NCBI GenBank assembly: GCA_016182185.1
Contig: JACOXU010000003.1
Coordinates: 57,974 to 121,973 of the forward strand
Origin: Candidatus Levyibacteriota bacterium
GTDB taxonomy: Bacteria; Patescibacteriota; Microgenomatia; Levybacterales; UBA12049
Direction: 5' to 3'
Length of the DNA stretch: 64,000 nt
Shown here: piece after piece, positions 1 through 64,000 of the stretch
Layout of the letters: every line of letters starts with the position of its first letter
Position numbering within the stretch: the first letter of the stretch is position 1
Made by a program: the position numbers and the translations under genes
Notes under the pieces: generated by a model
Told to the model about the DNA's origin: nothing
Database searches by the model: none
Seen by the model: the letters and a program-made list of their open reading frames with translations, nothing else

Positions 1-123
<123 letters not shown>

Positions 124-252
124 TTAATTATAAATCCTAAATTCAAAATTACAAATCCTAAATAAATTAAAAATTCTAATTTCCAAATATTCAAAATTTT
201 TGGATTTTGATTATTGTGATTTTGATATTATTTGGAATTTAAGGCTTAGTGC

Positions 253-528
253 TTAGGATTTTCTAAGCAATAAGTGTCTTAAAATATTTTCATTCAAAGT
301 CAGTTTTTTCTCAAAATCTTTTGGCATTTCGCTTTTGAGCTCAAAAGTTATATCTACGTAAAATCCTGCAACTTCTTTTTTAATTGAGTAGCTTAATGGC
401 TTTTGTCCCCAATTTTGTTCCTTAATAATTTTTGCATCCAAAAGTGCTTTAATTGCCTCAATTACTTTCTTTCGATTTGGCTCAGAAAGTGATGTTTTAA
501 GCACTAAAATCAGTTCGTAAGCACGCAT
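253..528 (-). CDS. rpsF: 30S ribosomal protein S6
   Basis: 91-aa ORF MRAYELILVLK...WGQKPLSYSI matches S6 in length and conserved N-terminal pattern. Confidence 0.85.
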   Translation of the reverse strand: MRAYELILVLKTSLSEPNRKKVIEAIKALLDAKIIKEQNWGQKPLSYSIKKEVAGFYVDITFELKSEMPKDFEKKLTLNENILRHLLLRKS

Positions 529-577
529 GGTTTCCTAATCCTAACATATTTAAAAAGAGAATTGCAAGAAGCATTTT

Positions 578-1780
578 TCATCCGCCTATTTTAAATTCTA
601 TAACATCACCGTCTTTTACTATATAGTCCTTCCCTTCAAGCCGCGCCTTTCCTTTTTCCCTCGCGCCTTTCCATCCTTCGCTTGCAACAAAATCTTCATA
701 TGAAACGACTTCTGCTTTAATAAATTTTTTCATAAAGTCTGTGTGTATAGTGCCGGAAGCAATAAGCGCGGTGGAACCGCGTCGAATGGTCCATGCTCGA
801 ATTTCTTTTTCTCCGCAAGTCAAAAAAGAAATCAAATCAAGCATCTCGTATCCTTTTTTTATTACCTTTTCAAGTCCGGATTCACCAAGCCCCAAACTTT
901 TAAGATATTCTCTTTGTTCCTCATCTGAAAGATCAGCCAATTCTGCTTCTGTTTTGGCGCAGACCGCAATAGCATCATCTGGGAATTTTTTATCTAAATC
1001 ATCTTCGGAAACATTGGCGATAAAAAATACCGGTTTTAGAGTAATAAGATTAAGATTTTTTACAGTTTCTTTTTCTTCCTCGGTTAAACCAATATTTTTT
1101 GCCAGTACCCCTTTATCTAACTGCGTTTTTAATTTTTTGATAATTTCCCAGCGCAACAAATCCTCTTTGGTTGCATTCATTCTTGGCTGCTGCTGTTTAT
1201 TTAAGGTTTCCAAATCGGCAAGAATCAGCTCAGTATCAACAGTGGTTCTGTCTTCACCGGGCTTTGGTTCTCCTGTTACATGCGTTATATTTGTATCTTT
1301 AAAATATCTTTGAACATGACAGATTAAATCTACTTCTCTTATGTGCGCCAGAAATTTATTTCCCAAACCCTCGCCCGCCGCTGCACCTTTCACCAATCCC
1401 GCAATATCGATAAATTTTACAGTTGCAGGAATGATCGGAGGCAAAACGGGTGACGCGAACGAAGGGTGCCCGAGGCGCGCATCTGCGTTCGCAGCGCTAG
1501 CAAGACTAGCAGGAGCACCTTGGGAAGAGTGAGCGGCAGGACCCTTTTCGCGAGCGGCCTCAGCGCCGATAATATATGCAAGCTTTTCCAATCTCTCATC
1601 CGGAACCGGAACAACCCCGACATTTGGTTCGATTGTCGCAAAGGGATAGTTTGCCACGAATGCAGTTTGTCTCTTAAGAAGTGCATTAAAGAGAGTGGAC
1701 TTCCCCACATTGGGAAGCCCAACAATCCCAATTGAAAGATTCACACATGAAATTATAACTAACCTAAAGTAAAGACGCAA
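578..1780 (-). CDS. ychF: ribosome-binding ATPase YchF (Obg-like GTPase) carrying an in-frame ~40-aa repeat-derived insertion
   Basis: G1 motif [28 protein letters not shown]...GLGNKFL, and a C-terminal TGS-like end ([14 protein letters not shown]). The annotated start is TTG; the true start may be the GTG at about 1738. Confidence 0.85.
1445..1564 (-). repeat. GC-rich palindromic repeat-element copy inserted in frame in ychF (encodes [14 protein letters not shown]...SFASPV)
   Basis: Local GC spike in an AT-rich gene. The 3' end TTTTCGCGAGCGGCCTCAGCGCCG matches the copies in prs, dnaX and the 61.0-kb intergenic copy. Contains the internal palindrome GCGAACG...CGTTCGC. Confidence 0.6.
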
Positions 1781-1885
1781 GAATTATAAAGACAATCTGA
1801 TACTAGAAACTTATAAAAAAAGATGACAATATTTTCTTGACAGACACATATTGGTACCATATAATCTACCTGTTTACTTTCTATA

Positions 1886-3223
1886 ATGTCAAAGGAATCC
1901 GATAGTTACAAAAAAAGACTTTCTGAGCAAGGACTTTGGTTAAGCGGTACTATACTGACAATAGCAGCAATCACTTCTGCTTGTAATGCAAAAAATAACG
2001 ACCCAATAAGTACAACCGATACTCCACCTCCAACAAGTACCTCTGAACATATCTCGCCCACTACACAAACTGAAATAACTCCACTAAAAGAAAACGGACT
2101 TGAAGATTTATCGGGGAAGATTTTAGTTAGGTCATTTCCAGATGGTTTTGGACAAGACATAAATTTTGATGAACAGTCTGATATTCCTGATTTTGATTTA
2201 TCCGTAAATTTGTGGCTGATTAATCCTAATGGCTCTGAAAAAATTCTTATTAGCGAACGCTCATCAATAAATGCACCTGTTCTTTGGTCACCCAAGGGTG
2301 ATATGTTTGCTGCCCTGATTGAAGGCGATAGTTATTTTGATTTTCAGAACGATCAATGGAATGTTTTTGATCTAAAAGGTAACGTAATTGCCACTCTTGG
2401 AAAAGGCTTCGCTACACTTATACCTGAAGAAGATGTATCATGGTCTCCCACTGATAATTCATTAATATATTCACAAAAATTTGGCGGTATATTTGAGTAC
2501 AATATAAATACCCAGCATACACGTGAATTTATTACCACCACTGGGCGGACTCTAGATAATAGTCCTGCAATTTCTCCAGATGGCAGTAAGTTAATATATG
2601 TCCATCATGAATTTGGTTCTAACTATTACGTTACGCTTGCCAAGCTAGATCCAAATAAATTACCGCATAAAGGAAACGAGCACAATCTTGGCGTTATTAA
2701 CCCTGAACTGAAAGTATTATCCAGCGGAGAATTCTCTGGAGATGTTCCTTTTAGGTTTTTGTGGACCCGAGATGGTCAAAAAGTAATTTGGGCCCAAGAA
2801 ACTATATCTAATGATAATTTTGATCAAGCAATTTATATTGCAGATGTAAATAGAGAGTTAGTTACGCGAATAGATCTCAACTGGTGTACCTCATGGCCGA
2901 GTAAAATAGGAGATAATATTGATTTATCAAAGGATGGTCAAACAATTCTTTTTACTTGTAATGATTCTCTTTATGCTACAGACCTAAATGGGGATATTAC
3001 AACTATACTCGATTCTGAAGATTTAAAACTATTTCTTAAATTACCCAATTACCAAGATGGTTTTGTTGAATATCCAAGATGGTCCCCAGATGGCAAACAT
3101 ATAATTTTTTATAGCTTTCCAGACGATATTATAATTGTAAAAAATGATGGTTCTGATATAGAGAAGGTACCTTTTACAGAAGCACTATTAAATACGGGCG
3201 GCGTTGAGTGGTCACCGAAATAA
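1886..3223 (+). CDS. TolB-like beta-propeller (PD40/WD40-like repeat) protein with N-terminal membrane anchor
   Basis: Repeated WSP(K/T)D...(L/I)(I/L)(Y/F) motifs (WSPKGDMFAAL, WSPTDNSLIYSQ, SPDGSKLIYV, WSPDGKHIIFYS). N-terminal hydrophobic segment followed by a Thr/Pro-rich linker. Confidence 0.6.
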   Translation: MSKESDSYKKRLSEQGLWLSGTILTIAAITSACNAKNNDPISTTDTPPPTSTSEHISPTTQTEITPLKENGLEDLSGKILVRSFPDGFGQDINFDEQSDIPDFDLSVNLWLINPNGSEKILISERSSINAPVLWSPKGDMFAALIEGDSYFDFQNDQWNVFDLKGNVIATLGKGFATLIPEEDVSWSPTDNSLIYSQKFGGIFEYNINTQHTREFITTTGRTLDNSPAISPDGSKLIYVHHEFGSNYYVTLAKLDPNKLPHKGNEHNLGVINPELKVLSSGEFSGDVPFRFLWTRDGQKVIWAQETISNDNFDQAIYIADVNRELVTRIDLNWCTSWPSKIGDNIDLSKDGQTILFTCNDSLYATDLNGDITTILDSEDLKLFLKLPNYQDGFVEYPRWSPDGKHIIFYSFPDDIIIVKNDGSDIEKVPFTEALLNTGGVEWSPK

Positions 3224-3282
3224 TCGCGGAGCCTTACCACTTGATAGCCACATTACTGGATCATACCAAAATAATTCCTAAA

Positions 3283-4395
3283 TTATTTGAGGTATTTTTG
3301 GAAGAAGGAGACTGTATTTTGCATTGATTGATTAAAAGAGGCTCCGGTAAAATTATGCCCTCCGCTTGCGTATTCATTTAGCTCATGGGGAATATCGGTA
3401 TTATCAAGTATTGAGTTAAAATTTCTGCTATAGCGGGTATCTACTACATTATCATCCAACGCGTGATTAATTTGTATTGCACCTTTAATATCTCCTAAAT
3501 AATTTGTCATCGGTACCTGTTTCCAGAAGCTACTATTTGGGTCAAACTGCCCATATTTTTCAAAAAGTTCATTCCTTTTTCTTCGGGTTTGCGAATCCTC
3601 ATTCGGCGGCTGGTAACTTGAGTCTTGAATTCTGAACTGACTAAAGTCCTCATAGGTGTAAACCGCACCCGCAAAAATGACTGTAGCGGAAATTTCAGGA
3701 CTTGCCGCAAGAGCACGGGAAACTACATTTCCTGCCATGCTGTGTCCCCAAAGTCCTATTTTCTCAGAATTTACAAAGTCAGAATTTTTAAGAGCTGCTC
3801 TTGCATTTAAAACATCTATAATATAATCTGACGAATAATATCCTCCCCCCGGCTCTCCTTCTGAAGTACCGTGTCCGCGAAGGTCGATCTTAAAGACTAC
3901 AAATCCGTTTTTAGCAAGATAATCTACATAGGTTGAGTAATTTTCTAAAGTCCTGTAATTCTTAGGAGGAATATATCCGTGGACAAAAATGATTGCCGGC
4001 CACCCATTTTCGGGGATATCTGCCTTAGGAATGGTGAGATATCCATTAACCTCTAATCCATCAGAATCATAACTGGTTAGATAACCGATGTAAGTTGCGG
4101 TCTCTGTGGCTTGACTTAATTTTCCAAGTGAGCTTTCATAAGAACGCGCGCGAAGATACGGAATTGTCATTTCCTGAAACGGAAAAGGCGTTTGAGAAAT
4201 TTCAACGCTTGACTTTTTTCCCAAACTACGATTTTCCGGAGTGCTTTGTTTGTTTTTATAGACAGAAAAATAGAATACTCCGAAAACAAATGAGTTTATA
4301 ACAATGAGCATGCCAAGAAGGAGCAAAAATTTTTTTGTCTTATTTATTTTTTCAGGAACAAACTTTTCCGAGGGCTCAAAAATTGGTTTTTCCAT
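3283..4395 (-). CDS. alpha/beta hydrolase (S9/dienelactone-hydrolase-like esterase)
   Basis: GWPAIIFVHGY..., nucleophile elbow GHSMAG, and an N-terminal TM helix. Paralog of 52139..53182. Confidence 0.7.
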   Translation of the reverse strand: MEKPIFEPSEKFVPEKINKTKKFLLLLGMLIVINSFVFGVFYFSVYKNKQSTPENRSLGKKSSVEISQTPFPFQEMTIPYLRARSYESSLGKLSQATETATYIGYLTSYDSDGLEVNGYLTIPKADIPENGWPAIIFVHGYIPPKNYRTLENYSTYVDYLAKNGFVVFKIDLRGHGTSEGEPGGGYYSSDYIIDVLNARAALKNSDFVNSEKIGLWGHSMAGNVVSRALAASPEISATVIFAGAVYTYEDFSQFRIQDSSYQPPNEDSQTRRKRNELFEKYGQFDPNSSFWKQVPMTNYLGDIKGAIQINHALDDNVVDTRYSRNFNSILDNTDIPHELNEYASGGHNFTGASFNQSMQNTVSFFQKYLK

Positions 4396-4396
4396 T

Positions 4397-4978
4397 TTAA
4401 ATATCTTCTATATAATATCTTATTTCTTCAATGTCTGGCGTAAGAAGATTGTAAAGATAGGTTATATCTGAGTCACTATGACGGATGCATCCTGCGCTTC
4501 CGGGATCAACTTTTGATAACTTGGAATTATTTCCGTTGACTCCGTGCAATCCAAAATACCCTGGCAGGACCCAATCACACTCTCCGTTACACTCAGGATA
4601 AGGAACCGGACCATAAGGCCACTTGTCAGTAGTTGGAATATCTAAAGTAAGGAAATAGGGAGCGGTTTCAGGATTATCAGAAGACGACTCTTTTTTGATA
4701 ATCCGCCAATAATCTCTTCCCAAAAGCTTTGGTAAGGGAGTTGGACTTGAAGGAGTCCCCACCTTTACTTGAAAAGTTCTGATCAATCGGCTATTATTAA
4801 CATCGCCTGAAACCCCGAAATAAAGAAATTCTTTTTCTGATTTTCTCTTTAGAATTAACCAATAGGATTTTTTTGGGGTTATATTTTTCTGTGCTTTTGG
4901 ATTTTCTTTTAAAATTGCCAATAAAAAAATAACAGGAGTCAAAAGAAGCAAAATTAAAATCAACTTAACTTTAATCAT
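4397..4978 (-). CDS. L,D-transpeptidase (YkuD) domain protein
   Basis: Catalytic-site signature GLHGVN...SAGCIRHSD (His...Ser-x-Gly-Cys-Ile-Arg) and an N-terminal signal anchor. Confidence 0.65.
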   Translation of the reverse strand: MIKVKLILILLLLTPVIFLLAILKENPKAQKNITPKKSYWLILKRKSEKEFLYFGVSGDVNNSRLIRTFQVKVGTPSSPTPLPKLLGRDYWRIIKKESSSDNPETAPYFLTLDIPTTDKWPYGPVPYPECNGECDWVLPGYFGLHGVNGNNSKLSKVDPGSAGCIRHSDSDITYLYNLLTPDIEEIRYYIEDI

Positions 4979-6118
4979 ATGAAGTATTTTAGCAAAAAAT
5001 TAATCTTTAACAAAAGATATATTTTTCTCTTAATGGGATTTTTAATCATTAATACATCTTTGATTTTGATATTTACCAAATTTCAAACTGTAAATGATAA
5101 CCGCTTCCTCCCTTCTCAATCACTCAATCGCCAATCATCAATCGTCAATCCCGCGGTTCTCCCTTCCCCAACTTCCCCGCCTATTCCCCCACAAAAAATT
5201 TTATCGACTGATTATCATATTTTCCAAACATTTAATAATTGCGGCCCCGCAGCCCTATCCATGGCATTGAGATTTTACCGAGTTGTTGTGAATCAACAGG
5301 AATTAGGGCAAGCGTTAAGACCATATCAGATCCCCGGAGGAAACAATGATGATAAATCAGTAACCTTAAAAGAGCTGGCCGAAAAAAGTAAAGACTATGG
5401 CTTTATCCCCTACCATCGTCCCATGGGAAACCCGGAGCAGGTTGTAAAATTTATCGCAAACGATATACCGGTAATTGCCCGCACTTGGACCAAACCTACT
5501 GAAGATATAGGTCATTATAGAGTTATCAAAGGGTATGATGAGACTCTGGGGATTTTTATTCAGGACGATTCTCTTCAAAACAAAAATTTAGAGTATTCAT
5601 ATGAAGACTTTAATCAAATTTGGAAAAAATTCAATTTTGAGTATTTAGTTCTGGTGCCAAAGGAAAAACGAGAAATTGCCGAACAGATCTTAGGAGAAAA
5701 TAAAGAAGAGAAATTTTCCTGGCAAATGGCAGTTGAAAACTCACTTCAGGAATTATCAAGTAATCCAAATGATATTTATGCCAGATTTAATCTATCAGTC
5801 GCATATTATAATGTAGAAGAATTTCAAAAGTCCACAGAAGAATTTGAAAAAATAGAAAATCTTCTTCCCTTCCGGACACTCTGGTATCAGATAGAACCGA
5901 TTCAGGCTTATTTTGAATTGGGAAATTACGACAGAGTCTTCTCTCTAACCGACAAGATTCTAAGCAATGCAAATCGAGCCTTTTCCGAACTTTATATCTT
6001 AAGGGGGAAAATTTATCAAGCCCAGGGGAAAATTCAAGAAGCACGGTCTGAATTTGAAAAGGCGGTCTTTTATAATTCTAGCCTCAAAGAAGCCCGGGGT
6101 TTACTAAATTCTGTTTAA
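4979..6118 (+). CDS. peptidase C39-like domain protein with C-terminal TPR repeats
   Basis: NNCGPAALSMALRFY (Cys motif) and downstream IGHYRVIKGYD (His) typical of C39_2-like domains. TPR-like helical repeats at the C-terminus. N-terminal TM. Confidence 0.55.
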   Translation: MKYFSKKLIFNKRYIFLLMGFLIINTSLILIFTKFQTVNDNRFLPSQSLNRQSSIVNPAVLPSPTSPPIPPQKILSTDYHIFQTFNNCGPAALSMALRFYRVVVNQQELGQALRPYQIPGGNNDDKSVTLKELAEKSKDYGFIPYHRPMGNPEQVVKFIANDIPVIARTWTKPTEDIGHYRVIKGYDETLGIFIQDDSLQNKNLEYSYEDFNQIWKKFNFEYLVLVPKEKREIAEQILGENKEEKFSWQMAVENSLQELSSNPNDIYARFNLSVAYYNVEEFQKSTEEFEKIENLLPFRTLWYQIEPIQAYFELGNYDRVFSLTDKILSNANRAFSELYILRGKIYQAQGKIQEARSEFEKAVFYNSSLKEARGLLNSV

Positions 6119-7260
6119 TTGGGATTAATTCTAATCACTCTATCGTCCGAGGTATCAGGCGTTCCTCTTCCATCCCGATTGCTTGTAGTTATATAAAGCA
6201 TGTTATCACTACCTAAAACTACTTCTCTTATTCTGCCGAACTGGCTTTTGAAATGTTTTTTAAGTTCAATATTATCCCCCTTTACGACTGCCTCATATAA
6301 AGTTTCTCCTCGAAGGCCTGCGAAAAATATTGAATTTTCAAGAATTGCCATACCAGATGGCGCCCAGGTTTCAGTCGGTCCTGAGTGAAGTTTGGGAATC
6401 TCCATTCCGCTTCTTGCCTTATCTCCTTCAATCGTGGGCCAGCCGTAATTTTTGCCAGGCTCGACAAGATTTAACTCATCAAATCCTGATAAAACTCCTG
6501 ACCGACCATGTTCGGTTGCCCAAAGTCTTCCCTGATTGTCCCAGGCAATCCCCTGTGGGTTTCGATGTCCGTAAGAATAAACTAAATTATTAAAAGGGTT
6601 TCCCGAAACAGCTTTTCCTTCATCTGTCACTCTGAGAATTTTTCCTGCCAAAGAATTAGTATTTTGCGCTTGAGAAGAATTTTGAGCATCGCCTGTTGTT
6701 ATATATAAATTTTTATCCGGTCCGAATTTAATTCTTCCGCCGTTGTGATTCGATGCCCCCGGAATTCGATCGACGATAACTTGCTCATTTTCTAACTTAT
6801 TGTCTCGGTAGACCATTCTTGCAACTCTGTTAAACGTGTTGTTTGTATTTGCGCTATAAGTGTAGTAAAAATAGACAAAATGATTCGAAGAAAAATTTGG
6901 GTGAAGTGCAATTCCTAAGAGTCCTCCCTCTCCGATTTCCCTGACCTGATTAAATACTGCCACAGGCTTTGGATCAAGCATGCCGTTACGATTAATAAGT
7001 CTTACTTGTCCTTTTCGCTCGGTAACCAACATACTATTGTCAGGCAAAAACGTAATCCCCCAAGGAGTATCTAGGTTTCCTGCAATAACTTTGACTTTCT
7101 CATTTTCATCAATCTTAATAGACTGCGAGCTTGTTTCTTGTTTCTGATTTATCCTTAAAGGAGATTGGGTCTTATTTCTAATAATAAAAAAAACTAAAAC
7201 CAAAATAACCAATAGCAATCCAAAAATAATAAATTTAATTTTCATATTCTTTGAGGACAT
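6115..7260 (-). CDS. PQQ-dependent soluble sugar (glucose/sorbosone) dehydrogenase family protein
   Basis: PWGITFLPDNSMLVTERKGQVRLI, GLLGIALHPNF, NHNGGRIKFGPDKNLYITTGD and GHRNPQGIAWD are hallmark SGDH beta-propeller motifs. Confidence 0.8.
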   Translation of the reverse strand: MSSKNMKIKFIIFGLLLVILVLVFFIIRNKTQSPLRINQKQETSSQSIKIDENEKVKVIAGNLDTPWGITFLPDNSMLVTERKGQVRLINRNGMLDPKPVAVFNQVREIGEGGLLGIALHPNFSSNHFVYFYYTYSANTNNTFNRVARMVYRDNKLENEQVIVDRIPGASNHNGGRIKFGPDKNLYITTGDAQNSSQAQNTNSLAGKILRVTDEGKAVSGNPFNNLVYSYGHRNPQGIAWDNQGRLWATEHGRSGVLSGFDELNLVEPGKNYGWPTIEGDKARSGMEIPKLHSGPTETWAPSGMAILENSIFFAGLRGETLYEAVVKGDNIELKKHFKSQFGRIREVVLGSDNMLYITTSNRDGRGTPDTSDDRVIRINPN

Positions 7261-7290
7261 TATAGCAGAAGATTAAATTGAAAATTTTCC

Positions 7291-7510
7291 TTCAAAAATA
7301 AACATCTTGCTTATTTTCAAAGGAAAAGAGAGAAGAAATTTTGTTGAGGTACGAAGACCAGCAAGTACAGACGCATTTGTCTGATGTGCAGTCTTAGTAA
7401 CTAGACAAAATTTGAGATCTTCTCTCTGTGATGGAATAAGTTGTTTGGTGGTGGTTTGTCATGCATATCGCAAGAGAGCAAGAGGGGGGAAACTCTCACA
7501 TCTGCGTCAA
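7291..7510. repeat. conserved AT-rich arm (downstream/3' side of cargo gene), copy 1; homologous to 22800..23050
   Basis: About 70-80% identity by eye to 22800..23050. Shared blocks CTGCTTATTTTCAAAGGAAAAGAGAGAAGAAAT, CAGACGCA(T/A)TTG(T/C)CTGA and CTTCTCTC. Ends in AGAGGGGGGAAACTCTCACA. Confidence 0.6.
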
Positions 7511-8395
7511 TGCAGCTGAATCACCAGGCTATTGCCCGAGGGGGTGAAATGACAACACCTAGTTCTTTCAGCCGAAACTGTCAGCGAAGCGCTCGCATCG
7601 CCGTCAAAGGGAGGTGAACCAGCGCGCAAGCGCTACTGTCGGGAGTGACTGTCTGGCGTCGGCGTGCTCAGGAACTGGCGGCAGAAGTGCCGGCAAGCCG
7701 ATCAGAGAAAAACACCCCTGCCTTTCCGCATCGCCGATGCAGGCCGTAGGTTAACGCAGTGCCCAGAACAACAGCTGCAATGATGGTCAGCTGAAGTGAC
7801 TGTGCATAACGAAGGATGTCGACGACGTCGCCGGTAATCGATGAGACGATCCAGCTGTCACGCAGGCTCGTTGGCGTCTGCGGAATCGTAGTAACTGGAG
7901 AGTCCCGAGATGAGCCGGTGATCGAAGAGTCAAGACCCACGTCATTGGTTAATGGACTATGAGCCATGCTCATGGCGCCGATGTCCGTGCAGTCGTGCGA
8001 TCCGCATGAAGCAGCCGTGTTGTCAGCAATGTCGGCGCTGTTGCGGATAGAGTCGTCCAGACCCTGACCTGACGTGAACGGGTGTAATATTCCCTGGGAC
8101 ACGTCCAGATTGACGATGGTCGCCTGAGACGAACTGGCGAGAGAGACTTCGGGACTTGCTCTGGCTTGCGGAGTCAAATGCTGACTGGGCATCAAAGCGA
8201 AGAAGCCGCAGATAGCAGCAAGTGCCACACACGCCATGAGTCCAAGAAGAGATCTCCCCTGTCGACATCTTACTGTCTCAAAGGACATAAGACCTCCTGT
8301 TACGGACCTGTCGGGATTGATATATTAAATTGTGATGAATCCGATAAACACCTCCGTATTGTGAATTTGGTGCAAATGCAAGAGTTCCCCCCGCC
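7481..8395 (-). mobile_element. GC-rich cassette-like island 1, bounded by inverted repeats AGAGGGGGGAAACTCT / AGAGTTCCCCCCGCC (putative; mobility unproven)
   Basis: Sharp GC shift (about 55-60% against about 35% in the flanks). A 12-bp inverted repeat sits at the inner boundaries. The same architecture with different cargo recurs at 23026..24281. Confidence 0.4.
7668..8288 (-). CDS. hypothetical membrane protein (cargo of island 1)
   Basis: 206-aa ORF with N-terminal and C-terminal hydrophobic helices. AGGAGGT lies 4 nt before the ATG. In GC-rich DNA long ORFs arise by chance, so coding status is uncertain. Confidence 0.4.
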   Translation of the reverse strand: MSFETVRCRQGRSLLGLMACVALAAICGFFALMPSQHLTPQARASPEVSLASSSQATIVNLDVSQGILHPFTSGQGLDDSIRNSADIADNTAASCGSHDCTDIGAMSMAHSPLTNDVGLDSSITGSSRDSPVTTIPQTPTSLRDSWIVSSITGDVVDILRYAQSLQLTIIAAVVLGTALTYGLHRRCGKAGVFFSDRLAGTSAASS

Positions 8396-8556
8396 AATTG
8401 ACAAGCCTTGTCAAAAAGCGGGGAAAACCTTACCCGCACTCAATTCATCACACTTATTCCAAATTTCAATGTGCGATTTGTTTTTTCCTGAAATACATCT
8501 GCAAATAGATGTACCAGAGCAAAAACAATTAATAGTCAACTATAATATAACACAAA
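8381..8556 (-). promoter_or_regulatory. conserved upstream arm/leader of island 1: TGTTATATT -10-like box, ~170-nt conserved leader with dyad TTGACAAGGCTTGTCAA, then the inverted repeat
   Basis: Homologous to 24266..24432 (TGTTATAAT, TTGATAAAGTTTATCGA). Lies upstream of the cargo-gene RBS in both islands. Confidence 0.45.
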
Positions 8557-8621
8557 TTATCCTAAATCAACAGGCATTTTGAGATTCTTGACTTAAATAT
8601 TAGAAGGTATATAATTCAGCT

Positions 8622-9146
8622 ATGATCGAGGCTTCATTACGATCAGTTAATGAGTTTCAGTTAGAATTCGAGGAAGCAAGAAGGTTTCTTTTGGAAAGCG
8701 GGTTTTTGGGCATAGTAAAAAATATTTCAGCAACTCTATGCCATTTACCCATAATTCCTCCCCGAGATTTTGACGAACAAAATCCCCAGGGGCCATACAT
8801 GGGACTAATAGCTCCAGTCATAACCCACAAAGTTGGTTTCTTAAATAGAGATCGTTTCTCTTCCATCCGAAAACAAAGAACATTTTTTATCTCTCTTCCA
8901 TTGGGAAGTAAAGATGTTTTAATGGAGGTTAGAGAAGCTGGAGCTTTGATTGGAAAAGATGGACAAGAACATCCCGCTTCGGATTACCCTGTTTGGGTCA
9001 TGGAACTTTCACGAGAATCTGAATTTTCGAACTTAAAAAGAGGGCTACTGGAAGGCATTGAAAATTTAATGCCACTTGATAAGAATCAACATAAAAATGT
9101 AATGATTGCTCTTGGCTTACTACCCCAACCTTTTAAAACCATTTAG
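8622..9146 (+). CDS. hypothetical protein
   Basis: 174-aa ORF. TTGACT...TATATAAT lies immediately upstream, with the ATG about 6 nt after the -10 box (leaderless-type start). Confidence 0.5.
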   Translation: MIEASLRSVNEFQLEFEEARRFLLESGFLGIVKNISATLCHLPIIPPRDFDEQNPQGPYMGLIAPVITHKVGFLNRDRFSSIRKQRTFFISLPLGSKDVLMEVREAGALIGKDGQEHPASDYPVWVMELSRESEFSNLKRGLLEGIENLMPLDKNQHKNVMIALGLLPQPFKTI

Positions 9147-10000
9147 GCTGTTCTTGCCTGAAGACTAAGAAGTGTAAGATTATTTGTTATCAAGCCGTCT
9201 GCACCGTTTCCCAAAACTCTAAGCGCTTGCCTTGCTGTCTTTACCACATAGACAAAAACTGTTCCTCCTGCTTCATGAAAACGACTAATATTCTCTTCCG
9301 ATGCAACTTCTGCGTCAAGAGAAATTCCAAATGGACCGTCGGGAAACCCGTCATGAACGAAAAAGGTATCTATGTTTCTCTCGTTTTGAATAGTATAAAA
9401 AAGATTTGAAGCGTCTCCTCCCTGCTTTTCTCTAACTTGCCCCAATGCCGACCATGCCTCGCCACTAAAAACCGCATCGGAGATTTGATTTTCTTCAAGA
9501 ATATCAAGCACCGGCCCTGGCGAATCAGTGTCCTTAAAATCAATAAGCACTTTATAACCATCTTTTTTAATTTCCTGAATCACTGTGGAAAGCTTGCGGC
9601 TCGGTCTTGAAAGAGTAATAGAGCCCTGGGAGCGATCCAATCCAACCCCTGCAAAATATTCTTCATGCCCTACATAGACTTTGCCACGATAGGTATAAGC
9701 ATCAGTTTCAATAAAATTACAGCCGGTTCGCTTAAATTGTCTGTAAAAAGGTCTTAAGTTTCCTCCGTTGTGAGCAACTGTCTCGAATCCTTCGTATTTG
9801 CTAAGTTCGTCAAAAGTTATTTGGTCAATTCTCTCGAAGGTTGGCTGTTCGGGGCTAATTGCGGGAAATCCGAAGACTTTCGCTACAAAATAAATACTAG
9901 CACCCCCCTCCGCTATTTTTACTCCCCTTCCCAGGAATACTCTTCTGGTTTCTTTTTTAGAGAATGAATTCGGAAAAAACCGAGAATTTTCCGCTCCCAT
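9143..10000 (-). CDS. glycerophosphodiester phosphodiesterase (GDPD)-like family protein
   Basis: VAHNGGN and ETDAYTYRGKVYVGHEE resemble the GDPD HR(G) and E-D motifs. C-terminal GADGLITNN is GDPD-like. Divergent. Confidence 0.45.
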   Translation of the reverse strand: MGAENSRFFPNSFSKKETRRVFLGRGVKIAEGGASIYFVAKVFGFPAISPEQPTFERIDQITFDELSKYEGFETVAHNGGNLRPFYRQFKRTGCNFIETDAYTYRGKVYVGHEEYFAGVGLDRSQGSITLSRPSRKLSTVIQEIKKDGYKVLIDFKDTDSPGPVLDILEENQISDAVFSGEAWSALGQVREKQGGDASNLFYTIQNERNIDTFFVHDGFPDGPFGISLDAEVASEENISRFHEAGGTVFVYVVKTARQALRVLGNGADGLITNNLTLLSLQARTA

Positions 10001-10021
10001 ATTTATAATAATTTCTTAAAA

Positions 10022-10294
10022 TTAGCCAACAATTGAGGCGTTTTGAAAAAGTATGCTGTACATCAACGCATCTTCCGCTTTTCTCATGATATCTTTTTCT
10101 ATATTTATTTTATCGAGAGTATTTAGTATTTTCCTTATATAAGGCTTGACCGCTTCCTTATCGATTTCGTTTCGTCGCGCAAACGCTTCTTTCAGGAACC
10201 TTTCTGCCATTCTTATCGAGCCTCTCTGGTAACCTATGGCTACGCGCTCTAAATCCATCGATAGAGAGGATAATGAGATAAAGGTTTTGTTCAT
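10022..10294 (-). CDS. hypothetical protein (possible HEPN-like partner)
   Basis: 90-aa ORF overlapping the upstream gene by 4 nt (ATGA), suggesting translational coupling. Confidence 0.4.
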   Translation of the reverse strand: MNKTFISLSSLSMDLERVAIGYQRGSIRMAERFLKEAFARRNEIDKEAVKPYIRKILNTLDKINIEKDIMRKAEDALMYSILFQNASIVG

Positions 10295-10629
10295 AAGATC
10301 TCTTCAAAAAAGTATTTCATGAGTTTTTCAAATTCTTTTCTTGTCTTTTCATTATGAATCTCATTACTTCTATTGCTATCGCTCGGACGGATATTAATGA
10401 AGGATTTAAAATCGATAACTTTTGTCTCCAAATCCAGTCCTCCACCCCATAAATCTGACTGATGAGAACCACCTTCCAATAATATTTTTTCAGAGTCAAA
10501 ATGACGATCACAGCCTGCAGAGCAAATTTTTCTTTTGATATCTATAACTGTTTTTATGTAAATTTCAAACTGCTCCTGCAATTGCTTAATCTCGTCTTTT
10601 GTGAACGGCTTATCTTTAGTTATAACCAC
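10291..10629 (-). CDS. hypothetical protein (possible minimal nucleotidyltransferase-like)
   Basis: 112-aa ORF. LLEGGSHQSDLWGGGLDLE faintly resembles the GS...D.D NTase signature. Weak. Confidence 0.4.
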   Translation of the reverse strand: MVITKDKPFTKDEIKQLQEQFEIYIKTVIDIKRKICSAGCDRHFDSEKILLEGGSHQSDLWGGGLDLETKVIDFKSFINIRPSDSNRSNEIHNEKTRKEFEKLMKYFFEEIL

Positions 10630-10676
10630 AAGACTATTATAACAAACTGTGTAAACTGCGCCAAAAGTAGAGAAAA

Positions 10677-11057
10677 TTATTTTTCTAAATATTTCTTAAG
10701 AGGGCCTAAATAATATCGCTTCCAACCATCATCTATGTCATCATGCTCATCATCTGGAACGTTCTCATGAACAAGCTCTACTTTGGTCTTTCCTTCTTTT
10801 TCAGAAAGTACAAATCTTACTATCGATGGTTCCTTCCAATCCCCGCCAAACCAATCTTGTTGCAATAATTTATTTTTTTCCACTTTGGTATTTGTACCGT
10901 GGACTTCCCCGCCCCAAAGTGAAAATTTCGTACCTACTTTATCATCCATTTTGGCAGGACCCGCTCCCCATTTGTCAATTTCTTTGGGGTCAACAAGCGC
11001 TCGCCAAACCCGCTCAACAGAAGCATTAATCAAATATTCCTGCCGAATGGTTTTCAC
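10677..11057 (-). CDS. SRPBCC superfamily protein (AHSA1/Aha1-like activator of Hsp90 ATPase domain)
   Basis: INASVERVWRALVDPKEIDKW matches the AHSA1/SRPBCC N-terminal pattern. About 126 aa. Confidence 0.75.
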   Translation of the reverse strand: MKTIRQEYLINASVERVWRALVDPKEIDKWGAGPAKMDDKVGTKFSLWGGEVHGTNTKVEKNKLLQQDWFGGDWKEPSIVRFVLSEKEGKTKVELVHENVPDDEHDDIDDGWKRYYLGPLKKYLEK

Positions 11058-11119
11058 AAGACCATTATACCACGGAGAGGAAAGAAGCCCTTTGATAACT
11101 CAGGCATTCTGTAGAAAAA

Positions 11120-11325
11120 TTACTGACTACTGATGGAAAATTTGGGATCCTTAGGGTCAAAAGCGTTTATATTTTTCGTAGCATCTAAAATCTCAATTCC
11201 CAAAACTTTTCCCTTCTTATCTTCATCCATTAAGATAGCATCGGAAATTTTCCGCGTACTCTCATATCCCCCTTTGCTAATTCAATATATACTGCGTCAA
11301 CTTTTGTATCGTATTTAAATTTCAT
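11120..11325 (-). pseudogene. DUF2283-family gene disrupted by a frameshift at a G5 homopolymer
   Basis: Reading frame 1 gives MKFKYDTKVDAVYIELAKGD... An alternative frame continues ...STRKISDAILMDEDKKGKVLGIEILDATKNINAFDP, the DUF2283 signature, to a TAA at 11120. Frame switch at GGGGG near 11255. Confidence 0.5.
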
Positions 11326-11339
11326 ATTATTATTCTATC

Positions 11340-11540
11340 ATTTTAATTCGGCAATCCGTATGTCGAATGCATGAGAGATTAAATGAGCGCATCAGGGGGA
11401 ACCCGAGAACTTCGGAGGGGGTGTTATCACCCGATAAGCGAGTTTAATCTTAAAAGCATGAGGCAAGGCTTGGCGAGAGCTTTTGCTTCTTTTCTCGGCA
11501 GAAAAGAGGAAGATTCACATGTTCCGAAAATATAACCGGC
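11340..11540 (-). pseudogene. possible decayed DUF4258-like gene remnant upstream of the DUF2283 gene
   Basis: Short broken frames MPVIFSEHVNL... and ...KIKLAYRVIT... resemble the DUF4258 N- and C-termini. Directly downstream of a TGGTATAAT promoter at 11546..11560. Low confidence. Confidence 0.3.
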
Positions 11541-11545
11541 ATGAG

Positions 11546-11560
11546 GAAATTATACCACGC
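11546..11560 (-). promoter_or_regulatory. extended -10 promoter GCGTGGTATAATTTC (copy 1 of 3)
   Basis: The 15-mer GAAATTATACCACGC (plus strand) recurs at 12194..12209 and 12693..12707, each just upstream of a minus-strand gene start. TGnTATAAT consensus. Confidence 0.55.
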
Positions 11561-11574
11561 CCAAATTTCGAATA

Positions 11575-12144
11575 TTATGGTTCTTCGTGATATTTATCTC
11601 TGAAATCTTGTTTTGCCTTTTCGACTGCTTTTCTTTGCTCTGAAGATGTTGCAGGAAAAATTCCGTCTCTCCTATTTTCATGGAGGAATTCCCTTGCTAA
11701 TGCCTTTGCATTGGCGGGATCAAATATTCCACTTGATTCGGCATTATCAATTTTCAAGAAATCAGCAAGCGCTTTATACGGCAGACTACCTGTTCCCCAA
11801 ACTGATGTTTCCCTAAATATTCCTCCCAATATTTCCTGCACTCCAAGCGGCATACCAGAATATACAAGCAATGCTTGAAATCTACCATTCAAAACATCCG
11901 TCAACTCAGAACCCTCCCTTCTCGCCATTGAAGCTAAGGCTTTTACCACCCTGCTAATATCGCTTGTATCTGGATCAGGGACTGGCAACCCTAAGGCATC
12001 CGATAACTGATCCACATCTACATCAGTCGCTCTCCCCTCGGAAAACGCAGTGGATGGTATCAACTTAAAAAGAGATCTAAGCTCTCCTTGAAGTTCCTGC
12101 GGGGTTGCTCGGGAATAATCTTTCTCGCCTTCGTGCTGCTGCAT
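11575..12144 (-). CDS. hypothetical protein
   Basis: 189-aa ORF. TGGTATAAT promoter about 55 nt upstream. Confidence 0.5.
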   Translation of the reverse strand: MQQHEGEKDYSRATPQELQGELRSLFKLIPSTAFSEGRATDVDVDQLSDALGLPVPDPDTSDISRVVKALASMARREGSELTDVLNGRFQALLVYSGMPLGVQEILGGIFRETSVWGTGSLPYKALADFLKIDNAESSGIFDPANAKALAREFLHENRRDGIFPATSSEQRKAVEKAKQDFRDKYHEEP

Positions 12145-12193
12145 ATTGAGGCTTGTATTTTAAAACTATTCTGCTTTAATTGCAAATGGCGAG

Positions 12194-12209
12194 GGAATTA
12201 TACCACGCC
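12194..12209 (-). promoter_or_regulatory. extended -10 promoter (copy 2), overlapping the stop codon of the upstream kinase gene
   Basis: GGCGTGGTATAATTCC on the minus strand. The TAA stop of 12198..12737 lies inside the TATAAT. Confidence 0.5.
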
Positions 12210-12737
12210 CTTTATTCTGTCTGCTGTCTCCTCCAGCGTTAATTCCGTACTGTCAATCTTCTCATCAAATTCCTTCAGCTTACCTTGCTCCATATGAAGA
12301 ATTTTTACCCTTTCTTCTTCAAGAGTAAAATCTCTCGACTTATTTCTTTTTAAAGTTTCTTCAAGCGTTGGCAGAAGCAAAACTATTTTTGGATTAAATT
12401 GTGAAAGACTTTCTTTGTATATTCTTGCTATCTCATCTGTTATAACATCAAGAATAATTACATCAAACCCTTCAGCGATAAAATTTTTTGTCAAAATACA
12501 AGCATTTCTTATTCCCAAAGCAACTTGTTTTTGTCCTTCTTCACCGTCCCACGGAGCTCGATGAGGCTTTGTAATCATATGACGGACAGTATCGACGTCA
12601 ACTATCGCACACTTTTTTCTTTCCGATGACAATATTTTAGAAACTGTATTTTTCCCTGCTCCGGCAGGTCCAGTAAGAATCAACAACATAAAGAAATTAT
12701 ACCACGCTGCTTTATACTGAGCGAAACCGAAGTACAA
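12198..12737 (-). CDS. P-loop NTPase / small-molecule kinase-like protein (AAA_33 or zeta-toxin-like fold)
   Basis: Walker A LILTGPAGAGKNT. The likely true start is MLLILTG at 12689, only 7 nt after the TATAAT (leaderless). Confidence 0.6.
   Translation of the reverse strand: MYFGFAQYKAAWYNFFMLLILTGPAGAGKNTVSKILSSERKKCAIVDVDTVRHMITKPHRAPWDGEEGQKQVALGIRNACILTKNFIAEGFDVIILDVITDEIARIYKESLSQFNPKIVLLLPTLEETLKRNKSRDFTLEEERVKILHMEQGKLKEFDEKIDSTELTLEETADRIKGVV
12693..12707 (-). promoter_or_regulatory. extended -10 promoter (copy 3), immediately upstream of the kinase-like gene start
   Basis: GCGTGGTATAATTTC followed by the ATG at the position expected for a transcription start. Confidence 0.45.
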
Positions 12738-12754
12738 AAGAAGCAGAGAATTAC

Positions 12755-13498
12755 CTACCTGCCCTGCTTTCTTTTCTCTATTGCACGCATTAACTGTTTA
12801 AATTCAATCGAAGGCTTCTTTTTACTCCATGGCATTTTTTTATCAAGCACCAAAGGTAGACTAAATATACCCCTTATTCCCCTAAGACGCGATTTAATGT
12901 CTTTGGATGACTCTCCTAGATAACTCTTATAAAATTTTAACTTCTCTCTTGCCTTATTTATTAATAAGTCCAAATTTTTTACTATATATTTATTCTTTAA
13001 AAATCCCTGTTTGGGTCGTATAAATTTTCCCTTTACAAATTCAACATATAATGAATTATTTCTAGCCCTCAATAATTCTTTACTCTCTTCGTCGGAAATT
13101 TTAAACATGTTAGTAATTTGTTCTAAATTAAACTCTTTAAAAGTTGTTAAACCATGGGATAGCTTTCGTGAATGCCTGACATAATTATTCTCAAACATTT
13201 TCCTTTTTCTTCGTCGAGAGTTAAAATTTATTTCAATTAATGTTGCTTCTGTATGCAAGAAGTCAATCTTACTAAGTTCTTCAATTGCAGTAGCAACATA
13301 AATTACGGATCTCTCCCTTTTACCTTTTTTTATTAAAAAATCGCATATATCCAGAAGCTCTTCAACGTTTTTCATTAGTTTTTTAATTGCGCGAGCACAA
13401 TCCAGCATGGATAGTCCCTCAAAAACTGGAAGTTGAAGAAATTTCTCGTCTGATTTATCAGTTATTATTTTAAGTCCTTTTTTTCTGTATACTCTCAT
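12755..13498 (-). CDS. hypothetical protein
   Basis: 247-aa Lys-rich ORF. TTGATT-17-CATAAT promoter at 13500-13545 with a short leader. Confidence 0.5.
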   Translation of the reverse strand: MRVYRKKGLKIITDKSDEKFLQLPVFEGLSMLDCARAIKKLMKNVEELLDICDFLIKKGKRERSVIYVATAIEELSKIDFLHTEATLIEINFNSRRRKRKMFENNYVRHSRKLSHGLTTFKEFNLEQITNMFKISDEESKELLRARNNSLYVEFVKGKFIRPKQGFLKNKYIVKNLDLLINKAREKLKFYKSYLGESSKDIKSRLRGIRGIFSLPLVLDKKMPWSKKKPSIEFKQLMRAIEKRKQGR

Positions 13499-13553
13499 CT
13501 CTGATGAGGGAAATTATGCGCTGGTTGGGGTGGAAAATCAAGCAGTTCTTGTT

Positions 13554-13928
13554 TTATTTGAAATATTTCTGAAGACCATCAGGAATCACTATCGCACCGC
13601 CCAAGATTGATCGCTCTCTGTCGTCGTACGGTTTGGGCTGAAAAATTACAGCATTAGCACCAACCTCTTCAAGTGTTCCAACAATATCTATTCCCATTTC
13701 ATGCATGAAGCTGGTAAATGACCGCAAATCAAATGGTTTTTCTTCTGTTATCTCAACCCTTATTGCATGTGGCTTCTTTCCTTCTGTCTGCCACCGATGA
13801 ATCCCTTCCAAAGCAATTGCAACAGCATTTTTTTCACGATCACCTAGATTTTCAAATGTTTCCAGTTGCTCGGAGCTTACAATTCCAAAATTCCTTCCTG
13901 CTTCCATAATAAGGTAGAAATATACCAA
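13554..13928 (-). CDS. hypothetical protein
   Basis: 124-aa ORF. The upstream region has the same TTGATTTTCCACC motif as the preceding gene. Confidence 0.45.
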   Translation of the reverse strand: MVYFYLIMEAGRNFGIVSSEQLETFENLGDREKNAVAIALEGIHRWQTEGKKPHAIRVEITEEKPFDLRSFTSFMHEMGIDIVGTLEEVGANAVIFQPKPYDDRERSILGGAIVIPDGLQKYFK

Positions 13929-13979
13929 AAATCAAAATTAAAATCAAGGGTTAGGGTGGAAAATCAAGCAGAATTAATT

Positions 13980-14237
13980 TTATCCATAAAGATTGCTGTG
14001 TTTATCAAGCACAATAAACAATACCGAATCTTTTTCTCTTCTAAATATTGCCCGTAAGTCTCCTGAAATATTTATACTCCTAAAACCCTTATATTCTCCG
14101 GTTAAGGCGTGATTATTGAGAATCGGACTAAATTCATCTTGTAGGAACAGGTTTCTTCTTTCTTTGAATTTTTTCTTTTGAGATTTAGTTAGTTTATTAT
14201 AGTCTTTGACAAACTTTCTGTGAGCGCGGATAGTCAT
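13980..14237 (-). CDS. yafQ: type II toxin-antitoxin system toxin, YafQ/RelE family mRNA interferase
   Basis: LNNHALTGEYKGFRSINISGDLRAIFRREKDSVLFIVLDKHSNLY is the canonical YafQ pattern. 85 aa. Confidence 0.75.
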   Translation of the reverse strand: MTIRAHRKFVKDYNKLTKSQKKKFKERRNLFLQDEFSPILNNHALTGEYKGFRSINISGDLRAIFRREKDSVLFIVLDKHSNLYG

Positions 14238-14620
14238 TGTGAGTCGAGGAATTTATCCATTTCTTCAGGAGTCTCAAACGGTCCGAAAATATTGCGATTG
14301 TGCTTTATGTCTTCCTCAACTTTTGCAATTATTTTTTCAAGCTCGGGAGTCATACGGGGAGTATGAGAAAAAATAACCTCTCTAGTTCTTATGAAATTTC
14401 GAAGAGATGCATTAATAACATCACTAAGGGTAAGTCCGAGCTCTTTAGCTGCCTTTTGAGCATTTTCCTTTACTTCTTTATCTGATTTTATATGAATAAC
14501 AGTCTGCATAATATCTAAAGTATATACACTGGATACACAATTGTCAATAACAAAAACGTGAAAAAGTTGATAAAAGCAATGTATTATAATAGTAGCATGA
14601 AAGTTGCGATTGTTGTGCAT
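14234..14620 (-). CDS. dinJ: type II antitoxin, DinJ/RelB family (RHH); the true start is probably the internal Met (MQTVIHIKSDKEV...)
   Basis: MQTVIHIKSDKEVKENAQKAAKELGLTLSDVINASLRNFI matches the DinJ N-terminal ribbon-helix-helix. ATGA overlap with the toxin gene. Confidence 0.65.
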   Translation of the reverse strand: MHNNRNFHATIIIHCFYQLFHVFVIDNCVSSVYTLDIMQTVIHIKSDKEVKENAQKAAKELGLTLSDVINASLRNFIRTREVIFSHTPRMTPELEKIIAKVEEDIKHNRNIFGPFETPEEMDKFLDSQ

Positions 14621-14824
14621 CCCAATTCGAAAAAACCAAGAATTGAAAAAGATCTCTTAGATACTCTTCATGTTTATGTAAATCAACCTCCTCTTGAAGG
14701 ACGGGCAAACAAAGCAGTAGCTGAATCACTGGCGGAATATTTTAAAGTAAAAAGAAATTGCGTAAAGCTTCTGTCAGGAGAAAAATCAAAAAATAAACTT
14801 TTTGATATTAAAAAAAATCAATAA
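14558..14824 (+). CDS. DUF167 (YggU/UPF0235) family protein
   Basis: VAIVVHPNSKK...LHVYVNQPPLEGRANKAVAESLAEYFKV...VKLLSGEKSKNK fits the DUF167 consensus. The start is probably MKVAIV at about 14597. Confidence 0.7.
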   Translation: MKKLIKAMYYNSSMKVAIVVHPNSKKPRIEKDLLDTLHVYVNQPPLEGRANKAVAESLAEYFKVKRNCVKLLSGEKSKNKLFDIKKNQ

Positions 14825-14827
14825 GAT

Positions 14828-16549
14828 TTACCCAAATGTGAACGCGTAAACTTCGGTATTCCCGTCTTCAAATTCAATCCTTAAATTGTGGCGTCCGGGA
14901 GTCGGTAAATTTATAAGTTTGTACAGTCTGTCAGAATCAACATTCACTACCCCATTGCGATTATCCTCACCAAAATCTTTTACTTCCCCATCGAGATAAA
15001 CTTTAAAACGTGAGGCTTTGCTTTTCGGCCGGGCTACCAGAAAAACTTCTTTTGATTCAAAATTCAGATATAATTTGGAATCTTTGGCAGGGTTCGCATA
15101 TTCTGACATAATATTCCACTCTCCATCGAAGGCGAAATAATTATTTTGTAAAATTTGAGGTGCTGTATAAATACCTTTTGCATCTTCATATATTTGTTCG
15201 GGTGAAGCAAAATTTTGAATTCGTAAATAACCCAAATAAGTCTCCGGAGTTTTTGAATATACTTCGTATTTCGGATTTGAAACAGATTCGCTGGAAACAG
15301 CAGAACCGGTTTCCGACAGAAGCCGAAGAATTACTTTTTCGCTTTCATCATATGCGCCTTCTCCAAAATGGGTGAAGCGGATTAGTCCGTCCTTATCAAT
15401 AAAATATTTTGCCGGCCAGTAGCGGTTGTTGTATGCTTGCCAAGTGGCAAAATCATTATCCTGGACAATCGGATAGACAAGTCCAAAGTCAGAAATTGCC
15501 TGCGCCAGATTATCCTCATTTTTTTCAAATTCGAATTCAGGCGAATGAACACCTATAATAACCAACCCCTTATCTTTGTATTTTCCCCACCAGCTTCGAA
15601 GATAAGGAAATGTACGCTGACAATTTATGCAGGAATAGGTCCAAAAATCAATCACGACTACTTTTCCTCGAAGCTCTGAAAGCCTAAGCGGTTTGCTGTT
15701 GAACCAGATTCCTCCGGGAATAATTTCAGGTGCAACTGGACCCTTAGGCAGTGTAAGCTCTGACATCGGCTTTCCGATCTTATTTTCTTCAATTGGTTTT
15801 TGATTTATTTTCCTGAGTAATTGTTTAACCGTCTGATTGTCTTCAAATTTAGTCAGTCCTACGCCATAATTTGGGAATGTATTTAAAATAAAAGTCTGAA
15901 ATTTTCTGTCAAGATTTAAGAAAATTCCAACCGCAGTAATGACCATGACGACACCGAAAGCCTTCTGAATCCTTGCAGAATTTGCCACGAGCCATGGAAC
16001 ACGTTTTAATATATTCTGACCGCCGATCATAATGATAAACATCGGAATAGAAGTTCCAAGAGAATAAGAAAAAGTGATTATAAATGTCTGAAGCGTAACA
16101 GTGCCGGTAATTGCCAGGGATATAATTGATGCGAGTATTGGCCCGACACACGGAGTCCAAAGCAGCCCCAAAGACAATCCAATAATTAAGCCTCCGAAGA
16201 ATCCATGCTTGGTCTGTCCATTCGGAGCAAAGCGGCTTAACTTACTAAACACTTGTTCCATCCATACTTGGATTCTCGGAACAAATAAACTTAAGCCGAA
16301 TATAATCAAAATAAAGACTGAAGTGAAACGCAAGGATTCGGCAGGAATACCGCTTAGTCTTACAATTATTGAAAGGAATAAGGTGAAAAAGGTAAAGCTT
16401 AAGACAAACCCTACGACCACGCCAAGCGGTCTTCTTTTTCCTGTGGTATCGACAGAAGAAGACAGAATGATCGGCAAAAGCGGTAATATACAAGGGGAAA
16501 GTATTGTTACGATCCCCGCCAAAAATGCAAATGCGACAAGTAAAATCAT
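14828..16549 (-). CDS. cytochrome c biogenesis / thiol-disulfide transporter CcdA(DsbD)-family membrane domain fused to a thioredoxin-like domain (DipZ-like)
   Basis: N-terminal ILSPCILPLLP CcdA motif and multiple TM helices. A thioredoxin-fold CxxC motif (WTYSCINCQRTFP...GVHSPEF). C-terminal extra domain. Confidence 0.8.
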   Translation of the reverse strand: MILLVAFAFLAGIVTILSPCILPLLPIILSSSVDTTGKRRPLGVVVGFVLSFTFFTLFLSIIVRLSGIPAESLRFTSVFILIIFGLSLFVPRIQVWMEQVFSKLSRFAPNGQTKHGFFGGLIIGLSLGLLWTPCVGPILASIISLAITGTVTLQTFIITFSYSLGTSIPMFIIMIGGQNILKRVPWLVANSARIQKAFGVVMVITAVGIFLNLDRKFQTFILNTFPNYGVGLTKFEDNQTVKQLLRKINQKPIEENKIGKPMSELTLPKGPVAPEIIPGGIWFNSKPLRLSELRGKVVVIDFWTYSCINCQRTFPYLRSWWGKYKDKGLVIIGVHSPEFEFEKNEDNLAQAISDFGLVYPIVQDNDFATWQAYNNRYWPAKYFIDKDGLIRFTHFGEGAYDESEKVILRLLSETGSAVSSESVSNPKYEVYSKTPETYLGYLRIQNFASPEQIYEDAKGIYTAPQILQNNYFAFDGEWNIMSEYANPAKDSKLYLNFESKEVFLVARPKSKASRFKVYLDGEVKDFGEDNRNGVVNVDSDRLYKLINLPTPGRHNLRIEFEDGNTEVYAFTFG

Positions 16550-16552
16550 AAC

Positions 16553-17062
16553 TTACTTAATATTTGTCAATAATTCATCTATTTGTCCGCCGTTCCATTT
16601 AACAATTTCTTTTCCGAAACTGTCTATCTGGACAAATGTATGCTGGTAAGTAATTTCGTACTTTTTTGCTAAATCTTTTTCCTCTTGATCTGTGTCCGTA
16701 TCATTATAGTTGACTCGAATCAGTGTCACGTCTTCGGGTATTTTACTTGCGTTTTGCTTAAAACTCGCATCTGCGGGTCTGCAGGTCGGGCACCAGTTTG
16801 CATAAAAGTACAAGACTCTTCTCGTGCTCACCGTTCCATCTAAAACTGCCTTTGAATACTCAACATATCGGGAACTGTCTTTGCCTCTTATCATTACGTC
16901 TTCATCCTGACTGGAGATCTCCTCCTTTGTCATGGAATCTTGGCTTCCATCTTTCATCATTGAATCTTGTTGAGATACCGATTTTTGAGAAAGACTGTAT
17001 GCGCCAAATCCCACTAATGCAAGAATTAGAACGACTATAAAAATTATAATTGGGTTTTTCAT
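16553..17062 (-). CDS. thioredoxin-like (TlpA/thioredoxin family) protein with N-terminal membrane anchor
   Basis: YFYANWCPTCRP WCxxC active site. Adjacent to the DsbD-like gene. Confidence 0.75.
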   Translation of the reverse strand: MKNPIIIFIVVLILALVGFGAYSLSQKSVSQQDSMMKDGSQDSMTKEEISSQDEDVMIRGKDSSRYVEYSKAVLDGTVSTRRVLYFYANWCPTCRPADASFKQNASKIPEDVTLIRVNYNDTDTDQEEKDLAKKYEITYQHTFVQIDSFGKEIVKWNGGQIDELLTNIK

Positions 17063-17118
17063 TCATTCACCTCCTCTAATTTAGAGTAATCTAAAAAAAT
17101 ATAAATGTCAAGTAGACT

Positions 17119-17472
17119 TTACATTTTGAAGTAGGAATAGATTCTTGAAAGAAGCTTTGAGGTAATCATAGCGCAGAGCGCAATTATAAGCCACGGATCA
17201 ATATTATGCACAAGCGCTTGAAAAACTATACCAAGAATCAGTGCTCCCACACCCACTAAATATGAGATTCTTCCTGCAGTAAGAATATGGATTGATTCTC
17301 TCTCATCCTTGGATTTTTCTCTAAAAATATATGCCGAAAAAATCAAAAAAGCTACAATAATTCCTACTATAAGCGTGGATTGCACAGTCATAGGCATGCT
17401 TAAACTTTTATTGTTTAAGAAAAAAATGGCTATACTTAAAATAAAAACAGAGCTGATTGTTTCAATGACCAT
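17119..17472 (-). CDS. small integral membrane protein (DUF2178-like partner of the HTH regulator)
   Basis: 117 aa with 3-4 predicted TM helices. Starts 1 nt after the stop of the XRE gene. Confidence 0.5.
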   Translation of the reverse strand: MVIETISSVFILSIAIFFLNNKSLSMPMTVQSTLIVGIIVAFLIFSAYIFREKSKDERESIHILTAGRISYLVGVGALILGIVFQALVHNIDPWLIIALCAMITSKLLSRIYSYFKM

Positions 17473-17473
17473 A

Positions 17474-17680
17474 TTAATTTATTATGTTAAAAATTTTCTC
17501 AACCGGCATATGAAAATATTTGGCAATCTTAAGCGCGAGCAGAACCGAAGGCGTATAATTCCCCTTCTCTATTGCAATTATGGTCTGGCGCGTCACACCG
17601 ATCTTAAAGGCAAGTTGTTCTTGAGTCATGTTATTTTTAACCCTTATACTCTGTAATTCATTTACAACTTTATCTGCCAT
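17474..17680 (-). CDS. XRE-family helix-turn-helix transcriptional regulator
   Basis: [39 protein letters not shown] is the classic Cro/C1 HTH. Confidence 0.8.
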
Positions 17681-17722
17681 ACTTAAAATGTAAAGGGTAG
17701 TTTACAGAATAATTATAGCAGA

Positions 17723-18049
17723 TTATTTTCCTTTGATTTTCTTAATATCTGAGTGGAGTTGTTTTTTTATCTCTTCAGCTGCTTCGATAATTTTATCTTC
17801 TATCTTATCTGTCTTTTCATTTAAATGTTCCCATACTTTGTCATGATTTCCCTCAGCAAGAAGCCTTAAAAATATCTCTTTATCCTCGTCTGACAGGTGA
17901 GAAAGTATAGCATCAACTACTGTATGATGAATGCTTTGATGAGCAAGATCAAGAAGCTCTTTTTTCTCCTCTTTGGATAAGATAAGCGTATCAAGTTCAG
18001 TTTCTAATATATCCAACGTTATTAAATGACTATAAAAATATTTTTTCAT
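17723..18049 (-). CDS. hypothetical protein
   Basis: 108-aa acidic, helical ORF. Confidence 0.45.
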   Translation of the reverse strand: MKKYFYSHLITLDILETELDTLILSKEEKKELLDLAHQSIHHTVVDAILSHLSDEDKEIFLRLLAEGNHDKVWEHLNEKTDKIEDKIIEAAEEIKKQLHSDIKKIKGK

Positions 18050-18903
18050 TTTAAATTGATAGGTCCTAAAGGAATCTTATCATCCGGATCGTTTATAAAA
18101 AAGTACAAAACTGCGCCTTTTCTTGGACCCTCGGATAAACCCAGAAAATGCATCACCTCAGGGGATCCTCCCAAATGCTTTCCCGTCCAAACCGCAGGCC
18201 CGGCATCGGCAATGTCTGAAACTACACTTTGGCCGGTCAATGGATTTACAATTAGCATTTTTCTATATTTGAAAAAATCTCTGTATTCCCTAAGTCTTTT
18301 ATTGTAATCCAAAGCTGCAAAAGTCTGAACCGCAATATACCATCTTTCCTTTTCTATATCCGCCGGGGTTAACTCCCCTTTTGAATTGGCAAAGTATCCC
18401 CATGCTCCTCTGCCTGGCGCCATACCGGACGAGTAAAATAAATTACTGTTTATGATCGACGTAAAATGTGTAGCCATGTTGTCGCCCGGATATCTGATAA
18501 GATGCTGCTCTGCTCCTATAACTCCATAGGTTCTATTGAGACGAAGTCCGTTAATAGCGGGCATTACGTCCATACCAAAAAACTCTGATAATTTGGCAGA
18601 GATAGTTGCCTCTTCTTCGGGATTTAACGGCCTGACATTCTGTGGAATAATTGAATTTAATTCTTTTAGAAATGTTTCAACTTTATTTTTTTCTTCAATT
18701 AAGGGCGGAGGAGTTTGAGTTGTGGCCGCAGCAAGAGCGGTAGCTGGATTAAGGCTTGAAGACAGAAGAATTAGGCTTGCGGCACCTGCTGACAATTTAT
18801 TCAGAGCTTCTCTATGCTTTTCCTCAAATTTACTCCGAATACTTTTATGCCTCTTTCCCCATTCTTTTTTTAGAAGTTTATAATGGGAATTTCCTAGATC
18901 CAT
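18046..18903 (-). CDS. hypothetical secreted protein, possibly with an RlpA-like double-psi beta-barrel domain
   Basis: MLIVNPLTGQSVVSDIADAGP...GGSPEVMHFLGL resembles a DPBB/RlpA C-terminal pattern. Weak. Confidence 0.4.
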   Translation of the reverse strand: MDLGNSHYKLLKKEWGKRHKSIRSKFEEKHREALNKLSAGAASLILLSSSLNPATALAAATTQTPPPLIEEKNKVETFLKELNSIIPQNVRPLNPEEEATISAKLSEFFGMDVMPAINGLRLNRTYGVIGAEQHLIRYPGDNMATHFTSIINSNLFYSSGMAPGRGAWGYFANSKGELTPADIEKERWYIAVQTFAALDYNKRLREYRDFFKYRKMLIVNPLTGQSVVSDIADAGPAVWTGKHLGGSPEVMHFLGLSEGPRKGAVLYFFINDPDDKIPLGPINLK

Positions 18904-18959
18904 TTATTAAATTATACCAAAACATAAACATATAGATATATTTAATTTAAATGTATCTT

Positions 18960-19211
18960 TCAAGTATGTCTCATGAGTCTTCCTATATATATCAGAGCTG
19001 CTGATCCCAATACTGCTACTACAAGACTGTATATGTTAAAACCCATAATTCCCGGCTGTCCAAATAAACCAAAAATTAATCCTCCAACAACTGCTCCTGC
19101 AATTCCGAAGAAAAGATCTTCAAGAAATCCCTGCTTGGCATTAGTCCGCATCATCACAGATGCTATCCAACCAGCCAGTGCGCCTAAAATAATCCAAAGT
19201 ATAAGTCCCAT
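18960..19211 (-). CDS. GlsB/YeaQ/YmgE family stress-response membrane protein
   Basis: LILWIILGALAGWIASVMM...GIAGAVVGGLIFGLFG matches the family consensus. Confidence 0.8.
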   Translation of the reverse strand: MGLILWIILGALAGWIASVMMRTNAKQGFLEDLFFGIAGAVVGGLIFGLFGQPGIMGFNIYSLVVAVLGSAALIYIGRLMRHT

Positions 19212-19260
19212 GTAAAAAATATCACCTCCCTCTTTATTCTTTCATTCTTTATGAAATCTT

Positions 19261-19779
19261 TTATATTATTCTTATCTGATCTACATTGAATCTTTGGAAA
19301 ATTTCCTTAATATTCTGGGTATCATTTTCAGAATGAGCAGGAACCGCCAATAGAACAGCTCCCTCTTTTATTTTCTTCTGATATTCCCTGGCAACCTCTT
19401 CAGGAAGTCCCAAACCAACAAGCGCTCCTACTAATCCTCCAGCCAAAACACCTGTCGCGGCACCTGAGATAGTCGTTGCCGCTGCTCCTGTAAGGCCTAG
19501 TGCGGCGGCGATTGGTCCTCCGACTAAAATCGCACCTACTCCAGGCAAAATAATCGCGCCAAGACCAACCAACAGTCCTGCCAGGCCTCCTAGTAATAAA
19601 CCTGCGCTTGCACCAAGAGCCGCATCTGTGACGACTGCCCCTCCTTTTGCACCCATGATTCCTTTTTCTTCTTTGATAACAATAGAAATATCTTTGGTAT
19701 TATAACCACTTCTTTCAAGTTCTATTATTGCCAAGTTAGCATTATGTCTTTCATTAAAAATTCCGATGAGAGTTTGCAT
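19261..19779 (-). CDS. glycine-zipper membrane protein (general-stress-protein/DUF1269-like)
   Basis: N-terminal YflT-like segment (IGIFNERHNANLAIIELERSGY) followed by long GxxxG/GA repeats. Confidence 0.5.
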   Translation of the reverse strand: MQTLIGIFNERHNANLAIIELERSGYNTKDISIVIKEEKGIMGAKGGAVVTDAALGASAGLLLGGLAGLLVGLGAIILPGVGAILVGGPIAAALGLTGAAATTISGAATGVLAGGLVGALVGLGLPEEVAREYQKKIKEGAVLLAVPAHSENDTQNIKEIFQRFNVDQIRII

Positions 19780-20054
19780 ATTTGTTCCCTTCTATTTAAC
19801 CGGTGCTGTCAATACATCCCAAAAACTATAAATAAACGTTCTTTTTAAAACACCACTTAGGTAATTTTTAACTTTTACTTCAAACATCTTTACTCCTGTT
19901 AAAAGGAGTGCTGCGTTTATCCTTCCTATTGACTGTATGCTTATATTTGTAGAGCTTATACTTATACTTTTCATAATTATGTATAAAATATAGAAAAGAA
20001 ATATGATACAAAAAGAAAATTAACGTAAGAAAAATGTAAAATTTACTTCGAGAT

Positions 20055-20099
20055 TTTAATAAAAATAGCGGGTAATCTTCATGCCCTAGATTACCCGCT
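20055..20099 (-). terminator. Rho-independent terminator (12-bp perfect stem AGCGGGTAATCT...AGATTACCCGCT followed by a T-run on the minus strand)
   Basis: Hairpin at 20067..20099 with ATTTTTATT immediately 3' on the minus strand. Sits 30 nt downstream of the small acidic ORF. Confidence 0.55.
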
Positions 20100-20127
20100 A
20101 AACGGAGGCCCTTCTATAAAGTTTGTC

Positions 20128-20292
20128 ATCTTTCTAGATCTTCCTCATCGATGTCCCCCGAGTCACTTTCTACACCGACGTTTTCCTCCATATCCTCTCC
20201 TCTGTAAGATGCCTGACCGCCCTTTGTTTGATCATCTTCCATTTCTTCGTGTTCCTCGTCTCCTCTTTTCTTTTTGTCTTGTGCCACTTTTT
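20128..20292 (-). CDS. small acidic protein (55 aa, GTG start)
   Basis: Strong SD AGGAGGTG 7 nt before the GTG. Asp/Glu-rich product. Followed by a terminator. Not in the ORF track because it is under 60 aa. Confidence 0.45.
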
Positions 20293-20381
20293 ATCACCTC
20301 CTCTCTATAACCAGGCAATAATAAAGTTCGGCAGTAAATAACAAACGATAAAATTGTAAGAGTTGGGGAAGGAATAGAAGA

Positions 20382-21044
20382 TTAATCTTTTATAACGTAT
20401 CCAAAACCGCGAATTGAAGATATTAATTTTTTAGAACTATTGCTGTCTATTTTTTTACGAAGGTATCCTACATATACATCTACAACCCTGCTGTCAACAT
20501 CTAAGGAATATTGCCATACTCTATTTAGAATCATCTCTCGGGTAAGCACCTTACCTTTATTAACAAGTAAATAATGTAAAAGTTTAAATTCATGCGGTGT
20601 GAGAAATATTTGAATTCCATTTCTTGTTACAACGATTGATTTAGGATCAAGAATTAAATCATCTGCTTGAAGCTTCTTGTCTTGTTTATCTTTAAGCTTG
20701 ACTCTTACTCTCGCCAAAAGCTCTTCAAGTTCAAACGGCTTGGCGATATAATCATCTGCTCCCAAGTTAAATCCCCTGACGACATCTATTGACTGATTTC
20801 TTGCAGTAAGAATAATTACAGGAATATCGGGATAAAGTTTTTTCACTTCCTTCAAGACTGCCTCTCCTGTAATCTTTGGCAACCCTAGGTCAAGAATAAT
20901 AAGATCAGGCTGATTTTTTTTGGTTGATTGCAGTGCCTCTGCTCCATCCTCTGCTGTCTCAACATAATAATGACCATCAGACAAAAAATCTTTAATAGTC
21001 TCCCTTATTGTTTTATCGTCCTCAGCAATTAGAATTTTTTTCAT
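20382..21044 (-). CDS. OmpR-family response regulator (REC + winged-helix DNA-binding domain)
   Basis: MKKILIAEDDKTIRE..., phospho-acceptor LIILDLGLP, and a C-terminal trans_reg_C (VLTREMILNRVW...VYVGYLRKKI). Confidence 0.85.
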   Translation of the reverse strand: MKKILIAEDDKTIRETIKDFLSDGHYYVETAEDGAEALQSTKKNQPDLIILDLGLPKITGEAVLKEVKKLYPDIPVIILTARNQSIDVVRGFNLGADDYIAKPFELEELLARVRVKLKDKQDKKLQADDLILDPKSIVVTRNGIQIFLTPHEFKLLHYLLVNKGKVLTREMILNRVWQYSLDVDSRVVDVYVGYLRKKIDSNSSKKLISSIRGFGYVIKD

Positions 21045-21079
21045 ATCAATTTAGCATAAGGCTCGCATATTATACCAAA

Positions 21080-21451
21080 TTACGATATGTTCTTCCTGAT
21101 AGCTTCAAATAAGATTTCTCTTTGAAAGGGCTTTGGAATGAATTCATTTACCGCTAGTTTCTCCGCCATGAGCTTTGCCTGCATACTTGCCGATATCAAA
21201 AGTATTGGTAATTTATCTCCGGCAATTGATCGTAATTTACTGACAATCTCCGCTGCATTTTCTCCCGGCAGAAAATAATCCAATATTACAATATCGGGTT
21301 CATCTTCTTTTGCTTTTTCAATTGCATCTTTTCCGTTTGTAAAAATTTTAACTTCGTAGTCTTCTTCTCTTATCATTTCTTCCATCACCTGTAAGATTGA
21401 GGTATCATCATCGATAATAAATACTTTATTTTTACCTAGGAAATCATTCAC
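21080..21451 (-). CDS. single-domain response regulator (REC)
   Basis: IIDDDTSILQ...IVILDYFLPGENA...KPF. Confidence 0.8.
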   Translation of the reverse strand: MNDFLGKNKVFIIDDDTSILQVMEEMIREEDYEVKIFTNGKDAIEKAKEDEPDIVILDYFLPGENAAEIVSKLRSIAGDKLPILLISASMQAKLMAEKLAVNEFIPKPFQREILFEAIRKNIS

Positions 21452-21590
21452 ACCCTAGTCTAGTTCCCGCTTACAAATATTTTTGTAATATAAGTGTAAG
21501 AAAAAGGTAAGAGCCATATTCCCTTTCAAAAAATAGTATTTGATTTAAATTATTTTTTGATTAAAATAGACTAGTCTATTAATCCAGGAC

Positions 21591-22787
21591 ATGGTATATT
21601 TTGATATGATGAAATCAATTTTACCTTTTGGAAAAATTGGGATTAAAAATAAAAAAACTTTCTATCGATTTTTACTGGACCATATACTCGCAGTTGTCTT
21701 GCCTCTAGCAGGTCTTGTTCTTGCAATGCAAATTGGTCCTCCCTTTACAACCAGCGCATCATATCTTTTTTTCGCGCCTCTTGTTGCCCTAAGTGCATGG
21801 AATGGCGGGGTAAGTGCCGGGACTCTCTCAACTATTATTGGGGCAGCTGCAATGTATTACTTCTTTTTATCCCCGGAAAAATCTCCTTTAGTATTTGATC
21901 TTTATGATGTTATTCAAATTATTTTAGTAATAATAGAAGGTACCTTTATAAGTTTTCTTATAGACATTGGAAAAAGAAAAGATAAAACACTTGAGTACAA
22001 AAAACTAATTAGAGAGCTCCGTATGGAAGTAGTAAATCTTGAAGAGGAGAGTAAAAAACGTTTAAATGAACTTAGATCGCGGGACGAATTTATTTCTATT
22101 GCTTCTCATGAGCTCAAGACCCCCCTCACATCGATGCTTCTTCAAACACAAACGGCTCTTCATAATATCCGCAATGTTTCACTTGCGCATTTCTCTATTG
22201 AAAGTCTTCTCAAAATGCTTGAAAGTGTTGAAGATCAAACAAAAAGACTTTCAAAAATGATTAATGATTTGCTTTCTGTTTCTGTAGTCGCAACCAGAAA
22301 AATTAATCTTGAATATGAAAAAATTGATTTTAATAAGTTGGTGGAGAACGTTTTGAACGACTTCTCTGAGCGAATAAGACGCGAAAATTATGTAGTAATT
22401 TATGATGCAAAAGAAAAGATCACTGGTAATTGGGATAAGATAAGAATAGCGCAGGCAATTTCAAACTTAATTTCAAACGCAATTAAATATGGCGATCACA
22501 AGCCAATTCAAATAAAGTTAAGAAAAAATCGAAGCTTTGCAGAGTTTATCATAAAAGACGAGGGCATTGGGATCTCCAAACAAAATCAGAAATACATATT
22601 TGATCTTTTCCGAAGGGGCATTTCCAATAATCAATACAAGGGTTTGGGAGTCGGACTTTATATATCAAAGGAGATAATCAAAGCGCATGGGGGAAAAATC
22701 GAAGTAACAAGTAAGTTAGCTAAGGGAACAAAATTTACAATTAAACTTCCACTTGGAAAATTGCAACAAAGCCCTGAGAATAATTGA
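21591..22787 (+). CDS. membrane sensor histidine kinase (HisKA + HATPase_c)
   Basis: H-box SHELKTPLTS, N/G boxes NLISNAIKYG...GLGVGLYISKEII, and N-terminal TM helices. Confidence 0.8.
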   Translation: MVYFDMMKSILPFGKIGIKNKKTFYRFLLDHILAVVLPLAGLVLAMQIGPPFTTSASYLFFAPLVALSAWNGGVSAGTLSTIIGAAAMYYFFLSPEKSPLVFDLYDVIQIILVIIEGTFISFLIDIGKRKDKTLEYKKLIRELRMEVVNLEEESKKRLNELRSRDEFISIASHELKTPLTSMLLQTQTALHNIRNVSLAHFSIESLLKMLESVEDQTKRLSKMINDLLSVSVVATRKINLEYEKIDFNKLVENVLNDFSERIRRENYVVIYDAKEKITGNWDKIRIAQAISNLISNAIKYGDHKPIQIKLRKNRSFAEFIIKDEGIGISKQNQKYIFDLFRRGISNNQYKGLGVGLYISKEIIKAHGGKIEVTSKLAKGTKFTIKLPLGKLQQSPENN

Positions 22788-22799
22788 CATAAATTCTCC

Positions 22800-23050
22800 T
22801 CCAAAAACAAACACCCTGCTTATTTTCAAAGGAAAAGAGAGAAGAAATAATGAAAGGTAACGATGACCAGCTTGATTCAGACGCAATTGCCTGAGTAGCA
22901 GTCAAGGAAACCTGACAAAATTTTGTGAGCCTTCTCTCCTGGTAAATGTAATGGGAATAAGTTTGCATTGGAGTCTCCTTTCGGATTAACATGGCTGTTA
23001 ATTGATCCGCCAAACGCAGAGATTTGAGAGGGGGAACTCTCACACCTGCA
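22800..23050. repeat. conserved AT-rich arm (3' side of cargo gene), copy 2; homologous to 7291..7510
   Basis: See copy 1. Ends GAGAGGGGGAACTCTCACACCTGC, immediately followed by the stop codon of the fbp-like gene. Confidence 0.6.
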
Positions 23051-24281
23051 CTAGCGGGGTTGTTGCTCCGTCTCGGGCGGAGGAGGTGAACCTGCAGGTA
23101 CAGGTTGCACCCTTGTGGTAGAAGCCGCTTCCTCATCGGATAGTGGCGTCCATCGGTCGGCGAGCTTTTTGGCAACGTCCGGCATGGTTGTGTATTCCAT
23201 CTCCTCCAAGGGAAGACGGTGGGGTTCGAATGGTCCGTGCTTACGCAGGTAGTCGGCGATATCGTTGGCCTCCTGGCGGACGTTGTCAAAACCCGGGTCG
23301 TCGAACATGTCGTTCGGGCCAATAAGCTTGCCGTTTGCAAGCTGAAATCCCAGCGACACGAGTCGCGGCGGGCCGTCGAAGCGGCTCGGGTGTGCGTCTT
23401 TCAAGCCAACAGGCATAAGCGGCCCATGGTGGGATCCGCGCATCCAGCCCTCAACTGTCCACGCAGTGGTGAACGGTTCGAGCACTTCGCCCACAGCCGG
23501 GAAATTTCCCTGACAGCGAACGATCATGGTCGGGTCGTCCTTGCCAACGTAGCGGCCGGCAATCATGGACAACTTGTCCGTGCTGGAACACGCAGCGATC
23601 TCACCGGAGTCACGATGGCGCACGCGCTTTACGGCGTAACGCTGTCCAGAACCGATGAAGACGAGCATGTCGTAGATCTCATCCGGCGCGTTAAGCGTGA
23701 CCTGCAGGTGCTCCTTGACGTCCTGGACTTCGAAGGAAAACCCTCCATGGAGTGGCGCTCCGATAACGAGCCCCGGCGTGTTGAACGGATCCGCGAACAT
23801 CTTGTAGAGCGGCAGGTTGAAAGCTCCGGCTGAGGTCTTGTCGCCCATGAAGACGATGATTGGCTCTGACGGCCGCTCGTCGATCTCCATTTCGGCCGAA
23901 CCGGGACCTGCTCCCTTGATGTTACCGCTGAATGCGTCCGTCAGAAGGTCCTGGCCTGCGCCGTAAAGCTTGAGCTTCTTGGCCAGTTCCGTACCCTTGA
24001 CAAACGTGTCCCACGCCAACTTGTGGATCTCTGTGTTGTTCTCGCCACGATCGTGAGTCATGATGAGAAACATGTCGTCTCCACAGTGGCTGACGTGACA
24101 ATCGACAAGAACTCCGGCCTGCTTTGCCTTCTCCAGCTCTTCACGACCGAGGTCGAGAATATCCGGATGAGACGAGCAGTGGCCGACCATTCCGCCGATA
24201 TCCGCTTTTATGACAGAAATTGTAACCAAAATTCCTCCTTGTTAGCTTTTGAATGGTGTAGATGTAAGAGTTCCCCCCGCC
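23026..24281 (-). mobile_element. GC-rich cassette-like island 2, bounded by the same inverted repeats as island 1 (putative; mobility unproven)
   Basis: GGGGGAACTCT at 23031..23041 and AGAGTTCCCCCC at 24267..24278. Cargo GC is about 60%. Confidence 0.4.
23051..24229 (-). CDS. fbp: fructose-1,6-bisphosphate aldolase/phosphatase (class V FBPase, archaeal-type bifunctional)
   Basis: N-terminal MVTISVIKADIGG and internal YKMFADPFNTPGLV, WMRGSHHGPLMPV, RFDGPPRL and EMEYTT are signature motifs of FBP aldolase/phosphatase. AAGGAGG lies 5 nt upstream of the ATG. Confidence 0.85.
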   Translation of the reverse strand: MVTISVIKADIGGMVGHCSSHPDILDLGREELEKAKQAGVLVDCHVSHCGDDMFLIMTHDRGENNTEIHKLAWDTFVKGTELAKKLKLYGAGQDLLTDAFSGNIKGAGPGSAEMEIDERPSEPIIVFMGDKTSAGAFNLPLYKMFADPFNTPGLVIGAPLHGGFSFEVQDVKEHLQVTLNAPDEIYDMLVFIGSGQRYAVKRVRHRDSGEIAACSSTDKLSMIAGRYVGKDDPTMIVRCQGNFPAVGEVLEPFTTAWTVEGWMRGSHHGPLMPVGLKDAHPSRFDGPPRLVSLGFQLANGKLIGPNDMFDDPGFDNVRQEANDIADYLRKHGPFEPHRLPLEEMEYTTMPDVAKKLADRWTPLSDEEAASTTRVQPVPAGSPPPPETEQQPR

Positions 24282-24432
24282 ACTCGATAAACTTTATCAA
24301 AAGACGGGGAAAACCCTACTCTACCCAATTCATTTTCCAACTTATTCCATTACTTTTTAATGTGCAAAATGTTTACACCTTTTTGTACCAGCGATATAGA
24401 TACAGAAGATGAAAAACAAAATATTATAACAT
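24266..24432 (-). promoter_or_regulatory. conserved upstream arm/leader of island 2 (TGTTATAAT, dyad TTGATAAAGTTTATCGA, inverted repeat)
   Basis: Homologous to 8381..8556. Confidence 0.45.
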
Positions 24433-24450
24433 ATGATTTCACTTAGAAGA

Positions 24451-25428
24451 TTATTTTCTCTGAAAATAGTCGTAGGCGGCCTTGGAGACTTGAGCAATTA
24501 TTTCATTTGCTTCAAGTATTTTTTTAGTTTTTGTAAGAACTACTATTATATAATCTCCCCGACTAGTATAAACAATCCCTGCGTCATGCGAATATTCTCC
24601 CAACTCTCCAGTTTTATGGGCAACTATAGAATTTTGCGGTAAATATTTAGGAAGCTTACTGTTTAATTGTTGATTTTTTAAAAGCGCAAGCATTTCTATT
24701 GTGTTTTCATTTAGGTTTTTATTATCTTTATAAAGTTTTTCCAAAAATAAAGCCGTATCATATGCACTTGTAGTCGGCGATCCTCCTACTGTCCCTATTT
24801 TTGATTCATTGAGACCTTCAAGATTTAAATAAGAAGTGACACTTGAAAGTCTTATCTTTTCCGTAAGTAAAAGCGCCGAATAATTATCAGAAATTGTAAT
24901 CATCCGTCTTAGGGCTTCGCCCACCGGAAGCGTGATTTCCCCTTCTGTCAGCTCTGCGGATTCTGTGGCAATCTTAAATTTCTCATTCAGGACTTCAATT
25001 TTTTCTGTAAGCACATCTGTTTTTTTAAGCCTGCCTTCTTCAATCTGCTCAAAGACGACAGACATTATCCAGAGTTTATAAAGACTGGCGGTTTCGAACA
25101 ATTTATGCTCATTGAATGAATAATTTTCATTGGTTTTAAGATTAATAACAACCACGCTATAATCCCCTGCTTTATTTTTTAAAATATTATTTATAATAGT
25201 GTTAAGTTGATTTCCACGACCAAAGGTATCACGAAATGGAATACTTGAGAAAATTAAAGGATTTGCAAGCGGAGATATCAAGGGAGAATTGGTAAATTTT
25301 CCCAAAAAAGCAAAGAATAAGAAAAATAAAGAAATAAAAACTACAAATATAAAACTTATAAGACGGATTAATTTTTTTCCTGCACTTCTCTCACGTCTGA
25401 GACGGTAGACATACTGGTCATGCTGCAT
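24451..25428 (-). CDS. serine hydrolase, class A beta-lactamase / penicillin-binding-protein-like
   Basis: SxxK (TASLYK), SDN (ISDNYSA) and KTG (AHKTGE) motifs in the correct order. N-terminal TM. Confidence 0.65.
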   Translation of the reverse strand: MQHDQYVYRLRRERSAGKKLIRLISFIFVVFISLFFLFFAFLGKFTNSPLISPLANPLIFSSIPFRDTFGRGNQLNTIINNILKNKAGDYSVVVINLKTNENYSFNEHKLFETASLYKLWIMSVVFEQIEEGRLKKTDVLTEKIEVLNEKFKIATESAELTEGEITLPVGEALRRMITISDNYSALLLTEKIRLSSVTSYLNLEGLNESKIGTVGGSPTTSAYDTALFLEKLYKDNKNLNENTIEMLALLKNQQLNSKLPKYLPQNSIVAHKTGELGEYSHDAGIVYTSRGDYIIVVLTKTKKILEANEIIAQVSKAAYDYFQRK

Positions 25429-25488
25429 ACGAAATTGAAACTGCGTTATTGAAGATTATAGCAGATCACCTAAGATACTAGATTGAAA

Positions 25489-26028
25489 CTAGGCTGCTTT
25501 TTCAAGATTCTGGAACGCGCCGCTATTTGCCAGCAGTCTCAGATGCATCCAGCGCTCAACTTCTTCAGGCCTTAATCCTTCTGAGCCTAATGATTTTCTA
25601 TTTAAGCTTCGGTATTCCTCTAATAACTCTTCCGGGTTTGCTAATTCTTGTGCTACAACATTGCGATGATTTTGATATAATTTTTCTCTCTCAGCAAGTA
25701 AACCCTCTCTTTGGCCTTTTATAAACAAACCGTACTCAGCCATGTCTGTAAGCTCTCGTTTTCTTTTCACTTCTTCGGGCTCAAGATCACTTTCATATTG
25801 TTTTTGAGTCAATTTTCTAAACTCTTCTGAAAGATGCGCGTATTTGTCGCTTAAAGATTCTGGTGCAGCTGCGCTTTCAGTCGTTTGAACCGGCTGTACG
25901 GGCCCAATGCCTGGTGCTTGTGTTGTTGATATTGGTTCTGGAACAGGTGTTGGTGCAGTTGTTACTGCTTGTTCTGAACTTTGAACTGTAGGCGCTGTCG
26001 GTTCTGGACTGGTTATCGTATCTATCAT
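25489..26028 (-). CDS. hypothetical protein (Pro/Thr-rich N-terminus)
   Basis: 179-aa ORF at the distal end of the pilus gene string. Confidence 0.45.
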   Translation of the reverse strand: MIDTITSPEPTAPTVQSSEQAVTTAPTPVPEPISTTQAPGIGPVQPVQTTESAAAPESLSDKYAHLSEEFRKLTQKQYESDLEPEEVKRKRELTDMAEYGLFIKGQREGLLAEREKLYQNHRNVVAQELANPEELLEEYRSLNRKSLGSEGLRPEEVERWMHLRLLANSGAFQNLEKAA

Positions 26029-26053
26029 CTAAACACCTCCCTTCTCTAGATAA

Positions 26054-27178
26054 TTATTCTCTACCGGTTGTAATTATTATATCAAAATTTTCAATTGTTT
26101 GGTTTTTCAAAACATCGGGCTTGGAAGATATCTCATTTACAGCACCGTTAATTTCGCTTTGCATCTCATCGGAAACTCCATTTTTATATTGAATGACGGT
26201 AATTTCTTTTATCGCATCTGTATTGCCGGTTTCAATTTCAAGATATCCTAAATCTGCAAGTACACTTTCGATCGTCCCTGCCTGCCCCTCAATACCTGAG
26301 CCGTTCAGAATCTGAATCTTTACAGTTTCTCGAGTCAAGGATACAGAGCTGCTTGCTGAATTCAGAGCATTTTCAATGTCAGGAGAAAGAGTTGGAGTTG
26401 CTGTCGGCATGGCGGTTAAAGAAGCACTGTCGGTTGCCGAAGTATTTTTCCCTCCTCCAAATGGATTGTTGATAATTCCTAAACTTATTAATGTGTATGA
26501 TAACGCACCTATCAAAATAGCAACTGAAATAATAAGCATTAGATATTGCTTGATTGATTGATGGGGTTTCAATTCCTCATCTTCCTCATCTTCATCTGGT
26601 GCATCTTCAACTGCCTCCATTTCGTTTTCAAGCGAAAGAAAATTTCCGACTTCAAGTGCCTTTGACTCTTTTCTTATCTCATTAAGAAGCGCTTGGGACA
26701 ATTCGTTATTAACCGAACTATTAGTAAAAAGCGTTACGGAAGCAACAATCGGAACGCCGAATCCGTTTTGACTAAAAATACCTACAACAGACTCATAGAA
26801 ACTTCTATTTGTAGCAAAGATAATTTCGTCTTTACCCATAGGAATGGTTTTTATAACAACTCGGAATTTTGCAAGTGGAAGAGATTTTATGAATTCTTCC
26901 TCGCTCTTCTCTTTTTCTCGGGTTTTGATTTTGGAGATTACCTTTGAGTAAACGAGATTACTTGAAAGAATCATAATAACATCTTTTTTTTCTTTCTCGG
27001 TAAATTGCGCCAGGAAACCTGCTATCAGACTCTCAAATTTTTTTTCATTTAATATTTCCTGGTATGAAGAAATTTCAGAAGGAAATGTGAGTTTTAAGAA
27101 TTCTTTTCTTTTGGTTTTATAAAAGACAAGACCGTTTTGGGTAAGAAAAACTACAATCTTTTTACTAAAAAGACCCAT
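26054..27178 (-). CDS. bitopic membrane protein with C-terminal LytR_C-like domain
   Basis: Central TM (LMLIISVAILIGALSYTLISL). The C-terminus VKIQILNGSGIEGQAGTIESVLADLGY...ITVIQYKNG resembles LytR_C. Confidence 0.5.
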   Translation of the reverse strand: MGLFSKKIVVFLTQNGLVFYKTKRKEFLKLTFPSEISSYQEILNEKKFESLIAGFLAQFTEKEKKDVIMILSSNLVYSKVISKIKTREKEKSEEEFIKSLPLAKFRVVIKTIPMGKDEIIFATNRSFYESVVGIFSQNGFGVPIVASVTLFTNSSVNNELSQALLNEIRKESKALEVGNFLSLENEMEAVEDAPDEDEEDEELKPHQSIKQYLMLIISVAILIGALSYTLISLGIINNPFGGGKNTSATDSASLTAMPTATPTLSPDIENALNSASSSVSLTRETVKIQILNGSGIEGQAGTIESVLADLGYLEIETGNTDAIKEITVIQYKNGVSDEMQSEINGAVNEISSKPDVLKNQTIENFDIIITTGRE

Positions 27179-27224
27179 ATATTAAATGTAGCATTTCCAG
27201 AAAAAAAATCAAAGAGGAATATAT

Positions 27225-27656
27225 TTACCTTGAGGCAGAGATATTTGGTGACCCTTCAGTACCGCAAGCTTTTACTGTAACAAGACCGGCAGCATTTACC
27301 ACAACAGAATATCCTGTTAAAGCAGCTGTGCCATTACTCGGATCTAATGGAATAGAATTGAGATAATTAGCAAGAGCACCGCTAAGATCTACACAGCCAT
27401 TAGTAGCTCCTACGTTGCAGCCACCTGTTGCAATAGCGCAATTAGCAGCTGTAGGTTCAGTACCGATCTGTTTTTCGACCATGCCGGCCGTAAGGCCAGA
27501 AGGAAGAGCACCAGCATTGTCTACGATTGAGGCATGAATGGCAGTCAAGATACTTTGAGTATCAGAAACTCTCTTGGCATCTCTTGTATCCTCGAGTCTT
27601 TGGGCAGGATTTAAGGCTACAAAGACCACGACTGCCAAAACTGCGATAATTGCCAT
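27225..27656 (-). CDS. type IV pilin-like protein lacking a prepilin leader (paralog A)
   Basis: Starts MAIIAVLAVVVFVALNPAQRLEDTRDAKRVSDTQ, corresponding to pilin helix residues ~7 onward. The first ~110 nt of coding sequence are identical to paralog B. Confidence 0.6.
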   Translation of the reverse strand: MAIIAVLAVVVFVALNPAQRLEDTRDAKRVSDTQSILTAIHASIVDNAGALPSGLTAGMVEKQIGTEPTAANCAIATGGCNVGATNGCVDLSGALANYLNSIPLDPSNGTAALTGYSVVVNAAGLVTVKACGTEGSPNISASR

Positions 27657-27700
27657 GAACCTTTGAGAGATTTTGTTTTGTTAAGAATTTTTTTCATATA

Positions 27701-28132
27701 TTATCTTGAAGCAGAAATTGTGGTTGCTCCTTCAGTACCGCAGGCTGTCACTGTCACAAGTCCTGCAGCACTGACCACTACGCTGTAACCTGTTTCTGCG
27801 GCTGTATAGGTGGTTCCTCCCGTTGGATCGATTGGAATAGTATTCAAGTAATTGGCAAGAGGAGTAGTTAGATCAACACATCCGGTTGGAGTTATCGAAC
27901 ACACGCCCACTGTTCCTCCGCAACCGGTTGCCGCTGTTCCGATTTGAGTCTGTGACATGCCTGCAGTAAGGCCAGAAGGAAGAGCACCAGCATTGTCTAC
28001 GATTGAGGCATGAATAGCGGTAAGAATTGTTTGGGTATCAGAAACTCTCTTGGCATCTCTTGTATCCTCGAGTCTTTGGGCAGGATTTAAGGCTACAAAG
28101 ACCACGACTGCCAAAACTGCGATAATTGCCAT
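27701..28132 (-). CDS. type IV pilin-like protein lacking a prepilin leader (paralog B)
   Basis: Identical N-terminal 36 aa, divergent C-terminus. TTGACA-18-TAATAT promoter with the ATG 7 nt after the -10 (leaderless). Confidence 0.6.
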   Translation of the reverse strand: MAIIAVLAVVVFVALNPAQRLEDTRDAKRVSDTQTILTAIHASIVDNAGALPSGLTAGMSQTQIGTAATGCGGTVGVCSITPTGCVDLTTPLANYLNTIPIDPTGGTTYTAAETGYSVVVSAAGLVTVTACGTEGATTISASR

Positions 28133-28231
28133 GTATATCTATATTAGAATAAAAAAAAATCGTTTGTCAAGTACCAGTTTTAAAGCTAAAAAGTGAGATT
28201 TCGAAAAATTTTTATAAAATTTTATCTGCTT

Positions 28232-28600
28232 TTAATTAGTTTGCTGCCATGATGTCACAGTTACGGAATAATCCCGGTTTGCCAGAATAGTGAAGTATTT
28301 TCCATAAGTACTGCCGAAAGAATTTATATAAATAGTATAATTACCAGCCCCGTCTGAACTCCATAAAATATTGCAATCACCTTCAGGTAAATTTACTGCT
28401 ACAGGATTCGTATTTGATCTTAATCGAAGCAACAATTCCTCTGCACAGCTATCTTGCAGATTGAGCTTTTGCTCTGCTTTGGTCAAAGAAAGAGCCGTCT
28501 GTCCTTCCCCAATAGAAAGATAGGAAACCGTAACTGCGATTACAAAAACAACGGCTGTAATAATTATAATGCTTGATATTGCCAAATAACCCTTCTGCAT
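28232..28600 (-). CDS. minor pilin-like protein (non-canonical prepilin N-terminus, no Glu5)
   Basis: MQKG|YLAISSIIIITAVVFVIA: short leader ending in Gly followed by a hydrophobic helix. Confidence 0.45.
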   Translation of the reverse strand: MQKGYLAISSIIIITAVVFVIAVTVSYLSIGEGQTALSLTKAEQKLNLQDSCAEELLLRLRSNTNPVAVNLPEGDCNILWSSDGAGNYTIYINSFGSTYGKYFTILANRDYSVTVTSWQQTN

Positions 28601-28601
28601 A

Positions 28602-29141
28602 TTAATTACTCCTTATCTCTGCATCACTGCTTATGCTTGTAGACGCATTATTCTGATTTCCTGACCCAAATTTTGAAGTGACTGTCAGGATAAACTGGAT
28701 ATTTTTTGTTTTGTAATCAGACGAAGAGTAATTGGTAAATTCAAGATTTGTATAGGTATTTCCTGAATTAAGCGGAACAAAGCTACCAGTTCCTTGCCTT
28801 ACCAAAACTTGTCCTCCTCCGCCTCCAATAATCCATGTAGGATTCGTGGCTGGATTTGAAGTATTAAGTATTATCATTGTTGGGAAGAAAGCGCTGACTC
28901 CCGTCGCATTTCTCACTTCGTATTTAAGTCTTTCTGCTATGTAACGCGCCTGAGAATTCACTTCCTGCTGTACTGCGCTTTTGCGGCTTGATAAAATCAT
29001 ATCCCAGGAAAAAGGTATTATTGTAACCAGCATCATTACAAATATTGACACATATAGAATAAGCTCTATAAAAGTGAAGCCTTTTTGATTATTTAATAAT
29101 TTATTACTGTTATTTTTCATTATTCTGTCAGATTCCTCCAA
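28602..29141 (-). CDS. prepilin-type N-terminal cleavage/methylation domain protein (minor pilin)
   Basis: ...NQKG|FTFIELILYVSIFVMML is a canonical class III signal. Confidence 0.65.
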   Translation of the reverse strand: MEESDRIMKNNSNKLLNNQKGFTFIELILYVSIFVMMLVTIIPFSWDMILSSRKSAVQQEVNSQARYIAERLKYEVRNATGVSAFFPTMIILNTSNPATNPTWIIGGGGGQVLVRQGTGSFVPLNSGNTYTNLEFTNYSSSDYKTKNIQFILTVTSKFGSGNQNNASTSISSDAEIRSN

Positions 29142-31081
29142 AATGCGAATGAAAACGGACTGCTTATTGTTTGTGATAACGATGATGTAATTCCGCCCGT
29201 ATCGGAATTAGTCCAAAATAAATAATCGGTTATTCCAATACGCAGGAACCATAATCTTTTTGCATATAATGAATTACTGCTGTCCGTAACGAAAAATAAA
29301 AATTGATTTTGAGTAATTGGATTCATTTGAATGTCGTACCATCTCTGACTGGTCGTGAAAAGCGGAGATGGCGCCCAGTCCGTTTGAAGCGTAAATGCGC
29401 CTCCGCTGCCTGCATACCAGCCGATGTTACCTGCTCCGCTGTCATGATAGGCAATCACATGTTTATTATAAGTTGTAAAGACCAGCCATCCCGTGGACAC
29501 CAATTTTGTCCCGGCCGAAGGTGCGGCGGTTGTAGTATCTGCAATCGCCGGTGAGTTCCAGACGGTTCCGTTCCAGTAAGCAAGTTGCAATCCCGGAGTA
29601 TTTGAGCCAACCGAACCAAGTATAATCTCATTTGAGGCAGCAGAGGGATTTGCCGAGATATCTAAATTTACCGCGTCGTTGGTAGTAAGCGTTATTATCG
29701 AACCCCATGAACACCCGGTATAAGTTGCTGCCCCACCGTTATTGGTACATATAGTATATTTTGTTCCGTTTGAAGCATTTCTTCCATGCCCTGTTGCGTA
29801 TCCCCACATTACCATAACATTACCTGACTGACTCATATACTCAACATCAAAATTATCCACATCCTGTACAGTACTTATATTCTCCAGTGAATTTTCCAGA
29901 GTGCTTCCCTGAACCCAGGAATTGCCTGTAGGATCCCAGACGGCATTTGACAGGCCGGATCCGTCATCGGCATAAATTGCCGTTATTAAATTGGAGCCTA
30001 TCCTTCTGTCCCATGCCATTTTCACCCATTGAATTATTCCTTTGGGCTGAGTAGGATTATAATTCACCTGCACTGACCAGTTTGCGCCTCCGCAGCCTAC
30101 TGATCCTGATTTAGTTCTATATGCCAGTTCATTTGTTGGTTTGTTGTTTGTGCTGTAAAGCACTACAATCTTACCAGAATTTGTTTCATAGGCAATATCA
30201 AATCTTCCTGTCTCCCCCGTTCCGCCTACAACTGCAGACCAATCCTGTGTCCACTCGTATCCGTCAAAACACATTATATATAGTATGCCTGAAGAATCGA
30301 CATATCCTGCAACAGCTTCTGATCCAGTCGGAGAAGTTCTGACAAGAAAAGTCCGGGTTTGTGTTCCTGTTGGAATAGGTGTAGGCATAGAGACCTGTTT
30401 TGAAAATTTAGTATTTAAAGCAGTCTCAAATATTCTATGTTTAACCACATCGGTTCCGTCTCCATACATTAAAAGACCTCCTTCCGTAATAATCGGTTTT
30501 TTGAAACTAGTAAGATAATTTATAAGAACAACAGAATTTTGCCGCGCCGCACTAAAATTCCAAGTGACCGTTGAAGTGATCTTCTTTGTATTTTTATCAA
30601 GCGCACCTCCACTTGTAACTATATTTCCTCCTGATCGATAGACATCTTCAACTTTGATAACTCTTTTATATTTGTTATTGGATCCAAAATAATTCTCGGT
30701 TCCGTAAAATTCCCAAACATTTCCTGCTGAACGCCTCACTCCGGTACCACTTGAGCTTACTAAATACTTATAATTTTGATTTCTAACGGATCTTGCTGCT
30801 TCAAGCCCTTCGCTGGCAAATTGAGTAGCCACAGCCTGCTCTCCCCCAAGTCTATTTGAAGAAAGAGCCTGAAGAACTATGCTGATTGCACCTGATGAAA
30901 AAATTACAAATAAAGTCGCAGCCAGAATCAATTCAATTACGGAAAACCCAGTATCAAAATTTCTAATTGACTTAATTCCTAATTGATCTAAAAAAATTCC
31001 AAATCTAAATTTTCTATATTTGCCTCTTGGTGCTTTATTAGAAATTAGATTAATTAGAGTACTTAGAAATTGTTTTCTCAT
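29120..31081 (-). CDS. large prepilin-like protein (653 aa; candidate tip or adhesin pilin)
   Basis: ...RNFDTG|FSVIELILAATLFVIF prepilin motif after a long leader. Large Gly/Ser/Thr-rich beta-rich body. Confidence 0.6.
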   Translation of the reverse strand: MRKQFLSTLINLISNKAPRGKYRKFRFGIFLDQLGIKSIRNFDTGFSVIELILAATLFVIFSSGAISIVLQALSSNRLGGEQAVATQFASEGLEAARSVRNQNYKYLVSSSGTGVRRSAGNVWEFYGTENYFGSNNKYKRVIKVEDVYRSGGNIVTSGGALDKNTKKITSTVTWNFSAARQNSVVLINYLTSFKKPIITEGGLLMYGDGTDVVKHRIFETALNTKFSKQVSMPTPIPTGTQTRTFLVRTSPTGSEAVAGYVDSSGILYIMCFDGYEWTQDWSAVVGGTGETGRFDIAYETNSGKIVVLYSTNNKPTNELAYRTKSGSVGCGGANWSVQVNYNPTQPKGIIQWVKMAWDRRIGSNLITAIYADDGSGLSNAVWDPTGNSWVQGSTLENSLENISTVQDVDNFDVEYMSQSGNVMVMWGYATGHGRNASNGTKYTICTNNGGAATYTGCSWGSIITLTTNDAVNLDISANPSAASNEIILGSVGSNTPGLQLAYWNGTVWNSPAIADTTTAAPSAGTKLVSTGWLVFTTYNKHVIAYHDSGAGNIGWYAGSGGAFTLQTDWAPSPLFTTSQRWYDIQMNPITQNQFLFFVTDSSNSLYAKRLWFLRIGITDYLFWTNSDTGGITSSLSQTISSPFSFAFWRNLTE

Positions 31082-31572
31082 CTGCTTGCCACCCCCTGAC
31101 TATTTACAGTTATCGTCTTTGTTTCTGAATTTCCCTGAATTGAAATACTGCCGGAAGAAGGATCTGGCAAGCCTGTCATTCTTGCAAATAAAATATCTGT
31201 CGTCCCTGTTATGGAAATATTCGGATTTACAGTGAATTTTTCATCTAAAGCCTGATTCCTAAGAGCAAAAGAGGTTCCGCTGAAAAGTGTGATCGTACCT
31301 GTTGCGTAATGTACACCCCAATTATTTGAATTTTTACTCATCATAGCGTACATCTGGGCTTTTCTTAACGATCCGATATATTGATCCTGAACGTCTGAAA
31401 CCGTATTCTGAATCAGGAAATTGGTGTAAAAATTTGCCGAGAAAGTTCCGATCAGAAGAAAAATTGCTGTTGTTAATATCAATTCGATTAAAGTGAACCC
31501 CAATCGGGATTTAGGACCTGCCTTGCCGACAGGCAGGTTTATGATATACGATTTATGATTTTCTTTATCCAT
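31078..31572 (-). CDS. type IV prepilin (candidate major pilin) with long leader
   Basis: ...GPKSRLG|FTLIELILTTAIFLLIG, a canonical G/FTLIE class III signal peptide. Confidence 0.7.
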   Translation of the reverse strand: MDKENHKSYIINLPVGKAGPKSRLGFTLIELILTTAIFLLIGTFSANFYTNFLIQNTVSDVQDQYIGSLRKAQMYAMMSKNSNNWGVHYATGTITLFSGTSFALRNQALDEKFTVNPNISITGTTDILFARMTGLPDPSSGSISIQGNSETKTITVNSQGVASR

Positions 31573-31605
31573 TCCATCTTAATTCTTAAATCTTAATTCT
31601 TATTT

Positions 31606-32697
31606 CTATCTTTTTATCCCGCCTGTAAATTGGTAAATCGGAGAAATAATAGACATCGCGATGAATGCGACAATAAGCCCAACCAGAATAAGAATTACCG
31701 GCTCTATAACAGTTGCGAAATTTTTGGCAGCAGAATCAACTTCGTCTTCAAAATAGTCACCCAAATAAAGTAGCGATTCATCAAGTTTGCCGGTTTTCTC
31801 CCCAACCCCGATCATTCTGGCCGCAATAAGAGGAATATACTTAAATTTGGCGGAGCTGAAGATTTCCTCGATTGATTTTCCCCTTTCAACCTCATGCGTT
31901 AAGGTTTTGAAGTATTTTTTGTAGACAGTATTTAAGGTAGCATCCGCTTGAGTGGATAAAGCAGTGACAATCGGAAGACCGCTTGAAAGCATGATTCCAA
32001 GATTGCGGCAAAACGAAGCAAGTTCTACGTTTTGAATAAAGGGGCCATAAATAGGAAAAGTAAGCACCACTTTCTGCCAGCGAGACTTAACAACCGGCAG
32101 ACTGATTACGGTTCGAACAAGTAGCGCAATTGCAATAAGTCCGGCAAAGATTACAAAACCGTATCCTTTCATTGCAGTTCCTATGAAAATCAGAACCTTT
32201 GTTGTAAACGGCAATTCAACATCCAAAGAGGTAAGAAGATCAACAAGTTTTGGCAAAACAAAGATACTTATTCCTGACCCTGCCAAAATTGCCGTTGAAA
32301 GTATTATAGCAGGATAAAACAGTGCCCCCTGAACCTTTTTCTTAAATTCCTGATTTTTTTTAATCTGAAGCGCTAAATAATCTAAATTTTTTTCAAGATT
32401 TCCTGATTCTTCTCCAATTGTAATAAGACTTAAATAAAACGAGTTAAAAACACGCGGGAATTCGCCGAGCGCTTTTGAAAGAGTACGTCCAGAAACAACT
32501 GTTTTTTTGATTGTGTGAACAATTCTTTTGAATAACCGGTTTTGTGTCTGACCTTCGACAATACTTATTGCCTCAGCAAGTGATATTCCGCTTTTAAGCA
32601 TTATGGATAAGTGACGCGTAAAAAGAAGAATATCTATGTCCCCTACCTTCTCAAAAAGGTTAAAATTAGGTGTTTGAATGGGCAGTTTTGTCTTCAT
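31606..32697 (-). CDS. pilC: type IV pilus assembly platform protein PilC (GspF family)
   Basis: Two T2SSF-like repeats and 3 TM segments. ATGA overlap with the pilB stop. Confidence 0.85.
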   Translation of the reverse strand: MKTKLPIQTPNFNLFEKVGDIDILLFTRHLSIMLKSGISLAEAISIVEGQTQNRLFKRIVHTIKKTVVSGRTLSKALGEFPRVFNSFYLSLITIGEESGNLEKNLDYLALQIKKNQEFKKKVQGALFYPAIILSTAILAGSGISIFVLPKLVDLLTSLDVELPFTTKVLIFIGTAMKGYGFVIFAGLIAIALLVRTVISLPVVKSRWQKVVLTFPIYGPFIQNVELASFCRNLGIMLSSGLPIVTALSTQADATLNTVYKKYFKTLTHEVERGKSIEEIFSSAKFKYIPLIAARMIGVGEKTGKLDESLLYLGDYFEDEVDSAAKNFATVIEPVILILVGLIVAFIAMSIISPIYQFTGGIKR

Positions 32698-34427
32698 TCT
32701 TTTGTTACCCGAAGGACTTCCTCAAGAGTTGTTTCTCCTCCCTTGACTTTTTCGAGTCCGTCTTCAAGCATGGTCGTCATACCCTCCCCAATTGCCTGTT
32801 TGTTTATGACAGGAGCATCTGTCTTTTTTACAACCAGATCCTCTATGGATTCAGACATTTCTAGAATTTCAAAAATTCCTACTCTTCCAGTATAACCCGT
32901 ATTATGACAAACATTACAGCCCTTGCCTTTATAAAGAGTAAGTGTCTGACGAGCTCCGAATATTTTCTTAATCATTGATTTGTCAAAATGTTTTAATATC
33001 TCAGAAGTTTTTTCTATATAAGAAACCTTACATGTTAGGCAAATCTTACGAACCAATCTTTGGGCAATAATTATATTTATGGTTGAAGCGACCAAAAAGG
33101 GTTCAATTTTCATATCGATTAATCTTGGGATCGCAGTTGCGGCATCATTCGTATGAAGAGTGGAAAGAACTATGTGGCCTGTCATGGCACTATTTACTGC
33201 AATATCGGCAGTCTCATCATCCCGAATTTCACCCACATAAATAACATTGGGATCCTGTCTTAGAATGGATCTTAATCCTTCGGCAAAGGTCAAATTAGTC
33301 TTGGGATTAACCTGAATTTGATTTAAGCCTTCAATATCGTATTCGACCGGGTCTTCGATTGTAGCGATATTGCGGTCTCTTGTATTTAAAATTTTAAGAA
33401 TTGCGTACATTGTTGTGGTCTTTCCTGAACCTGTCGGACCGGTCGATAAGATCATCCCGAATGGCTTTTGGATTGCATCTGAGACTTTATCAAAATCACT
33501 TTTATTCATTCCAAGATCTGAGAGTCCGAATTGCCGATAATGTGATGATAAAAGTCTCATTACGCAATTTTCTCCGTGTGTGATGGGAACAATTGAAACA
33601 CGAATATCAAGATCTTCAGCGGCGAGATTTGCTTGCATTTTCCCGTCTTGTGCGCTTAAGTGTTCATCTGTTTGAAGCTTGGATAAAACCTTAATGCGAG
33701 ATATTACCTGCTTGTGAATTTCCAAAGAAAATGATAAAACCTCGTGCATTATCCCATCGATTCGGAAACGAACTACAGATCTGTTTCTTTCAGGCTCAAT
33801 ATGAATGTCAGAGGCTGTATTGGCGTAAGCATATTCAATCAGAAGATCAACTATTTTAATAATAGGCGCCTCGTGGGGCTTTCCTTCTCCGAGCTTGGAC
33901 ATTTGTTCTTCCAAAAGCTTATTGAAGGTTTTCTGTAAATCTTTTTTATAAATATTAAAGGATTTTTCAATGTCTCTGATTGTCGCAAAATATGGAATGA
34001 CTTCCTTACCGGTTTTTTTGCTGACAAGAACTAAGACATCTTTATCTTTTGGATTATTCGTGGCTACTTTGACTGAACTTTCTTTCTCTTCAAAAACTAT
34101 CACCTTGTGATTTCGAGCAAATTCCTCAGGCAGCATAAGCTTGGCGGTTTCGGGAAAGGAAATGGAAGAAAGCGAAACAAATGGGGCATTGAGAAGTTCC
34201 GCAATACTTTTTCCGACATCCTCATCGGAGATCAAGTCTTTTTGTATTAATAACTCATCAAGAAGCGCACCGGTAACCTTTGTTTCTTCAAATACTTCAT
34301 CGAGTTTTTTCTGCGGAATTATTTTTAATTCCCTTAAGAAATCGTACAGGTCTTGATTCTCATAGGAAGCCATATGATTAGCGTAGCATAAGAAGTTTTG
34401 GGATACAACATTTCTATTTGGAGACAA
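32694..34427 (-). CDS. pilB: type IV pilus assembly ATPase PilB (GspE family)
   Basis: T2SSE N-domain. Walker A GPTGSGKTTT, Asp/His boxes, and a tetracysteine motif (CLTC...CNVC). Confidence 0.9.
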   Translation of the reverse strand: MSPNRNVVSQNFLCYANHMASYENQDLYDFLRELKIIPQKKLDEVFEETKVTGALLDELLIQKDLISDEDVGKSIAELLNAPFVSLSSISFPETAKLMLPEEFARNHKVIVFEEKESSVKVATNNPKDKDVLVLVSKKTGKEVIPYFATIRDIEKSFNIYKKDLQKTFNKLLEEQMSKLGEGKPHEAPIIKIVDLLIEYAYANTASDIHIEPERNRSVVRFRIDGIMHEVLSFSLEIHKQVISRIKVLSKLQTDEHLSAQDGKMQANLAAEDLDIRVSIVPITHGENCVMRLLSSHYRQFGLSDLGMNKSDFDKVSDAIQKPFGMILSTGPTGSGKTTTMYAILKILNTRDRNIATIEDPVEYDIEGLNQIQVNPKTNLTFAEGLRSILRQDPNVIYVGEIRDDETADIAVNSAMTGHIVLSTLHTNDAATAIPRLIDMKIEPFLVASTINIIIAQRLVRKICLTCKVSYIEKTSEILKHFDKSMIKKIFGARQTLTLYKGKGCNVCHNTGYTGRVGIFEILEMSESIEDLVVKKTDAPVINKQAIGEGMTTMLEDGLEKVKGGETTLEEVLRVTKE

Positions 34428-34791
34428 ATTTAGTAATTTTAGTGACCAAATCTCCCAATGATAAATTCGTTTTTATTATATAATCTGTTGCTCCAAGTCT
34501 TGTTGCTTTATCTATATCTTCCTTTTGCCCAAGGTTTGATGCGACAATTACAGGAATTCTTTTAGTCAGGGGGTTGGCTCTCACTTCTTCAAGAACAGTA
34601 AATCCGTCTTTAACAGGCATCACTAAATCAAGAATAATAACATCCGGTACATTTGTCTTCAGCTGCTCGATTGCCTGTTGACCATCCTCGGCGACTATAG
34701 CTGTGAAGCCTGCTTTTTCGAGTTTTACTCTAATTGCATTACGAAGATATTTATCATCTTCAGCAATTAATATTTTTTTACCAGTACTCAT
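34414..34791 (-). CDS. single-domain response regulator (REC)
   Basis: KKILIAEDDKYLRNAI...VIILDLVMPVKDG...K. Confidence 0.8.
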   Translation of the reverse strand: MSTGKKILIAEDDKYLRNAIRVKLEKAGFTAIVAEDGQQAIEQLKTNVPDVIILDLVMPVKDGFTVLEEVRANPLTKRIPVIVASNLGQKEDIDKATRLGATDYIIKTNLSLGDLVTKITKFVSK

Positions 34792-35177
34792 GCCAGTCTT
34801 TTGTGCTGTTTAATTAATGAAACAAGGTCTTCAAGCTTCCAGTCAGATTTGACCAAAAATGCGCGGACCGTATTTTCCTCTATCTTTGTATCTTTTTCTG
34901 CTCCGCTCAAATTAGAAAGGACAATAACTTCGGCATTTCTCCCCCATGAATCACGTCTTAGTTCTTCAAGAACAGTCATTCCATCCATTACCGGTAAAAT
35001 AATATCCAAAAGAATCAGATCCGGGTGGTTACTTAATGCTTTATCCAATCCTTCCTTCCCATCATAAGCAGATATGACAGAAAAGCCTTCTTTTTCAAGT
35101 TTTGTAACCATTGCACTGTGCAAGGCTTGATCATCTTCGATGATAAGAATTTTAAGAGTATTTACGTTTTCCATCAT
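34788..35177 (-). CDS. single-domain response regulator (REC)
   Basis: LKILIIEDDQALH...LILLDIILPVMDG. ATGA-type overlap with the downstream response regulator. Confidence 0.8.
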   Translation of the reverse strand: MMENVNTLKILIIEDDQALHSAMVTKLEKEGFSVISAYDGKEGLDKALSNHPDLILLDIILPVMDGMTVLEELRRDSWGRNAEVIVLSNLSGAEKDTKIEENTVRAFLVKSDWKLEDLVSLIKQHKRLA

Positions 35178-35220
35178 TATTAAAACTATCTAAGATTATA
35201 CATCTTTTTAAATAAAATAT

Positions 35221-36339
35221 TTAAGTAAGGGTGGTATCTCCTGCCTTTGCCTGGCTTCCGGTTTTGGGCAAGCTAAAGTAAAAAGATGTGCCTTTCCCCA
35301 CTACGGAATTAAACCAAATTTCCCCGCCTGAGCTTTCAATTATCGCTTTCGTCAGATGAAGGCCTAAGCCATTTCCGTCCGGAACTGATTTTATGGCATT
35401 ATCAGCTCTGAAGAATTTTTGAAAAATTTTTCCCTGACTTTCCTGCGGAATTCCCATGCCCGTGTCGCTTATCTGGGAAATTATGTTTTTTTGATCTTCA
35501 CTAACTATAACTTTTACCTCCCCGCCTGCAGGTGTGTACTTAATTGCGTTTGTAATCAAGTGGGAATAAACTTCATAAATTAACTTAGGGTCTATATTTA
35601 TTTTAGATAGTGTTTTATCAACATTAAAGATTAAATTAATTTTCCGCTCTTGCGCCTTAATTTTTTGCGCCAAAATTATATTCCCGATTAAGTCCGAGAG
35701 ATCGGTTGGTTTAGGATCAATTATTAATCTTCCTGATTCAATACGCGAGACATTAAGAAGTGAATTAACCAGTTCAATCATCCGTTCTGCTGAATCGCTA
35801 ATATTTTGCGTAAATTCTTTCTGCTCTTTATTCAGCTCTCCGGCATCTCCTGAGAGAAGCATTTCCGAGAACCAGCGAAGTGCAGCCAGCGGGGTTCTCA
35901 ACTGATGGGAAGCAAGGGATATAAAATCAGTTTTTTTTCTGTCCACTTCTTTTGTATGCAAAACGTCTTCATAAATTTCAAAGATAAATTCTGGCTGATT
36001 TTGTGAATTCTTGATAGGGATGGCGGTGACTTGGAAAAGATTATTCTTATTATCTCTTCTTATATAAATATCGTCTTTTACAGTTTTTTCGTTGTTTTTT
36101 ATTGCAACAACCGCAGGCAATTGATCGTAAGGATAAACTCCCCCGTTAATATTAAGAAGCTGAGCGGATTGATTGGGACCTTCGGTCTTGATGAATGGAT
36201 TTCCTAAAAGCTCAATCCCTAATTTATTAATCATTACGATTTCACCCGTAGGAACTTTTGATATCTTTGCAGCAAAAGGAATTGAATCTATCGCGATTTG
36301 AAGCAGTTTTTTATATTCGTCTGAAAATAAAGGAGTCAT
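35221..36339 (-). CDS. cytoplasmic PAS-domain sensor histidine kinase
   Basis: N-terminal PAS-like segment, H-box SHQLRTPLAAL, and HATPase N/G boxes (ITNAIKYT...GLGLHLTKAII). Confidence 0.8.
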   Translation of the reverse strand: MTPLFSDEYKKLLQIAIDSIPFAAKISKVPTGEIVMINKLGIELLGNPFIKTEGPNQSAQLLNINGGVYPYDQLPAVVAIKNNEKTVKDDIYIRRDNKNNLFQVTAIPIKNSQNQPEFIFEIYEDVLHTKEVDRKKTDFISLASHQLRTPLAALRWFSEMLLSGDAGELNKEQKEFTQNISDSAERMIELVNSLLNVSRIESGRLIIDPKPTDLSDLIGNIILAQKIKAQERKINLIFNVDKTLSKINIDPKLIYEVYSHLITNAIKYTPAGGEVKVIVSEDQKNIISQISDTGMGIPQESQGKIFQKFFRADNAIKSVPDGNGLGLHLTKAIIESSGGEIWFNSVVGKGTSFYFSLPKTGSQAKAGDTTLT

Positions 36340-36425
36340 GGATTATATTTTATTGTAACAAAAAAAATAATTGATTCACAATAAAATAATTCTTGTGAAA
36401 ATGATTCTTCGATAAGTAATTCAAG

Positions 36426-36842
36426 TTAATCTTCTTCAAGAACTTTCACTGCGGCTTTTGCGCATTCAACATCTTGCGAAACGTCCATTGATCCTCCCAC
36501 TCCGACGCCTCCAACAATTCTACCCGATTTTTTGACAGGTAATCCTCCTGCAATTACCATGAGTTCGCCACCGAATGCGCTTGTTGTTCCGAAATAAGGC
36601 TGTCCTTCACCAGAATACTGAGCCAGATCACCTGAGGCAGCTCCCAAAACAGCCGACGTATAAGCCTTGGCATAGGAAAATTTCGGACTGATCGGTATAG
36701 CATTTTCCATACGGTTTACACATATTAAGGTACCATGTTCGTCTACGATGGTCACAGTAACTGCGATACCAAGTTCGGTAGCTGTTTTGACTGCTTTCTC
36801 AGCAGCTTTTATGGCTTTTTCCAAGGTTATCAATTTAATCAC
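36426..36842 (-). CDS. GlcG/HbpS-like heme-binding protein (DUF336)
   Basis: VTIVDEHGTLI...GGLPV...GGVGVGGSMDVSQDVECAKAA matches the DUF336 consensus. Confidence 0.7.
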   Translation of the reverse strand: MIKLITLEKAIKAAEKAVKTATELGIAVTVTIVDEHGTLICVNRMENAIPISPKFSYAKAYTSAVLGAASGDLAQYSGEGQPYFGTTSAFGGELMVIAGGLPVKKSGRIVGGVGVGGSMDVSQDVECAKAAVKVLEED

Positions 36843-36864
36843 CTCCTTCCTTTAGAATAAAAAT

Positions 36865-37971
36865 TTAAAAAACTTTACTATAGTCTTCTCCGGGTCTCAC
36901 ATGCGTACATCTTCCATCCGACCATTTTAAAACTTCCAGAACTTCTCCTGGATCCTCGGGTCTCATTAGAAAGGTTCTATATCTAAACCCATTAAACCAT
37001 GCTTCTGTAAATCTTATTCCGGAATCAAAACTTGAATCTTTTTCTGCGAAATCCTGCATTACAACAACTCCTCCTTTTTTTGCAATTCTTGCAGCTTCCT
37101 CCTTGATTCTTTGCTGATTTATTTGTGTATGTTGATATAATACAGTACTTAGAATCACAGCGTCAAAATATCCATGAAAGGGCTCAGGAAGACCGGCTTC
37201 TAGGAGATCACTTTGCATAAAGCGTACTCTTCTGCTTCTTCTTAAGCGCGACTCTAGTTCTCTTACATTTTTGACTTTATCAAGCTCTTTGGGGTAGAAT
37301 GAACAAGCTACATACCAAGCATTTGCGTCTGGATTTTCAAAATTTTCAGAGTCAACAGCTAGTGCATCTTCTATAGAAATTGGCAAGGAAAGCGATTGAG
37401 AAAAAGATTTACTGTCAGTTTCATCCATAATCGGATCAAACGGTTCTTCGAGATCGATTCCCCTCAATCCATGATTTGCCCCACATCCTAAATCTGCAAT
37501 TCTTAATCCCCCATTTTCTGAAAATAGACGTCCAATAATTGCACGCGGACCTGCATATCTTTGGTAAATCGTCGTGACAGTATCCTTATTTCGTAATATG
37601 TCTGAAAGGGTCTCTTTATGATCCCCAAAGACACGTTTTAACCGACCTGTCCAGTGATCCGAAGCATCAAAATATCTATATGCCAGATGATCCTCACCTT
37701 GCTCAACATAAAGCTGAATGAATTGAACTGCTCTAAACGTTAAATTCACAAAGTGAGTGGGGCTAATTGCTCTTGCGTGATAATGATCGGCAAGAAATGC
37801 AGCTGCTTCAGAATCTGATCCCAAAAGCTCCAACAGTGCAGTGTTAAAAGAGGCTATAGATTTATCATTTCCAGGAGATCTTATTGATTGATCTTTAAAG
37901 GCGTTAACTACCTCGTCAAAGGGTGGATGGCCGTTAAAACTAATTGCTTCCCGTTCAAGATGCCTTACCAT
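36865..37971 (-). CDS. putative class I SAM-dependent methyltransferase
   Basis: Motif I IADLGCGANHGL and motif post-II/III-like segments (FDAVILSTVL, KKGGVVVM). Confidence 0.5.
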   Translation of the reverse strand: MVRHLEREAISFNGHPPFDEVVNAFKDQSIRSPGNDKSIASFNTALLELLGSDSEAAAFLADHYHARAISPTHFVNLTFRAVQFIQLYVEQGEDHLAYRYFDASDHWTGRLKRVFGDHKETLSDILRNKDTVTTIYQRYAGPRAIIGRLFSENGGLRIADLGCGANHGLRGIDLEEPFDPIMDETDSKSFSQSLSLPISIEDALAVDSENFENPDANAWYVACSFYPKELDKVKNVRELESRLRRSRRVRFMQSDLLEAGLPEPFHGYFDAVILSTVLYQHTQINQQRIKEEAARIAKKGGVVVMQDFAEKDSSFDSGIRFTEAWFNGFRYRTFLMRPEDPGEVLEVLKWSDGRCTHVRPGEDYSKVF

Positions 37972-38019
37972 TTCTTATATACTATATTCTACCCAAATAT
38001 ATGCTCGAAGTCTAATGTA

Positions 38020-38310
38020 CTACTTCCAGGTTTCGTAATTTACAAGAGCAGACAAAGTAACTGCGGTTAAGGCACCAGCAGCAGTAAGAAATTTTTCATG
38101 TCCTCTATTCATAGTTCCCTCAAATGATCTAGATGCAAAATAAAGAGAATAAATTGACATAAGTACTGTTGTAAGAGTAAGCATGGCTTTTTCCGCATCA
38201 GTGAGTCCTTCTCCTATGGACAAAACAGGCATTTCTTTAATATTGCCAATAAAATGACCCATGCCTTTCCCCGCCTCTGAAATAGATGATGAAATAATTT
38301 CCTTGTTCAT
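38020..38310 (-). CDS. hypothetical small membrane protein
   Basis: 96 aa with two hydrophobic segments. Confidence 0.35.
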   Translation of the reverse strand: MNKEIISSSISEAGKGMGHFIGNIKEMPVLSIGEGLTDAEKAMLTLTTVLMSIYSLYFASRSFEGTMNRGHEKFLTAAGALTAVTLSALVNYETWK

Positions 38311-38351
38311 TTCTTATATTTAAAGTATAATTATAGGTCTAATAATTACAA

Positions 38352-39323
38352 ATGTCAAACTATATAGAAAAAGCTGAAGGCGAAAATAGAAACCAAGTAA
38401 CTGTTGACAAATCTAACCCAAATGGAATTTGGGTTATTAATGCAACTATTCATGGAGAAAAAGTTCCTCCAATTTCTGTATTTAATATTCGCAACAACTC
38501 TCACAAGCCAAATATAGCAAAAGCCTTAGTCTCCGGAGATCCAGTGTGCGCGTTTGGAATTGGGAATTACGGACTTGCAATCGGTATTGAAGATCCTCGA
38601 AGAGGGAGAACACCCCATGTATGGGAGGGATGGTGGAAATTTAAACCAGAAAGACCTTCGGATAATAAAGTGCCAATGCTCTTGCCATGGAAACACTGGA
38701 GCAGGGTCATTGATAAGCGAAAAACTCACCCTAAAGTAAGACCGCTTTTCGAATACGAAAATCTTCAAAGACTTTTTCGAGAAGGGATAGTTTTTCACGT
38801 CAAGGCAGAAACTTTTGATATTGCTCCCCATATAGACTCAAGAGCTTTTATACAAGTTGAGAACGGAAAAAGAATGGTTAGCGTATTATTATGGGATGAT
38901 CCCGATCTTTACGAAGTTGCTGATCTGGCCTATAGACAGGATCCACAAGTAATTGTCGGAATTTCTTCTTATAATCCTCATGGTGAAAACCCAGCATTCA
39001 CATTCGAAGAAGTAATAGATCAAATTAAAAAAACAGGAAGAATAGGATTTAAATATTGCGTAAGGGATAGTCTGTGTGAGGGGTTTGTCAAATCATCTAT
39101 GGCCATTTTTGTCGTAGAAGGAGACCATTTTTACGAGCAAAGGCGAGGTTCGATTTCAGCAGAAAGGTTCCTTGCAGCAACACATCTTAATACATATATT
39201 AGAACTGACGCTGAGCCAAATTACGCAGGAAGAGATCATCCAAAAGAAGAAATGCTTGACTCAAAAGTTGAACTCATCCAGAAACTTGCATATAGGGACA
39301 GATCGCTGAGAAAAAGGACTTAA
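38352..39323 (+). CDS. hypothetical protein
   Basis: 323-aa ORF with no recognisable motif. Confidence 0.5.
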   Translation: MSNYIEKAEGENRNQVTVDKSNPNGIWVINATIHGEKVPPISVFNIRNNSHKPNIAKALVSGDPVCAFGIGNYGLAIGIEDPRRGRTPHVWEGWWKFKPERPSDNKVPMLLPWKHWSRVIDKRKTHPKVRPLFEYENLQRLFREGIVFHVKAETFDIAPHIDSRAFIQVENGKRMVSVLLWDDPDLYEVADLAYRQDPQVIVGISSYNPHGENPAFTFEEVIDQIKKTGRIGFKYCVRDSLCEGFVKSSMAIFVVEGDHFYEQRRGSISAERFLAATHLNTYIRTDAEPNYAGRDHPKEEMLDSKVELIQKLAYRDRSLRKRT

Positions 39324-39342
39324 TTTATTATATACTAATAAT

Positions 39343-40773
39343 ATGGCCTGGTTTTCGACTGCTCCGAAAACAAAAGACACAATACAATCTCTCTGGAAAT
39401 TAGAAAAAATTATTCTCGATACTCTAGATTTCCGTGAGGTCGTTCAAAAAATTTGTGACAGCGTATTGACTGAGCTGGGTTATCTTAATTTAGGATACAG
39501 AATAATTGTTCTGACTCTTATCGATGAAGAAAAGGGAGTTTTAAAAAGAATTTCATTATCTCAAACTTCAGAGGCCGAAGAAGCTCAAAAAGCCTCAGCT
39601 GTTCCCTTTCATGAAATCGAAATTCCTCTTAATGCTGAAAGTAACTTACTAATTAGAGCTCTTAAAGACGGTAAACCATATGTAACACATCATTGGCCCG
39701 ATATCTTCAGACCCATTCTTACAGATGAGCAAGCTCTAAAAAATCAAACTGCAGCCGGCATCAAAACAAGCATGATCTATCCAGTAATTATAAAAGATAA
39801 GCCTAGTGGAGTACTTATTTTCAGCATGATTAAAGGAGAAGAAGAAGTATTCGAAAATGAACTTGATCTCATCAAAGGATATACAGATGTGGTCGGACTT
39901 GCAGTGCAAAATGCCAAACTTTATACAAACTTGGAAGAAACGGAAAAACAATTGGAGCTTGCTAATATGCGGCTTAAGGAGGTTGATGCCTTGAAGGATG
40001 AGTTTGTCTCTTTGGCCTCACATGAACTTAGAACCCCTATGACAATCATAAAATCCTATGTTTTTATGCTTTTAAATGGGGCCATCGGGGAACTTAATGA
40101 AAGACAAAAAACATACCTTGAGAGGACTCTCTCTTCCACAGAAAGATTAATAAATTTGGTTAATGATATGCTCAATGTTTCAAGAATTGAATCAGGCAAG
40201 CTTACAATCGAAAAAACCCAGACAGATCTTGGAAAACTTATCTTTGACGTCGTAAATGAAATGCAGACAAAAGCCAGGGAGGCAGGTATAAACCTTATCT
40301 ATAATCAGCCGGAGTCGCCTTTAACTGCAAATATTGATATTAATAGGATAAAAGAAGTAATTATAAATCTTATTGGAAACTCGTTAAAGTTTACACCCAA
40401 AGATGGATCAATTACTGTCACGCTTGATCGGCAAGAAAATGATTCAGCTCTTATGAAAGTGGCAGACACCGGCCGTGGAATAAGTGCACAAGACATGGAA
40501 AAACTGTTCAAAAAATTCAATATGGTCGGCCATGGTCATCTGACAAAAGACAAAGGCCAAGGCACGGGACTTGGACTTTATCTTTCTAAATCTCTAGTGG
40601 AATTACATGGTGGAAAAATTTGGGCCCAGTCTCCGGGTGAGGGAAAAGGATCAACTTTTTCTATAATTCTGCCGCTTAATAACAACGGGGTTTCAAAAAC
40701 TACTGAGCAGCCGGCTGATCTTTCTGACCAGACAAATACAAATTTATCTCCCTCACCAAATCAACGGGCGTAA
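39343..40773 (+). CDS. GAF-domain sensor histidine kinase
   Basis: N-terminal GAF-like region, H-box SHELRTPMTII, and HATPase (IGNSLKFT...GTGLGLYLSKSLVELHGG). Confidence 0.8.
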   Translation: MAWFSTAPKTKDTIQSLWKLEKIILDTLDFREVVQKICDSVLTELGYLNLGYRIIVLTLIDEEKGVLKRISLSQTSEAEEAQKASAVPFHEIEIPLNAESNLLIRALKDGKPYVTHHWPDIFRPILTDEQALKNQTAAGIKTSMIYPVIIKDKPSGVLIFSMIKGEEEVFENELDLIKGYTDVVGLAVQNAKLYTNLEETEKQLELANMRLKEVDALKDEFVSLASHELRTPMTIIKSYVFMLLNGAIGELNERQKTYLERTLSSTERLINLVNDMLNVSRIESGKLTIEKTQTDLGKLIFDVVNEMQTKAREAGINLIYNQPESPLTANIDINRIKEVIINLIGNSLKFTPKDGSITVTLDRQENDSALMKVADTGRGISAQDMEKLFKKFNMVGHGHLTKDKGQGTGLGLYLSKSLVELHGGKIWAQSPGEGKGSTFSIILPLNNNGVSKTTEQPADLSDQTNTNLSPSPNQRA

Positions 40774-41092
40774 TTTGACTTTTTATAAGATACCCGTTGG
40801 CAAGGGAAAGGCCCTGATCTATTTCTTCGTTTCTATCAAGGTTCGTCAAGAATATCACTATCTTATTTGGTACTTGGGGCGGCTCTGCTTTTAATTTTTC
40901 CATTATCAAAAGTCCGTTTAAGTGCGGAAGAATAACATCAAGAAGTACCAAGTCGTATCCTCCTTGTTTCATCTTATCATATGCCTCCTGCCCGTCATCT
41001 GTAGTTTCGATTTCATGACCCGCCTCCTTGAGGGTATCCGAGTATAAATCTGAAAGATCTTTTTCGTCTTCAACAATTAAAATTTTAGCCAT
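40700..41092 (-). CDS. single-domain response regulator (REC); the 3' end overlaps the convergent kinase gene by 74 nt
   Basis: MAKILIVEDEKDL...LVLLDVILPHLNG...K. Confidence 0.8.
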   Translation of the reverse strand: MAKILIVEDEKDLSDLYSDTLKEAGHEIETTDDGQEAYDKMKQGGYDLVLLDVILPHLNGLLIMEKLKAEPPQVPNKIVIFLTNLDRNEEIDQGLSLANGYLIKSQITPVDLVREINLYLSGQKDQPAAQ

Positions 41093-41137
41093 AAATTAAT
41101 ATTAGCCTAACACTTGAGTTTAAAAAAGTCAATCAAT

Positions 41138-41614
41138 CTACATTTTGGTCATTACCTTAACTACGCCTGAAGCCAAATCAAATTCAAGACTTCTTCCTAC
41201 ATTACCTCCTACGTCTTCTGAATCGATCTTAATTCCATTTGTTGTCAAAAATTCCTCTGTGGCTTTAAGATTTTTCGAACCCAAATCATCTTCGATCCCG
41301 TCTAACATTTTAAACATATGGGCGCCTCCGATAATCTTGGCGGAGACTTTTTCTTTATCAACGCCCACTTTCTCAAGCTCCGAAATAACAACCGGCAAGG
41401 CAGAATTAACAAATCTTAAAGGATTAGTTTGGGTTCCGTCGCTGGGAATTCTAACAGTCTGAGGCAGCATTATATGAGCCAGAGCGCCGATTTTTTTTTC
41501 TTTTTCATATAGACAGATTGCTATACATGAACCGATTCCCTGAGTTGTCAAAACTTGGGGATCGTGTCCGATAGCAAAATCGGATATTTTTACAACAATT
41601 TTATTGCTGTCCAT
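41138..41614 (-). CDS. cheD: chemoreceptor glutamine deamidase CheD
   Basis: GIGSCIAICLYEKEKKIGALAHIMLP is the CheD catalytic Cys region. Confidence 0.8.
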   Translation of the reverse strand: MDSNKIVVKISDFAIGHDPQVLTTQGIGSCIAICLYEKEKKIGALAHIMLPQTVRIPSDGTQTNPLRFVNSALPVVISELEKVGVDKEKVSAKIIGGAHMFKMLDGIEDDLGSKNLKATEEFLTTNGIKIDSEDVGGNVGRSLEFDLASGVVKVMTKM

Positions 41615-41620
41615 ATAAAT

Positions 41621-42232
41621 TTATTTAGCAATTTTTTTCTTAACTGCATCAAGGATTACTCGTGTTGATTTGGGGTCAAAAAGTAAGTAATATTTTCCCT
41701 CAACCGTATTTTCCTCGTCCCGAAATACTGTCTCAAGAAGCAATACTTTATCCGCTGTTTCACCTAGGTCCGCAATTGTTGTATTAATCACCGCACTTAA
41801 CATATCGGTTGCAATATCCGGAATCGATTGCACCAGAGTAAAATCCAGAAAATCTGCCAACGCATTCAAGGCAGATCCTGACAGTATATTTCCTACCTCC
41901 TTAAGCGCGGATCTATCGGCCTCATCCAAAATTCCATCCCTTTTTGTTCTACCTGTGAGTTGTTCTGTCAGTTTAATAGCGTTTTCGGGATTAAAAAGAA
42001 GCATCATTGTTCCGGGAACATCCCCAATAATTTTAATAAGAACCACTGTGATTACCTGTTCCGAATCCCCCATCATTTCAGATATTTTTTCAATCGGAAT
42101 AAGCTTGAGCATTGGCACTTTTACTTCGAATTTTTTACTCAACATTTTCGACAGTGCCATTGATGCATTTCCCGATCCAATGGTTGCGATTTCTATAAGG
42201 ATATCTTTTTCCATTCCTTCAAGTTGATCCAT
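41621..42232 (-). CDS. cheC: CheC-like CheY-P phosphatase (CheC/CheX/FliY family)
   Basis: EIATIGSGNASMALSKMLS...-type repeats. Adjacent to cheD, as in Bacillus-type systems. Confidence 0.7.
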   Translation of the reverse strand: MDQLEGMEKDILIEIATIGSGNASMALSKMLSKKFEVKVPMLKLIPIEKISEMMGDSEQVITVVLIKIIGDVPGTMMLLFNPENAIKLTEQLTGRTKRDGILDEADRSALKEVGNILSGSALNALADFLDFTLVQSIPDIATDMLSAVINTTIADLGETADKVLLLETVFRDEENTVEGKYYLLFDPKSTRVILDAVKKKIAK

Positions 42233-43864
42233 TCAATTTGCACCTCCCTTCTCTAAAATTCCCTCAGGACTAATAATTAAGGCTGATTTTCCATTACTAA
42301 GTATCGTTGTTCCAAAAAATATATTACTTCCTCTTAAAATATCTGGAACTGGTTTTAAGAGAGTATCAGTTACTTCTACTATATTGTCGACCGCAAGGCC
42401 TATTTTTTCGTCTCCTATCTTAACTATTACGACCAGTTCTTCCTTTTTCTCCCTTTTCGTCTGGTTCTTTAGATCTTTTAAATTTAATTTTTCATCTAAC
42501 CTGATGAGGGGAACATCTTCATCGTCGAGAACAAATACTTCCTGATCGGCATTTTTTTTGATAAATGATCTGTCAATATCTATAGTTCTTTCGATTACTC
42601 CGGTTGGAATGGCGAAGCTTTGAGAAACGCTTTCAATTATAAGCGTTTTTATGATTGCCAGAGTCAAGGGGAATCGCAAAATAAACGTCGTTCCGTGACC
42701 TTGGGAAATTACATCCAAAGAGCCATTAAAATCTTCAACATTTTTTTTGACTGCTTTAAGTCCTATGCCTCTTCCTGAAACTTCAGTTATTTTCTCGCTC
42801 GTTGAAATTCCCGAGAAAAGTGCATCTTTTAATTTATTTTTCTCCGACATTGGAATATTTGAAATCTTTGAAATTTTTTGCCAATCTATTCCTTTTCCCG
42901 TATCTTCGATACGAACTTCGGCAAATTCACCCTGCCTTGCCGCTCTTACTTTTATCGTGCCTTTTTTCTCAATTCCATGATCAATTGAATTTCTCAATAT
43001 ATGAACCAAAGGCTCTTCGAGTCTTTCAACTATCGTTCTGTCAAGTTCAATATTTTCTCCTTCAATCACAACATCTACTTCTTTTCCTTGCTTGCGTGCC
43101 AGGTCTCTTGCCGCCCTAGGCAAAAAATCAAAAGCAAACTTAATCGGCAAAGTTCTCATTTTCATTATTTTTCTTTGAAGGTTATCTAGATTTTTTTCCA
43201 TCTGAGAGAAAAAATCTCTAAATTCCGGATTGTCTATTTTTTTTAGAGTACCAGCGAGCCTTAGTCTTTGGATTAACACTTCTCCCATGATATTCATAAC
43301 TTCATCAATTTTTTCAACTCTGACGGGAATAATCTTAAGTTCATCAATCTGATTTTTATTGTTCGTGTCTGAATCTATGGCTTGCTTTTCTTTACCCTTT
43401 GAGGATTCGGTAATCTTTTTTGTTTTAACTTCTGACTGAACCCCTTCGTCTCTTCCTGTTGATTTTCCTCCACCTTCTGTTTTGACACCAGTTAATTTTT
43501 TTAGATTATTGATAATTTCCGTATGGTCGACATCCTTTTTTTCTCTTTCGATCTCATCTATTGCCTTTTCAAGAGAGTCAAAGGCTGTAAATAATAAATC
43601 AGCTACCTGAGGATTAAGCTGCATTCTTTTTTTACGTATTTCATAAAAGATATCCTCAACTGTATGACAAAGATAGGCGGTGCTGTCATATTTCATAACT
43701 GCGCTTTGCCCCTTCAAAGAATGAGAACTTCTGAATATTTCCTCTATTGCCTCCTCGTCTTGTGGATTTTTTTCAAGCTTAAGAAGGGAATCATTGAGAG
43801 ACTTAACATACTCCCTGGCAGTTGAAACATATAAATCCTGGAACTCAGACCATTCATCAGCCAT
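42233..43864 (-). CDS. cheA: chemotaxis histidine kinase CheA
   Basis: Hpt (SSHSLKGQSAV), HATPase (RNSIDHGIE...GRGIGLKAV) and a C-terminal CheW-like domain. Confidence 0.85.
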   Translation of the reverse strand: MADEWSEFQDLYVSTAREYVKSLNDSLLKLEKNPQDEEAIEEIFRSSHSLKGQSAVMKYDSTAYLCHTVEDIFYEIRKKRMQLNPQVADLLFTAFDSLEKAIDEIEREKKDVDHTEIINNLKKLTGVKTEGGGKSTGRDEGVQSEVKTKKITESSKGKEKQAIDSDTNNKNQIDELKIIPVRVEKIDEVMNIMGEVLIQRLRLAGTLKKIDNPEFRDFFSQMEKNLDNLQRKIMKMRTLPIKFAFDFLPRAARDLARKQGKEVDVVIEGENIELDRTIVERLEEPLVHILRNSIDHGIEKKGTIKVRAARQGEFAEVRIEDTGKGIDWQKISKISNIPMSEKNKLKDALFSGISTSEKITEVSGRGIGLKAVKKNVEDFNGSLDVISQGHGTTFILRFPLTLAIIKTLIIESVSQSFAIPTGVIERTIDIDRSFIKKNADQEVFVLDDEDVPLIRLDEKLNLKDLKNQTKREKKEELVVIVKIGDEKIGLAVDNIVEVTDTLLKPVPDILRGSNIFFGTTILSNGKSALIISPEGILEKGGAN

Positions 43865-44903
43865 TGGCTACCTCCCTGATTCTATCGGCCATTTTCTCAA
43901 GAGGAACTATCTCGCTTGCCAGTCCATTTTCGACCACTTCTTTTCCCATTCCAAAAACTGCGCTTGATTCTTGATCCTGAACCAAGATTTTTCCTCCTTT
44001 TTCTTTTATTTTTTTGGCACCTTCAAGACTATCTTTTCCCATGCCTGTCAAGACCACGCCTATGGTATTTGAACCAAAAACTGAAGCTGCAGATTCCATA
44101 AGTTTATCTATTGAAGGAGACAAGGTTGATCCTGGATTTTCAGTGACTGAAAGAAAAGGTTGTTCATTCTCATCTAGCATAACTGTCATATTGGCACTTC
44201 CCGGAGCAATGTAGATTACACCCGGCCTTATCTTTTCTCCATCTGCTGCTTGAATTACATTAATATTACACATTTTCTTAAGACGTTTGGAAAGCGTTTG
44301 GGTAAATTTAGGAAGTAAATGTTGTGCAACTAATATTGGGTAAGCAAATCCGCTGTTTATCTTAGGCAAGATTGACTCAAGCGCAATGGGTCCACCTGTT
44401 GATGATCCTATCACGATTATCTTTCCTTGAATATGAGGGAGCGGTTGCTGATCTTGGGGAAAATTTACCTTACCAAGCAAGCTCTTAAGTGTCGCTATAT
44501 TTGTATTGGCCGATGATTTAATCTTTTCAATAAGTTCTCTTTTCTGTATCTCAAAATTGGCAGACATACTGTTTGGTTTTGGAACGTAATCAAGCGCGCC
44601 CTCTTCAAGAAGCTGCATTTCTTTATCTGCCACTTTTTCGTTCACTGATGAAATTAAAATTATGATTGGGCGAGGACTCTTATCCATGATTTGCTTGATA
44701 AATAAACGGGCAGTTTCAATTGAATTACCAACGTCAATTATTACAATATCCGGATTCTGCGTTGAGATTTTTTCAAGAATAAGATTGATATCAAAATTTA
44801 CTTCATCAGTTGTAATTGTTTTTTCAGAAACTATAAAGCTTTGGATAAATTTTCTTATCGCGATACTATCGCTTATAAGTAAAACTTTTATATCTTGTTT
44901 CAT
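43857..44903 (-). CDS. cheB: protein-glutamate methylesterase CheB (REC + CheB_methylest)
   Basis: N-terminal REC. Catalytic segment IVIGSSTGGPIALESIL...VLTGMGKDS. Confidence 0.85.
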   Translation of the reverse strand: MKQDIKVLLISDSIAIRKFIQSFIVSEKTITTDEVNFDINLILEKISTQNPDIVIIDVGNSIETARLFIKQIMDKSPRPIIILISSVNEKVADKEMQLLEEGALDYVPKPNSMSANFEIQKRELIEKIKSSANTNIATLKSLLGKVNFPQDQQPLPHIQGKIIVIGSSTGGPIALESILPKINSGFAYPILVAQHLLPKFTQTLSKRLKKMCNINVIQAADGEKIRPGVIYIAPGSANMTVMLDENEQPFLSVTENPGSTLSPSIDKLMESAASVFGSNTIGVVLTGMGKDSLEGAKKIKEKGGKILVQDQESSAVFGMGKEVVENGLASEIVPLEKMADRIREVANG

Positions 44904-45256
44904 TTAGCTGTTATTGATTTTATGGTTTCGATGACTTTATTGGAATCAAATGGTTTGATAATAAAATCCTTTGCGCCTAGGGCCTTTGCTTCTTCGATTA
45001 GTTTTTCCTGACCAGCCGCGGAAATTACTATCACTTTTACTAAATTACCAATCTCCTTAAGTACTGCAACACCGTCTTTCTCAGGCATTATAATATCCAA
45101 GAGAACCAAATCTGGATCGTTTTGGTGATATTTTCTAATAGCCTCTATTCCATCCCCTGCTTCTTCTATCTCGGTTGCATGAATACCCATGCTTAATATA
45201 ATATTCTTAAGAATGCCGCGCATAAAAGCGCTGTCATCAACTATCAGGACCTTCAT
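44900..45256 (-). CDS. cheY: chemotaxis response regulator CheY
   Basis: MKVLIVDDSAFMRGIL...LVLLDIIMPEKDG...IIKPF. Confidence 0.85.
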   Translation of the reverse strand: MKVLIVDDSAFMRGILKNIILSMGIHATEIEEAGDGIEAIRKYHQNDPDLVLLDIIMPEKDGVAVLKEIGNLVKVIVISAAGQEKLIEEAKALGAKDFIIKPFDSNKVIETIKSITAK

Positions 45257-45818
45257 TTTTTACACCTCCTTCTGGTAAATTTTTCTCATTTGCCACGTTG
45301 AGAGATTCTTTCAAATCCGAAACTTCAAATAATCTATTAAAATCCAGGATCAAAATAATTCTTTCATTCTTAATCTCTCCTCTCTTCTCTTCTTCTTGGT
45401 TATTTTCGGTTTGAATATAAACTCCTTTTAAATACTTTTCTGATATTTTATTGGTTATGGTGGAGGGAACTGGTTTTATGTCGTCGTCGCGCAATTTTAT
45501 AACTTCTTTCACTTCGTCAACTTGTACTGCAAATTTTATTTTATTTACCTCTACTATTAGAATATGTTTGGGAACAGTATCTGATTCATGAGTCAATTCA
45601 AATTTTTTCTCAAGATCAATAATTGGAATTATTTTCCCGCGAAGATTAATAATTCCTAGCACGAACTCCAAAGATCTGGGAACTGGTGTTATTGGAAGAT
45701 TCTCAACTATTTCGATGATATTATCAACGCTTGATGCATATTCTTCCTTATCCAACGAAAAAACAGTGTACAATTTTAAATTTGAGGCAGGGACGGAAGG
45801 ATTGACTGAATTATCCAT
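45237..45818 (-). CDS. cheW: chemotaxis coupling protein CheW
   Basis: CheW domain (LEFVLGIINLRGKIIPIIDL). Confidence 0.8.
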   Translation of the reverse strand: MDNSVNPSVPASNLKLYTVFSLDKEEYASSVDNIIEIVENLPITPVPRSLEFVLGIINLRGKIIPIIDLEKKFELTHESDTVPKHILIVEVNKIKFAVQVDEVKEVIKLRDDDIKPVPSTITNKISEKYLKGVYIQTENNQEEEKRGEIKNERIILILDFNRLFEVSDLKESLNVANEKNLPEGGVKNEGPDS

Positions 45819-45820
45819 AG

Positions 45821-47221
45821 TTATTTCAAACTTCCTGATTCAGCTGGTGATGTTACATGGGAGGTTTCTTCTTGATGAACTTGCATCAAAATATTATTTA
45901 GTTTTTGATCATACGCAGGATCAAGATGTGAATGATTATTGGTTGCATTCTTAGGTCTTTCTTCTTCGAAATTTTTTATTTTTTCCAAATGTTCTTTTGC
46001 TTTTCCGACATGAGCCTGTGTCTCAATGTCAATATTTTCTCCAATTATTTTAGAGTTAAAGCTGTACTCGTCGGTTTCTTCTCCCACCAAATTCTGAAGT
46101 TGTCCGGATAAACCGGCCAGTTGCTGTGTCATGGCTGAAATCTGTTGAGTTGCAGAAACTTGTTCTTGAATAGCACTTGAGATTTGCTCAGACGCAGCAA
46201 CATTTTGTTCGGCGACGGTCGACAGGGAGTTTACTGAGCTTACTATTTGCTGAGTGCTTGCCGATTGTTGCTGAGTGGCAGCTGATATATCCTGCATCCT
46301 GGCTGTGACTTCTTGTGCCATATTCGAGATTTTTGAAAGAGAAGACAGTGCCTCCTGAACTTGGGCTGTGTTTTCTTCTACCACCTTATTTCCTTGTGTC
46401 ATTGATGAAACGGCGTCATTAATCTGCTGTGTGATTGCGGCGATGATTTCTTTTATTTGCTCGGCGGATTTAGCCGATGATTCGGCTAATTTCCTGATCT
46501 CATCCGCAACGACGGCAAAACCTTGACCAGCCTCCCCTGCACGGGCCGCCTCAATTGCGGCATTTAAAGCAAGTAAATTTGTTTCCTCTGCGATTTTGGT
46601 AATTGTCTCGACAATTGCCTCTATATCCTTCGATTTTCCTTCCAAGAGCTTTACTTTTTCAGAAGAATTAACTACTGTAACTTTAAGTTTGTATAATCCG
46701 TTCACTGCTTTTTCTCCCACTTCACCGCCTGACTGAGCAGCCATCGAGGTCTTGCTCGATGCGTCTGCAACTTGAGTAGTCGAAGAGGCAACTTGGGTTG
46801 CCGAATTTGAAATTTGTTCGACAGAGCTTGCAACCTGATCTATTTGCGAGGACTGGTTTTGTGCACCTTCTGAGACCTGTCCTATTGAGGAGCCAATTTG
46901 TTCTCCTGATGAAGCCAATTGCTGGGCATTTGCCGCAAGTTGAAGTGCTGAATTCCGAAGACTCTTTGCTACCAAACGAATTGGCCTTCTTATATATTCA
47001 CTCAAGAAACGGGCTACAGAATAAGAAAGTAAAAAAGCAAAGAAAATCATTACGAAAGTTATAACCTGTATGTAGTTTTTGAGAAGGCTTATTGGAAGCT
47101 CAATTTTGCTTAAGGAGTAGTTAATAATAATAAGAGGGATGATTGAAAAAAATAAGAAAAATAACATGAGTCTTAAGGTAAGACCCATCTTATTTTTGGT
47201 TTTTGAAAAGAGTAACCGCAT
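45821..47221 (-). CDS. methyl-accepting chemotaxis protein (two TM helices, cytoplasmic signalling domain)
   Basis: Highly conserved MCP signalling core [31 protein letters not shown]. Confidence 0.8.
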
Positions 47222-47316
47222 CCTATTCTATCATGCTATAGTGAGCAAAAATTGTCAAGGGAAACGCTCAGGTTTCTGTTTGACGCGAAAAATATTTGAT
47301 GATAAGATGATACAAA

Positions 47317-47688
47317 ATGGCAAAAATATTAATTGCAGAAGACGACAAATTTCTTTCCACTGCCTTTCAAGTCAAGTTAACTAAGTTAGGTCATGACGTG
47401 AAAATTGCAGGCGACGGCAATCAAGTTCTTGAGATCCTTAAAACCTTCACTCCGGATATAATTTTGCTTGATCTTATAATGCCTGTAAAAGACGGGTTTG
47501 GGGTTCTTGAGGATCTTAAAGCAAGTAAAACTCTTGAGACAATTCCTGTCATAATTGCTTCTAATCTTGGAGAGAAAGAAGAAATTGATAAAGGTTTGGC
47601 CTTGGGTGCAAAGGATTACATTATCAAAAGTAATCTGTCGTTTGATGAGCTTGATAAGAAAATTAAAGGCTATATAGCTCAAGCATAA
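47317..47688 (+). CDS. single-domain response regulator (REC)
   Basis: MAKILIAEDDKFL...IILLDLIMPVKDG...K. Closely related to 34414..34791. Confidence 0.8.
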   Translation: MAKILIAEDDKFLSTAFQVKLTKLGHDVKIAGDGNQVLEILKTFTPDIILLDLIMPVKDGFGVLEDLKASKTLETIPVIIASNLGEKEEIDKGLALGAKDYIIKSNLSFDELDKKIKGYIAQA

Positions 47689-47690
47689 AT

Positions 47691-48416
47691 TTAATCTTTT
47701 TCCTTTTGTTCACTTTCGCCCTCATGTCCTCCTTTTTTTTCAATCTTATTATTTTCTTCTTCATGCGAGGTTTGAGCTGATTTAACTTCAATTTTTATGG
47801 ATTCTCCTCTATTTTGATCTTCATCGTGTATCTCTAATATCTTATTTTCAGTTTTTTCTATTGCCTCTTCTATCTTTTTCTTATTTTTTTCAACGCTTGC
47901 TTCTTTTGCCTCCTCAAGATTCTTTTTTGACTCCTCTATTTTAACACTATTGGTACTCTTAGTTTCTAATTCCTTACTGTAATTATCCAAAGTTTTCTGA
48001 AGAAGCCCAGAATCCTTCTTTTGCTCGCTTAAAGACTTTATCTCTTCACTTCTTCTCTTGAGAATCTCATTATTAAACGAGGGATTAACAGTTTTTATGA
48101 TATTTTCGGAGAGAATTTTTACCGGATAAAGGGGTTGTCCCGGTAAGCTTTTTTGAGCGCTTACTGTACCTGCAATCAGGATAAATAACAGAAACGTAAA
48201 CAATAATGCAGGTATATAAATTTGCGAATAAAAGAATTTTTCTTTTTTTTGATTTGACAACTTATTTAGATACGCTTTTTTGAAATTTTCTGAACGATTA
48301 ATACCTGAAGTTTTTTTAACCATATTAATGACGTCAAATAATTCATCTTTCTCATCAGGCGTTATGCCTTCTGTCTCAAGTTCTCTAATTAATTGATCTT
48401 CAAAATCCTTATTCAT
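47691..48416 (-). CDS. putative anti-sigma factor (cytoplasmic N-terminus, one TM, Lys/Glu-rich coiled-coil C-terminus)
   Basis: Immediately downstream of the ECF sigma gene and overlapping it by 8 nt. Single TM, FYSQIYIPALLFTFLLFILIAGTV. Confidence 0.5.
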   Translation of the reverse strand: MNKDFEDQLIRELETEGITPDEKDELFDVINMVKKTSGINRSENFKKAYLNKLSNQKKEKFFYSQIYIPALLFTFLLFILIAGTVSAQKSLPGQPLYPVKILSENIIKTVNPSFNNEILKRRSEEIKSLSEQKKDSGLLQKTLDNYSKELETKSTNSVKIEESKKNLEEAKEASVEKNKKKIEEAIEKTENKILEIHDEDQNRGESIKIEVKSAQTSHEEENNKIEKKGGHEGESEQKEKD

Positions 48417-48909
48417 TTTTGATGACCTCTCTTAATTTCCGAAGAGCTCTGTATTGCAAAACTCTTACATTTACTTCTGTTAAGCCCGAAATTTCCCCCA
48501 CTTCTTTGGCTGACAATTCCTCCATAAATCTCAATATTATAATTTCTTTTAAATTTTCAGGCAGCAATTTAATTGCATCACGCAGTTTTCTGATTTCATC
48601 ATCGTTTTGAATTTTTTCAATAAAATCTTCATCATACGAAGGCTCTATCCCCGCCTCAATTGATGTCTCCAAAGACATCTCATTTCTATTTTTATTTTTT
48701 CTCCAGTAATCAATAAGTAAGTTTCTTGCTACTCTATAAAGAAAAGCTTGCGAAAAATCCGGCTTGAATCTTTTCCAGTTCTTCCAAACTCTGGCAAACA
48801 CTTCTCCTGTGAAATCCTCAGCAAGATACGGATCTCCTGTCTGCCAGTAAAAATATTTGTAAATTTTGTCTGAAAATTGTAAATATAATTCATCAAAGCT
48901 ATCTCGCAT
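48409..48909 (-). CDS. RNA polymerase ECF-type sigma-70 factor
   Basis: Region 2 (YRVARNLLIDYWR) and region 4 HTH (LSAKEVGEISGLTEVNVRVLQYRALRKLRE). Confidence 0.85.
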   Translation of the reverse strand: MRDSFDELYLQFSDKIYKYFYWQTGDPYLAEDFTGEVFARVWKNWKRFKPDFSQAFLYRVARNLLIDYWRKNKNRNEMSLETSIEAGIEPSYDEDFIEKIQNDDEIRKLRDAIKLLPENLKEIIILRFMEELSAKEVGEISGLTEVNVRVLQYRALRKLREVIKNE

Positions 48910-48969
48910 CTGCGTATTGTAGCATAATATGTAACGAAAAATTTTATCTTTCGTTATATGTTTTAAATC

Positions 48970-49662
48970 GTGAGAAAAGCATCAATAATCATCGGACTTT
49001 CTGCATTAATAATATTTCTTCTTGTTTCAAATGAGTTAACTTTTGCCAAGAACGATGAAAACAATAAAAATAAGAATGAAGTAAAAATTGAGACTCAAAT
49101 AGAATCCAAGTCACACGGTCCCTCAAACAAAAGCATCGAAAATAAGCAAAAAATCGAAATAGAAATTGAAAATGATGAGGGCGAAAATGAAATAGAGATA
49201 GAAAATAATCAAAAAATCAAAGTACAAATAAATAAAAATAGATTTGAAATTCGGGGAATCGTCTCAGATGTTGGTACATCTTCTTTTGTAATAAACGGAC
49301 AGTTAATAAATATCGATCCTGCGATGGTTAAAAATATACATATGAGAGGCTTGTTGGTCAATGGCGCTTTTGTTCAAACAGAAGGAGTAGTTTTAAATGG
49401 CGTACTGTTTGCCCAGAATATCAAGGTCAAAGGTAATCTGCAGATTTCCCCATCAATAACTCAAACTCCGAGCGTAACCCCCAATGTGACTCCGGAAATT
49501 ACACCGACTGACACTCCAACCGCTACTCCAAGCGTAACTCCAGCTTCGGAATCTCAAATTTCTTTAAATGCAAAAATCAAAGGCATATTTACTTTAGATC
49601 AACTCTCGGTGATTTTTGAAGGAATATTAAATTCAATAAAATCTGCTCTGGGAGTTATCTAA
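48970..49662 (+). CDS. secreted DUF5666-like protein with acidic repeats and a Thr/Pro-rich tail
   Basis: Signal peptide, EIEIEN repeats, INGQLINIDPAMVKN...VNGAFVQTEGVV core, and a PT-rich C-terminus. Divergent from the ECF sigma. Confidence 0.5.
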   Translation: MRKASIIIGLSALIIFLLVSNELTFAKNDENNKNKNEVKIETQIESKSHGPSNKSIENKQKIEIEIENDEGENEIEIENNQKIKVQINKNRFEIRGIVSDVGTSSFVINGQLINIDPAMVKNIHMRGLLVNGAFVQTEGVVLNGVLFAQNIKVKGNLQISPSITQTPSVTPNVTPEITPTDTPTATPSVTPASESQISLNAKIKGIFTLDQLSVIFEGILNSIKSALGVI

Positions 49663-49726
49663 TAATCGGCAGGATTGCAATTGGAAGACCCATTTGAATT
49701 AATTTTCAAATGAGTCTTTTTCTGTT

Positions 49727-50104
49727 TTAGGGATTAGCAGATATTGTTGGGGGCTGAATCGGTAATTCGTCTTCTTCGTCTGTTTCGATATAAATATTCA
49801 ATTCTTTTCGAGTTTTTTCTGACCAAACTACTATTTCTTGCCCCTTCTCTATCCTTATTGGTTTTTGAGGATCTATAAGTCTTCCCTCTTCATCATCTTC
49901 ACTTTCATAAAATCTAACTTTGGAATTTTTTTGACTTTTAATAAAAACTCCGCCACCATTTCCATCCTGATCACAAATTATTAAAACTTTTGGGAGGCCA
50001 GAATAAATGAATTTTTTGCTATCATTTGGACCGACACTGTCAGACTCCAATAGCGGATCTGGCCCCCTTCTTCGTACAAAAAATAAATCTGCTTCAATTG
50101 TCAT
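49727..50104 (-). CDS. hypothetical protein
   Basis: 125-aa ORF. Confidence 0.4.
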   Translation of the reverse strand: MTIEADLFFVRRRGPDPLLESDSVGPNDSKKFIYSGLPKVLIICDQDGNGGGVFIKSQKNSKVRFYESEDDEEGRLIDPQKPIRIEKGQEIVVWSEKTRKELNIYIETDEEDELPIQPPTISANP

Positions 50105-50175
50105 AATTGTCGATTATATCACAATGATGGGATTATTTTATAGTTATTTATTTAAAAACTAAGAGTAGAATGGCG

Positions 50176-50709
50176 TTAAAATGAGGCGGCGTCTTGATCA
50201 TTCTGGCTAAGATCTGCTCCGACTGCGTCCGGATCGGTCTTATCTACTTCTTTAAGTGCATTTTCTACATCCTGTTGACTACTGATCGGCTGTTCTGAAA
50301 CGATTCCCTGATCTTCAGGTGTCGGACTCACTACTTGCGCCTGAGGCGTCGGAACAGGCTGATTATTTGTTTTATTGCTACTGCCTGAGATCATAATAAT
50401 TAAAATAAAAATAATAAGTACTGCAACCGCCCCAATGATAAGAAGTAAAAGCTTATTGTCGCGGACAGGAGCTTGATCATTTGATCCTTGATCAACCTGG
50501 TTGGGGCTTACAGCAGGCGGATCTGAAGGATTAACTGATGGTGGATCAGCTGGTGCTTGAGCTGTGACTGGTGGAGCTTCCCCAATAGGCTCGGAATTAC
50601 CTACAGGCACTCCCATGGGATGATTTTCAGAAGTCTGACTTTCTCCCTGATCATTCACCGGCTGTGCAGCTCCTGGTGTATTATTTAAATTGTTTTCTTG
50701 ATTATCCAT
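50176..50709 (-). CDS. hypothetical Pro-rich membrane protein
   Basis: Pro/Ser/Gln-rich N-terminus and one strong TM (LLLLIIGAVAVLIIFILIIMI). Confidence 0.45.
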   Translation of the reverse strand: MDNQENNLNNTPGAAQPVNDQGESQTSENHPMGVPVGNSEPIGEAPPVTAQAPADPPSVNPSDPPAVSPNQVDQGSNDQAPVRDNKLLLLIIGAVAVLIIFILIIMISGSSNKTNNQPVPTPQAQVVSPTPEDQGIVSEQPISSQQDVENALKEVDKTDPDAVGADLSQNDQDAASF

Positions 50710-50722
50710 AACTTACTTTAAA

Positions 50723-51415
50723 TTATAATGTTGGTACAGCCGTTGGTAAAACAGTTGGCAAAACTGTCGGTTCGATGGTCGGTGTCGCTGACCCAGTCGC
50801 CGTTCCGCCACCGGCTCCTCTTATTGATGCAATTGCAACTATAAGATTTCTAACAGATGTTTTGTAAGCTTTAAGTCCCGGAATAATTGCTCTTATATCT
50901 TGTTTGAATTGATCAAGCTGTCCTTTGGGATCATCTCCTTCGCAATTAAAGTTATCCACATCACTTTGAGCCGCTTCAAGAAGCGGAGTTATTGCATTCT
51001 TCTTGGTCTGTATATCCAAGATTAAAGCATCAAAATTTGCGAGTATCCTTCCCTGAGGCACTAATCTTGATTGATAGTAATTGGTTATTCTTGTAACAAT
51101 TGAGTCAAATACTGCGATAATCCGATTTACATGATTAACCATATTGGCAGAACGGTTTGTAATAATTTTCTCCTTAACTTGACAGACTCTTAATTTTGCC
51201 TGATCCAAACGAATCTTAAGAAGCGGTTTCCTACTGCCTGCTTTTGAAGCTGTTGTTCCTGTTTCACTTGAGGAAAGTTTTTTAGTAAGTCCCGGTGGAG
51301 TATTTGGTCTTTTTGTATTATCCGGCATTCCGGTTACTGCAAAAACTGATGAAGAATTGACCAATAAAATAAAAAGAGTAGATATAGTAAGAGTTAACTT
51401 AAAAAATTTCAGCAT
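50723..51415 (-). CDS. hypothetical secreted protein
   Basis: Signal peptide and a C-terminal (PT/VL)-repeat tail. Confidence 0.45.
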   Translation of the reverse strand: MLKFFKLTLTISTLFILLVNSSSVFAVTGMPDNTKRPNTPPGLTKKLSSSETGTTASKAGSRKPLLKIRLDQAKLRVCQVKEKIITNRSANMVNHVNRIIAVFDSIVTRITNYYQSRLVPQGRILANFDALILDIQTKKNAITPLLEAAQSDVDNFNCEGDDPKGQLDQFKQDIRAIIPGLKAYKTSVRNLIVAIASIRGAGGGTATGSATPTIEPTVLPTVLPTAVPTL

Positions 51416-51538
51416 ATAATATTAATAGCATACAAAAATTATTAATTCAATGTCAAGATATTAAACTATTAAAAATTTCCAAGAAAACAACTGCTTATTA
51501 ATATCGATAAGCATTATAATTTTACTAACTCCTCAAGC

Positions 51539-52006
51539 TTATTCTTCTACTGTAAGCGTGCCTTCCATTCCCATTGCTCTGTGATTACCGACAGAACAAT
51601 AATATTTAAAAGTTCCTGCTTGGTCTGCAGTAAATTCAACAGCTTCTTCTTCTCCAGCATTTAGAACTTGCGTCTTCACATCAAACTCATCTATAACAAA
51701 ATCGTGATTACCCTGCGCATTTTTGAAGAGTATTTTGACTTTCTGACCCTTTTTGACCGTAATTGTCTTAAGATCAAATTTAAACGGACTTCCCACCACA
51801 GTAATCTCCTTTACTTCACCAGACATAGCAGAATCGGTTGCTTCTTTTTCTGTAACACTTCCGGTTATAACAGCTGTTGGTTCTGCCTGAGTACTTGAAG
51901 GCGCATTTTGAGTTGATGGAGAACTTTTTATTAAAAATGCGCCAGCGATTACTACAGCCGCAACAATTATCAATCCTAATATTAAGTTTTTATTCATTAC
52001 TTTCAC
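51539..52006 (-). CDS. cupredoxin-like blue copper protein
   Basis: Type-1 Cu ligand pattern H...C-x2-G-x-H-x3-M (GNHDFV...YYCSVGNHRAMGM). N-terminal signal anchor. Confidence 0.7.
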   Translation of the reverse strand: MKVMNKNLILGLIIVAAVVIAGAFLIKSSPSTQNAPSSTQAEPTAVITGSVTEKEATDSAMSGEVKEITVVGSPFKFDLKTITVKKGQKVKILFKNAQGNHDFVIDEFDVKTQVLNAGEEEAVEFTADQAGTFKYYCSVGNHRAMGMEGTLTVEE

Positions 52007-52138
52007 CCCCTCCCATTAGAATATTAAATATAAAATAACTTTCAAAGCGAGAAATAAATTCTTTCGCTGGACGCAAGTGAATTACGGGTCCAAGAAAAAA
52101 TTTGATTTCGAGCGATTACCACAATTAACCTCAGTGTA

Positions 52139-53182
52139 TTATTTTAAGTATTTGTCAAAAAATTCAATAGATCTTTGCATTGCTATATTGAAACTATTTG
52201 AAATGTTATGATTGTCTCCATCGTATGTATAAAGCTCGACTGTTTTGCCAGCTTCTTTCATCTGTTTTTCCAGCGTCTGTGAAAATTCTACAGGGACGGA
52301 TTCATCGGCTGTCCCATGATGAAGTTGGATAGGTCCTGAAATATCAGAAAGATAAGAATTTGCAGAAATCGAATTCCAAAAATCAGGATTGTCTTGAGGA
52401 TCACCAAATTTCTCAATAAACAATTTTCTCCATCCTCTTGCCTGAGGAGTAGAAGGCGTAGGTCCGCCTCTTCTCCATCGGGTCAAAAGATCTGGGTATG
52501 ATGTCACTACTCCTGCCCAGATTACACCTACCTTTATATCTTTTCGAACTACCATGTTTCGCAAAGTAATAAAACCTCCCATAGAATGTCCCCACATGCC
52601 GATTGCCGAAGGATCAACATCTTTTAATTTTTTTACCGAAGAAACTGCATTAAGAACATCAATTGTATATGAGTTTGATCCATATGATCCCGTAGCGTCA
52701 CCTTCAGACTCTCCATGTCCTCTATAATCAGGCTTAAAGACAACGTATCCGTTTCTGGCAAATCCATCCAGATAAGCCACATATCTTTCAGTAGTTTTAT
52801 ATTGACTAGGTGCTATATAACCATGGTTAAAGATTATCGCCGGCCAGCCCTTTTCGGGTTTTTGTCCATTTGGAATCGTAAGAAGCCCATAGATTTTAAG
52901 TCCTTCTGACTTATATGATGCGACATATCTTTGATAATTACTGCCATTTTCAAGTTCTTCTCCTATTACTATTTCACTACCAGGATAGTCATTTTCTCTT
53001 AATTGCTTAATTGACAATGGGTTAATACTGTCAATTATTTCTCCTTCCTCCATTTGTCCCGAAATATTATCCGTAATATTTTTTGAAGTATTTTTGAAAA
53101 AAGCTGAGGAAGATATAATTAAGGACAATATTACCAGTAATCCCAGTGCGATAATAATTTTCTTAAACATCGGAACTACCAT
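52139..53182 (-). CDS. alpha/beta hydrolase (paralog of 3283..4395)
   Basis: GWPAIIFNHGY, nucleophile elbow WGHSMGG, and an N-terminal TM. Confidence 0.7.
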   Translation of the reverse strand: MVVPMFKKIIIALGLLVILSLIISSSAFFKNTSKNITDNISGQMEEGEIIDSINPLSIKQLRENDYPGSEIVIGEELENGSNYQRYVASYKSEGLKIYGLLTIPNGQKPEKGWPAIIFNHGYIAPSQYKTTERYVAYLDGFARNGYVVFKPDYRGHGESEGDATGSYGSNSYTIDVLNAVSSVKKLKDVDPSAIGMWGHSMGGFITLRNMVVRKDIKVGVIWAGVVTSYPDLLTRWRRGGPTPSTPQARGWRKLFIEKFGDPQDNPDFWNSISANSYLSDISGPIQLHHGTADESVPVEFSQTLEKQMKEAGKTVELYTYDGDNHNISNSFNIAMQRSIEFFDKYLK

Positions 53183-53225
53183 TCTATAATAGTTTTTTTT
53201 GCAAAGTCAAATTTAGCCAATTTGA

Positions 53226-53687
53226 TTGAATTTAAATCGTAATTGGTATATAATTGTGGCTAAAATTTATATGCCTAGAGAAATCCAAAGCGCTCCTTCA
53301 CAAGAGGGACAACCTAACGAACTAGAGTCAGCATCGGCAGTTTTTCACGGTGAAGAAATTCTCCTTATTAGAGTAAATCGACAAGCTTTACCAAAGTTTG
53401 GCGGCCAAACAGGAAATCAAGTTATCGGTTATATAACTGAATATTATTACGGCAAGATTGGAGATAGGGGGTATATTTTAAGAAGAAAAGAAGCTTTAAG
53501 TCCTGCTATTTTAAATTTCGAAGATTCTGACATTCCCCTGTCGCAACCGGACACTGAAGTATTAATTAGAAATGATGCTGTTAATAAATGGGAGAATCAA
53601 GAACCTGAAAATGCCATGCTTTACAAGGAATTAAAAAGAACTTATGAACAGGGAATCGCAAGAGTGCAGGAATCTAAATCTTCTTAA
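53226..53687 (+). CDS. hypothetical protein
   Basis: 153-aa ORF. The 3' end overlaps the convergent cysS by 14 nt. Confidence 0.4.
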   Translation: MNLNRNWYIIVAKIYMPREIQSAPSQEGQPNELESASAVFHGEEILLIRVNRQALPKFGGQTGNQVIGYITEYYYGKIGDRGYILRRKEALSPAILNFEDSDIPLSQPDTEVLIRNDAVNKWENQEPENAMLYKELKRTYEQGIARVQESKSS

Positions 53688-55071
53688 TTTCGGTTGATCC
53701 GTCTTTTTTATCTTCAATATCAAATCCTAATTTCTTAATTTTATGACGGATTTGATCTGAGAGGTGAAATCTTTTTTTCCTTCTGAGCTTTTCCCGTTCT
53801 TTTACCAGCTCTAAAACTTCATCTGGAATCTTTTCTTCAGTTTTTTTAGTTTTTTTAATATTTTCTAAATCAAGTCCGAGTACCTTATCAAATTTAAATA
53901 AACTTTCTGCTTTCGCACTCGTTGGATAGTCAGACTTGACTAAATCCCAAACGACAGCAAGTGCCTTCGGCATATTTAAATCATCATTTACTGCCTCGAG
54001 AAACTTTTCTTCGTATTCCGCGCATCCTATCTTTGGTTTATCCCAATCGGAAACAATATTTCTTAAATTATTAAGTGCTGTCTGGGCAGCATCGAGCCCA
54101 TCCCAAGTGAAATTCATCTTTGCTTTATAATGAACAGTCATTGCTAAGTATCTGAAGGAAAGTGCTTCAAAACCCTTTTTTTCAATTTCAGAAATCGTAT
54201 ATACATTTCTTTTTGAACGAGACATTTTTTCTCCTTCAATAAGCAGATATCCACCATGAACCCAATAATTAACGAATTTTTGACCGGCAGCTGCCTCGCT
54301 TTGGGCTATTTCATCTTCATGATGTGGAAAAACCAGATCTTCTCCTCCTGTATGAATATCGAATTTGTCCCCAAGGTATTTTATGCTCATAGCGCTACAT
54401 TCAATATGCCAACCGGGAAATCCGGCTCCCCAGGGACTGTCCCATTTCATCAGTCGATCCGGCTCTGCCTTTTTCCAGAGCGCAAAATCAATACTATCTT
54501 TTTTGTCTGTCTCAAAAGATATTCTGACAGCTTTAAACAGATTATCCATCTTGTCCAGTGTATTTCCAGAGAGCAATCCGTAATTTTTAAATTTTTTGAC
54601 GTCAAAATAAACAGTTCCGTCTGTCTCATAGGCAAATCCCTTTTTGATCAAAATCGAAATAATCGCAATCATTTCCTTTATGTGTTCTGAGGCCTTGGGA
54701 TTTATAGTTGCGGGCAAGATATTTATTTTCTTTTCATCTTCAAGATAAATTTTGGTAAAACGTTCTGCAATTTGCTGCGGAGTCTTGCCACTTTTCAAAG
54801 CTTCTTCAATAATCGGATCTATTTGGACATGATGGTGATCTTCTGTAGCTCTCATGTGTCCTACATCAGTAATATTTTTTACATGAATAACCCGATAACC
54901 ATTATAGACAAGGGCACGTCTTAAAATATCTGAAGCCAAATAGGTTCTCAGGTTTCCGATATGAACCTCTCTATAAACCGTTGGCCCACAGGTGTAAATT
55001 CCAACTTTTGCTGGATCAATCGGCTTAAAATCTTCAATTTTTCGAGATAAAGTATTGTAAAATCTTAACAT
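53674..55071 (-). CDS. cysS: cysteine--tRNA ligase
   Basis: HIGN (HIGH) and KMSRS (KMSKS) motifs. Zn-binding Cys (CGPTVY...C) at the N-terminus. Confidence 0.9.
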
Positions 55072-55074
55072 CTT

Positions 55075-55599
55075 TTATCCTGACCTTCCGGGGAATTTTT
55101 CAACTCTCAGCTTTGCTCTTTGGATTGCCAAGGGTGGCGGTTTCTTTCTTTCTTTTTTCTGAATTTCAATCACTTCTTCTTGCTTTTCCTTTTCGACTTT
55201 TTCTGCCGGGCGCTCCTCTTCAGTCGGTTTCTTGGAATTAACCAATGGATCATAGTAAACTTCATCGTGTAATTTTTTTCTAAGCTCCATTAACTTTTGT
55301 TTATCTTCAACGGAAGTGGTATCTTGATTTTGTTTTTGCTGCTGCGCTTGCTGACTACCTGTAATTGACCCAGGATTGATATTTTTTTTATCATCATTTA
55401 TGCCATATAAATTCTTTACAATATCTTTATCAGAAGCTAAATTTCCTCTTCCTGTAATTTGAGAGGCTGTTGCTTTGACTGTAGCAGAAGCTGTCTTTGA
55501 AACCGCTTTTGCGCTTTTTTGGGCCATTGATCCGCCGGTCTCAAGAATTTCACCTATTACTCCCTTTTTATTCATAAATCCTTCTTCCCTCAAGAGCAT
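55075..55599 (-). CDS. hypothetical Lys/Glu/Gln-rich protein
   Basis: 174-aa low-complexity ORF. Overlaps the recR 5' end by 32 nt. Confidence 0.4.
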   Translation of the reverse strand: MLLREEGFMNKKGVIGEILETGGSMAQKSAKAVSKTASATVKATASQITGRGNLASDKDIVKNLYGINDDKKNINPGSITGSQQAQQQKQNQDTTSVEDKQKLMELRKKLHDEVYYDPLVNSKKPTEEERPAEKVEKEKQEEVIEIQKKERKKPPPLAIQRAKLRVEKFPGRSG

Positions 55600-56209
55600 T
55601 CCTTAAGGTTACATCGTCTGCGTATTCAAGATCTGCTCCAATCGGCAACCCCCTGCCAATTCTGGTAATTTTAACAGTTTTGAGTTTTGAGTTTTGAGTT
55701 TTGAGTTCGCCAAATTTCTTGGCGATGTACATTGCCGTTGCTTCGCCCTCCATTGTTGGATTTGTCGCCAAAATTACCTCTTGAATAAGTGATCCCGAAC
55801 CGTTTGACGATTTTTTCACCCTGTCAATTAGCTGCTTTATATAAATTTCATCTGGTCCAATATTGTTCAGAGGATCAATCTTTCCATGTAATACGTGGTA
55901 TAGCCCGTTATATTTTCTGCTTCGCTCAAGTGAAATCACATCCAGAGGTTGCTCCACTACGCATATAATTGAATTGTCTCTCTTCTCATCACTACAGATA
56001 GAACAGGGGTCAGTTTCTGCAATAGTAAAACACTCGGAACAAAGTACAGTATCTTTCTTAAGATTCTGAACTGAGGCTGAGAATTTATCAAGTTCGCCTT
56101 GCGGAACATGAAGAAGATAAAAAGTCAGCCTCTGTGCGGTCTTGGGCCCAATACCCGGTAATTTTTCAAATGATTCAATAAGATTTTGAATTGCTTTTGG
56201 AATCCGCAT
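55568..56209 (-). CDS. recR: recombination protein RecR
   Basis: HhH (LPGIGPKTAQRL), C4 zinc finger (CSECFTIAETDPCSIC) and a Toprim domain. Contains an in-frame GTTTTGA x4 repeat. Confidence 0.9.
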   Translation of the reverse strand: MRIPKAIQNLIESFEKLPGIGPKTAQRLTFYLLHVPQGELDKFSASVQNLKKDTVLCSECFTIAETDPCSICSDEKRDNSIICVVEQPLDVISLERSRKYNGLYHVLHGKIDPLNNIGPDEIYIKQLIDRVKKSSNGSGSLIQEVILATNPTMEGEATAMYIAKKFGELKTQNSKLKTVKITRIGRGLPIGADLEYADDVTLRNALEGRRIYE

Positions 56210-56215
56210 AAAATT

Positions 56216-56295
56216 TCTAATTACTTTAATTTCTAATTAACCTAAATAAATTCTAAAAGCAAAATTTAGAAATTAGGTCAATTAGGTTAATTAGG
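56216..56295 (-). promoter_or_regulatory. AT-rich promoter repeat with tandem TTGACCTAAT units (upstream of recR)
   Basis: Minus strand: TTGACCTAATTAACCTAATTGACCTAATTTCTAAATT...ATG. About 85% similar to 61476..61542. Confidence 0.45.
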
Positions 56296-57330
56296 TCAAT
56301 TTTTTCCTAGTTCTTTTGCTATTTTTCCGCTGACTGATAATATTTCCAGTTTATCAAACCCCTTCTCTCTTGGTACATTTATTGAATCTGTAACATAAAT
56401 CTTTGAAACTTTTGAGCTCTCTAAAATGTTTTTTGCATCATTTGACAGAACTGGATGAGTTACAAAAACTAGAATTTTTTCTATGCTATTTTTTCTAAGA
56501 AGGTCTGCTGCTGCTGCAATTGTCCTGCCGGTTGAAATCATATCATCGACAATAATAGCGGTTTTAACTCCTTTTTTCCATTCTTGACCAGAAACATCTA
56601 CTCTGTTTGATTCTATATTTCCTGTCGCAAGATCTCTGTCTTTAATAATTGAGACATAAGACATATTATCAAGCATTTCTGACAATAATTTAATTCGTCT
56701 TATTCCGCCCATGTCGGGAGAGACGAGGATCGTATCGTTGATGCGCGGGGAGCTTTCAAAATTTTCATTGCGAGCATTTACGCTATCTGACTTTGGGATT
56801 TCGGATGAAACTTTTCTCGCGTTGCGAACAGGAAAATTTTCGCGAGCGACCTCAGCACTCCTCAGAATTTCTTTTATTTTCTCTGCAAAAATTGGCAGAG
56901 CAGATAGATGAACAATCGGAATAGAAAATAGTTCAGGGATTTTGACTGAATGAAGGTCAAGCGTTATAAGACGATTCATTCCAACGCTCTCAAGAGTTTC
57001 AACAATCACTTCAAGAGACACTGCCTCACCGTCTCTGAAGATATGGTCTTGTCTCTGATACCCAAGATATGGAACAACGGCAGTAACAGTTTTGGCTCCG
57101 CTTCTTTTGAGTGCATCAACTATAAAAAATAATTCCATGTAACAATCATTGGGATTTGGAGAAGTAGTTTGGATCACAACAGTATCCTCATTTATTACTT
57201 TATCAACAACTCTTACTCTTTTTTCCCCATCTGGGAAAATATCAATTTCAAGAGGAGATAAGCTGATTTTTAATTCTTTGGCAATTTTTTCTGCCAATGG
57301 CTTATTGGAGCTACCAGAAAAGATCTTCAC
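56296..57330 (-). CDS. prs: ribose-phosphate pyrophosphokinase carrying an in-frame ~40-aa repeat-derived insertion
   Basis: N-terminal Pribosyltran_N and a PRPP-binding loop (AIIVDDMISTGRTI). Insertion ...SAEVARENFPVRNARKVSSEIPKSDSVNARNENFESSPR... before the VSPDMGG motif. Confidence 0.85.
   Translation of the reverse strand: MKIFSGSSNKPLAEKIAKELKISLSPLEIDIFPDGEKRVRVVDKVINEDTVVIQTTSPNPNDCYMELFFIVDALKRSGAKTVTAVVPYLGYQRQDHIFRDGEAVSLEVIVETLESVGMNRLITLDLHSVKIPELFSIPIVHLSALPIFAEKIKEILRSAEVARENFPVRNARKVSSEIPKSDSVNARNENFESSPRINDTILVSPDMGGIRRIKLLSEMLDNMSYVSIIKDRDLATGNIESNRVDVSGQEWKKGVKTAIIVDDMISTGRTIAAAADLLRKNSIEKILVFVTHPVLSNDAKNILESSKVSKIYVTDSINVPREKGFDKLEILSVSGKIAKELGKN
56737..56860 (-). repeat. 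palindromic repeat-element copy inserted in frame in prs
   Basis: GCGCGGGGAGCTTTCAAAATTTTC...CGCGTTGCGAACAGGAAAATTTTCGCGAGCGACCTCAGC. Near-identical in sequence and position-in-frame to the dnaX copy. Confidence 0.65.
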
Positions 57331-57363
57331 AAGTTTAATTGTACTATGAAGTCCTTATTTTTT

Positions 57364-58284
57364 CTAGACAGAAGGTTGATCTGATCCTCTTTTTTTTTGA
57401 TGGTATCTCTTCACGCTCTCTGAGATTTTCTGTCTCATTTTTTTAGTCCTTCTTAAAATGCGTTTTCTTTTTTTAGAATCCGAGAAAACTAGTTGCGCTG
57501 CTTCTTTTTTTGTTCTTAAAGGAATTCCCGCTGCTTTCATCCATTTAATCACTGTGTCTATCTTAATTTCTAACTTCCCGGCAATTTCCGGCAATGACCT
57601 ATTCTTACCCCAATATTCATTGTATAGAACCTCATTTATTGGCTTTCCATATCTTCTTTCTACATCTTTTAGCTTGGTGCTTCTAATCGGCTCTGAAATT
57701 TTAATCTCTATACCGAACTTATCGCACCAATCGCCAATAACCCTATGACTCTTGCCAAGTTTCTGACCAATCTCTCTTCTGCTAAAGCCCCTTGAGGCGT
57801 AATCCAGTAAAATTTGTTCTATGGGCCTCCCATGTTTATTTTCTATCTCAGTCATCGCAGGAGTTTTTTTAATAGGCGGTCTCTCGCTTGGAATTGCCTT
57901 ATCGAGTTTTTTATATGCTTTGTCTCTAAGTTTAGCGACTGCTTCTCTTGAGATACCACCCATTTGTCTACCTATTTTTCTTAGGCTAGACGGCAATCCT
58001 TCCTCGGGATGTATTAAATTAATTACGTCTCGTTGTCTTTCTGTCAACGTGTTAATTATTCCAGTTTCTCTGGCTTGAAAGATAAGACCGTTTCTAATTG
58101 CATGCTGATCTCCGCCAAGATTTTCTCTACGTCTAACAACACCAACATCGCTATTTGGAAGACTTGAGATACTTACTCTTGATGTATCCTGACTAGATTC
58201 ATTTAAGATAACTCCACTAGGCCGAAAAGGCTTGACAGCGAATTTATGGTGCTCTAAACCTGGTTGTAATTCGTGTTTTGACAT
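57364..58284 (-). CDS. multi-HTH DNA-binding protein (sigma-70 region-4-like HTH plus two HTH_23/transposase-type HTH repeats, basic C-terminus)
   Basis: LTERQRDVINLIHPEEGLPSSLRKIGRQMGGISREAVAKLRDKAYKKL is sigma r4-like. FSRREIGQKLGKSHRVIGDWCDKFGI and RSLPEIAGKLEIKIDTVIKWMKAAGI are IS630-type HTH repeats. Confidence 0.5.
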   Translation of the reverse strand: MSKHELQPGLEHHKFAVKPFRPSGVILNESSQDTSRVSISSLPNSDVGVVRRRENLGGDQHAIRNGLIFQARETGIINTLTERQRDVINLIHPEEGLPSSLRKIGRQMGGISREAVAKLRDKAYKKLDKAIPSERPPIKKTPAMTEIENKHGRPIEQILLDYASRGFSRREIGQKLGKSHRVIGDWCDKFGIEIKISEPIRSTKLKDVERRYGKPINEVLYNEYWGKNRSLPEIAGKLEIKIDTVIKWMKAAGIPLRTKKEAAQLVFSDSKKRKRILRRTKKMRQKISESVKRYHQKKRGSDQPSV

Positions 58285-58607
58285 ATGGACTAAAAAGTCA
58301 ATGATAAGTAAATTTATTGGTCAAGAATAGGAGTATGTTAACTTTACCTAAGTTTTTTTGATTCTATTGTTGTAGTGACTAAACTTACTTGATCAATACT
58401 TGGCAAAGTTTTATTTGTCGGGTTACGGTCTGTATTTAGAGAGCGTCCAAATTGATGCTCTTCAATTAGTTTACTAAATCCATTTAAAGAGTCGTGGACC
58501 CTCCTGATCCTAGTACCTACAAGTCTACGGTCTAGTTCAAGACTTGACATATAAATACTACTAAACTAGCTTATAGTATACATCGTAGAAATTAAAAAGT
58601 CAATAGC

Positions 58608-58883
58608 TTACTGTCCTCCGCCCAACAGTCCTTGAAGACCTCCGCCCATTGATTGTAGTTTTCTGGCCGCCACCTCCTGGGATTTTTTGATTGCCTCATT
58701 TACTGCTTCTTTTATGTCGTTATCCGACCGATCATTACTGTTTAATTCCTTTATCTTCTGATCTCCCGTTATAAGAATGTCAACGCCGTTTTTTGAAACT
58801 TGAACTTCCTCTTTTTGAAGCTCTCTTTGGATTTCCATTGCCTGGTCCCGCATTTTCTTAAGATCTTTTAACTGCTGAAACAT
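58608..58883 (-). CDS. ybaB: YbaB/EbfC family nucleoid-associated protein
   Basis: MFQQLKDLKKMRDQAMEIQRELQK...GGGLQGLLGG. Immediately downstream of dnaX. Confidence 0.85.
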   Translation of the reverse strand: MFQQLKDLKKMRDQAMEIQRELQKEEVQVSKNGVDILITGDQKIKELNSNDRSDNDIKEAVNEAIKKSQEVAARKLQSMGGGLQGLLGGGQ

Positions 58884-58887
58884 AAAA

Positions 58888-60303
58888 TCACCCCCTTAAT
58901 AATACTGACATTTTAACTTTTTTTCCAGTAATTTCTTCTATAACTTTTTCAATCAATGTCCGAACCCTTACATCTTCTAACTTTTCTTTATGAAATTTGA
59001 ATTTTGCTTCAATCTCAAGTTTTTTCCCGTCAAAGTTTTTAAGAATACATCCTCTGAGAAGCCCTGCTGCAGAATGGTTGTGAGGTTTTACTTTGGCAAT
59101 AAGTTGAGCAAAAATATCTTGGCGCGGGAAGCTCACAAAATTTTCTCTGTTCGCGTTTGCGCCATCTGACTTGGGGATTTCGGGCAAATTTTTTCCCGCG
59201 TTGCGAACAGGAAAATTTTCGTGAGCGACCTCGGCGCCAATACACCACTCAACAATTGCCATTTCAAGCGGCATTTGTGGCAAAACCGCAAATTTCAGTT
59301 GAGAACTTGCCCTTACAAAGAGTTCTGTTAACTCTTTTATTTCATCTAAGCTTAATGACGCCTCTGGTTCTTTGTCCTTAACAACACCTACATTTATCAA
59401 AAGCAGTTCATGCATTTTAAGTATCAGTTGTTCGAGAAAAAATTTCATATCAATTCCCTGCTCTGTCATTTTCCCCACCATCTCAAGACTCCCTTTTACA
59501 TCTTTTTCTGTCAAAAGCCTGAACATCCCTGAAATATAAGATGATAAGTTTGAAATTTGAAATTTTTTCTCAACTATTTCCTTGGTAATTTTCCTGTTTC
59601 CGATTCCTGAATGTATTTCTTCAAGAATCTTGACTCCGTCCCTAAAGCTCCCGTCGGAAAGATCAGAAATTGCCGAAAGTGCATCCTTATCTATGGAAAT
59701 TTTTTCTTGTTTTGCGATTCTTAAGAATGAACGAATTAACTCATCCATGGTTGCTCTCTTAAAAACTATATGGAAACAGCGGGATACAATTGTCGCCGGA
59801 ACTTTATGAGGTTCAGTTGTGCAGAGAATAAACACTACATGATTTGGGGGCTCCTCAAGAGTCTTCAAAAGCGCATTGAATGCCTCAGTGGTAAGCATGT
59901 GAACTTCATCAATAATATAGATTTTTTTATGGGCTCCTGCTGGGGACAGTCTTACCTTTTCACGCAAATCCCTTATCTCATCAATTCCTCTATTTGATGC
60001 TCCATCAATCTCTAAAACATCTATATTGGTTCCATTTGTAATCGATACGCATTGAGCACATTTATTGCAGGGCTCCAAAACTGACTTTTGACTTTTGCCT
60101 TTTGACTTTTGCCTTAATTTTTCGCAATTAACTGCCTTCGCTACAATTCTTGCCGCAGATGTTTTGCCTAAGCCTTTAGGCCCAGTAAAGAGAAGCGCAT
60201 GAATCGATGATTTTTTTGCCAGAAAAGCCGTTAGCTTTTCACGAACCTCACTATTGTCGAGTTCATCTATTTTTTGAGGTCTGTATTTACGATAGAAAAC
60301 CAT
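58888..60303 (-). CDS. dnaX: DNA polymerase III subunit gamma/tau, with an in-frame repeat-derived insertion and a short tandem repeat in the Zn-finger region
   Basis: Walker A GPKGLGKTSA, DEVHML, and sensor motifs. Insertion ...GAEVAHENFPVRNAGKNLPEIPKSDGANANRENFVSFPR... Confidence 0.9.
   Translation of the reverse strand: MVFYRKYRPQKIDELDNSEVREKLTAFLAKKSSIHALLFTGPKGLGKTSAARIVAKAVNCEKLRQKSKGKSQKSVLEPCNKCAQCVSITNGTNIDVLEIDGASNRGIDEIRDLREKVRLSPAGAHKKIYIIDEVHMLTTEAFNALLKTLEEPPNHVVFILCTTEPHKVPATIVSRCFHIVFKRATMDELIRSFLRIAKQEKISIDKDALSAISDLSDGSFRDGVKILEEIHSGIGNRKITKEIVEKKFQISNLSSYISGMFRLLTEKDVKGSLEMVGKMTEQGIDMKFFLEQLILKMHELLLINVGVVKDKEPEASLSLDEIKELTELFVRASSQLKFAVLPQMPLEMAIVEWCIGAEVAHENFPVRNAGKNLPEIPKSDGANANRENFVSFPRQDIFAQLIAKVKPHNHSAAGLLRGCILKNFDGKKLEIEAKFKFHKEKLEDVRVRTLIEKVIEEITGKKVKMSVLLRG
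59113..59237 (-). repeat. palindromic repeat-element copy inserted in frame in dnaX
   Basis: GCGCGGGAAGCTCACAAAATTTTC...CGCGTTGCGAACAGGAAAATTTTCGTGAGCGACCTCGGCGCC. Confidence 0.65.
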
Positions 60304-60374
60304 ATCCTGAAAATTTCTAAATCCTAATTTCTAATTTCTAAAATTTTTTTAGATTAATTAGATTAATTGTGAAT
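60304..60374 (-). promoter_or_regulatory. AT-rich promoter repeat upstream of dnaX (tandem AATTAATCT units)
   Basis: Same flavour as 56216..56295 and 61476..61542 (TTTCTAATT..., tandem 9-10-bp units). Confidence 0.35.
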
Positions 60375-60761
60375 TTATTCATGATGTAATCCGAGCAAGT
60401 GCATTAGTCCGTGTTCAACAAGCTGATCAATTTTATCATCAACCAGCATTTCTTCTTTTGCCGCTTCTTTTATGACCTCCGGATATGAAATAACTACATC
60501 ACCCAAGAAAAGAACATCGGAATAAGAAGGTGTGGATTCTCCTTCAGTGAGCGAGAAGGACAGAACATTTCGAGTTTTATCTTCATTCTTATATTTTTTG
60601 CTCAAAGAACGCATCTTGCGATCCCCTACAATCGCAATGGAGACTTCGGCCTTCCCCGCAATGTCCTTGCTATTTAGTATTTTGGACACTAAATTTCTAA
60701 TTCTTTTTCTATCCACTTTATATCTGCTCTCAACATAAATGGGGACTGAAATTTCTGCCAT
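60375..60761 (-). CDS. ybeY: rRNA maturation RNase YbeY
   Basis: C-terminal HGLMHLLGLHHE metal-binding H-x-x-x-H...H motif. Confidence 0.85.
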   Translation of the reverse strand: MAEISVPIYVESRYKVDRKRIRNLVSKILNSKDIAGKAEVSIAIVGDRKMRSLSKKYKNEDKTRNVLSFSLTEGESTPSYSDVLFLGDVVISYPEVIKEAAKEEMLVDDKIDQLVEHGLMHLLGLHHE

Positions 60762-60764
60762 AAG

Positions 60765-60956
60765 TTATACCCAAGTCTTTTTGACTCTTCTTGCTTCTTC
60801 TTGCTTTTGCTTTCGAGCAAGTGAAGGCTTCAGATAAAACTCTCGTCTTTTTGCCTCCTGGATTATTCCTCCGGCAATAACTTTTCTTGAGAATTTTCGA
60901 ATCAAAGACTCATCACTTTCTCCCGGCATTTTTTTAACAACTACCATAATGAACAA
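60765..60956 (-). CDS. rpsU: 30S ribosomal protein S21
   Basis: Basic 55-63-aa product ...LIRKFSRKV...AKRREFYLKPS.ARKQK. matches S21. The start is probably MVVVKK. Confidence 0.75.
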   Translation of the reverse strand: MFIMVVVKKMPGESDESLIRKFSRKVIAGGIIQEAKRREFYLKPSLARKQKQEEARRVKKTWV

Positions 60957-61019
60957 ACACCCCCTTCTTAAAACAAAATTCCAAAATCTAAATCTCGAAT
61001 TCCAAATAAACTTAAATTA

Positions 61020-61145
61020 TGCTGTGCGGGGAGCTTTCAAATTTTTGGAGCACGCATTTGCGCCTTCTGAGTTTCTATTCTAAGCAAAGTTGCCCGCTCT
61101 GCGAGCGCACAAAAATTTCGGAAGCGACCTCAGCATAGCCCTATT
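61020..61145. repeat. intergenic copy of the palindromic repeat element (between rpsU and the HIT gene)
   Basis: TGCGGGGAGCTTTCAAATTTTTGG...GCGAGCGCACAAAAATTTCGGAAGCGACCTCAGC. Same termini as the prs and dnaX copies. Confidence 0.6.
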
Positions 61146-61148
61146 TTA

Positions 61149-61475
61149 CTACATTTTTACTTTTTTACCGACCGGACCGACTACATGAAAATGTAAATGG
61201 TCGATAATCTGCGCTCCCCCTCCGTTTAGTACAAGTCTATAGCCCTTATCCTTAAGCTCTGTTTTCTTTACCATTTTTTGAATAGTATTTGCCAATTTAC
61301 CAAAAAGTTTATCATTTTTAAGTTCCAAAAAATCGGTTATATGTTCCTTCGGAACTACCAAGAGATGGGTTGAGGCAATCGGATTTATATCCGAAAATAC
61401 CATTATTTCATCATCTTCATAGGTAAAATCCTTTGGAATTTCTTTCTTTGCAATTTTGCAAAAAATACAATCCAT
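61149..61475 (-). CDS. HIT (histidine triad) family protein
   Basis: MDCIFCKIAKKEIP... N-terminus and the HLHFHVVG histidine triad. Confidence 0.85.
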   Translation of the reverse strand: MDCIFCKIAKKEIPKDFTYEDDEIMVFSDINPIASTHLLVVPKEHITDFLELKNDKLFGKLANTIQKMVKKTELKDKGYRLVLNGGGAQIIDHLHFHVVGPVGKKVKM

Positions 61476-61542
61476 AAAATTTCTAATTATTCTAATCTGT
61501 AATTAACCTAAATGACTTGAAAATTAGGTCAATTAGGTCAAT
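61476..61542 (-). promoter_or_regulatory. AT-rich promoter repeat with tandem TTGACCTAAT units (upstream of the HIT gene)
   Basis: Minus strand: AAATTGACCTAATTGACCTAATTTTCAAG...ATG. Confidence 0.45.
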
Positions 61543-62469
61543 TTAGATTGTCTCTAGCACTTTTATTATATCACTCAATGACAATCTGGTTGCTTTCATC
61601 TTAGGGTTTTTAACCGAGCCGTTTAAAAGCATTTTCTTACCAACATGCAGGAACCATGTTGCCTGGGGATCTACTTTACTGAGTTTTTCATAGGTCAGAG
61701 TCAAGTCTATGTCTACATTTTTCGTATCTTCGGGTTTTTCAAAAACCATGCTCTCATCTCTTGGCCGTGCTTTGATACGGACATAACCCTTTCTCGGATC
61801 CTTACGAACTACCAAAACGTATCCCTTTTTTTGCGCGAGCTTGATGACTGAATCATTGATAGTTTCAAAACCTATTCCTTCACCAAATCTAGTTTTAAAT
61901 TTTATTCCTTTTCCGATTTCTTTTTCTGCCCAAATTTTATTCTCAAACTCATGCAAAAGCGCATCGAGATTTCGACTCATAAAGTCAACATAAAATTCAT
62001 CATGGTCAGGCTTTTCTATCTTAAGCCCATCCAAAATTCCAATAAGTGAAAAGTCGTGATAATCAGCAACGGGGTTTTCCCAAAAAACTTCCTTAAAATG
62101 ATCTATGTCAACAATTATTTTTATCAATCTTTCAAGCGCAGATAGCTTCTCAGGACTTATAGCTTGATTACGCAAAAGGTGTTCAGCTTTAACAAAGTCA
62201 AGTGTAAGACTTGCAGCACAAACCTTGTCACTCGCTGTCTGGTGATGATCCAAAGGTCCTAATCCAGTATCTACATGAATCACTTCATCATTATTTATAT
62301 TTTCTATCGGACCTCGTTGATTAGGCGCAAGTACGACATTTTTAAACCGTTCACCAGCCGGTACAAATTCTACTTTTGCGCTTTCCCACCCCGGCATAAA
62401 TTTTTTGATCACCCAGACAGATGAAACTGCATCCAAATCCGGTGATGAATGCGTAACTATAATTTTCAT
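61543..62469 (-). CDS. DHH-family phosphoesterase (NrnA-like)
   Basis: THSSPDLDAVSS matches DHH motif I-II (H-x-x-P-D-G-D-A). Confidence 0.6.
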   Translation of the reverse strand: MKIIVTHSSPDLDAVSSVWVIKKFMPGWESAKVEFVPAGERFKNVVLAPNQRGPIENINNDEVIHVDTGLGPLDHHQTASDKVCAASLTLDFVKAEHLLRNQAISPEKLSALERLIKIIVDIDHFKEVFWENPVADYHDFSLIGILDGLKIEKPDHDEFYVDFMSRNLDALLHEFENKIWAEKEIGKGIKFKTRFGEGIGFETINDSVIKLAQKKGYVLVVRKDPRKGYVRIKARPRDESMVFEKPEDTKNVDIDLTLTYEKLSKVDPQATWFLHVGKKMLLNGSVKNPKMKATRLSLSDIIKVLETI

Positions 62470-62566
62470 TTAAAATTTAAAATTTTGATTGAGTTATAGT
62501 ATACCCTTTCCGAAGCAAAAAAGGAAGTACAACTTGACAAAAAGTGGTAAATAAATCACTATATAA

Positions 62567-62857
62567 TTGAACTGTCCTATGAACCCGAAAAATCTGACCC
62601 AGCTTGATCCCAAACTCAAAGAAGCTTACGAAAGAGTAATGGGAACATCTGTGCCTCCTCCTGCCCCGGCAGCAACACCTGCTCCCATCCACCAAGAACC
62701 TCAATCTGCTCCCCAAACATCAAATCAGGTAGTTGTCAATAAAAAAAGAGGTGGCTTATCACCTGTGCTTATTGCAATTGCAATAATTTTATTTTTTACA
62801 ATCTATACGATTGTGTGGGTTATGGTGTTTGGTCTTAAAGTTCCTTTTCTTCCTTAA
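62567..62857 (+). CDS. hypothetical small membrane protein
   Basis: Pro/Ala-rich N-terminus and a C-terminal TM (LIAIAIILFFTIYTIVWVMVF). Confidence 0.35.
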   Translation: MNCPMNPKNLTQLDPKLKEAYERVMGTSVPPPAPAATPAPIHQEPQSAPQTSNQVVVNKKRGGLSPVLIAIAIILFFTIYTIVWVMVFGLKVPFLP

Positions 62858-64000
62858 GTCTTTTTTCAGCCTCTTCAATACTCAAAAGCTCTTTTTTTTC
62901 TTTATTTCTCTCTTTCCATTCGATTTTATCTCCTGTTTTTTCAGACAAAACCAGTCTTGCCGGAATACCGATTAGATCGGCATCCGCAAACTTTTCTCCC
63001 GGAGAGACTTCTCTGTCATCATACAAAATATCAATTCCGCTCTTTTGCAAATTATTGTAAATCTTCTCCGCCTTGTTAATTGTTGATCGTGAATTGTTAA
63101 CTGTTAAGAAATGAGCCTGGTAAGGAGCAACAGATCTTGGCCAAATAATTCCATTTTCGTCATGATGAACTTCAACAATTACTCCCATTACACGGGAAAT
63201 TCCTATGCCGTAACAACCCATGTAAACAAACTGATCTTTTCCGTCTTTGTCTTTATAAACGAGATTAAACGGTTCGGAAAATTTATTTTTGAGGGGAAAG
63301 ATATTACCAACTTCGGCAACTTTTACTCTCTTAAGCGATCCGTGTCCCAAATCACATTGCTTGTTCTCAAGTTTCTCCGGATTTTCAATTATTTCAACAT
63401 TTTCCGCATAATCTCCGCCGGGACAATAAATAATTTGATCTTCTCCGCTTTCGCAAATCACCTGATATTCATGGGAAAATTTTGAAAAAGTTCCGCCTGC
63501 TGCCCTGGTTTCAATTGCCGAAAGGCCTAATCTGTTGAAAGTATTTATATAAACTTTTTTCATCTTCTCATAATATTCCATCATATTCTTTTCATCCGCA
63601 TGAAAAGAATATAAATCCTTCATCAGAAATTCTCTTCCGCGCAAAAGCCCTGCCTTGGCTCTTGCCTCGTCTCTAAATTTATTTTGAATTTGATAGACAT
63701 AAATTGGTAAATCACGATAAGAACTGATAAATTCCGAAATAAGAGGCACTAATACCTCCTCGTGGGTCGGACCAAGTGCATATTCTTTTTCGAATTTACT
63801 TGCAAGCCTGAAGAGCGCGTCAAAACTTTCCCATCGTCCGGTTTTCTCCCAGTTCTCTTTGCCCTGAAGAGACGACAGTAGAACTTCTTGCCCTCCGGCT
63901 TTGTTCATTTCTTCTCTAACGATTTGAGCTATTTTATTAAGCGCTCTAAGTCCAAGGGGTAAAAAATTATACACGCCGGCAACTTCTTTTCGGATAAATC
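62835..64000 (-). CDS. proS: proline--tRNA ligase, C-terminal portion (N-terminus lies beyond the window end)
   Basis: Class II motif 2 region FRDEARAKAGLLRGREFLMKDLYSF and a C-terminal anticodon-binding domain. The N-terminal ~80 residues typical of ProRS are missing. Confidence 0.85.
   Translation of the reverse strand, partial: FIRKEVAGVYNFLPLGLRALNKIAQIVREEMNKAGGQEVLLSSLQGKENWEKTGRWESFDALFRLASKFEKEYALGPTHEEVLVPLISEFISSYRDLPIYVYQIQNKFRDEARAKAGLLRGREFLMKDLYSFHADEKNMMEYYEKMKKVYINTFNRLGLSAIETRAAGGTFSKFSHEYQVICESGEDQIIYCPGGDYAENVEIIENPEKLENKQCDLGHGSLKRVKVAEVGNIFPLKNKFSEPFNLVYKDKDGKDQFVYMGCYGIGISRVMGVIVEVHHDENGIIWPRSVAPYQAHFLTVNNSRSTINKAEKIYNNLQKSGIDILYDDREVSPGEKFADADLIGIPARLVLSEKTGDKIEWKERNKEKKELLSIEEAEKRLKEEKEL

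Follow-up and report, generated by a model that had tools for sequence, protein, structure and literature searches.

The ychF gene of this genome from the Levybacteria, a lineage of the candidate phyla radiation (CPR), contains an in-frame insert of about 40 codons and, to judge from the alignments, one end of that insert clearly and certainly derives from a palindromic repeat of 116 nt, typical copies of which lie within and between other genes of the window (the whole stretch of 64,000 nucleotides that was analysed). For the other ~85 nt of the insert, homology to the repeat is not demonstrable at the level of sequence. The reading that we favour, with a probability of about 0.55, is that the segment represents a remodelled, translated in-frame relic of a small, non-autonomous palindromic repeat resembling the Rickettsia palindromic elements (RPEs). 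Under this reading we infer that the whole 120 nt come from one full-length copy, along with the route of its insertion and selection on the composition of the peptide.

The insert in YchF

The product of ychF is 100% identical to P0001, annotated as ‘redox-regulated ATPase YchF, Candidatus Levybacteria bacterium’, and the identical protein is encoded in two independent Logan assemblies (SRR12113430 and SRR12113383), so that the insert is real and no assembly artefact. Alignment with YchF from H. influenzae (1JAL; E 4e-98) pairs residues 2–62 with 2–61 and residues 103–386 with 62–361, each uninterrupted. Because the alignment is continuous on both sides, residues 63–102 (40 residues, encoded at 1439–1558) are extra, which bears out the insert of some 40 residues that an earlier note on this DNA had proposed. 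The bounds are uncertain by a few bases, being 1445–1564 in the earlier note and 1439–1558 by the alignment with 1JAL, with the right end at 1567 by homology to the repeat. The host protein of 388 residues compares with 355 in most of the homologues listed, and the additional residues lie on the G domain, in one of its surface loops. The open frame of the insert suggests that it is translated. Within it lie a local inverted repeat and two adjacent, near-identical 9-mers (Table 1). The sequence of the 9-mers is suggestive of a possible in-frame duplication by slippage; they lie under the threshold of Tandem Repeats Finder, which detects nothing tandem within the insert.

Table 1. Position of ychF, of the features of its insert and of the typical repeat copies in the window.
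Feature	Position	Strand	Description and basis
ychF (essential GTPase gene)	578..1744	minus	ORF of 388 aa starting with GTG; carries the insert
In-frame insert in ychF	1439..1567	minus	~40 codons, 67% GC, Ala/Ser/Pro/Gly-rich loop; PDB alignment and element-homologous end
Local inverted repeat	1455..1492	.	GCGAACGAAG (1455–1464) / CTGCGTTCGC (1483–1492); within the insert, 10-nt arms, 90% complementary
Adjacent 9-mers	1497..1514	.	CTAGCAAGA and CTAGCAGGA, 8/9 identical, coding ...PAS LAS...; read from the sequence
Terminal block	1539..1567	+	GGACCCTTTTCGCGAGCGGCCTCAGCGCC, homologue of the repeat's right end; blastn, nhmmer, alignments
Typical repeat copy in prs	56743..56858	+	ORF 56296..57330, minus; in frame, +39 aa between the two Prs domains
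Typical repeat copy in dnaX	59122..59237	+	ORF 58888..60303, minus; in frame, after domain III
Typical intergenic repeat copy	61024..61136	+	Spacer of S21 gene (60765..60956) and HIT-family gene (61149..61475)

The palindromic repeat family

The three typical copies of the window were located by blastn, tblastn and nhmmer, and neither nhmmer nor a covariance model finds further partial copies in the 64 kb. All three lie within 4.4 kb (56743–61136). Together with the ychF segment they make four window copies, all in one orientation; since most long ORFs are on the minus strand and the plus-strand GC skew is negative across the whole window, this bias could follow the direction of transcription or of replication. 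The prs copy appears as a clean insert of 39 residues between positions 160 and 161 of B. subtilis Prs, and the prs and dnaX copies share a reading frame, in which they encode SAEVARENFPVRNARKVSSEIPKSDSVNARNENFESSPR and GAEVAHENFPVRNAGKNLPEIPKSDGANANRENFVSFPR respectively.

A profile search of 1.84 billion representative proteins gave only four hits, three of which are real typical copies and none of which resembles the ychF insert; a word-indexed profile search added four small ORFs lying over intergenic copies, and look-ups of contigs after the profile search revealed more copies in related groundwater and metagenome contigs. In-frame copies occur in a folC-like Mur ligase (P0123, contig L121) and, at the same site as in the window, in a second, diverged prs (P0124, contig L122), while intergenic copies beyond the window lie on L123/L124, L141 (two) and L149. 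The eight distinct copies that were aligned measure 113–116 nt, with a GC content of 47–53% in the seven measured. They share a hairpin running from end to end with 34 consensus pairs, in which 95% of the cells are paired and 10 pairs vary on both sides; this covariation is reached by 0 of 500 shuffles, and slid controls show at most three double-changed pairs. For the dnaX copy the hairpin is predicted at −50 kcal/mol (z −4.5). Of the six frames of a consensus-like copy only one lacks stops, and every genic copy is read in that frame; the intergenic copy of the window has stops in all six, including the frame read in genes.

No direct repeat indicative of a target-site duplication was found in the 30-nt flanks of nine copies (whose boundaries are uncertain by 1–2 nt), and no transposase among the 16 ORFs scanned near copies. 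The window yielded no tRNA genes or Rfam families, a viral scan returned nothing, and a scan of genome contigs with TTTCGNNAGCGRCCTCRGC, a pattern of too great degeneracy, gave chance matches only, in unrelated genomes.

Similarity of the ychF segment to the repeat

The significant similarity is confined to the gene-proximal end of the insert. There blastn aligns 1545–1564 with the prs copy at 19 of 20 positions, and nhmmer aligns only 1545–1576 of ychF (E 0.002–0.005), the value being 0.002 over the whole window and both strands with a profile of the other three copies. By a count from the alignment, 25 of 29 bases agree with the consensus across the terminal block (1539–1567). The shared terminal sequence ...TTTTCG(N)GAGCGACCTCAGCGCC is present, the element-derived end carries GGCGCTGAGGCCGCTCGCGAAAA, and the exact 24-mer terminal motif is unique in the window even when three mismatches are allowed. 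The match lies at the boundary of the insert and has the orientation and the frame of the family (GAE[AV]A[RH]E), a frame common to the ychF match, prs, dnaX, the folC-like gene and the second prs. Where the consensus reads GGC GCT GAG GTC GCT CNC GAA AAT, ychF has GGC GCT GAG GCC GCT CGC GAA AAG, and these first eight element codons keep seven of eight third positions by count. The length of the insert also agrees with that of the family (~116–117 nt), being 40 codons in ychF against 39 in prs according to the PDB alignments.

Similarity of the ychF segment to the family over the whole ~116 nt was not found. In global alignments with six typical copies its left 87 nt score z 1.2–1.6, where true copies exceed z 8, while the left 77 nt reach z ~2.5 (up to 2.6), with five to six of 500 shuffles equally good. 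The covariance model assigns 7.2 bits (E 8) to ychF and 101–125 bits to the three window copies from which it was partly built. A profile of nine family peptides (AEVAxENFxVxNA...ANAxxENFESSPR), run against the six-frame translation of the window, finds prs (E 1e-24) and dnaX (E 2e-22) and has no significant match in ychF, other matches having E ≥ 2.3, below inclusion; a protein search with the 41-residue insert peptide gave no candidate with enough shared words. When the family structure is imposed on it, the ychF segment can make 20 of 34 pairs, against 30–34 in the other copies and 10–15 in slid controls. Neither its fold energy (z +0.4 to +0.7) nor its arm-to-arm duplex energy (z −0.05 to −1.1) is better than that of shuffles, and the energy tests lend no support to compensatory GC-for-AT changes (AAGGGT/ACCCTT) by which the arms might have stayed paired.

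The plus-strand fold of the insert, with an overall z of +0.74, uses the inverted repeat at 1455–1464/1483–1492. The earlier note had taken this internal palindrome for a feature kept from the element; the palindrome is present but is no retained feature of the family, since in typical copies the left arm bears TGTTCGC and the right arm, a long way off, GCGAACA, and both order and spacing differ in ychF. The same note was right that the terminal motif is kept and that the ychF copy is far more diverged than those in prs and dnaX. Its description of the segment as a copy of the element holds for one end, by orientation, frame and insert boundary, but does not extend to full-length homology, for which the alignment scores, the covariance model and the peptide profile give no match of note.

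Base composition of the insert

The GC content of the window is 37.9%, with a peak of 0.66 in 80-nt windows at 1416–1575, and that of the 121-nt insert is 0.67, in keeping with the marked GC enrichment first noted; two GC-rich genes aside, the region of the insert is the strongest short GC island in the 64 kb. By codon position (1/2/3) the insert has a GC content of 0.75/0.70/0.47 and the remainder of ychF one of 0.53/0.34/0.33; for the repeat copies the figures are 0.51/0.49/0.41 (prs) and 0.59/0.44/0.56 (dnaX). The excess thus sits in positions 1 and 2 as opposed to position 3 (Fisher p 0.009), owing to the amino-acid content of the insert, which has 12 Ala, 6 Ser, 5 Pro and 3 Gly among its 40 residues. 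Position 3 would be lifted most if the DNA had come from a foreign, GC-rich source or if mutation or conversion were biased, and these origins are therefore disfavoured by the pattern, which ties composition to the reading frame and so argues that the insert is translated and has been shaped as a peptide. Neutral drift in a genome of 38% GC should lower the GC content, so that the enrichment is left without an explanation by drift; for this reason, and on account of the uneven remodelling of the segment, the proposal that it is an older insertion that has drifted does not account for the data, which do not resemble uniform ageing.

The other GC-rich islands of the 64-kb window correspond to Gly/Ala-rich protein segments or to GC-rich genes and contain no element copies. 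The gene for a fructose-1,6-bisphosphate aldolase/phosphatase (PF01950, E 7e-177; 23051–24229, minus strand) sits in a GC-rich stretch at 23003–24206, where 80-nt windows reach 0.60–0.69 GC in a genome of 38%, and has the look of a gene recently acquired by horizontal transfer. Another long stretch of high GC (7562–8288), in which 80-nt windows rise to 0.68, contains an ORF of 206 residues (7668–8288, minus strand) that has no Pfam match.

The YchF loop and its relatives

In an AlphaFold2 model of YchF (pTM 0.70, alignment of 17 sequences), residues 67–103 are predicted as coil between a helix (51–66) and a strand (107–115), and residues 70–96 have pLDDT values below 50; the element-derived GAEAARE prolongs the preceding helix in the model. 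Among the 120 YchF homologues listed, the insert occurs only in P0001, the protein of the window itself. The nearest relatives in the aligned subset of 17, P0004 (79% identity) and P0002 (78%), have a short linker, and the sequence at the insert site in the short-loop members of that subset is LAxI[TI]xEExKMxxLPPI or close to it. The earlier note had argued that a segment shared by all relatives would speak for a lineage-specific domain rather than an element; since only P0001 has the insert and its nearest relatives are short-looped, the comparison of orthologues reveals no such sharing. Its view of the region as a short conserved linker is correct as to length in most relatives, but the loop is variable and bears other inserts in other Levybacteria.

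These include unrelated Ser/Ala/Pro-rich inserts of ~17–40 residues in the same loop of P0067, P0048, P0115, P0092 and P0003. The insert of P0003 (L150, 3622–3753) comprises ~130 nt and folds into an end-to-end hairpin (z −2.3), and that of P0053 (L148) comprises 69 nt with a weaker hairpin (z −1.65), so that at least one and probably two of the YchF proteins from other Levybacteria have a palindromic insert in this loop. The inserts of P0003, P0053 and P0067 are without relation to the 116-nt family. That of P0067 (PPSLAS...HPS...SP) was considered as a homologue of the P0001 insert and rejected, its DNA alignment being weak and heavily gapped and its 16-kb contig containing no repeat copy. 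The ‘IIGAE’ of P0053 could be a remnant of the same insertion, though the DNA departs right after GGTGCAGAGG and the small palindrome inserted there is another one. Inserts have landed repeatedly in the YchF loop following the beta-2 helix. At other positions of YchF, and in different lineages, P0009, P0024 and P0007 have short inserts with a recurring motif of the SASSGQ / SAGQAGSG type, which may be another small repeat family read in frame.

Conservation of the typical copies

Orthologous copies of the repeat are well kept. Between the two prs orthologues with a copy at the same site (window 56743–56858 and L122 221–351), the element is identical at 74% of nucleotides and 85% of third codon positions, whereas the flanks are identical at 62% and 39%; the same-site copies reflect either independent insertion or selection or concerted evolution acting on the element DNA. 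Orthologous intergenic copies on L123 (3811–3935) and L141 (10022–10146) agree at 118 of 124 positions, while the genes beside them are 86–88% identical overall (p 0.002 relative to this overall rate of the genes) and 69–72% at third positions. A further intergenic pair, L141 13979–14104 and L149 430–555, agrees at 118 of 134 positions; in both pairs the stems are almost identical and the loop is variable. The third-position identity of the genes beside orthologous intergenic copies is 60–72%, and the flanking genes in the stem comparisons altogether differ at ~30–60% of third codon positions.

It is possible, though we consider it unlikely, that the stems of the repeat, between genes and in prs alike, are held by purifying selection on a structured DNA or RNA element or by concerted evolution, that the element is tolerably translated through where it lies in genes, and that the ychF copy was freed from this constraint and taken over as protein. 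Measured against the well-kept typical copies, the ychF copy is an outlier by its sequence, from which the constraint appears to have gone except in the first eight codons. Such uneven decay fits remodelling in place and a mosaic join about equally.

Origin of the ychF segment

In the favoured reading, a copy of the repeat would have landed in the permissive G-domain loop of YchF, between strand beta-3 and the helix that follows strand beta-2, and in its sole stop-free orientation and frame, so that the gene survived and the insert came to be translated as a surface loop. The copy would then have lost its hairpin, and its interior would have been reshaped by point changes, and probably by small in-frame slippage, under a selection on the peptide that favoured small, disorder-promoting residues; through this new amino-acid content the GC would have risen at codon positions 1 and 2, while the gene-proximal ~30 nt would have survived nearly unchanged. 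The searches found no intermediate or GC-rich sister copy of the ychF segment. A serious rival, though a clearly less probable one, is that the loop already had a lineage-specific low-complexity expansion and received only ~30–40 nt of the element through truncated insertion, recombination or gene conversion. The restriction of significant homology to the terminal block would be expected in that case, the same loop does bear unrelated Ser/Ala/Pro-rich inserts in other Levybacteria, and the adjacent near-identical 9-mers suggest local growth by slippage; against it, the nearest aligned relatives have a short, unexpanded loop. We prefer a remodelled full copy to such a mosaic because the length of the insert matches that of a full copy (40 codons to 39), because a weak collinear similarity extends beyond the terminal block and because 20 of the 34 hairpin pairs are residually present.

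Small families of palindromic or inverted repeats, MITEs and the ten RPE families among them, often share their ends and differ inside. The ychF segment might on that ground belong to a separate, GC-richer subfamily that resembles the typical copies at one terminus, having had its present form when it was inserted, and its arms CGCGAACGAAGGGT (left) and ACCCTTTTCGCG (right) are indeed partly complementary in the minus-strand fold. This pairing is no better than that of shuffles, however, and GC3 is not raised, contrary to what a GC-rich source would bring; moreover no second GC-rich copy was found in the 64-kb window or in ~60–70 kb of related contigs, and a scan of JGI metagenomes for the GC-type terminus CCCTTTTCGNNAGCGRCCTCRGC returned 14 chance hits, pattern-only matches that all lie in contigs of 50–68% GC, which makes the subfamily improbable. 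Coincidence is disfavoured further still. An ordinary lineage-specific low-complexity loop could in principle give a match of 20–30 nt by chance, the match being short and Ala codons being GC-rich and prone to strings of the GCNGC type, and part of the motif might be native since ‘IIGAE’ is also present in the YchF of P0053; but the window-wide E of 0.002 is reached before the placement in a 120-nt insert, the boundary, the orientation and the frame are counted, identity extends to seven of the eight third codon positions, and the P0053 DNA shares only the short string after which it departs. Least credible of all is that the insert is missing from the mature protein through splicing, translational hopping or protein splicing. 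Ribosomes are known to bypass GC-rich mobile inserts in an AT-rich yeast mitochondrial genome, which offers a precedent. Yet every genic copy here is free of stops in the frame of its host, in contrast to the intergenic window copy, all six frames of which contain stops; the inserts add whole numbers of codons, Rfam gives no intron or ribozyme match in the window, and 40 residues are far under the size of an intein.

Relation to known repeats

RPEs are palindromic repeats of ~150 bp that lie in frame in unrelated genes, encode conserved peptides and occupy structurally tolerated sites (Ogata et al., 2000, Science 290:347, cited through the review PMC10969869). The Levybacteria family is likewise a short (~100–150 bp), multi-copy palindromic repeat found in frame in unrelated housekeeping genes, with an open frame encoding a conserved hydrophilic peptide, at loop or linker sites compatible with the fold, and with intergenic and degenerate copies besides. 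It is the typical copies, in prs, dnaX, P0123 and P0124, that place an in-frame palindromic repeat in several unrelated ORFs, ychF being a degenerate case. The family differs from RPEs in its host, since Levybacteria are a free-living or episymbiotic CPR lineage and not Rickettsia, in its low copy number (four in 64 kb, and eight distinct typical copies across all loci) and in that, where copies occupy orthologous sites, their stems are better conserved than the third positions of the genes next to them. In behaviour it is closest to RPEs, to which we liken it as an analogue. By this analogy the ychF insert would be what is left of a worn element of the ‘selfish DNA in genes’ type known from Rickettsia and no new kind of system.

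A likeness to bacterial MITEs, including the intragenic ERIC, BOX and Correia-type elements (PMC10969869), lies in the non-autonomous nature of the repeat, its long hairpin and its intergenic, occasionally genic, position; as in MITEs, there are terminal inverted repeats, which in the typical copies pair end to end. Unlike MITEs, the repeat shows no visible target-site duplication at any copy, and no parent transposase was found near the copies. The missing duplication would fit, by analogy, a mobilisation based on single-strand hairpins. REP and REPIN sequences are conserved palindromic repeats too, though the resemblance goes no further, REPs being 20–40 nt long and extragenic. Literature searches returned no report of RPE-like elements in CPR/Patescibacteria.

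The ychF copy would offer a worked example of the later fate of such an insert, the hairpin having been lost and the segment reshaped into an Ala/Ser/Pro/Gly-rich coil of low model confidence. For annotation, elements of this kind may account for unusual loops of high GC and low complexity in CPR proteins that are conserved elsewhere. The degenerate ychF copy is in itself of modest interest, and the repeat family with the conservation of its stems provides the stronger lead. Among the carriers of the repeat, the Hainich groundwater contig L121 (2787–7653), on which the folC-like copy lies, also encodes neighbouring cohesin-domain and dockerin-domain proteins, which are not expected in a CPR-like contig.

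Follow-up and report, generated by a model that had tools for sequence, protein, structure and literature searches.

Candidate Phyla Radiation (CPR) bacteria have tiny genomes and a metabolism that is patched with genes from other organisms. In integron cassettes, an attC site, which is an imperfect palindrome of 57–141 bp with GTTRRRY core sites, lies directly 3' of a promoterless ORF; the cassettes stand in an array beside the tyrosine integrase gene intI, attI and a common promoter. The Xer-dependent pdif modules of Acinetobacter plasmids comprise discrete cargo with inverted short sites and no adjacent recombinase. At the level of RNA, a C-rich motif in the 3'UTR of Staphylococcus aureus icaR pairs with the 5'UTR, which blocks initiation and triggers cleavage by RNase III. 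In pre-rRNA, the leader–trailer helices are interrupted by two leader helices, with boxB, boxA and boxC located upstream (PMC10250234).

The window, which is the whole 64,000-nucleotide stretch of DNA analysed here, comes from the genome of a groundwater bacterium (Candidatus Levybacteria) and contains two minus-strand loci (copy 1, 7285–8552, and copy 2, 22794–24431), 15 kb apart, in which homologous AT-rich arms enclose unrelated cargo. Both loci and their minus-strand genes were found where a sequence-only reading of this DNA had placed them. That reading had also put the likeness of the 3' arms at approximately 70–80%, and pairwise alignment agrees: the 3' arms (7260–7530 versus 22770–23070) show 77% mean column identity and contain an invariant block of approximately 32 nt. 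The 5' arms (8280–8620 versus 24220–24480) are 74% identical. In four-way alignments, the arms of the two copies are 64–67% identical. A repeat search of the 64 kb recovered the same two arm pairs and no third arm copy. Both units are intergenic and interrupt no host gene. The same architecture, in diverged form, is present in two other genomes (L016 and L024), and the four copies compared below are these two together with copies 1 and 2.

The edges of the cargo are marked by the sequence GGGGGGAACTCT. With at most one mismatch, it occurs four times in the window, at the four cargo edges only; the expected count is 0.18 and four was reached in none of 100 shuffles. The inverted repeat that had been reported at the cargo boundaries is present, and chance abundance elsewhere in the window was not seen. 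Its length had been given as 12 bp and is 18–25 nt. The repeats flank the ORF on both sides, with 0.9–1.2 kb between them. The arms had been described as ending at the repeat; they are conserved, but the boundary lies elsewhere, as conservation continues slightly inside the repeat, on the 5' side up to an AAGGAGG motif, and on the 3' side begins approximately 10 nt ahead of the repeat. The claim of GC-rich cargo in an AT-rich contig holds: both islands have a GC content of 0.57–0.60 versus 0.31–0.46 in 500-nt bins clear of islands and arms, and the ORFs have 0.557 (cargo 1) and 0.580 (cargo 2) versus 0.34–0.39 in neighbouring ORFs. Genome-wide, the host GC content is approximately 37%, and that of the cargo is 56–58%. 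The GC-rich part coincides exactly with the ORF in copy 2, and in copy 1 it comprises the ORF, approximately 150 nt of 3' UTR and approximately 60 nt of extra 5' UTR. This extra leader carries the ORF's own AGGAGG (8293–8299), and one pairing, of 8328–8340 with 8443–8455, is peculiar to copy 1. The parts of both units are listed in Table 1.

Table 1. Parts of the two units in window coordinates; promoters, hairpins, helices and terminators are predicted.
Feature	Position	Strand	Basis or remark
Copy 1: -35-like element, TTGATT	starts 8570	-	consensus scan: TTGATT-17-TATTAT at 8570-8542
Copy 1: promoter, extended -10 box TGTTATATT	8544..8552	-	copy 2, L016 and L024 have TGTTATAAT in this position
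Copy 1: leader hairpin H0	8478..8528	-	independently predicted in 4/4 copies
Copy 1: conserved unpaired motif GCACATTGAAA	8464..8474	-	one base varies across four copies; unpaired in consensus fold
Copy 1: helix Pa, 5' strand TGGAATAAGT	8452..8461	-	partner 7433-7441
Copy 1: hairpins H1 (GGG..CCCC, then U run) and H2 (TTGACAAGGCTTGTCAA)	8398..8435	-	fold prediction
Copy 1: helix Pb, 5' strand GGGGGGAACTCTTGCATTTGCAC, includes 12-nt repeat	8370..8392	-	duplex with 7484-7508, -39.6 to -40.7 kcal/mol
Copy 1: loop-side 5' UTR	8289..8369	-	arm-conserved GGAGG (~8353-8357), then ~60 nt of extra leader
Copy 1: cargo 1 ORF, 206 aa, 55.7% GC	7668..8288	-	hydrophobic N- and C-terminal segments
Copy 1: GC-rich 3' UTR of cargo 1, GC 0.50-0.67	7509..7667	-	fine GC profile; absent from copy 2
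Copy 1: helix Pb, 3' strand GACGCAGATGTGAGAGTTTCCCCCC	7484..7508	-	duplex and consensus fold
Copy 1: helix Pa, 3' strand ACTTATTCC	7433..7441	-	duplex and consensus fold
Copy 1: 3' domain	7285..7426	-	helix Pc (GAGAGAAG / CTTCTCTCT) around nested hairpins; consensus helices 7-12
Copy 1: terminator-like hairpin	7285-7327	-	picked by terminator scan
Copy 2: promoter, extended -10 box TGTTATAAT	24423..24431	-	conserved across four copies
Copy 2: structured leader	24256..24419	-	H0, conserved motif, Pa 5', H1, H2, Pb 5'
Copy 2: motif GCACATTAAAA	24355-24365	-	leader
Copy 2: helix Pa, 5' strand	24340-24349	-	leader
Copy 2: hairpins H1; H2	24306-24316; 24286-24298	-	leader
Copy 2: helix Pb, 5' strand	24256-24278	-	leader
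Copy 2: Shine-Dalgarno AAGGAGG	24234..24240	-	within conserved arm; 4 nt before TTG start
Copy 2: cargo 2, FBP aldolase/phosphatase, 392 aa, 58% GC, GC3 0.68	23051..24229	-	PF01950 FBPase_3
Copy 2: helix Pb, 3' strand GTGCAGGTGTGAGAGTTCCCCC	23030..23051	-	starts on the last base of the stop codon
Copy 2: trailer	22794..22962	-	Pa 3' 22954-22962; Pc domain 22836-22938
Copy 2: terminator-like hairpin	22794-22836	-	terminator scan

The explanation that we favour, and hold to be rather probable, is that the arms form a reusable leader–trailer expression frame for foreign genes that is built like the flanks of pre-rRNA. The fold of the arms is central to this. When the cargo is deleted, the sequences of all four copies fold separately into the same architecture. 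The consensus fold has 95 pairs in 12 helices, with compensatory double changes in 13 pairs. Here, 95.5% of the cells are paired versus 48–58% when the partners are slid, and the covariation score of 0.319, compared with 0.247 for shuffled alignments, was reached in none of 500 shuffles. The copy 2 mini-construct folds with -154 kcal/mol (z = -8.6). Compensatory changes are found in four pairs of H0 (alifold helices 1–2), and in H2 the pairing is kept while the sequence differs per lineage, with three pairs changed on both sides and 100% of the cells paired.

Leader and trailer are joined in this fold by two helices. Pa is a 10-bp helix in all four copies, with 97.5% of its cells paired. Pb has 18 consensus pairs (up to approximately 25 in single copies), 98.6% of its cells are paired, and its duplex has an energy of -37 to -45 kcal/mol in every copy. 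No pair of Pa or Pb is changed on both sides; the basis for these helices is conserved complementarity together with G-U changes. The variation in Pb is all to G-U, with 10 G-U versus 1 A-C cells, and over all helices the count is 63 G-U versus 8 A-C, an excess that is partly built in, as fold prediction used the sense strand. The sense-strand Pb duplex is 3–7 kcal/mol more stable than its antisense counterpart, and minimum free energies range from -150 to -168 kcal/mol for the sense strand and from -109 to -137 kcal/mol for the antisense strand. The scaffold spans approximately 400 nt, is conserved in the four copies from three Levybacteria genomes and is predicted to be a sense-strand RNA structure, in which both leader–trailer helices are retained over an arm divergence of approximately 35–40%.

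Because the mismatches are G-U and the sense duplex is the more stable one, the repeat is read as an RNA helix and not as a terminal inverted repeat or recombination site. Its 12-nt core would lie within an 18–25 bp helix that pairs the 5' leader with the 3' trailer of one transcript, and the earlier description as a terminal inverted repeat is abandoned. In addition, each unit appears to carry its own promoter and its own terminator-like hairpin, the latter picked by the terminator scan in both window copies.

The cargo is the second element of the argument. Cargo 2 belongs to a known family (Table 1), and cargo 1 has no similarity to it, nor to the contigs of the donors, in line with the earlier claim that the two are unrelated. 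Cargo 1 has no Pfam match and a single homologue (P0242) among 1.8 billion representatives, with 36% identity over 180 aa. It lacks codon-position GC periodicity, and this flat profile led us to consider a non-coding RNA or a dead pseudogene. This was dropped, as the ORF is open and has a strong AGGAGG-ATG start, and as there is one real homologue, in which the C-terminal region is conserved. Cargo 2 is 92% identical at the amino acid level to a protein that is encoded in a 65% GC genome without arms. In all, the FBP aldolase/phosphatase is 92%, 91% and 88% identical to proteins in genomes of 64–66% GC, which have a common DUF1122-FBPase synteny and no arms, and the 90% identity cluster of the enzyme includes a Dehalococcoidia protein. 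Similarity to donor DNA begins at the start codon of cargo 2. The GC3 of the cargo, 0.63–0.68, lies between that of the donors (0.89–0.93) and that of native genes (approximately 0.3). Judged from composition and relatives, the cargo is foreign, and cargo 2 came from GC-rich, Dehalococcoidia-like donors.

The abrupt jump in GC, and a cargo protein that is at least 90% identical to Dehalococcoidia sequences, could also be produced by an assembly chimera or contamination, in which GC-rich Chloroflexota reads were mis-joined into a Levybacteria contig. The junctions are, however, 100% identical in the NCBI MAG and in six Logan contigs that were assembled separately from five sequencing runs; two other projects contain orthologous units in diverged form, and the cargo GC3 is partly shifted from the 0.9 of the donors. 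The chimera is refuted by the independent assemblies, and the probability that we leave to it is negligible.

Comparison between genomes shows that the cargo was swapped while the frame stayed in place. The arms of L016 and L024 are orthologous: they are 72% identical (77% for the 5' arm), have a common 50-nt insertion and share synteny with purB, which is 81% identical at the amino acid level. Their cargos belong to different donor clades, with an amino acid identity of 77% (MAFFT) or 80% (trimmed alignment) and saturated four-fold sites. The opposite holds for the window and L016. These genomes are distant (CysRS amino acid identity of 74%, four-fold difference of 0.72) versus cargos that are close (95.6% identity, four-fold difference of 0.37). 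Because the history of the cargo conflicts with those of the arms and the genomes, the cargo has been replaced inside the conserved frame at least once, which bears out the earlier suggestion of exchange within the arms. Three cargos are found in the same arms: that of copy 1, FBP clade A and FBP clade B. The replacement junctions lie inside the loop of the helix, after AAGGAGG and at the stop codon, and not in the repeat. A single ancient acquisition of the FBP aldolase/phosphatase was considered and rejected by four-point distances and the tree, and is also countered by L024, with its serine codon choice and its donor-like N- and C-termini. Allelic replacement via a crossover within the ORF was ruled out, as donor-type sequence reaches both ends of the ORF.

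Such exchange raises the possibility of a cassette at the level of DNA, as the sequence-only reading had proposed, in which the repeats would serve as sites of recombination or mark the ends of a non-autonomous element, and the cargo would arrive by site-specific recombination or by transposition into a repeated target. Part of that proposal stands, namely homologous arms with different, foreign cargo; the role of the repeat as the end of a DNA element or as a recombination site does not. The decoupling of cargo history from arm history, with three cargos in the same arms, would fit a DNA cassette, as would a sliding-window comparison in which L016 changes between resemblance to L024 and resemblance to copy 2 close to Pb, on either side. 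Nevertheless, the G-U mismatches are found in the sense strand only, the replacement junctions fall in the loop and outside the repeat, and the repeats sit at the inner edges of the arms, with no target-site duplication and no arrays. No integrase, transposase, Xer-type or HUH enzyme turned up in Pfam scans of approximately 45 window ORFs or in precomputed calls for 8–18 kb, so that the earlier remark that no recombinase lies nearby is upheld. Recent mobile insertion is also countered by the divergence of the arms, which at approximately 33% within one genome indicates no recent transposition, and by the stable neighbours of the FBP locus (a Beta-lactamase2 gene upstream in three of three genomes, and purB downstream in L016 and L024). 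Nothing in these observations points to recent mobility, and we consider a DNA-level cassette unlikely. The units also differ from transposons and MITEs: their inverted repeats are internal (Pa and Pb) and absent from the outer ends, no direct repeat was seen to flank the units, and there are no near-identical copies (see the arm identities above).

Under the favoured leader–trailer frame, each locus would be a one-gene transcription unit, with a foreign, GC-rich ORF inside a conserved, AT-rich, structured RNA. The 5' half of the frame would run from the extended -10 promoter through H0 and the unpaired motif, the 5' strand of Pa, H1 and H2, and the 5' strand of Pb to the Shine–Dalgarno sequence. 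Directly past the stop codon of the ORF, the 3' half would begin with the 3' strand of Pb, which a variable spacer separates from the 3' strand of Pa; Pc and the terminator-like hairpin would follow. In the finished transcript, leader and trailer would pair via Pa (10 bp) and Pb (18–25 bp), with the coding region looped out. The Pb duplex would act after transcription, most likely as a substrate of an RNase III-type enzyme or as a clamp that protects the ends, and would thereby delimit the mRNA, stabilise it and determine its translation. In the window, no RNase III was identified. A conserved frame of this kind may allow unrelated foreign ORFs to be expressed. Changes of cargo would come from rare recombination events within the Pb loop and subsequent selection, and the conserved arms may act as homology for exchange between related genomes.

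Several features of the frame are also those of simpler or better-known RNAs. H1 resembles an attenuator in being a short GC hairpin with a U run behind it, and the 3' end is a plain terminator-like hairpin; the arms might be an ordinary cis-regulatory leader (a riboswitch or attenuator) and a terminator that were duplicated with a gene, the leader–trailer pairing being incidental. The functions of the cargo are unrelated, however (a gluconeogenic enzyme versus a small membrane protein), and two leader–trailer helices are kept in all four copies over the arm divergence given above. There was no Rfam match at gathering thresholds in the 64 kb, and weak matches differ between the copies, none recurring across the four. 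This makes a duplicated regulatory leader distinctly improbable.

The combined arms, of approximately 330–400 nt, and an ORF closed by a stem would fit an ORF-bearing group I intron, so that the arms could be the halves of a self-splicing intron or another ribozyme with the ORF in a peripheral loop. As in group I and II introns, the protein ORF forms a loop on a stem of a conserved structured RNA. Here, in contrast, there is no host gene, splice-site context or consistent family match: no sense-strand intron or ribozyme match was found at E <= 10 in the four copies, and the sole match to an intron family, in L016, is a non-recurrent antisense match of 20 bits to the model of a plastid group II domain 5. 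Each unit is intergenic, with a predicted promoter and terminator of its own, and the cargo is metabolic and not a homing endonuclease, maturase or other mobility protein. We regard an intron origin as very improbable.

A further alternative, which refines the favoured explanation as much as it competes with it, is that the arms copy or mimic the flanks of a stable RNA gene. In this case, H0 would correspond to boxB, GCACAUUGAAA to boxA, and Pa with Pb to the split helix, and an antitermination-modified polymerase would transcribe the foreign ORFs, which RNase III would excise. The conserved motif of the leader (CAUUGAAA) shows, by inspection, a partial resemblance to the Bacillus-type boxA (CUUUGAAA). 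Against this, the likeness covers 9 of 14 positions and could be due to chance, the payload is an mRNA that needs translation, and no rRNA gene, and no tRNA gene, is found in the window or in the other loci examined. Descent from, or mimicry of, such flanks appears unlikely, if less so than a DNA-level cassette.

The known copies are these four. Pattern scans for exact or degenerate arm motifs in genome, metagenome and viral contig collections returned chance matches only, and the arms had no blastn match in phage and plasmid collections. A covariance model of the 3' domain (R1) scored copy 1 at 143 bits and copy 2 at 135.8 bits and, over 225 kb of sequence, found only the four known copies. 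Immediately upstream of the L024 unit, the same model gave a weak, terminator-like match of 27.7 bits. Arms are absent from L026, the locus of the closest GSDH relative (75% identity), which also lacks synteny, and look-ups at the ends of the window returned short contigs with nothing new. Neither the FBP aldolase/phosphatase nor its flanks are mentioned in PMC7304191, on gene transfer in the CPR. No reverse transcriptase domain, as in retrons or DGRs, was found among the neighbours in the window, L016 and L024.

Among systems that carry cargo, the units resemble integron cassettes in holding single foreign ORFs with minimal flanks in a standard slot, with varied cargo and imperfect inverted repeats. 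They differ in that intI, attI and an array are lacking and a separate promoter is predicted for each unit. The repeats bracket the ORF and form no attC after it, the junctions contain no GTTRRRY, and the strand specificity of the G-U pattern indicates RNA. As in pdif modules, a discrete cargo is bounded by an inverted short site with no adjoining recombinase; here, in contrast, the repeat has no XerC-spacer-XerD layout, is chromosomal and is supported as an RNA helix. A bolder version of the favoured reading, which is tentative and to our mind less likely to be right than wrong, is that the frame is a gene-capture and expression platform of ultra-small bacteria. Foreign ORFs from GC-rich neighbours or hosts would be fitted, exactly from start to stop, into a standard RNA frame that may derive from rRNA flanks, and this frame would supply a promoter, a ribosome-binding site, protection of RNA ends and perhaps antitermination, with exchange mediated by the arms or by an RNA form (processing or reverse transcription). 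If so, an integron-like function would be served by an RNA-centred architecture with no dedicated integrase. In either version, the foreign ORFs are not randomly scattered and would sit, start to stop, within one folded RNA frame that is reused for at least three cargos. If the frame makes foreign genes work, it would represent a new route for domesticating horizontally transferred genes, a ready-made natural insulator for gene expression and a new family of large structured RNA, for which other CPR genomes can be searched.

Among RNA systems, icaR offers a likeness in that a C-rich sequence in the 3'UTR of the frame (UUCCCCCC) is predicted to pair with a G-rich 5'UTR beside the ribosome-binding region. 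The helix of the frame is, in contrast, much longer, leaves the Shine–Dalgarno sequence uncovered and belongs to a multi-helix scaffold that is kept around unrelated genes and across genomes. The likeness to pre-rRNA extends further. In both, a payload of approximately 1–1.5 kb, with a GC content above that of the genome, is enclosed by flanks that pair over 18–25 bp or more, and the predicted Pb has the length of the long flanking helix (>17 bp) that marks such a primary transcript. In addition, the helix is broken by two small leader hairpins, and upstream of it are a hairpin close to the promoter and an unpaired, conserved box, with GCACAUUGAAA in the position of boxA. The frame differs from pre-rRNA in that its payload is a translated, foreign protein gene and not a stable RNA, its Shine–Dalgarno sequence is placed just inside the helix, and its trailer adds a folded domain of approximately 150 nt and its own terminator. 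If the favoured reading is correct, these mRNAs would use a leader–trailer architecture that is otherwise known from ribosomal RNA.

The window covers 64 kb of a Candidatus Levybacteria (Candidate Phyla Radiation, CPR) genome. In it, a GC content of 0.57–0.60 is reached in two islands only, against approximately 37% for the genome, and each island holds one minus-strand ORF. These ORFs, or cargos, are a 206-aa reading frame in copy 1 (cargo 1) and an FBP aldolase/phosphatase (PF01950) in copy 2 (cargo 2). The sequence-only reading had claimed that homologous AT-rich arms surround the GC-rich cargo at both loci, and this is borne out by alignment: column identity is 77% for the 3' arms, including an invariant block of ~32 nt, and 74% for the 5' arms. 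It was equally right to place an inverted repeat at the cargo boundaries, as GGGGGGAACTCT (≤1 mismatch) has four matches in the whole window, one precisely at each cargo edge, against 0.18 expected by chance. Neither a repeat search nor a covariance model found a third arm copy in the window. The surroundings are ordinary chromosome, with type IV pilus, chemotaxis and two-component system genes, tRNA synthetases, recR and dnaX; a sugar dehydrogenase gene neighbours cargo 1.

An assembly artefact could produce such a pattern, and most of six independently assembled contigs end within the block common to both 3' arms. This is expected, because a short exact repeat breaks k-mer assembly. The junctions are 100% identical in all six contigs, which come from five sequencing runs, and the arm–cargo pattern is not an artefact.

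Two more units with the same arms were found in other AT-rich genomes via the closest homologues of cargo 2. These are L016 (GCA_040960375.1), with a cargo 96% identical to the cargo 2 protein, and L024, from a "Patescibacteria group" MAG, with a cargo 80% identical. Both lie 3' of a Beta-lactamase2 gene and immediately 5' of purB; a Beta-lactamase2 gene adjoins copy 2 as well.

The arms were folded as RNA with the cargo removed and the leader joined to the trailer, for each of the four copies from three related genomes. The four constructs fold separately into one common architecture, and their RNAalifold consensus comprises 12 helices with 95 pairs, 13 of which show compensatory double changes. 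Paired cells amount to 95.5%, versus 48–58% when partners are slid by 1–3 columns, and the covariation score of 0.319 (shuffled, 0.247) was reached in 0 of 500 shuffles. For the copy 2 construct, the folding energy is -154 kcal/mol (z = -8.6). In every copy the leader–trailer helix Pb is a predicted duplex of 18–25 bp at -37 to -45 kcal/mol. The second leader–trailer helix, Pa, and Pb (helices 3 and 6) carry one-sided (G-U) changes only and zero double compensatory changes, so their support is complementarity kept across ~35–40% arm divergence.

From 5' to 3', the unit begins with a predicted extended -10 promoter, TGTTATAAT (TGTTATATT in copy 1), followed by the leader hairpin H0, an invariant unpaired motif, GCACAUUGAAA, and the 5' strand of Pa, UGGAAUAAGU. 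Next are hairpin H1 (GGG/CCC, then a U run), hairpin H2, whose pairing is kept with a different sequence in each lineage, and the 5' strand of Pb, which includes the 12-mer of the sequence-only reading. AAGGAGG and the cargo ORF come next. The 3' strand of Pb is immediately 3' of the stop codon and is followed by a variable spacer, the 3' strand of Pa, ACUUAUUCC, the nested 3' domain Pc, closed by GAGAGAAG/CUUCUCUCU, and a terminator-like hairpin. Additional pairings were seen. Pairing is also possible within the leader between the G run of Pb and the C run of H1, which gives an extended H2 hairpin and suggests alternative folds before the trailer is transcribed. In copy 1 only, the extra 5' UTR within the Pb loop is complementary over 13 nt (92%; GUGAUGAAU / AUUCAUCAC) to a leader stretch that directly follows the Pa strand on its 3' side. 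Immediately upstream of the L024 unit, a weak 27.7-bit match to the 3'-domain model corresponds to a CTTTGCGAATAAA...TTTGTTTCCTGAGG hairpin where the preceding helicase gene ends. This hairpin resembles the terminal one of the unit; it may represent a terminator type common in this lineage, or what is left of another trailer.

Coordinates of the units and of other features (window positions unless a locus is named)
Feature	Position	Strand
Copy 1	7285-8552	-
Copy 2	22794-24431	-
GC-rich island, copy 1	7.5-8.3 kb	
GC-rich island, copy 2	23.0-24.2 kb	
13-nt complementarity, copy 1	8328-8340 with 8443-8455	
Extended H2 hairpin	8384-8428	
Match to 3'-domain model	L024 4497-4641	
C-terminal extension of FBP aldolase/phosphatase	23051-23110; L016 7070-7128	
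~115-nt repeat family	56743-56857; 59118-59236; 61020-61135; 1537-1565	
Tandem duplication	27225-27656 and 27701-28132	
Toxin-antitoxin or defence-like region, upstream of copy 1	10000-14700	
Secretion and chemotaxis cluster	29100-47300	-

The sequence-only reading had considered the repeats as possible ends of a DNA element, and here the data point instead to an RNA helix. Non-Watson-Crick cells in the whole consensus are 63 G-U and 8 A-C, and those in Pb, which is defined independently of the folding program, are 10 G-U and 1 A-C. As a sense G-U is an antisense A-C mismatch, a DNA site would lack such a bias and the excess argues for RNA. Sense constructs are more stable than their reverse complements by 12–45 kcal/mol, and the Pb duplex by 3–7 kcal/mol. 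The repeats are internal to the unit, and neither outer terminal repeats nor target duplications were found. Pfam scans of ~45 ORFs and the precomputed annotations of neighbours showed no gene for an integrase, a transposase, a reverse transcriptase or an Xer-like protein, and neither tRNA nor tmRNA genes were found. No Rfam family reached threshold in the window, and weak Rfam matches around the four copies are different in each. The repeats are not DNA-element ends; the part of the cassette idea that stands is that the cargo is exchangeable.

The origin of cargo 2 is indicated by its relatives. All other close homologues that were looked up come from genomes of 64–66% GC (P0002, 92% identical to cargo 2; P0003, 91%; P0009, 88%; P0033, 85%; P0074, 82%) and have in common a conserved DUF1122-FBPase neighbourhood without arms; the taxon names attached to their clade are Dehalococcoidia or Chloroflexota. 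DNA similarity between cargo 2 and these donors starts at the start codon. GC3 is 0.63–0.68 in the FBP cargos, 0.89–0.93 in donors and ~0.3 in native Levybacteria genes. These findings identify cargo 2 as a xenologue from a GC-rich lineage, with a composition partway towards that of the host. A C-terminal extension (..RVQPVPAGSPPPPETE) is common to the window and L016 proteins and absent from the GC-rich relatives. At the L016 stop codon position, TAG is CAA in the window, where the ORF gains 6 codons and ends at a TAG that overlaps Pb by one base, its last base being the first of Pb. Cargo 1 adds a third cargo type to the frame; its protein has hydrophobic ends, no Pfam family and one distant homologue only among 1.8 billion representative proteins.

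The histories of cargo and frame disagree. In the FBP tree and by four-point distances, the window and L016 proteins group with P0002 and P0003 (92%, 91%), whereas the L024 protein, only 80% identical to that of the window, groups with P0074 and P0116 (85%, 84%) and has the N-terminus, C-terminal tail and serine codon choice of its own donor clade. Judged by their other genes, L016 and L024 are the closer genomes (purB, 81% protein identity and a four-fold-site difference of 0.48; Beta-lactamase2, 80%), and their arms are the most similar pair (72%; 5' arm, 77%), with a 50-nt hairpin insertion in common, whereas the difference between their cargos is at saturation (four-fold, 0.61). The window genome and that of L016 are distant (CysRS, 74%, four-fold difference 0.72; Beta-lactamase2, 52%), whereas their cargos are 95.6% identical (four-fold, 0.37). 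This discordance argues that the cargo was swapped inside a stable frame. In a sliding window, L016 is like L024 outside Pb and like copy 2 between the Pb strands, and the replaced DNA begins and ends just within the Pb loop: its 5' junction follows AAGGAGG and its 3' junction is at the stop codon. Between AAGGAGG and the start codon, an extra 60–70 nt is present in both L024 and copy 1. Exchange may have occurred by illegitimate recombination with subsequent selection, by homologous exchange from one genome to another via the conserved arms, or by an RNA-mediated process.

Other features of the window were recorded. The ~115-nt repeats have imperfect inverted repeats at their termini. Two of them are in frame within unrelated essential genes (PRPP synthetase and dnaX-like), each adding a ~40-aa insert, "(S/G)AEVA(R/H)ENFPVRNA..EIPKSD..ENF.S.PR", between recognised domains; a third lies between genes, and a ychF-like gene contains a partial copy. 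A long hairpin fold is predicted for one copy (z = -5.5) and not for the other two. Rickettsia palindromic elements insert in frame, and the family is reminiscent of them in this respect. The tandem duplication has a 476-nt period, is up to 90% identical and comprises two adjacent 143-aa ORFs, the first of which was scanned and has no Pfam match. A YafQ-type toxin, a HEPN_AbiV protein, an HTH protein and several small family-less ORFs are among the genes upstream of copy 1, a stretch with the look of a variable region for toxin-antitoxin or defence functions. The large secretion and chemotaxis cluster has type II/IV secretion ATPase and platform genes, a full chemotaxis set (CheA, CheW, CheB, CheC/X, CheD, MCP) and several response regulators and histidine kinases, a motility and DNA-uptake repertoire notable for a CPR genome.

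Taken together, the four copies give firm support for a conserved, predicted sense-strand leader–trailer RNA scaffold of ~400 nt, for its being a stand-alone predicted transcription unit around a single ORF, and for these ORFs being foreign and exchanged. By analogy with pre-rRNA, Pb is proposed to be recognised by a double-strand-specific RNase or to clamp the two mRNA ends; either would fix ends, stability and translation for an mRNA with a body that is foreign to the host in composition. The unit is rated as leader–trailer, or 5'–3' UTR, pairing put to use for protein genes gained by horizontal transfer. There is a fair, if lower, chance that it is a platform dedicated to capture and expression, of a type not described before. 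Among known architectures, the leader–trailer helix of pre-16S and pre-23S rRNA comes nearest: it pairs the flanks of a 1–3 kb payload, two leader hairpins interrupt it, boxB, boxA and boxC precede it, and it carries the RNase III site (PMC10250234). In this comparison GCACAUUGAAA is a candidate boxA, and the arms may descend from rRNA flanks. Here too, the flanks of a payload are predicted to pair, with two leader hairpins, H1 and H2, interrupting the helix.

Follow-up and report, generated by a model that had tools for sequence, protein, structure and literature searches.

Phage morons, as Hendrix and colleagues reportedly described them, are self-contained units of promoter, gene and terminator that are inserted between genes and deviate in base composition. 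The locus analyzed here, a gene for fructose-bisphosphate (FBP) aldolase/phosphatase (FBPase) held in a conserved frame, resembles them in its own extended -10 promoter and factor-independent terminator (20-bp hairpin and T-run), in its deviant composition (GC3 z=8-11) and in a cargo unrelated to the neighboring genes. Unlike morons, the cassettes lie outside prophages, next to genes for a histidine kinase, response regulators, a beta-lactamase-like protein, GSDH and pur functions, and their flanks are conserved between units and genomes, with a common fold around differing cargos. Like integron cassettes, they hold a foreign cargo of ORF size that looks promoterless and brings hardly any donor UTR; the cargo is interchangeable, its site is conserved, and imperfect inverted repeats mark the boundary. 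However, the frame has no one-sided attC-like site, intI, attI or array (for the integrase, among the screened ORFs); its repeats bracket the ORF, the 5' repeat tracks the host, each unit has its own promoter and terminator, and two units stand 15 kb apart among housekeeping genes. Homology between copies that reaches 170-260 nt outside the inverted repeats (IRs) separates the frame from TIR transposons and MITEs, as do a host-specific 5' IR strand and the lack of a target-site duplication and, among the screened ORFs, of a transposase.

Among structured RNAs, long-range 5'-3' pairings around a functional RNA are found in the rRNA operon processing stems cut by RNase III, the inhibitory fold-back of hok mRNA and the RNase III sites of T7 early mRNA. 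The frame flanks are likewise complementary over ~9 and ~22 bp and would enclose the ORF, the 22-bp duplex having the size of an RNase III substrate, but the frame has no sequence or Rfam relationship to these RNAs, encloses an exchangeable protein gene and contains a competing local pairing. Structured RNA halves also flank the ORF in group I/II introns with ORF loops and in HEARO/omega-RNA with IscB. The frame differs from these in giving no Rfam intron, HEARO or ribozyme match, in being a stand-alone unit with promoter and terminator, and in a cargo that is not a homing endonuclease, reverse transcriptase or nuclease. In the literature, we found no paper that links FBP aldolase/phosphatase to the CPR or describes such cassettes.

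The window, that is, the whole 64-kb stretch of DNA analyzed, comes from Candidatus Levybacteria, a tiny-genome groundwater bacterium. The 392-aa cargo of the frame that we call copy 2 is, by profile and structure matches, a member of the class V FBP aldolase/phosphatase family. It matched the PF01950 FBPase_3 profile nearly end to end (positions 2-360 of 361; E=7.2e-177; 588 bits against a cut-off of 25) and the solved structures 3r1m and 1umg from Sulfolobus tokodaii and 3t2b from Thermoproteus neutrophilus (E<=1e-131; 3r1m, E=5e-146), with ~55-60% identity to the solved enzymes. The segments RYVGKDDP, CGDDMF, AGQDLL, GDKTSAG and EMEYTT are conserved in the alignment with 3r1m_A, and the family and the length given by the first-pass annotation, together with the five motifs that it quoted, were all borne out in this ORF. 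We take the Lys of YxxKDD to form the Schiff base, and GDD, GQD, DKT and EMEYTT to be catalytic or metal-binding segments, as reportedly assigned in the structural papers of 2011. The catalytic Tyr-x-x-Lys-Asp-Asp and the metal-binding segments are kept, as in other members of the family. In contrast to the solved enzymes, the cargo belongs to a branch of bacterial, Chloroflexota-type proteins and ends in a low-complexity C-terminal tail of 30 residues, and it resides in a CPR genome with an intermediate codon composition. The window gene and its copy in another CPR genome (L007) are 96% identical in amino acids but 37% different at four-fold sites, indicating purifying selection. The gene is intact, and the best explanation is that it probably encodes a functional FBP aldolase/phosphatase, for which bifunctional activity is predicted. 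Table 1 lists the features of both cassettes.

Table 1. Coordinates of the features of the two cassettes in the window.
Copy	Feature	Position	Strand	Remarks
2	Promoter, extended -10 box TGTTATAAT	24423-24431	-	read from sequence
2	5' arm, structured leader	24230-24416	-	homologous to copy 1, L007, L008 and L017; consensus structure with compensatory changes
2	Helix A, 5' strand	24340-24349	-	within 5' arm
2	Segment B'	24305-24326	-	within 5' arm
2	Hairpin H2	24286-24298	-	within 5' arm
2	B5, inverted repeat 5' strand	24255-24281	-	within 5' arm
2	Shine-Dalgarno AAGGAGG	24234-24240	-	4 nt before TTG start
2	Cargo CDS, FBP aldolase/phosphatase	23051-24229	-	392 aa, TTG start, TAG stop
2	B3, inverted repeat 3' strand GUGCAGGUGUGAGAGUUCCCCCUCUC	23026-23051	-	complementary to B5 over ~22 bp; duplex -39 kcal/mol
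2	Helix A, 3' strand ACUUAUUCC	22954-22962	-	pairs with 24340-24349 across the entire cargo
2	3' domain, nested helices closed by GAGAGAAG / CUUCUCUC	22837-22945	-	helices 5-8, nine pairs with compensatory double changes
2	Intrinsic terminator, ~20-bp hairpin and T-run	22784-22836	-	same element in copy 1; compensatory changes across copies (helix 9)
1	Promoter and 5' arm	8345-8570	-	promoter 8542-8570
1	5' arm elements		-	B5 8369-8395; helix A 5' strand 8452-8461; SD1 8351-8357
1	GC-rich cargo segment	7511-8344	-	spacer, second SD 8293-8297, ORF, GC-rich 3' UTR 7511-7667; GC 0.55
1	Orphan ORF, 206 aa, two-TM	7668-8288	-	unrelated to FBPase
1	3' arm	7275-7510	-	B3 7482-7506; helix A 3' strand 7433-7441; 3' domain; terminator 7285-7327

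The GC content of the FBPase gene was 0.580 and its GC3 was 0.684, against 0.381+-0.033 and 0.306+-0.033 in 64 host ORFs (z=6.1 and z=11.3, respectively). These values support the earlier view of a compositionally foreign, horizontally acquired gene; the GC content put at roughly twice that of the host holds for GC3 (about 2.2 times), but total GC is 1.5 times the host value. The closest relatives (88-93% amino acid identity) belong to bacterial genomes of uniform GC (0.64-0.67), and the named ones are Dehalococcoidia/Chloroflexota; a Dehalococcoidia protein falls within the same 90% cluster. The term "archaeal-type" used in the first-pass annotation is only a family nickname, the nearest relatives being bacterial and Dehalococcoidia-like with GC ~0.65. 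DUF1122 adjoins or is near the FBPase gene in all four relative contigs that have enough upstream sequence. The nearest relatives of both CPR FBPase clades are from genomes with 0.64-0.67 GC that lack the arms.

The annotation had also called the acquisition recent, which it is not: GC3 is 0.89-0.95 in the donors and has fallen to 0.68 in the window, where the same ameliorated allele is shared with L007. Third positions shifted toward AT coincide in the window and L007 at 48 sites against 20.7 expected (OR 15, p=6e-17), so the FBPase allele has evolved inside CPR genomes. Comparison of the genes shows that one ameliorated allele has evidently spread between CPR lineages, and also that FBPase has been captured, as judged from its relatives, at least twice from different donor clades. 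Each capture has a donor-type relative at 92-93% amino acid identity, and in two independent captures the donor-derived sequence keeps almost exactly within the limits of the CDS. FBPase of two donor clades fills the same syntenic slot in L007 and in another CPR genome, L008.

Five cassettes, all distinct, were detected in four CPR genomes of low GC. Their cargo is of two families, either FBPase or an orphan two-TM protein, and the comparisons below refer to this sample of five only. In the window, the arms and inverted repeats of copy 2 are indeed shared with the unrelated gene at 7.7-8.3 kb, as previously noted: identity is 83% over 81 nt in the left arms, which have an exact 31-mer in common, and 82% over 66 nt in the right arms, and there are four occurrences of the IR motif where 0.58 would be expected. 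The framework thus stands, but it is not restricted to this genome, being present in at least four CPR genomes (L007, L008 and L017 too). The alignments show that a paralogous frame, copy 1, carries an unrelated GC-rich gene for a putative membrane protein. Its sole homologue among 1.8e9 representatives (P0161 on L017) lies inside the same kind of frame. We also considered the copy 1 cargo as a neighbor of the donor's FBPase; a 206-aa ORF lies downstream of FBPase in L016, but the two have no similarity. No further frames were detected in scans of GTDB representatives or IMG/VR, the JGI metagenome scan gave only the L008 contig, and all-against-all arm BLAST over all fetched sequences revealed no extra or empty frames.

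A TGnTATAAT/TATATT box is located upstream of all five cassettes, and L007, L008 and L017 also have a TTGACT/TTGAAC -35 box at 17 nt. The motif A(A/C)GGAGG is kept in 5/5 as well, although the host is largely SD-less: an SD-like motif preceded 10 of 64 host ORFs (background 10%), while 20 of 64 had a -10 box 4-15 nt upstream of the start codon (background 8%), in line with the earlier remark that many host genes look leaderless. The ribosome binding site assigned to copy 2 was confirmed, with the start codon corrected from ATG to TTG (24227-24229). The reported contact between stop codon and left inverted repeat also exists, the TAG (23051-23053) overlapping the first base of the repeat, but it is a window-specific read-through; the stop in L007 and L008 sits 12 and 9 nt earlier.

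The arms and the cargo have different histories. Identity of the 5' arms was 83% for L007-L008, 75% for copies 1 and 2, and 69% for copy 2-L007, and the two members of each host pair have the same 5' IR strand (L007 = L008, copy 1 = copy 2). The cargos of copy 2 and L007, on the other hand, are 89% identical in nucleotides and 96% in amino acids, against 73% and 77% for L007-L008. Divergence at four-fold sites is 0.37 in the cargo, whereas it is saturated at 0.72 in the host CysRS. The block of cargo identity (0.88-0.97) stops abruptly at the IR strands. Moreover, between genomes with a protein identity of 60-64%, arms of the copy 1 type still share 81-95% of their positions, so they are under constraint. 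These alignments show that the frame is evidently older than the cargo, that the arms, unlike the cargo, follow the host lineage, and that the segment between the inverted-repeat strands has, by the same comparisons, been exchanged.

The sense strands of the arms fold with z=-8.4 to -11.9 (copy 2 5' arm, z=-8.4) and are 14-40 kcal/mol more stable than the antisense strands. A consensus structure of 100 pairs, derived from the same five sequences used to test it, was 92.6% paired against 46-54% with the partners slid, with double changes at 15 consensus pairs against 2-6 slid; none of 500 shuffles reached 15. Both strands of helix A (9 bp; consensus helix 1) are near-invariant in the five copies, and its pair probability was ~1.0 in full-length transcript folds of copies 1 and 2, L007 and L008. 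Helix B (consensus helix 4) comprises 22 pairs, is 93.6% paired and varies through G.U only, with 14 G.U against 4 A.C pairs. Since helix A and most of helix B are invariant, they offer no covariation evidence. B5 has two conserved alternative partners (B3 and B'), and thermodynamic folding of full-length transcripts favors the local B':B5 alternative over the long-range helix B by 5-10 kcal/mol. The two arms are predicted to pair around the ORF through helix A (9 bp) and helix B (~22 bp) in the frame RNA. The choice of B5 partner was considered as a possible translational switch; SD accessibility was unchanged when either pairing was enforced (0.34 vs 0.47; 0.50 vs 0.43). No ligand-pocket-like motif was identified in the frame. 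None of the Rfam 15 covariance models reached its gathering score in the window, and scanning the two cassettes permissively yielded only chance-level matches (E>0.1, far below gathering).

Considering that GC shifts abruptly at both ends of the island and that all Logan contigs terminate within the left arm, a high-GC Chloroflexota contig fragment might have been misjoined into a low-GC CPR contig, a concern already raised by the first-pass annotation. Nevertheless, the contigs stop only at the very position where the exact repeat common to both left arms begins (22819 / 7310), which is a graph break. Logan contigs from five SRA runs were 100% identical to the window, contig L001 spans both GC boundaries at 100% identity, and the same cargo/frame junctions were assembled in all five runs. 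The arrangement recurs in independent NCBI, ENA and Logan assemblies of other studies (L007, L008/L010 and L017), and the intermediate GC3 of the gene (0.68) is unlike the donor level (0.9). The chimera is therefore rejected and effectively refuted. It is also very improbable that the high GC of the cargo reflects not one old transfer but a steady input of high-GC donor DNA, possibly that of the episymbiont's physical host, by renewed acquisition or gene conversion. The captures with close donor-type relatives would fit such a process, as would the similar GC3 (0.58-0.68) of all five cargos and the type IV pilus genes encoded by the host, but the mosaic or recent conversion tracts sought in the FBPase genes were absent, GC3 being uniform along the genes without donor-level blocks. 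The AT-shifted sites shared with L007 argue for evolution within CPR, and no high-GC homologue of the copy 1-type cargo exists among the 1.8e9 representative proteins. Simple amelioration does not account for the cargo GC3 of the copy 1/L017 pair, which is 0.58-0.64 though the proteins are 35% identical (saturated). Polarized substitution counts for equilibrium GC3 were abandoned because outgroups with 90% GC3 bias the polarization.

The frame could instead be read as the native UTRs of an old FBPase locus around an ordinary transferred gene, with arms and IRs being only promoter, SD and terminator and copy 1 a decaying, junk-filled duplicate. These elements are commonplace, helix B is disfavored in full-length folds, and 15-20 nt behind the frame SD of copy 1 may be left over from the 5' codons of FBPase. 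We nevertheless consider this unlikely, because the ORF carried by copy 1 is intact and conserved and its homologue in another genome occupies the same frame, the copy 1-type arms are more conserved than the proteins, fold z-scores reach -12 with compensatory changes, and FBPase of two donor clades occupies one slot in L007 and L008. Doubtful, too, is a DNA-level mobile cassette in which the IR strands are integron-, transposon- or invertase-like recombination sites, a recombinase encoded elsewhere swaps ORF-sized cargo, and RNA structure is secondary. The limits of the exchanged block at the IR strands, the donor sequence of almost only CDS and the different cargos of paralogous frames speak for it. 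Against it, no recombinase (integrase, transposase or invertase) was found among the ~30 screened ORFs of the window's ~65 or in the annotated flanks, and there were neither target-site duplications nor viral-contig matches. The 5' IR strand follows the host and not the cargo, the units are solitary and form no array, and the excess of G.U over A.C in helix B and the better folding of the sense strand favor RNA. A tRNA or tmRNA target site was sought in the 64-kb window, and none was found.

The account that we prefer, and regard as probable on the basis of alignments and predicted folds, is a Chloroflexota-derived, partly ameliorated FBPase in a conserved host-lineage frame whose cargo has been exchanged. 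A Candidatus Levybacteria-like CPR bacterium would have acquired the gene from a high-GC, Dehalococcoidia-like Chloroflexota, with partial amelioration since then. The frame would be a conserved, lineage-specific autonomous transcription unit on the minus strand that encloses the cargo, with the order extended -10 promoter, ~190-nt structured leader, SD, cargo ORF, ~230-nt structured 3' domain and intrinsic terminator. It may give foreign ORFs SD-dependent translation in a mostly leaderless host, and a protected or processed mRNA. After DNA uptake, cargo may be replaced when recombination takes place where the frame is conserved best, in the helix B strands and the SD region. Homologous recombination does not account for a first capture from a donor without homology to the frame. 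More tentatively, and only as a possibility, the frame may be a CPR-specific capture and expression platform, an RNA scaffold and DNA that repeatedly receives ORF-sized DNA from high-GC neighbors (possibly physical hosts) for SD-led translation in a leaderless host, the GC of the cargo being kept high by selection on the enclosed RNA or by biased conversion.

CPR bacteria (Patescibacteria) have a minimal metabolism and depend on other cells, and their gain and expression of foreign genes are poorly understood. Here, one genomic slot appears to have received a key gluconeogenic enzyme from Chloroflexota on at least two occasions. A composition anomaly that lasts over long divergence challenges the routine dating of transfers as recent by their GC deviation, and the identity of the donor may hint at which organism these uncultured episymbionts have as their partner. 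The conserved RNA frame appears to be a ready-made expression socket, which would provide SD-dependent translation in a host that mostly initiates without SD, and it is short and well defined, hence directly testable.

The 392-aa product of the second cassette (c2) was confirmed as an FBP aldolase/phosphatase. It matched the Pfam profile PF01950 (FBPase_3) end to end (E = 7e-177) and the solved enzymes of Sulfolobus tokodaii and Thermoproteus neutrophilus (E <= 1e-131), and it kept the Tyr-x-x-Lys-Asp-Asp, GDD, GQD, DKT and EMEYTT segments; every class V FBPase motif quoted in the first-pass annotation was present, and the enzyme call was right. The GC content of the gene was 0.580 and its GC3 0.684, against 0.381 ± 0.033 and 0.306 ± 0.033 (GC3 maximum 0.376) in 64 host ORFs of the window, which places it outside the host distribution by 6 (GC) and 11 (GC3) standard deviations. 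The twofold excess over host GC that had been described held for third positions only, total GC being 1.5-fold. AAGGAGG did precede the gene, but the start codon 4 nt past it was TTG, not ATG. The TAG stop, described as abutting the left inverted repeat, in fact overlapped its first base. This feature is window-specific: the first TAG of the gene reads CAA in the window, and the FBPase stops of two other low-GC CPR contigs, L007 and L008, lie 12 and 9 nt earlier.

Assembly artefact was ruled out for the c2 island. Logan contigs assembled from independent SRA runs encoded the exact c2 protein, five runs contained the protein of the first cassette (c1), and all contigs carrying either were 100% identical to the window. 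Their ends fell precisely at 22819 or 7310, the start of an exact repeat common to both left arms, because the k-mer graph breaks there. The suspected chimera could be dismissed, since contig L001 ran from 27519 to 22819 across both composition boundaries. In NCBI the gene is already recorded on a contig of 190 kb, as MBI2031887.1 ('fructose 1,6-bisphosphatase [Candidatus Levybacteria bacterium]').

Coordinates of cassette features and neighbouring features, with the parts of the frame in coding-strand order
Feature	Contig	Position	Strand	Description
FBP aldolase/phosphatase ORF (c2)	window	23051-24229	minus	392 aa; PF01950 match, all quoted motifs
GC-rich island (c1)	window	7511-8344	minus	ORF 7668-8288, 206 aa; homologous arms and same inverted repeat as c2
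Frame part 1				extended -10 promoter; good -35 in 3 of 5 cassettes
Frame part 2				conserved leader
Frame part 3				A(A/C)GGAGG
Frame part 4				cargo
Frame part 5				conserved 3' region ending in ~20-bp hairpin and T-run
FBPase genes	L007; L008	5962-7128; 6001-7158
Extra leader hairpin	L007	5700-5760
TATCG region	c1; L017; L008	8300-8357; 930-1000; 5930-6000
Extra 3' UTR of c1 cargo	window	~7520-7640		~115 nt, GC-rich
Defence-type cluster	window	10000-14000		between the two cassettes; toxin-antitoxin/defence type: YafQ toxin, HEPN_AbiV, AAA_33, HTH_3 (L002 annotation)
Tandem ORFs	window	27225-27656; 27701-28132		143 aa each; period 476 bp; 74-90% DNA identity; beside LytR_C gene
Pilus and signalling genes	window	29120-47221		PilB/PilC, CheA/CheB/MCP-like set, several histidine kinases and response regulators
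Three-copy AT-rich intergenic repeat	window	30953-31064; 56207-56301; 61473-61543		AAATTTCTAATT... then AAATTAGGTCAATTAGG; partly palindromic

The gene had been called archaeal-type, but its closest relatives were bacterial: among 8000 homologues, the close ones that carried a name were Dehalococcoidia/Chloroflexota, and a partial Dehalococcoidia protein shared its 90% cluster. Genomic context was fetched for the nearest relatives. Six contigs (L009, L011, L012, L013, L014, and L016) were uniformly GC-rich (0.63-0.67), with FBPase GC3 of 0.89-0.95, and no arm-like sequence was found on them. On those with enough upstream sequence, a DUF1122 gene adjoined FBPase upstream (L009, L012, L013, and L014) or lay one gene away (L016), an order that is native, vertically inherited synteny. 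GC-rich FBPase genes (0.56-0.58) were found on three further contigs of low GC (0.36-0.40): L007, L015 (identical cassette to L007) and L008. The last is one and the same contig as L010, which comes from a 'Patescibacteria group bacterium' of Hainich groundwater. A distance tree, which addressed the proposed check of nearest taxa, put the window copy among donor-type, Chloroflexota-like sequences: the window and L007 FBPases stood beside donor-type P0002 and P0003 (92% and 88% aa), and that of L008 stood in a distant clade beside donor-type P0077, P0082, P0080, and P0136 (up to 93% aa). Since the CPR copies nested separately within two donor clades, FBPase must have entered CPR genomes at least twice, with Chloroflexota as the source; compositional attraction would draw these copies together, not apart.

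The GC3 of CPR FBPases (0.63-0.68) was about midway between donors (~0.9) and hosts (~0.3) and fairly even along the genes. At third positions with G or C in all six donor-type sequences, the window and L007 shared A/T at 48, where chance predicts 20.7 (odds ratio 15, p = 6e-17), and the window and L008 were near independence (21 against 14.9). The excess indicates that the window/L007 allele ameliorated in a low-GC genome before the copies separated. The four-fold-site difference between these two FBPases was 0.37, compared with saturated values for host CysRS (0.72; 74% aa identical) and a host beta-lactamase-like gene (0.71; 52% aa identical); the allele must therefore postdate the host split, and it moved between CPR lineages. 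The acquisition had been described as recent, but intermediate GC3 and the shared shifts make it moderately old. Judged by these sequence comparisons, the gene came from Chloroflexota, not from archaea, and it was acquired more than once and moderately long ago. The L007 and L008 FBPases also shared more AT-shifted sites than expected (31 against 17.4, odds ratio 4.5, p = 7e-6) despite their different donor clades, which could be explained by related hosts adapting their codon usage in parallel or by patchy conversion.

Arms and cargo differ in history. L007 and L008 represent related hosts (purB 81%, beta-lactamase-like 79% aa) with syntenic slots (cupredoxin, beta-lactamase-like ... FBPase, purB). 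Between them the 5' arms were 83% identical and the 5' inverted-repeat strands did not differ, yet the FBPases, at 77% aa identity, belong to different donor clades. Compared with L007, the window represents a distant host: its arms were 60-69% identical to those of L007, but the two FBPases agreed at 96% (aa) and 89% (nt). Along the c2/L007 comparison, sliding identity was 0.88-0.97 over the whole stretch from just past the 5' repeat strand to the 3' strand, SD and CDS included, and dropped abruptly to 0.35-0.5 beyond; the exchanged unit is the segment bracketed by the inverted repeat. In both CPR FBPase lineages, donor-derived sequence began at about the start codon and ended in the C-terminal tail, with no donor UTR carried along.

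Five distinct cassettes (c1, c2, L007, L008, and L017, another low-GC CPR contig) shared one layout on the coding strand, here called the frame. When transcripts were folded with the cargo deleted, every copy gave one architecture, with helix A between the 5' and 3' arms (UUGGAAUAAGU / ACUUAUUCC), internal hairpins, helix B (the ~22-bp inverted repeat), a 3' domain closed by GAGAGAAG / CUUCUCUC, and the terminator. Relative to dinucleotide shuffles, the sense strand folded with z = -8.4 to -11.9, and its folds were more stable than antisense by 14-40 kcal/mol. A consensus from the five-sequence alignment, leaving out only the length-variable spacer between helices B and A, contained 100 pairs; 92.6% of cells were paired, against 46-54% with partners slid, and compensatory double changes occurred in 15 pairs, compared with 2-6 when slid and 8.9 on average in shuffles, none of 500 of which reached the observed number. 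Both helix A strands were invariant in this alignment, and helix B varied through G.U only (14 G.U against 4 A.C cells). When the real transcripts (1.2-1.7 kb) were folded, helix A had a probability of ~1, B5 (the 5' strand of the inverted repeat) favoured a local leader partner, B', and long-range helix B, if enforced, cost 4.7-10.3 kcal/mol. The B':B5 pairing showed compensatory change (CUAC/GUAG in c2, GCAC/GUGC in c1), and B5 is thus predicted to have two conserved, mutually exclusive partners. The partner choice of B5 was examined as a possible gate on translation, and SD accessibility was the same with either pairing. If it forms in vivo, long-range helix B may be an RNase III site or an end-protection device.

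The leaders of L007, L008, and L017 had an extra 5' hairpin, with conserved loop GAGAAUUGUUAA and a covarying stem (CGUCU/AGACG, AUGUC/GACAU, UUGUC/GACAA), that was missing from both window copies. In c1, L017, and L008, a conserved TATCG 5-7 nt after the first SD can be read as a mini-ORF with an ATC start and 2-6 codons, separated from the cargo by a conserved ~55-nt spacer (..TATC[AC]ATCC..); the FBPase TTG of c2 and L007 sits exactly where TATCG stands.

The arm and inverted-repeat framework had been proposed to be shared with the unrelated gene at 7.7-8.3 kb, and this was borne out in c1. The c1 product, with hydrophobic segments at its N- and C-terminus, had no Pfam match and, in a word search of 5.8 billion proteins, no relative beyond its own NCBI entry. 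When 1.8 billion representatives were scanned exhaustively with HMMER, one relative emerged, P0161, inside the same frame on L017 (0.39 GC, unrelated SRA run). The arms of L017 and c1 were 81-82% identical (cores 0.8-0.95), and in both cassettes the first SD is followed by a spacer that they share; a second SD and homologous first codons are also common to them. Host genes of L017 and the window were partly syntenic and 60-64% identical. The cargo proteins were 35.5% identical, with differences near-equal at all three codon positions, and GC3 was still 0.58 and 0.64 against 0.24-0.32 in hosts, which together rule out a relic of recent transfer as the source of this GC-richness. Either it is maintained inside the frame, or both cargos were re-acquired from unsampled donors. 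The extra 3' UTR of c1, missing from the L017 homologue, may be left over from the donor's downstream sequence.

Neither the ~30 window ORFs screened nor the annotated flanks contained an integrase, transposase or invertase, and no tRNA genes were found in the window. The PilB/PilC type IV pilus genes, encoded along with Che-like proteins, would be compatible with DNA uptake, by analogy with what is known of Saccharibacteria. Receiver-domain repeats were detected among the window repeats, and the three-copy AT-rich repeat could be regulatory or lie in promoter regions. With ORF starts taken mechanically, an SD-like motif preceded 10 of 64 host ORFs, which is background level (10%), and 20 of 64 had a TATAAT-like -10 box 4-15 nt ahead of the start (background 8%). 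The host thus appears largely SD-less and leaderless, and the conserved SD of the frame is therefore itself unusual in this genome.

As known by sequence from five cassettes, the frame is best described as a transcription unit that is conserved, highly structured and specific to the host lineage, and whose GC-rich cargo can be exchanged. It behaves like a moron or a gene cassette, but it did not qualify as an integron cassette, a TIR element or a prophage moron, and no Rfam family matched it. There is a substantial chance, though well below even, that the frame represents a novel type of platform for gene capture and expression. The significant part of the finding is the frame, beyond the FBPase gene.
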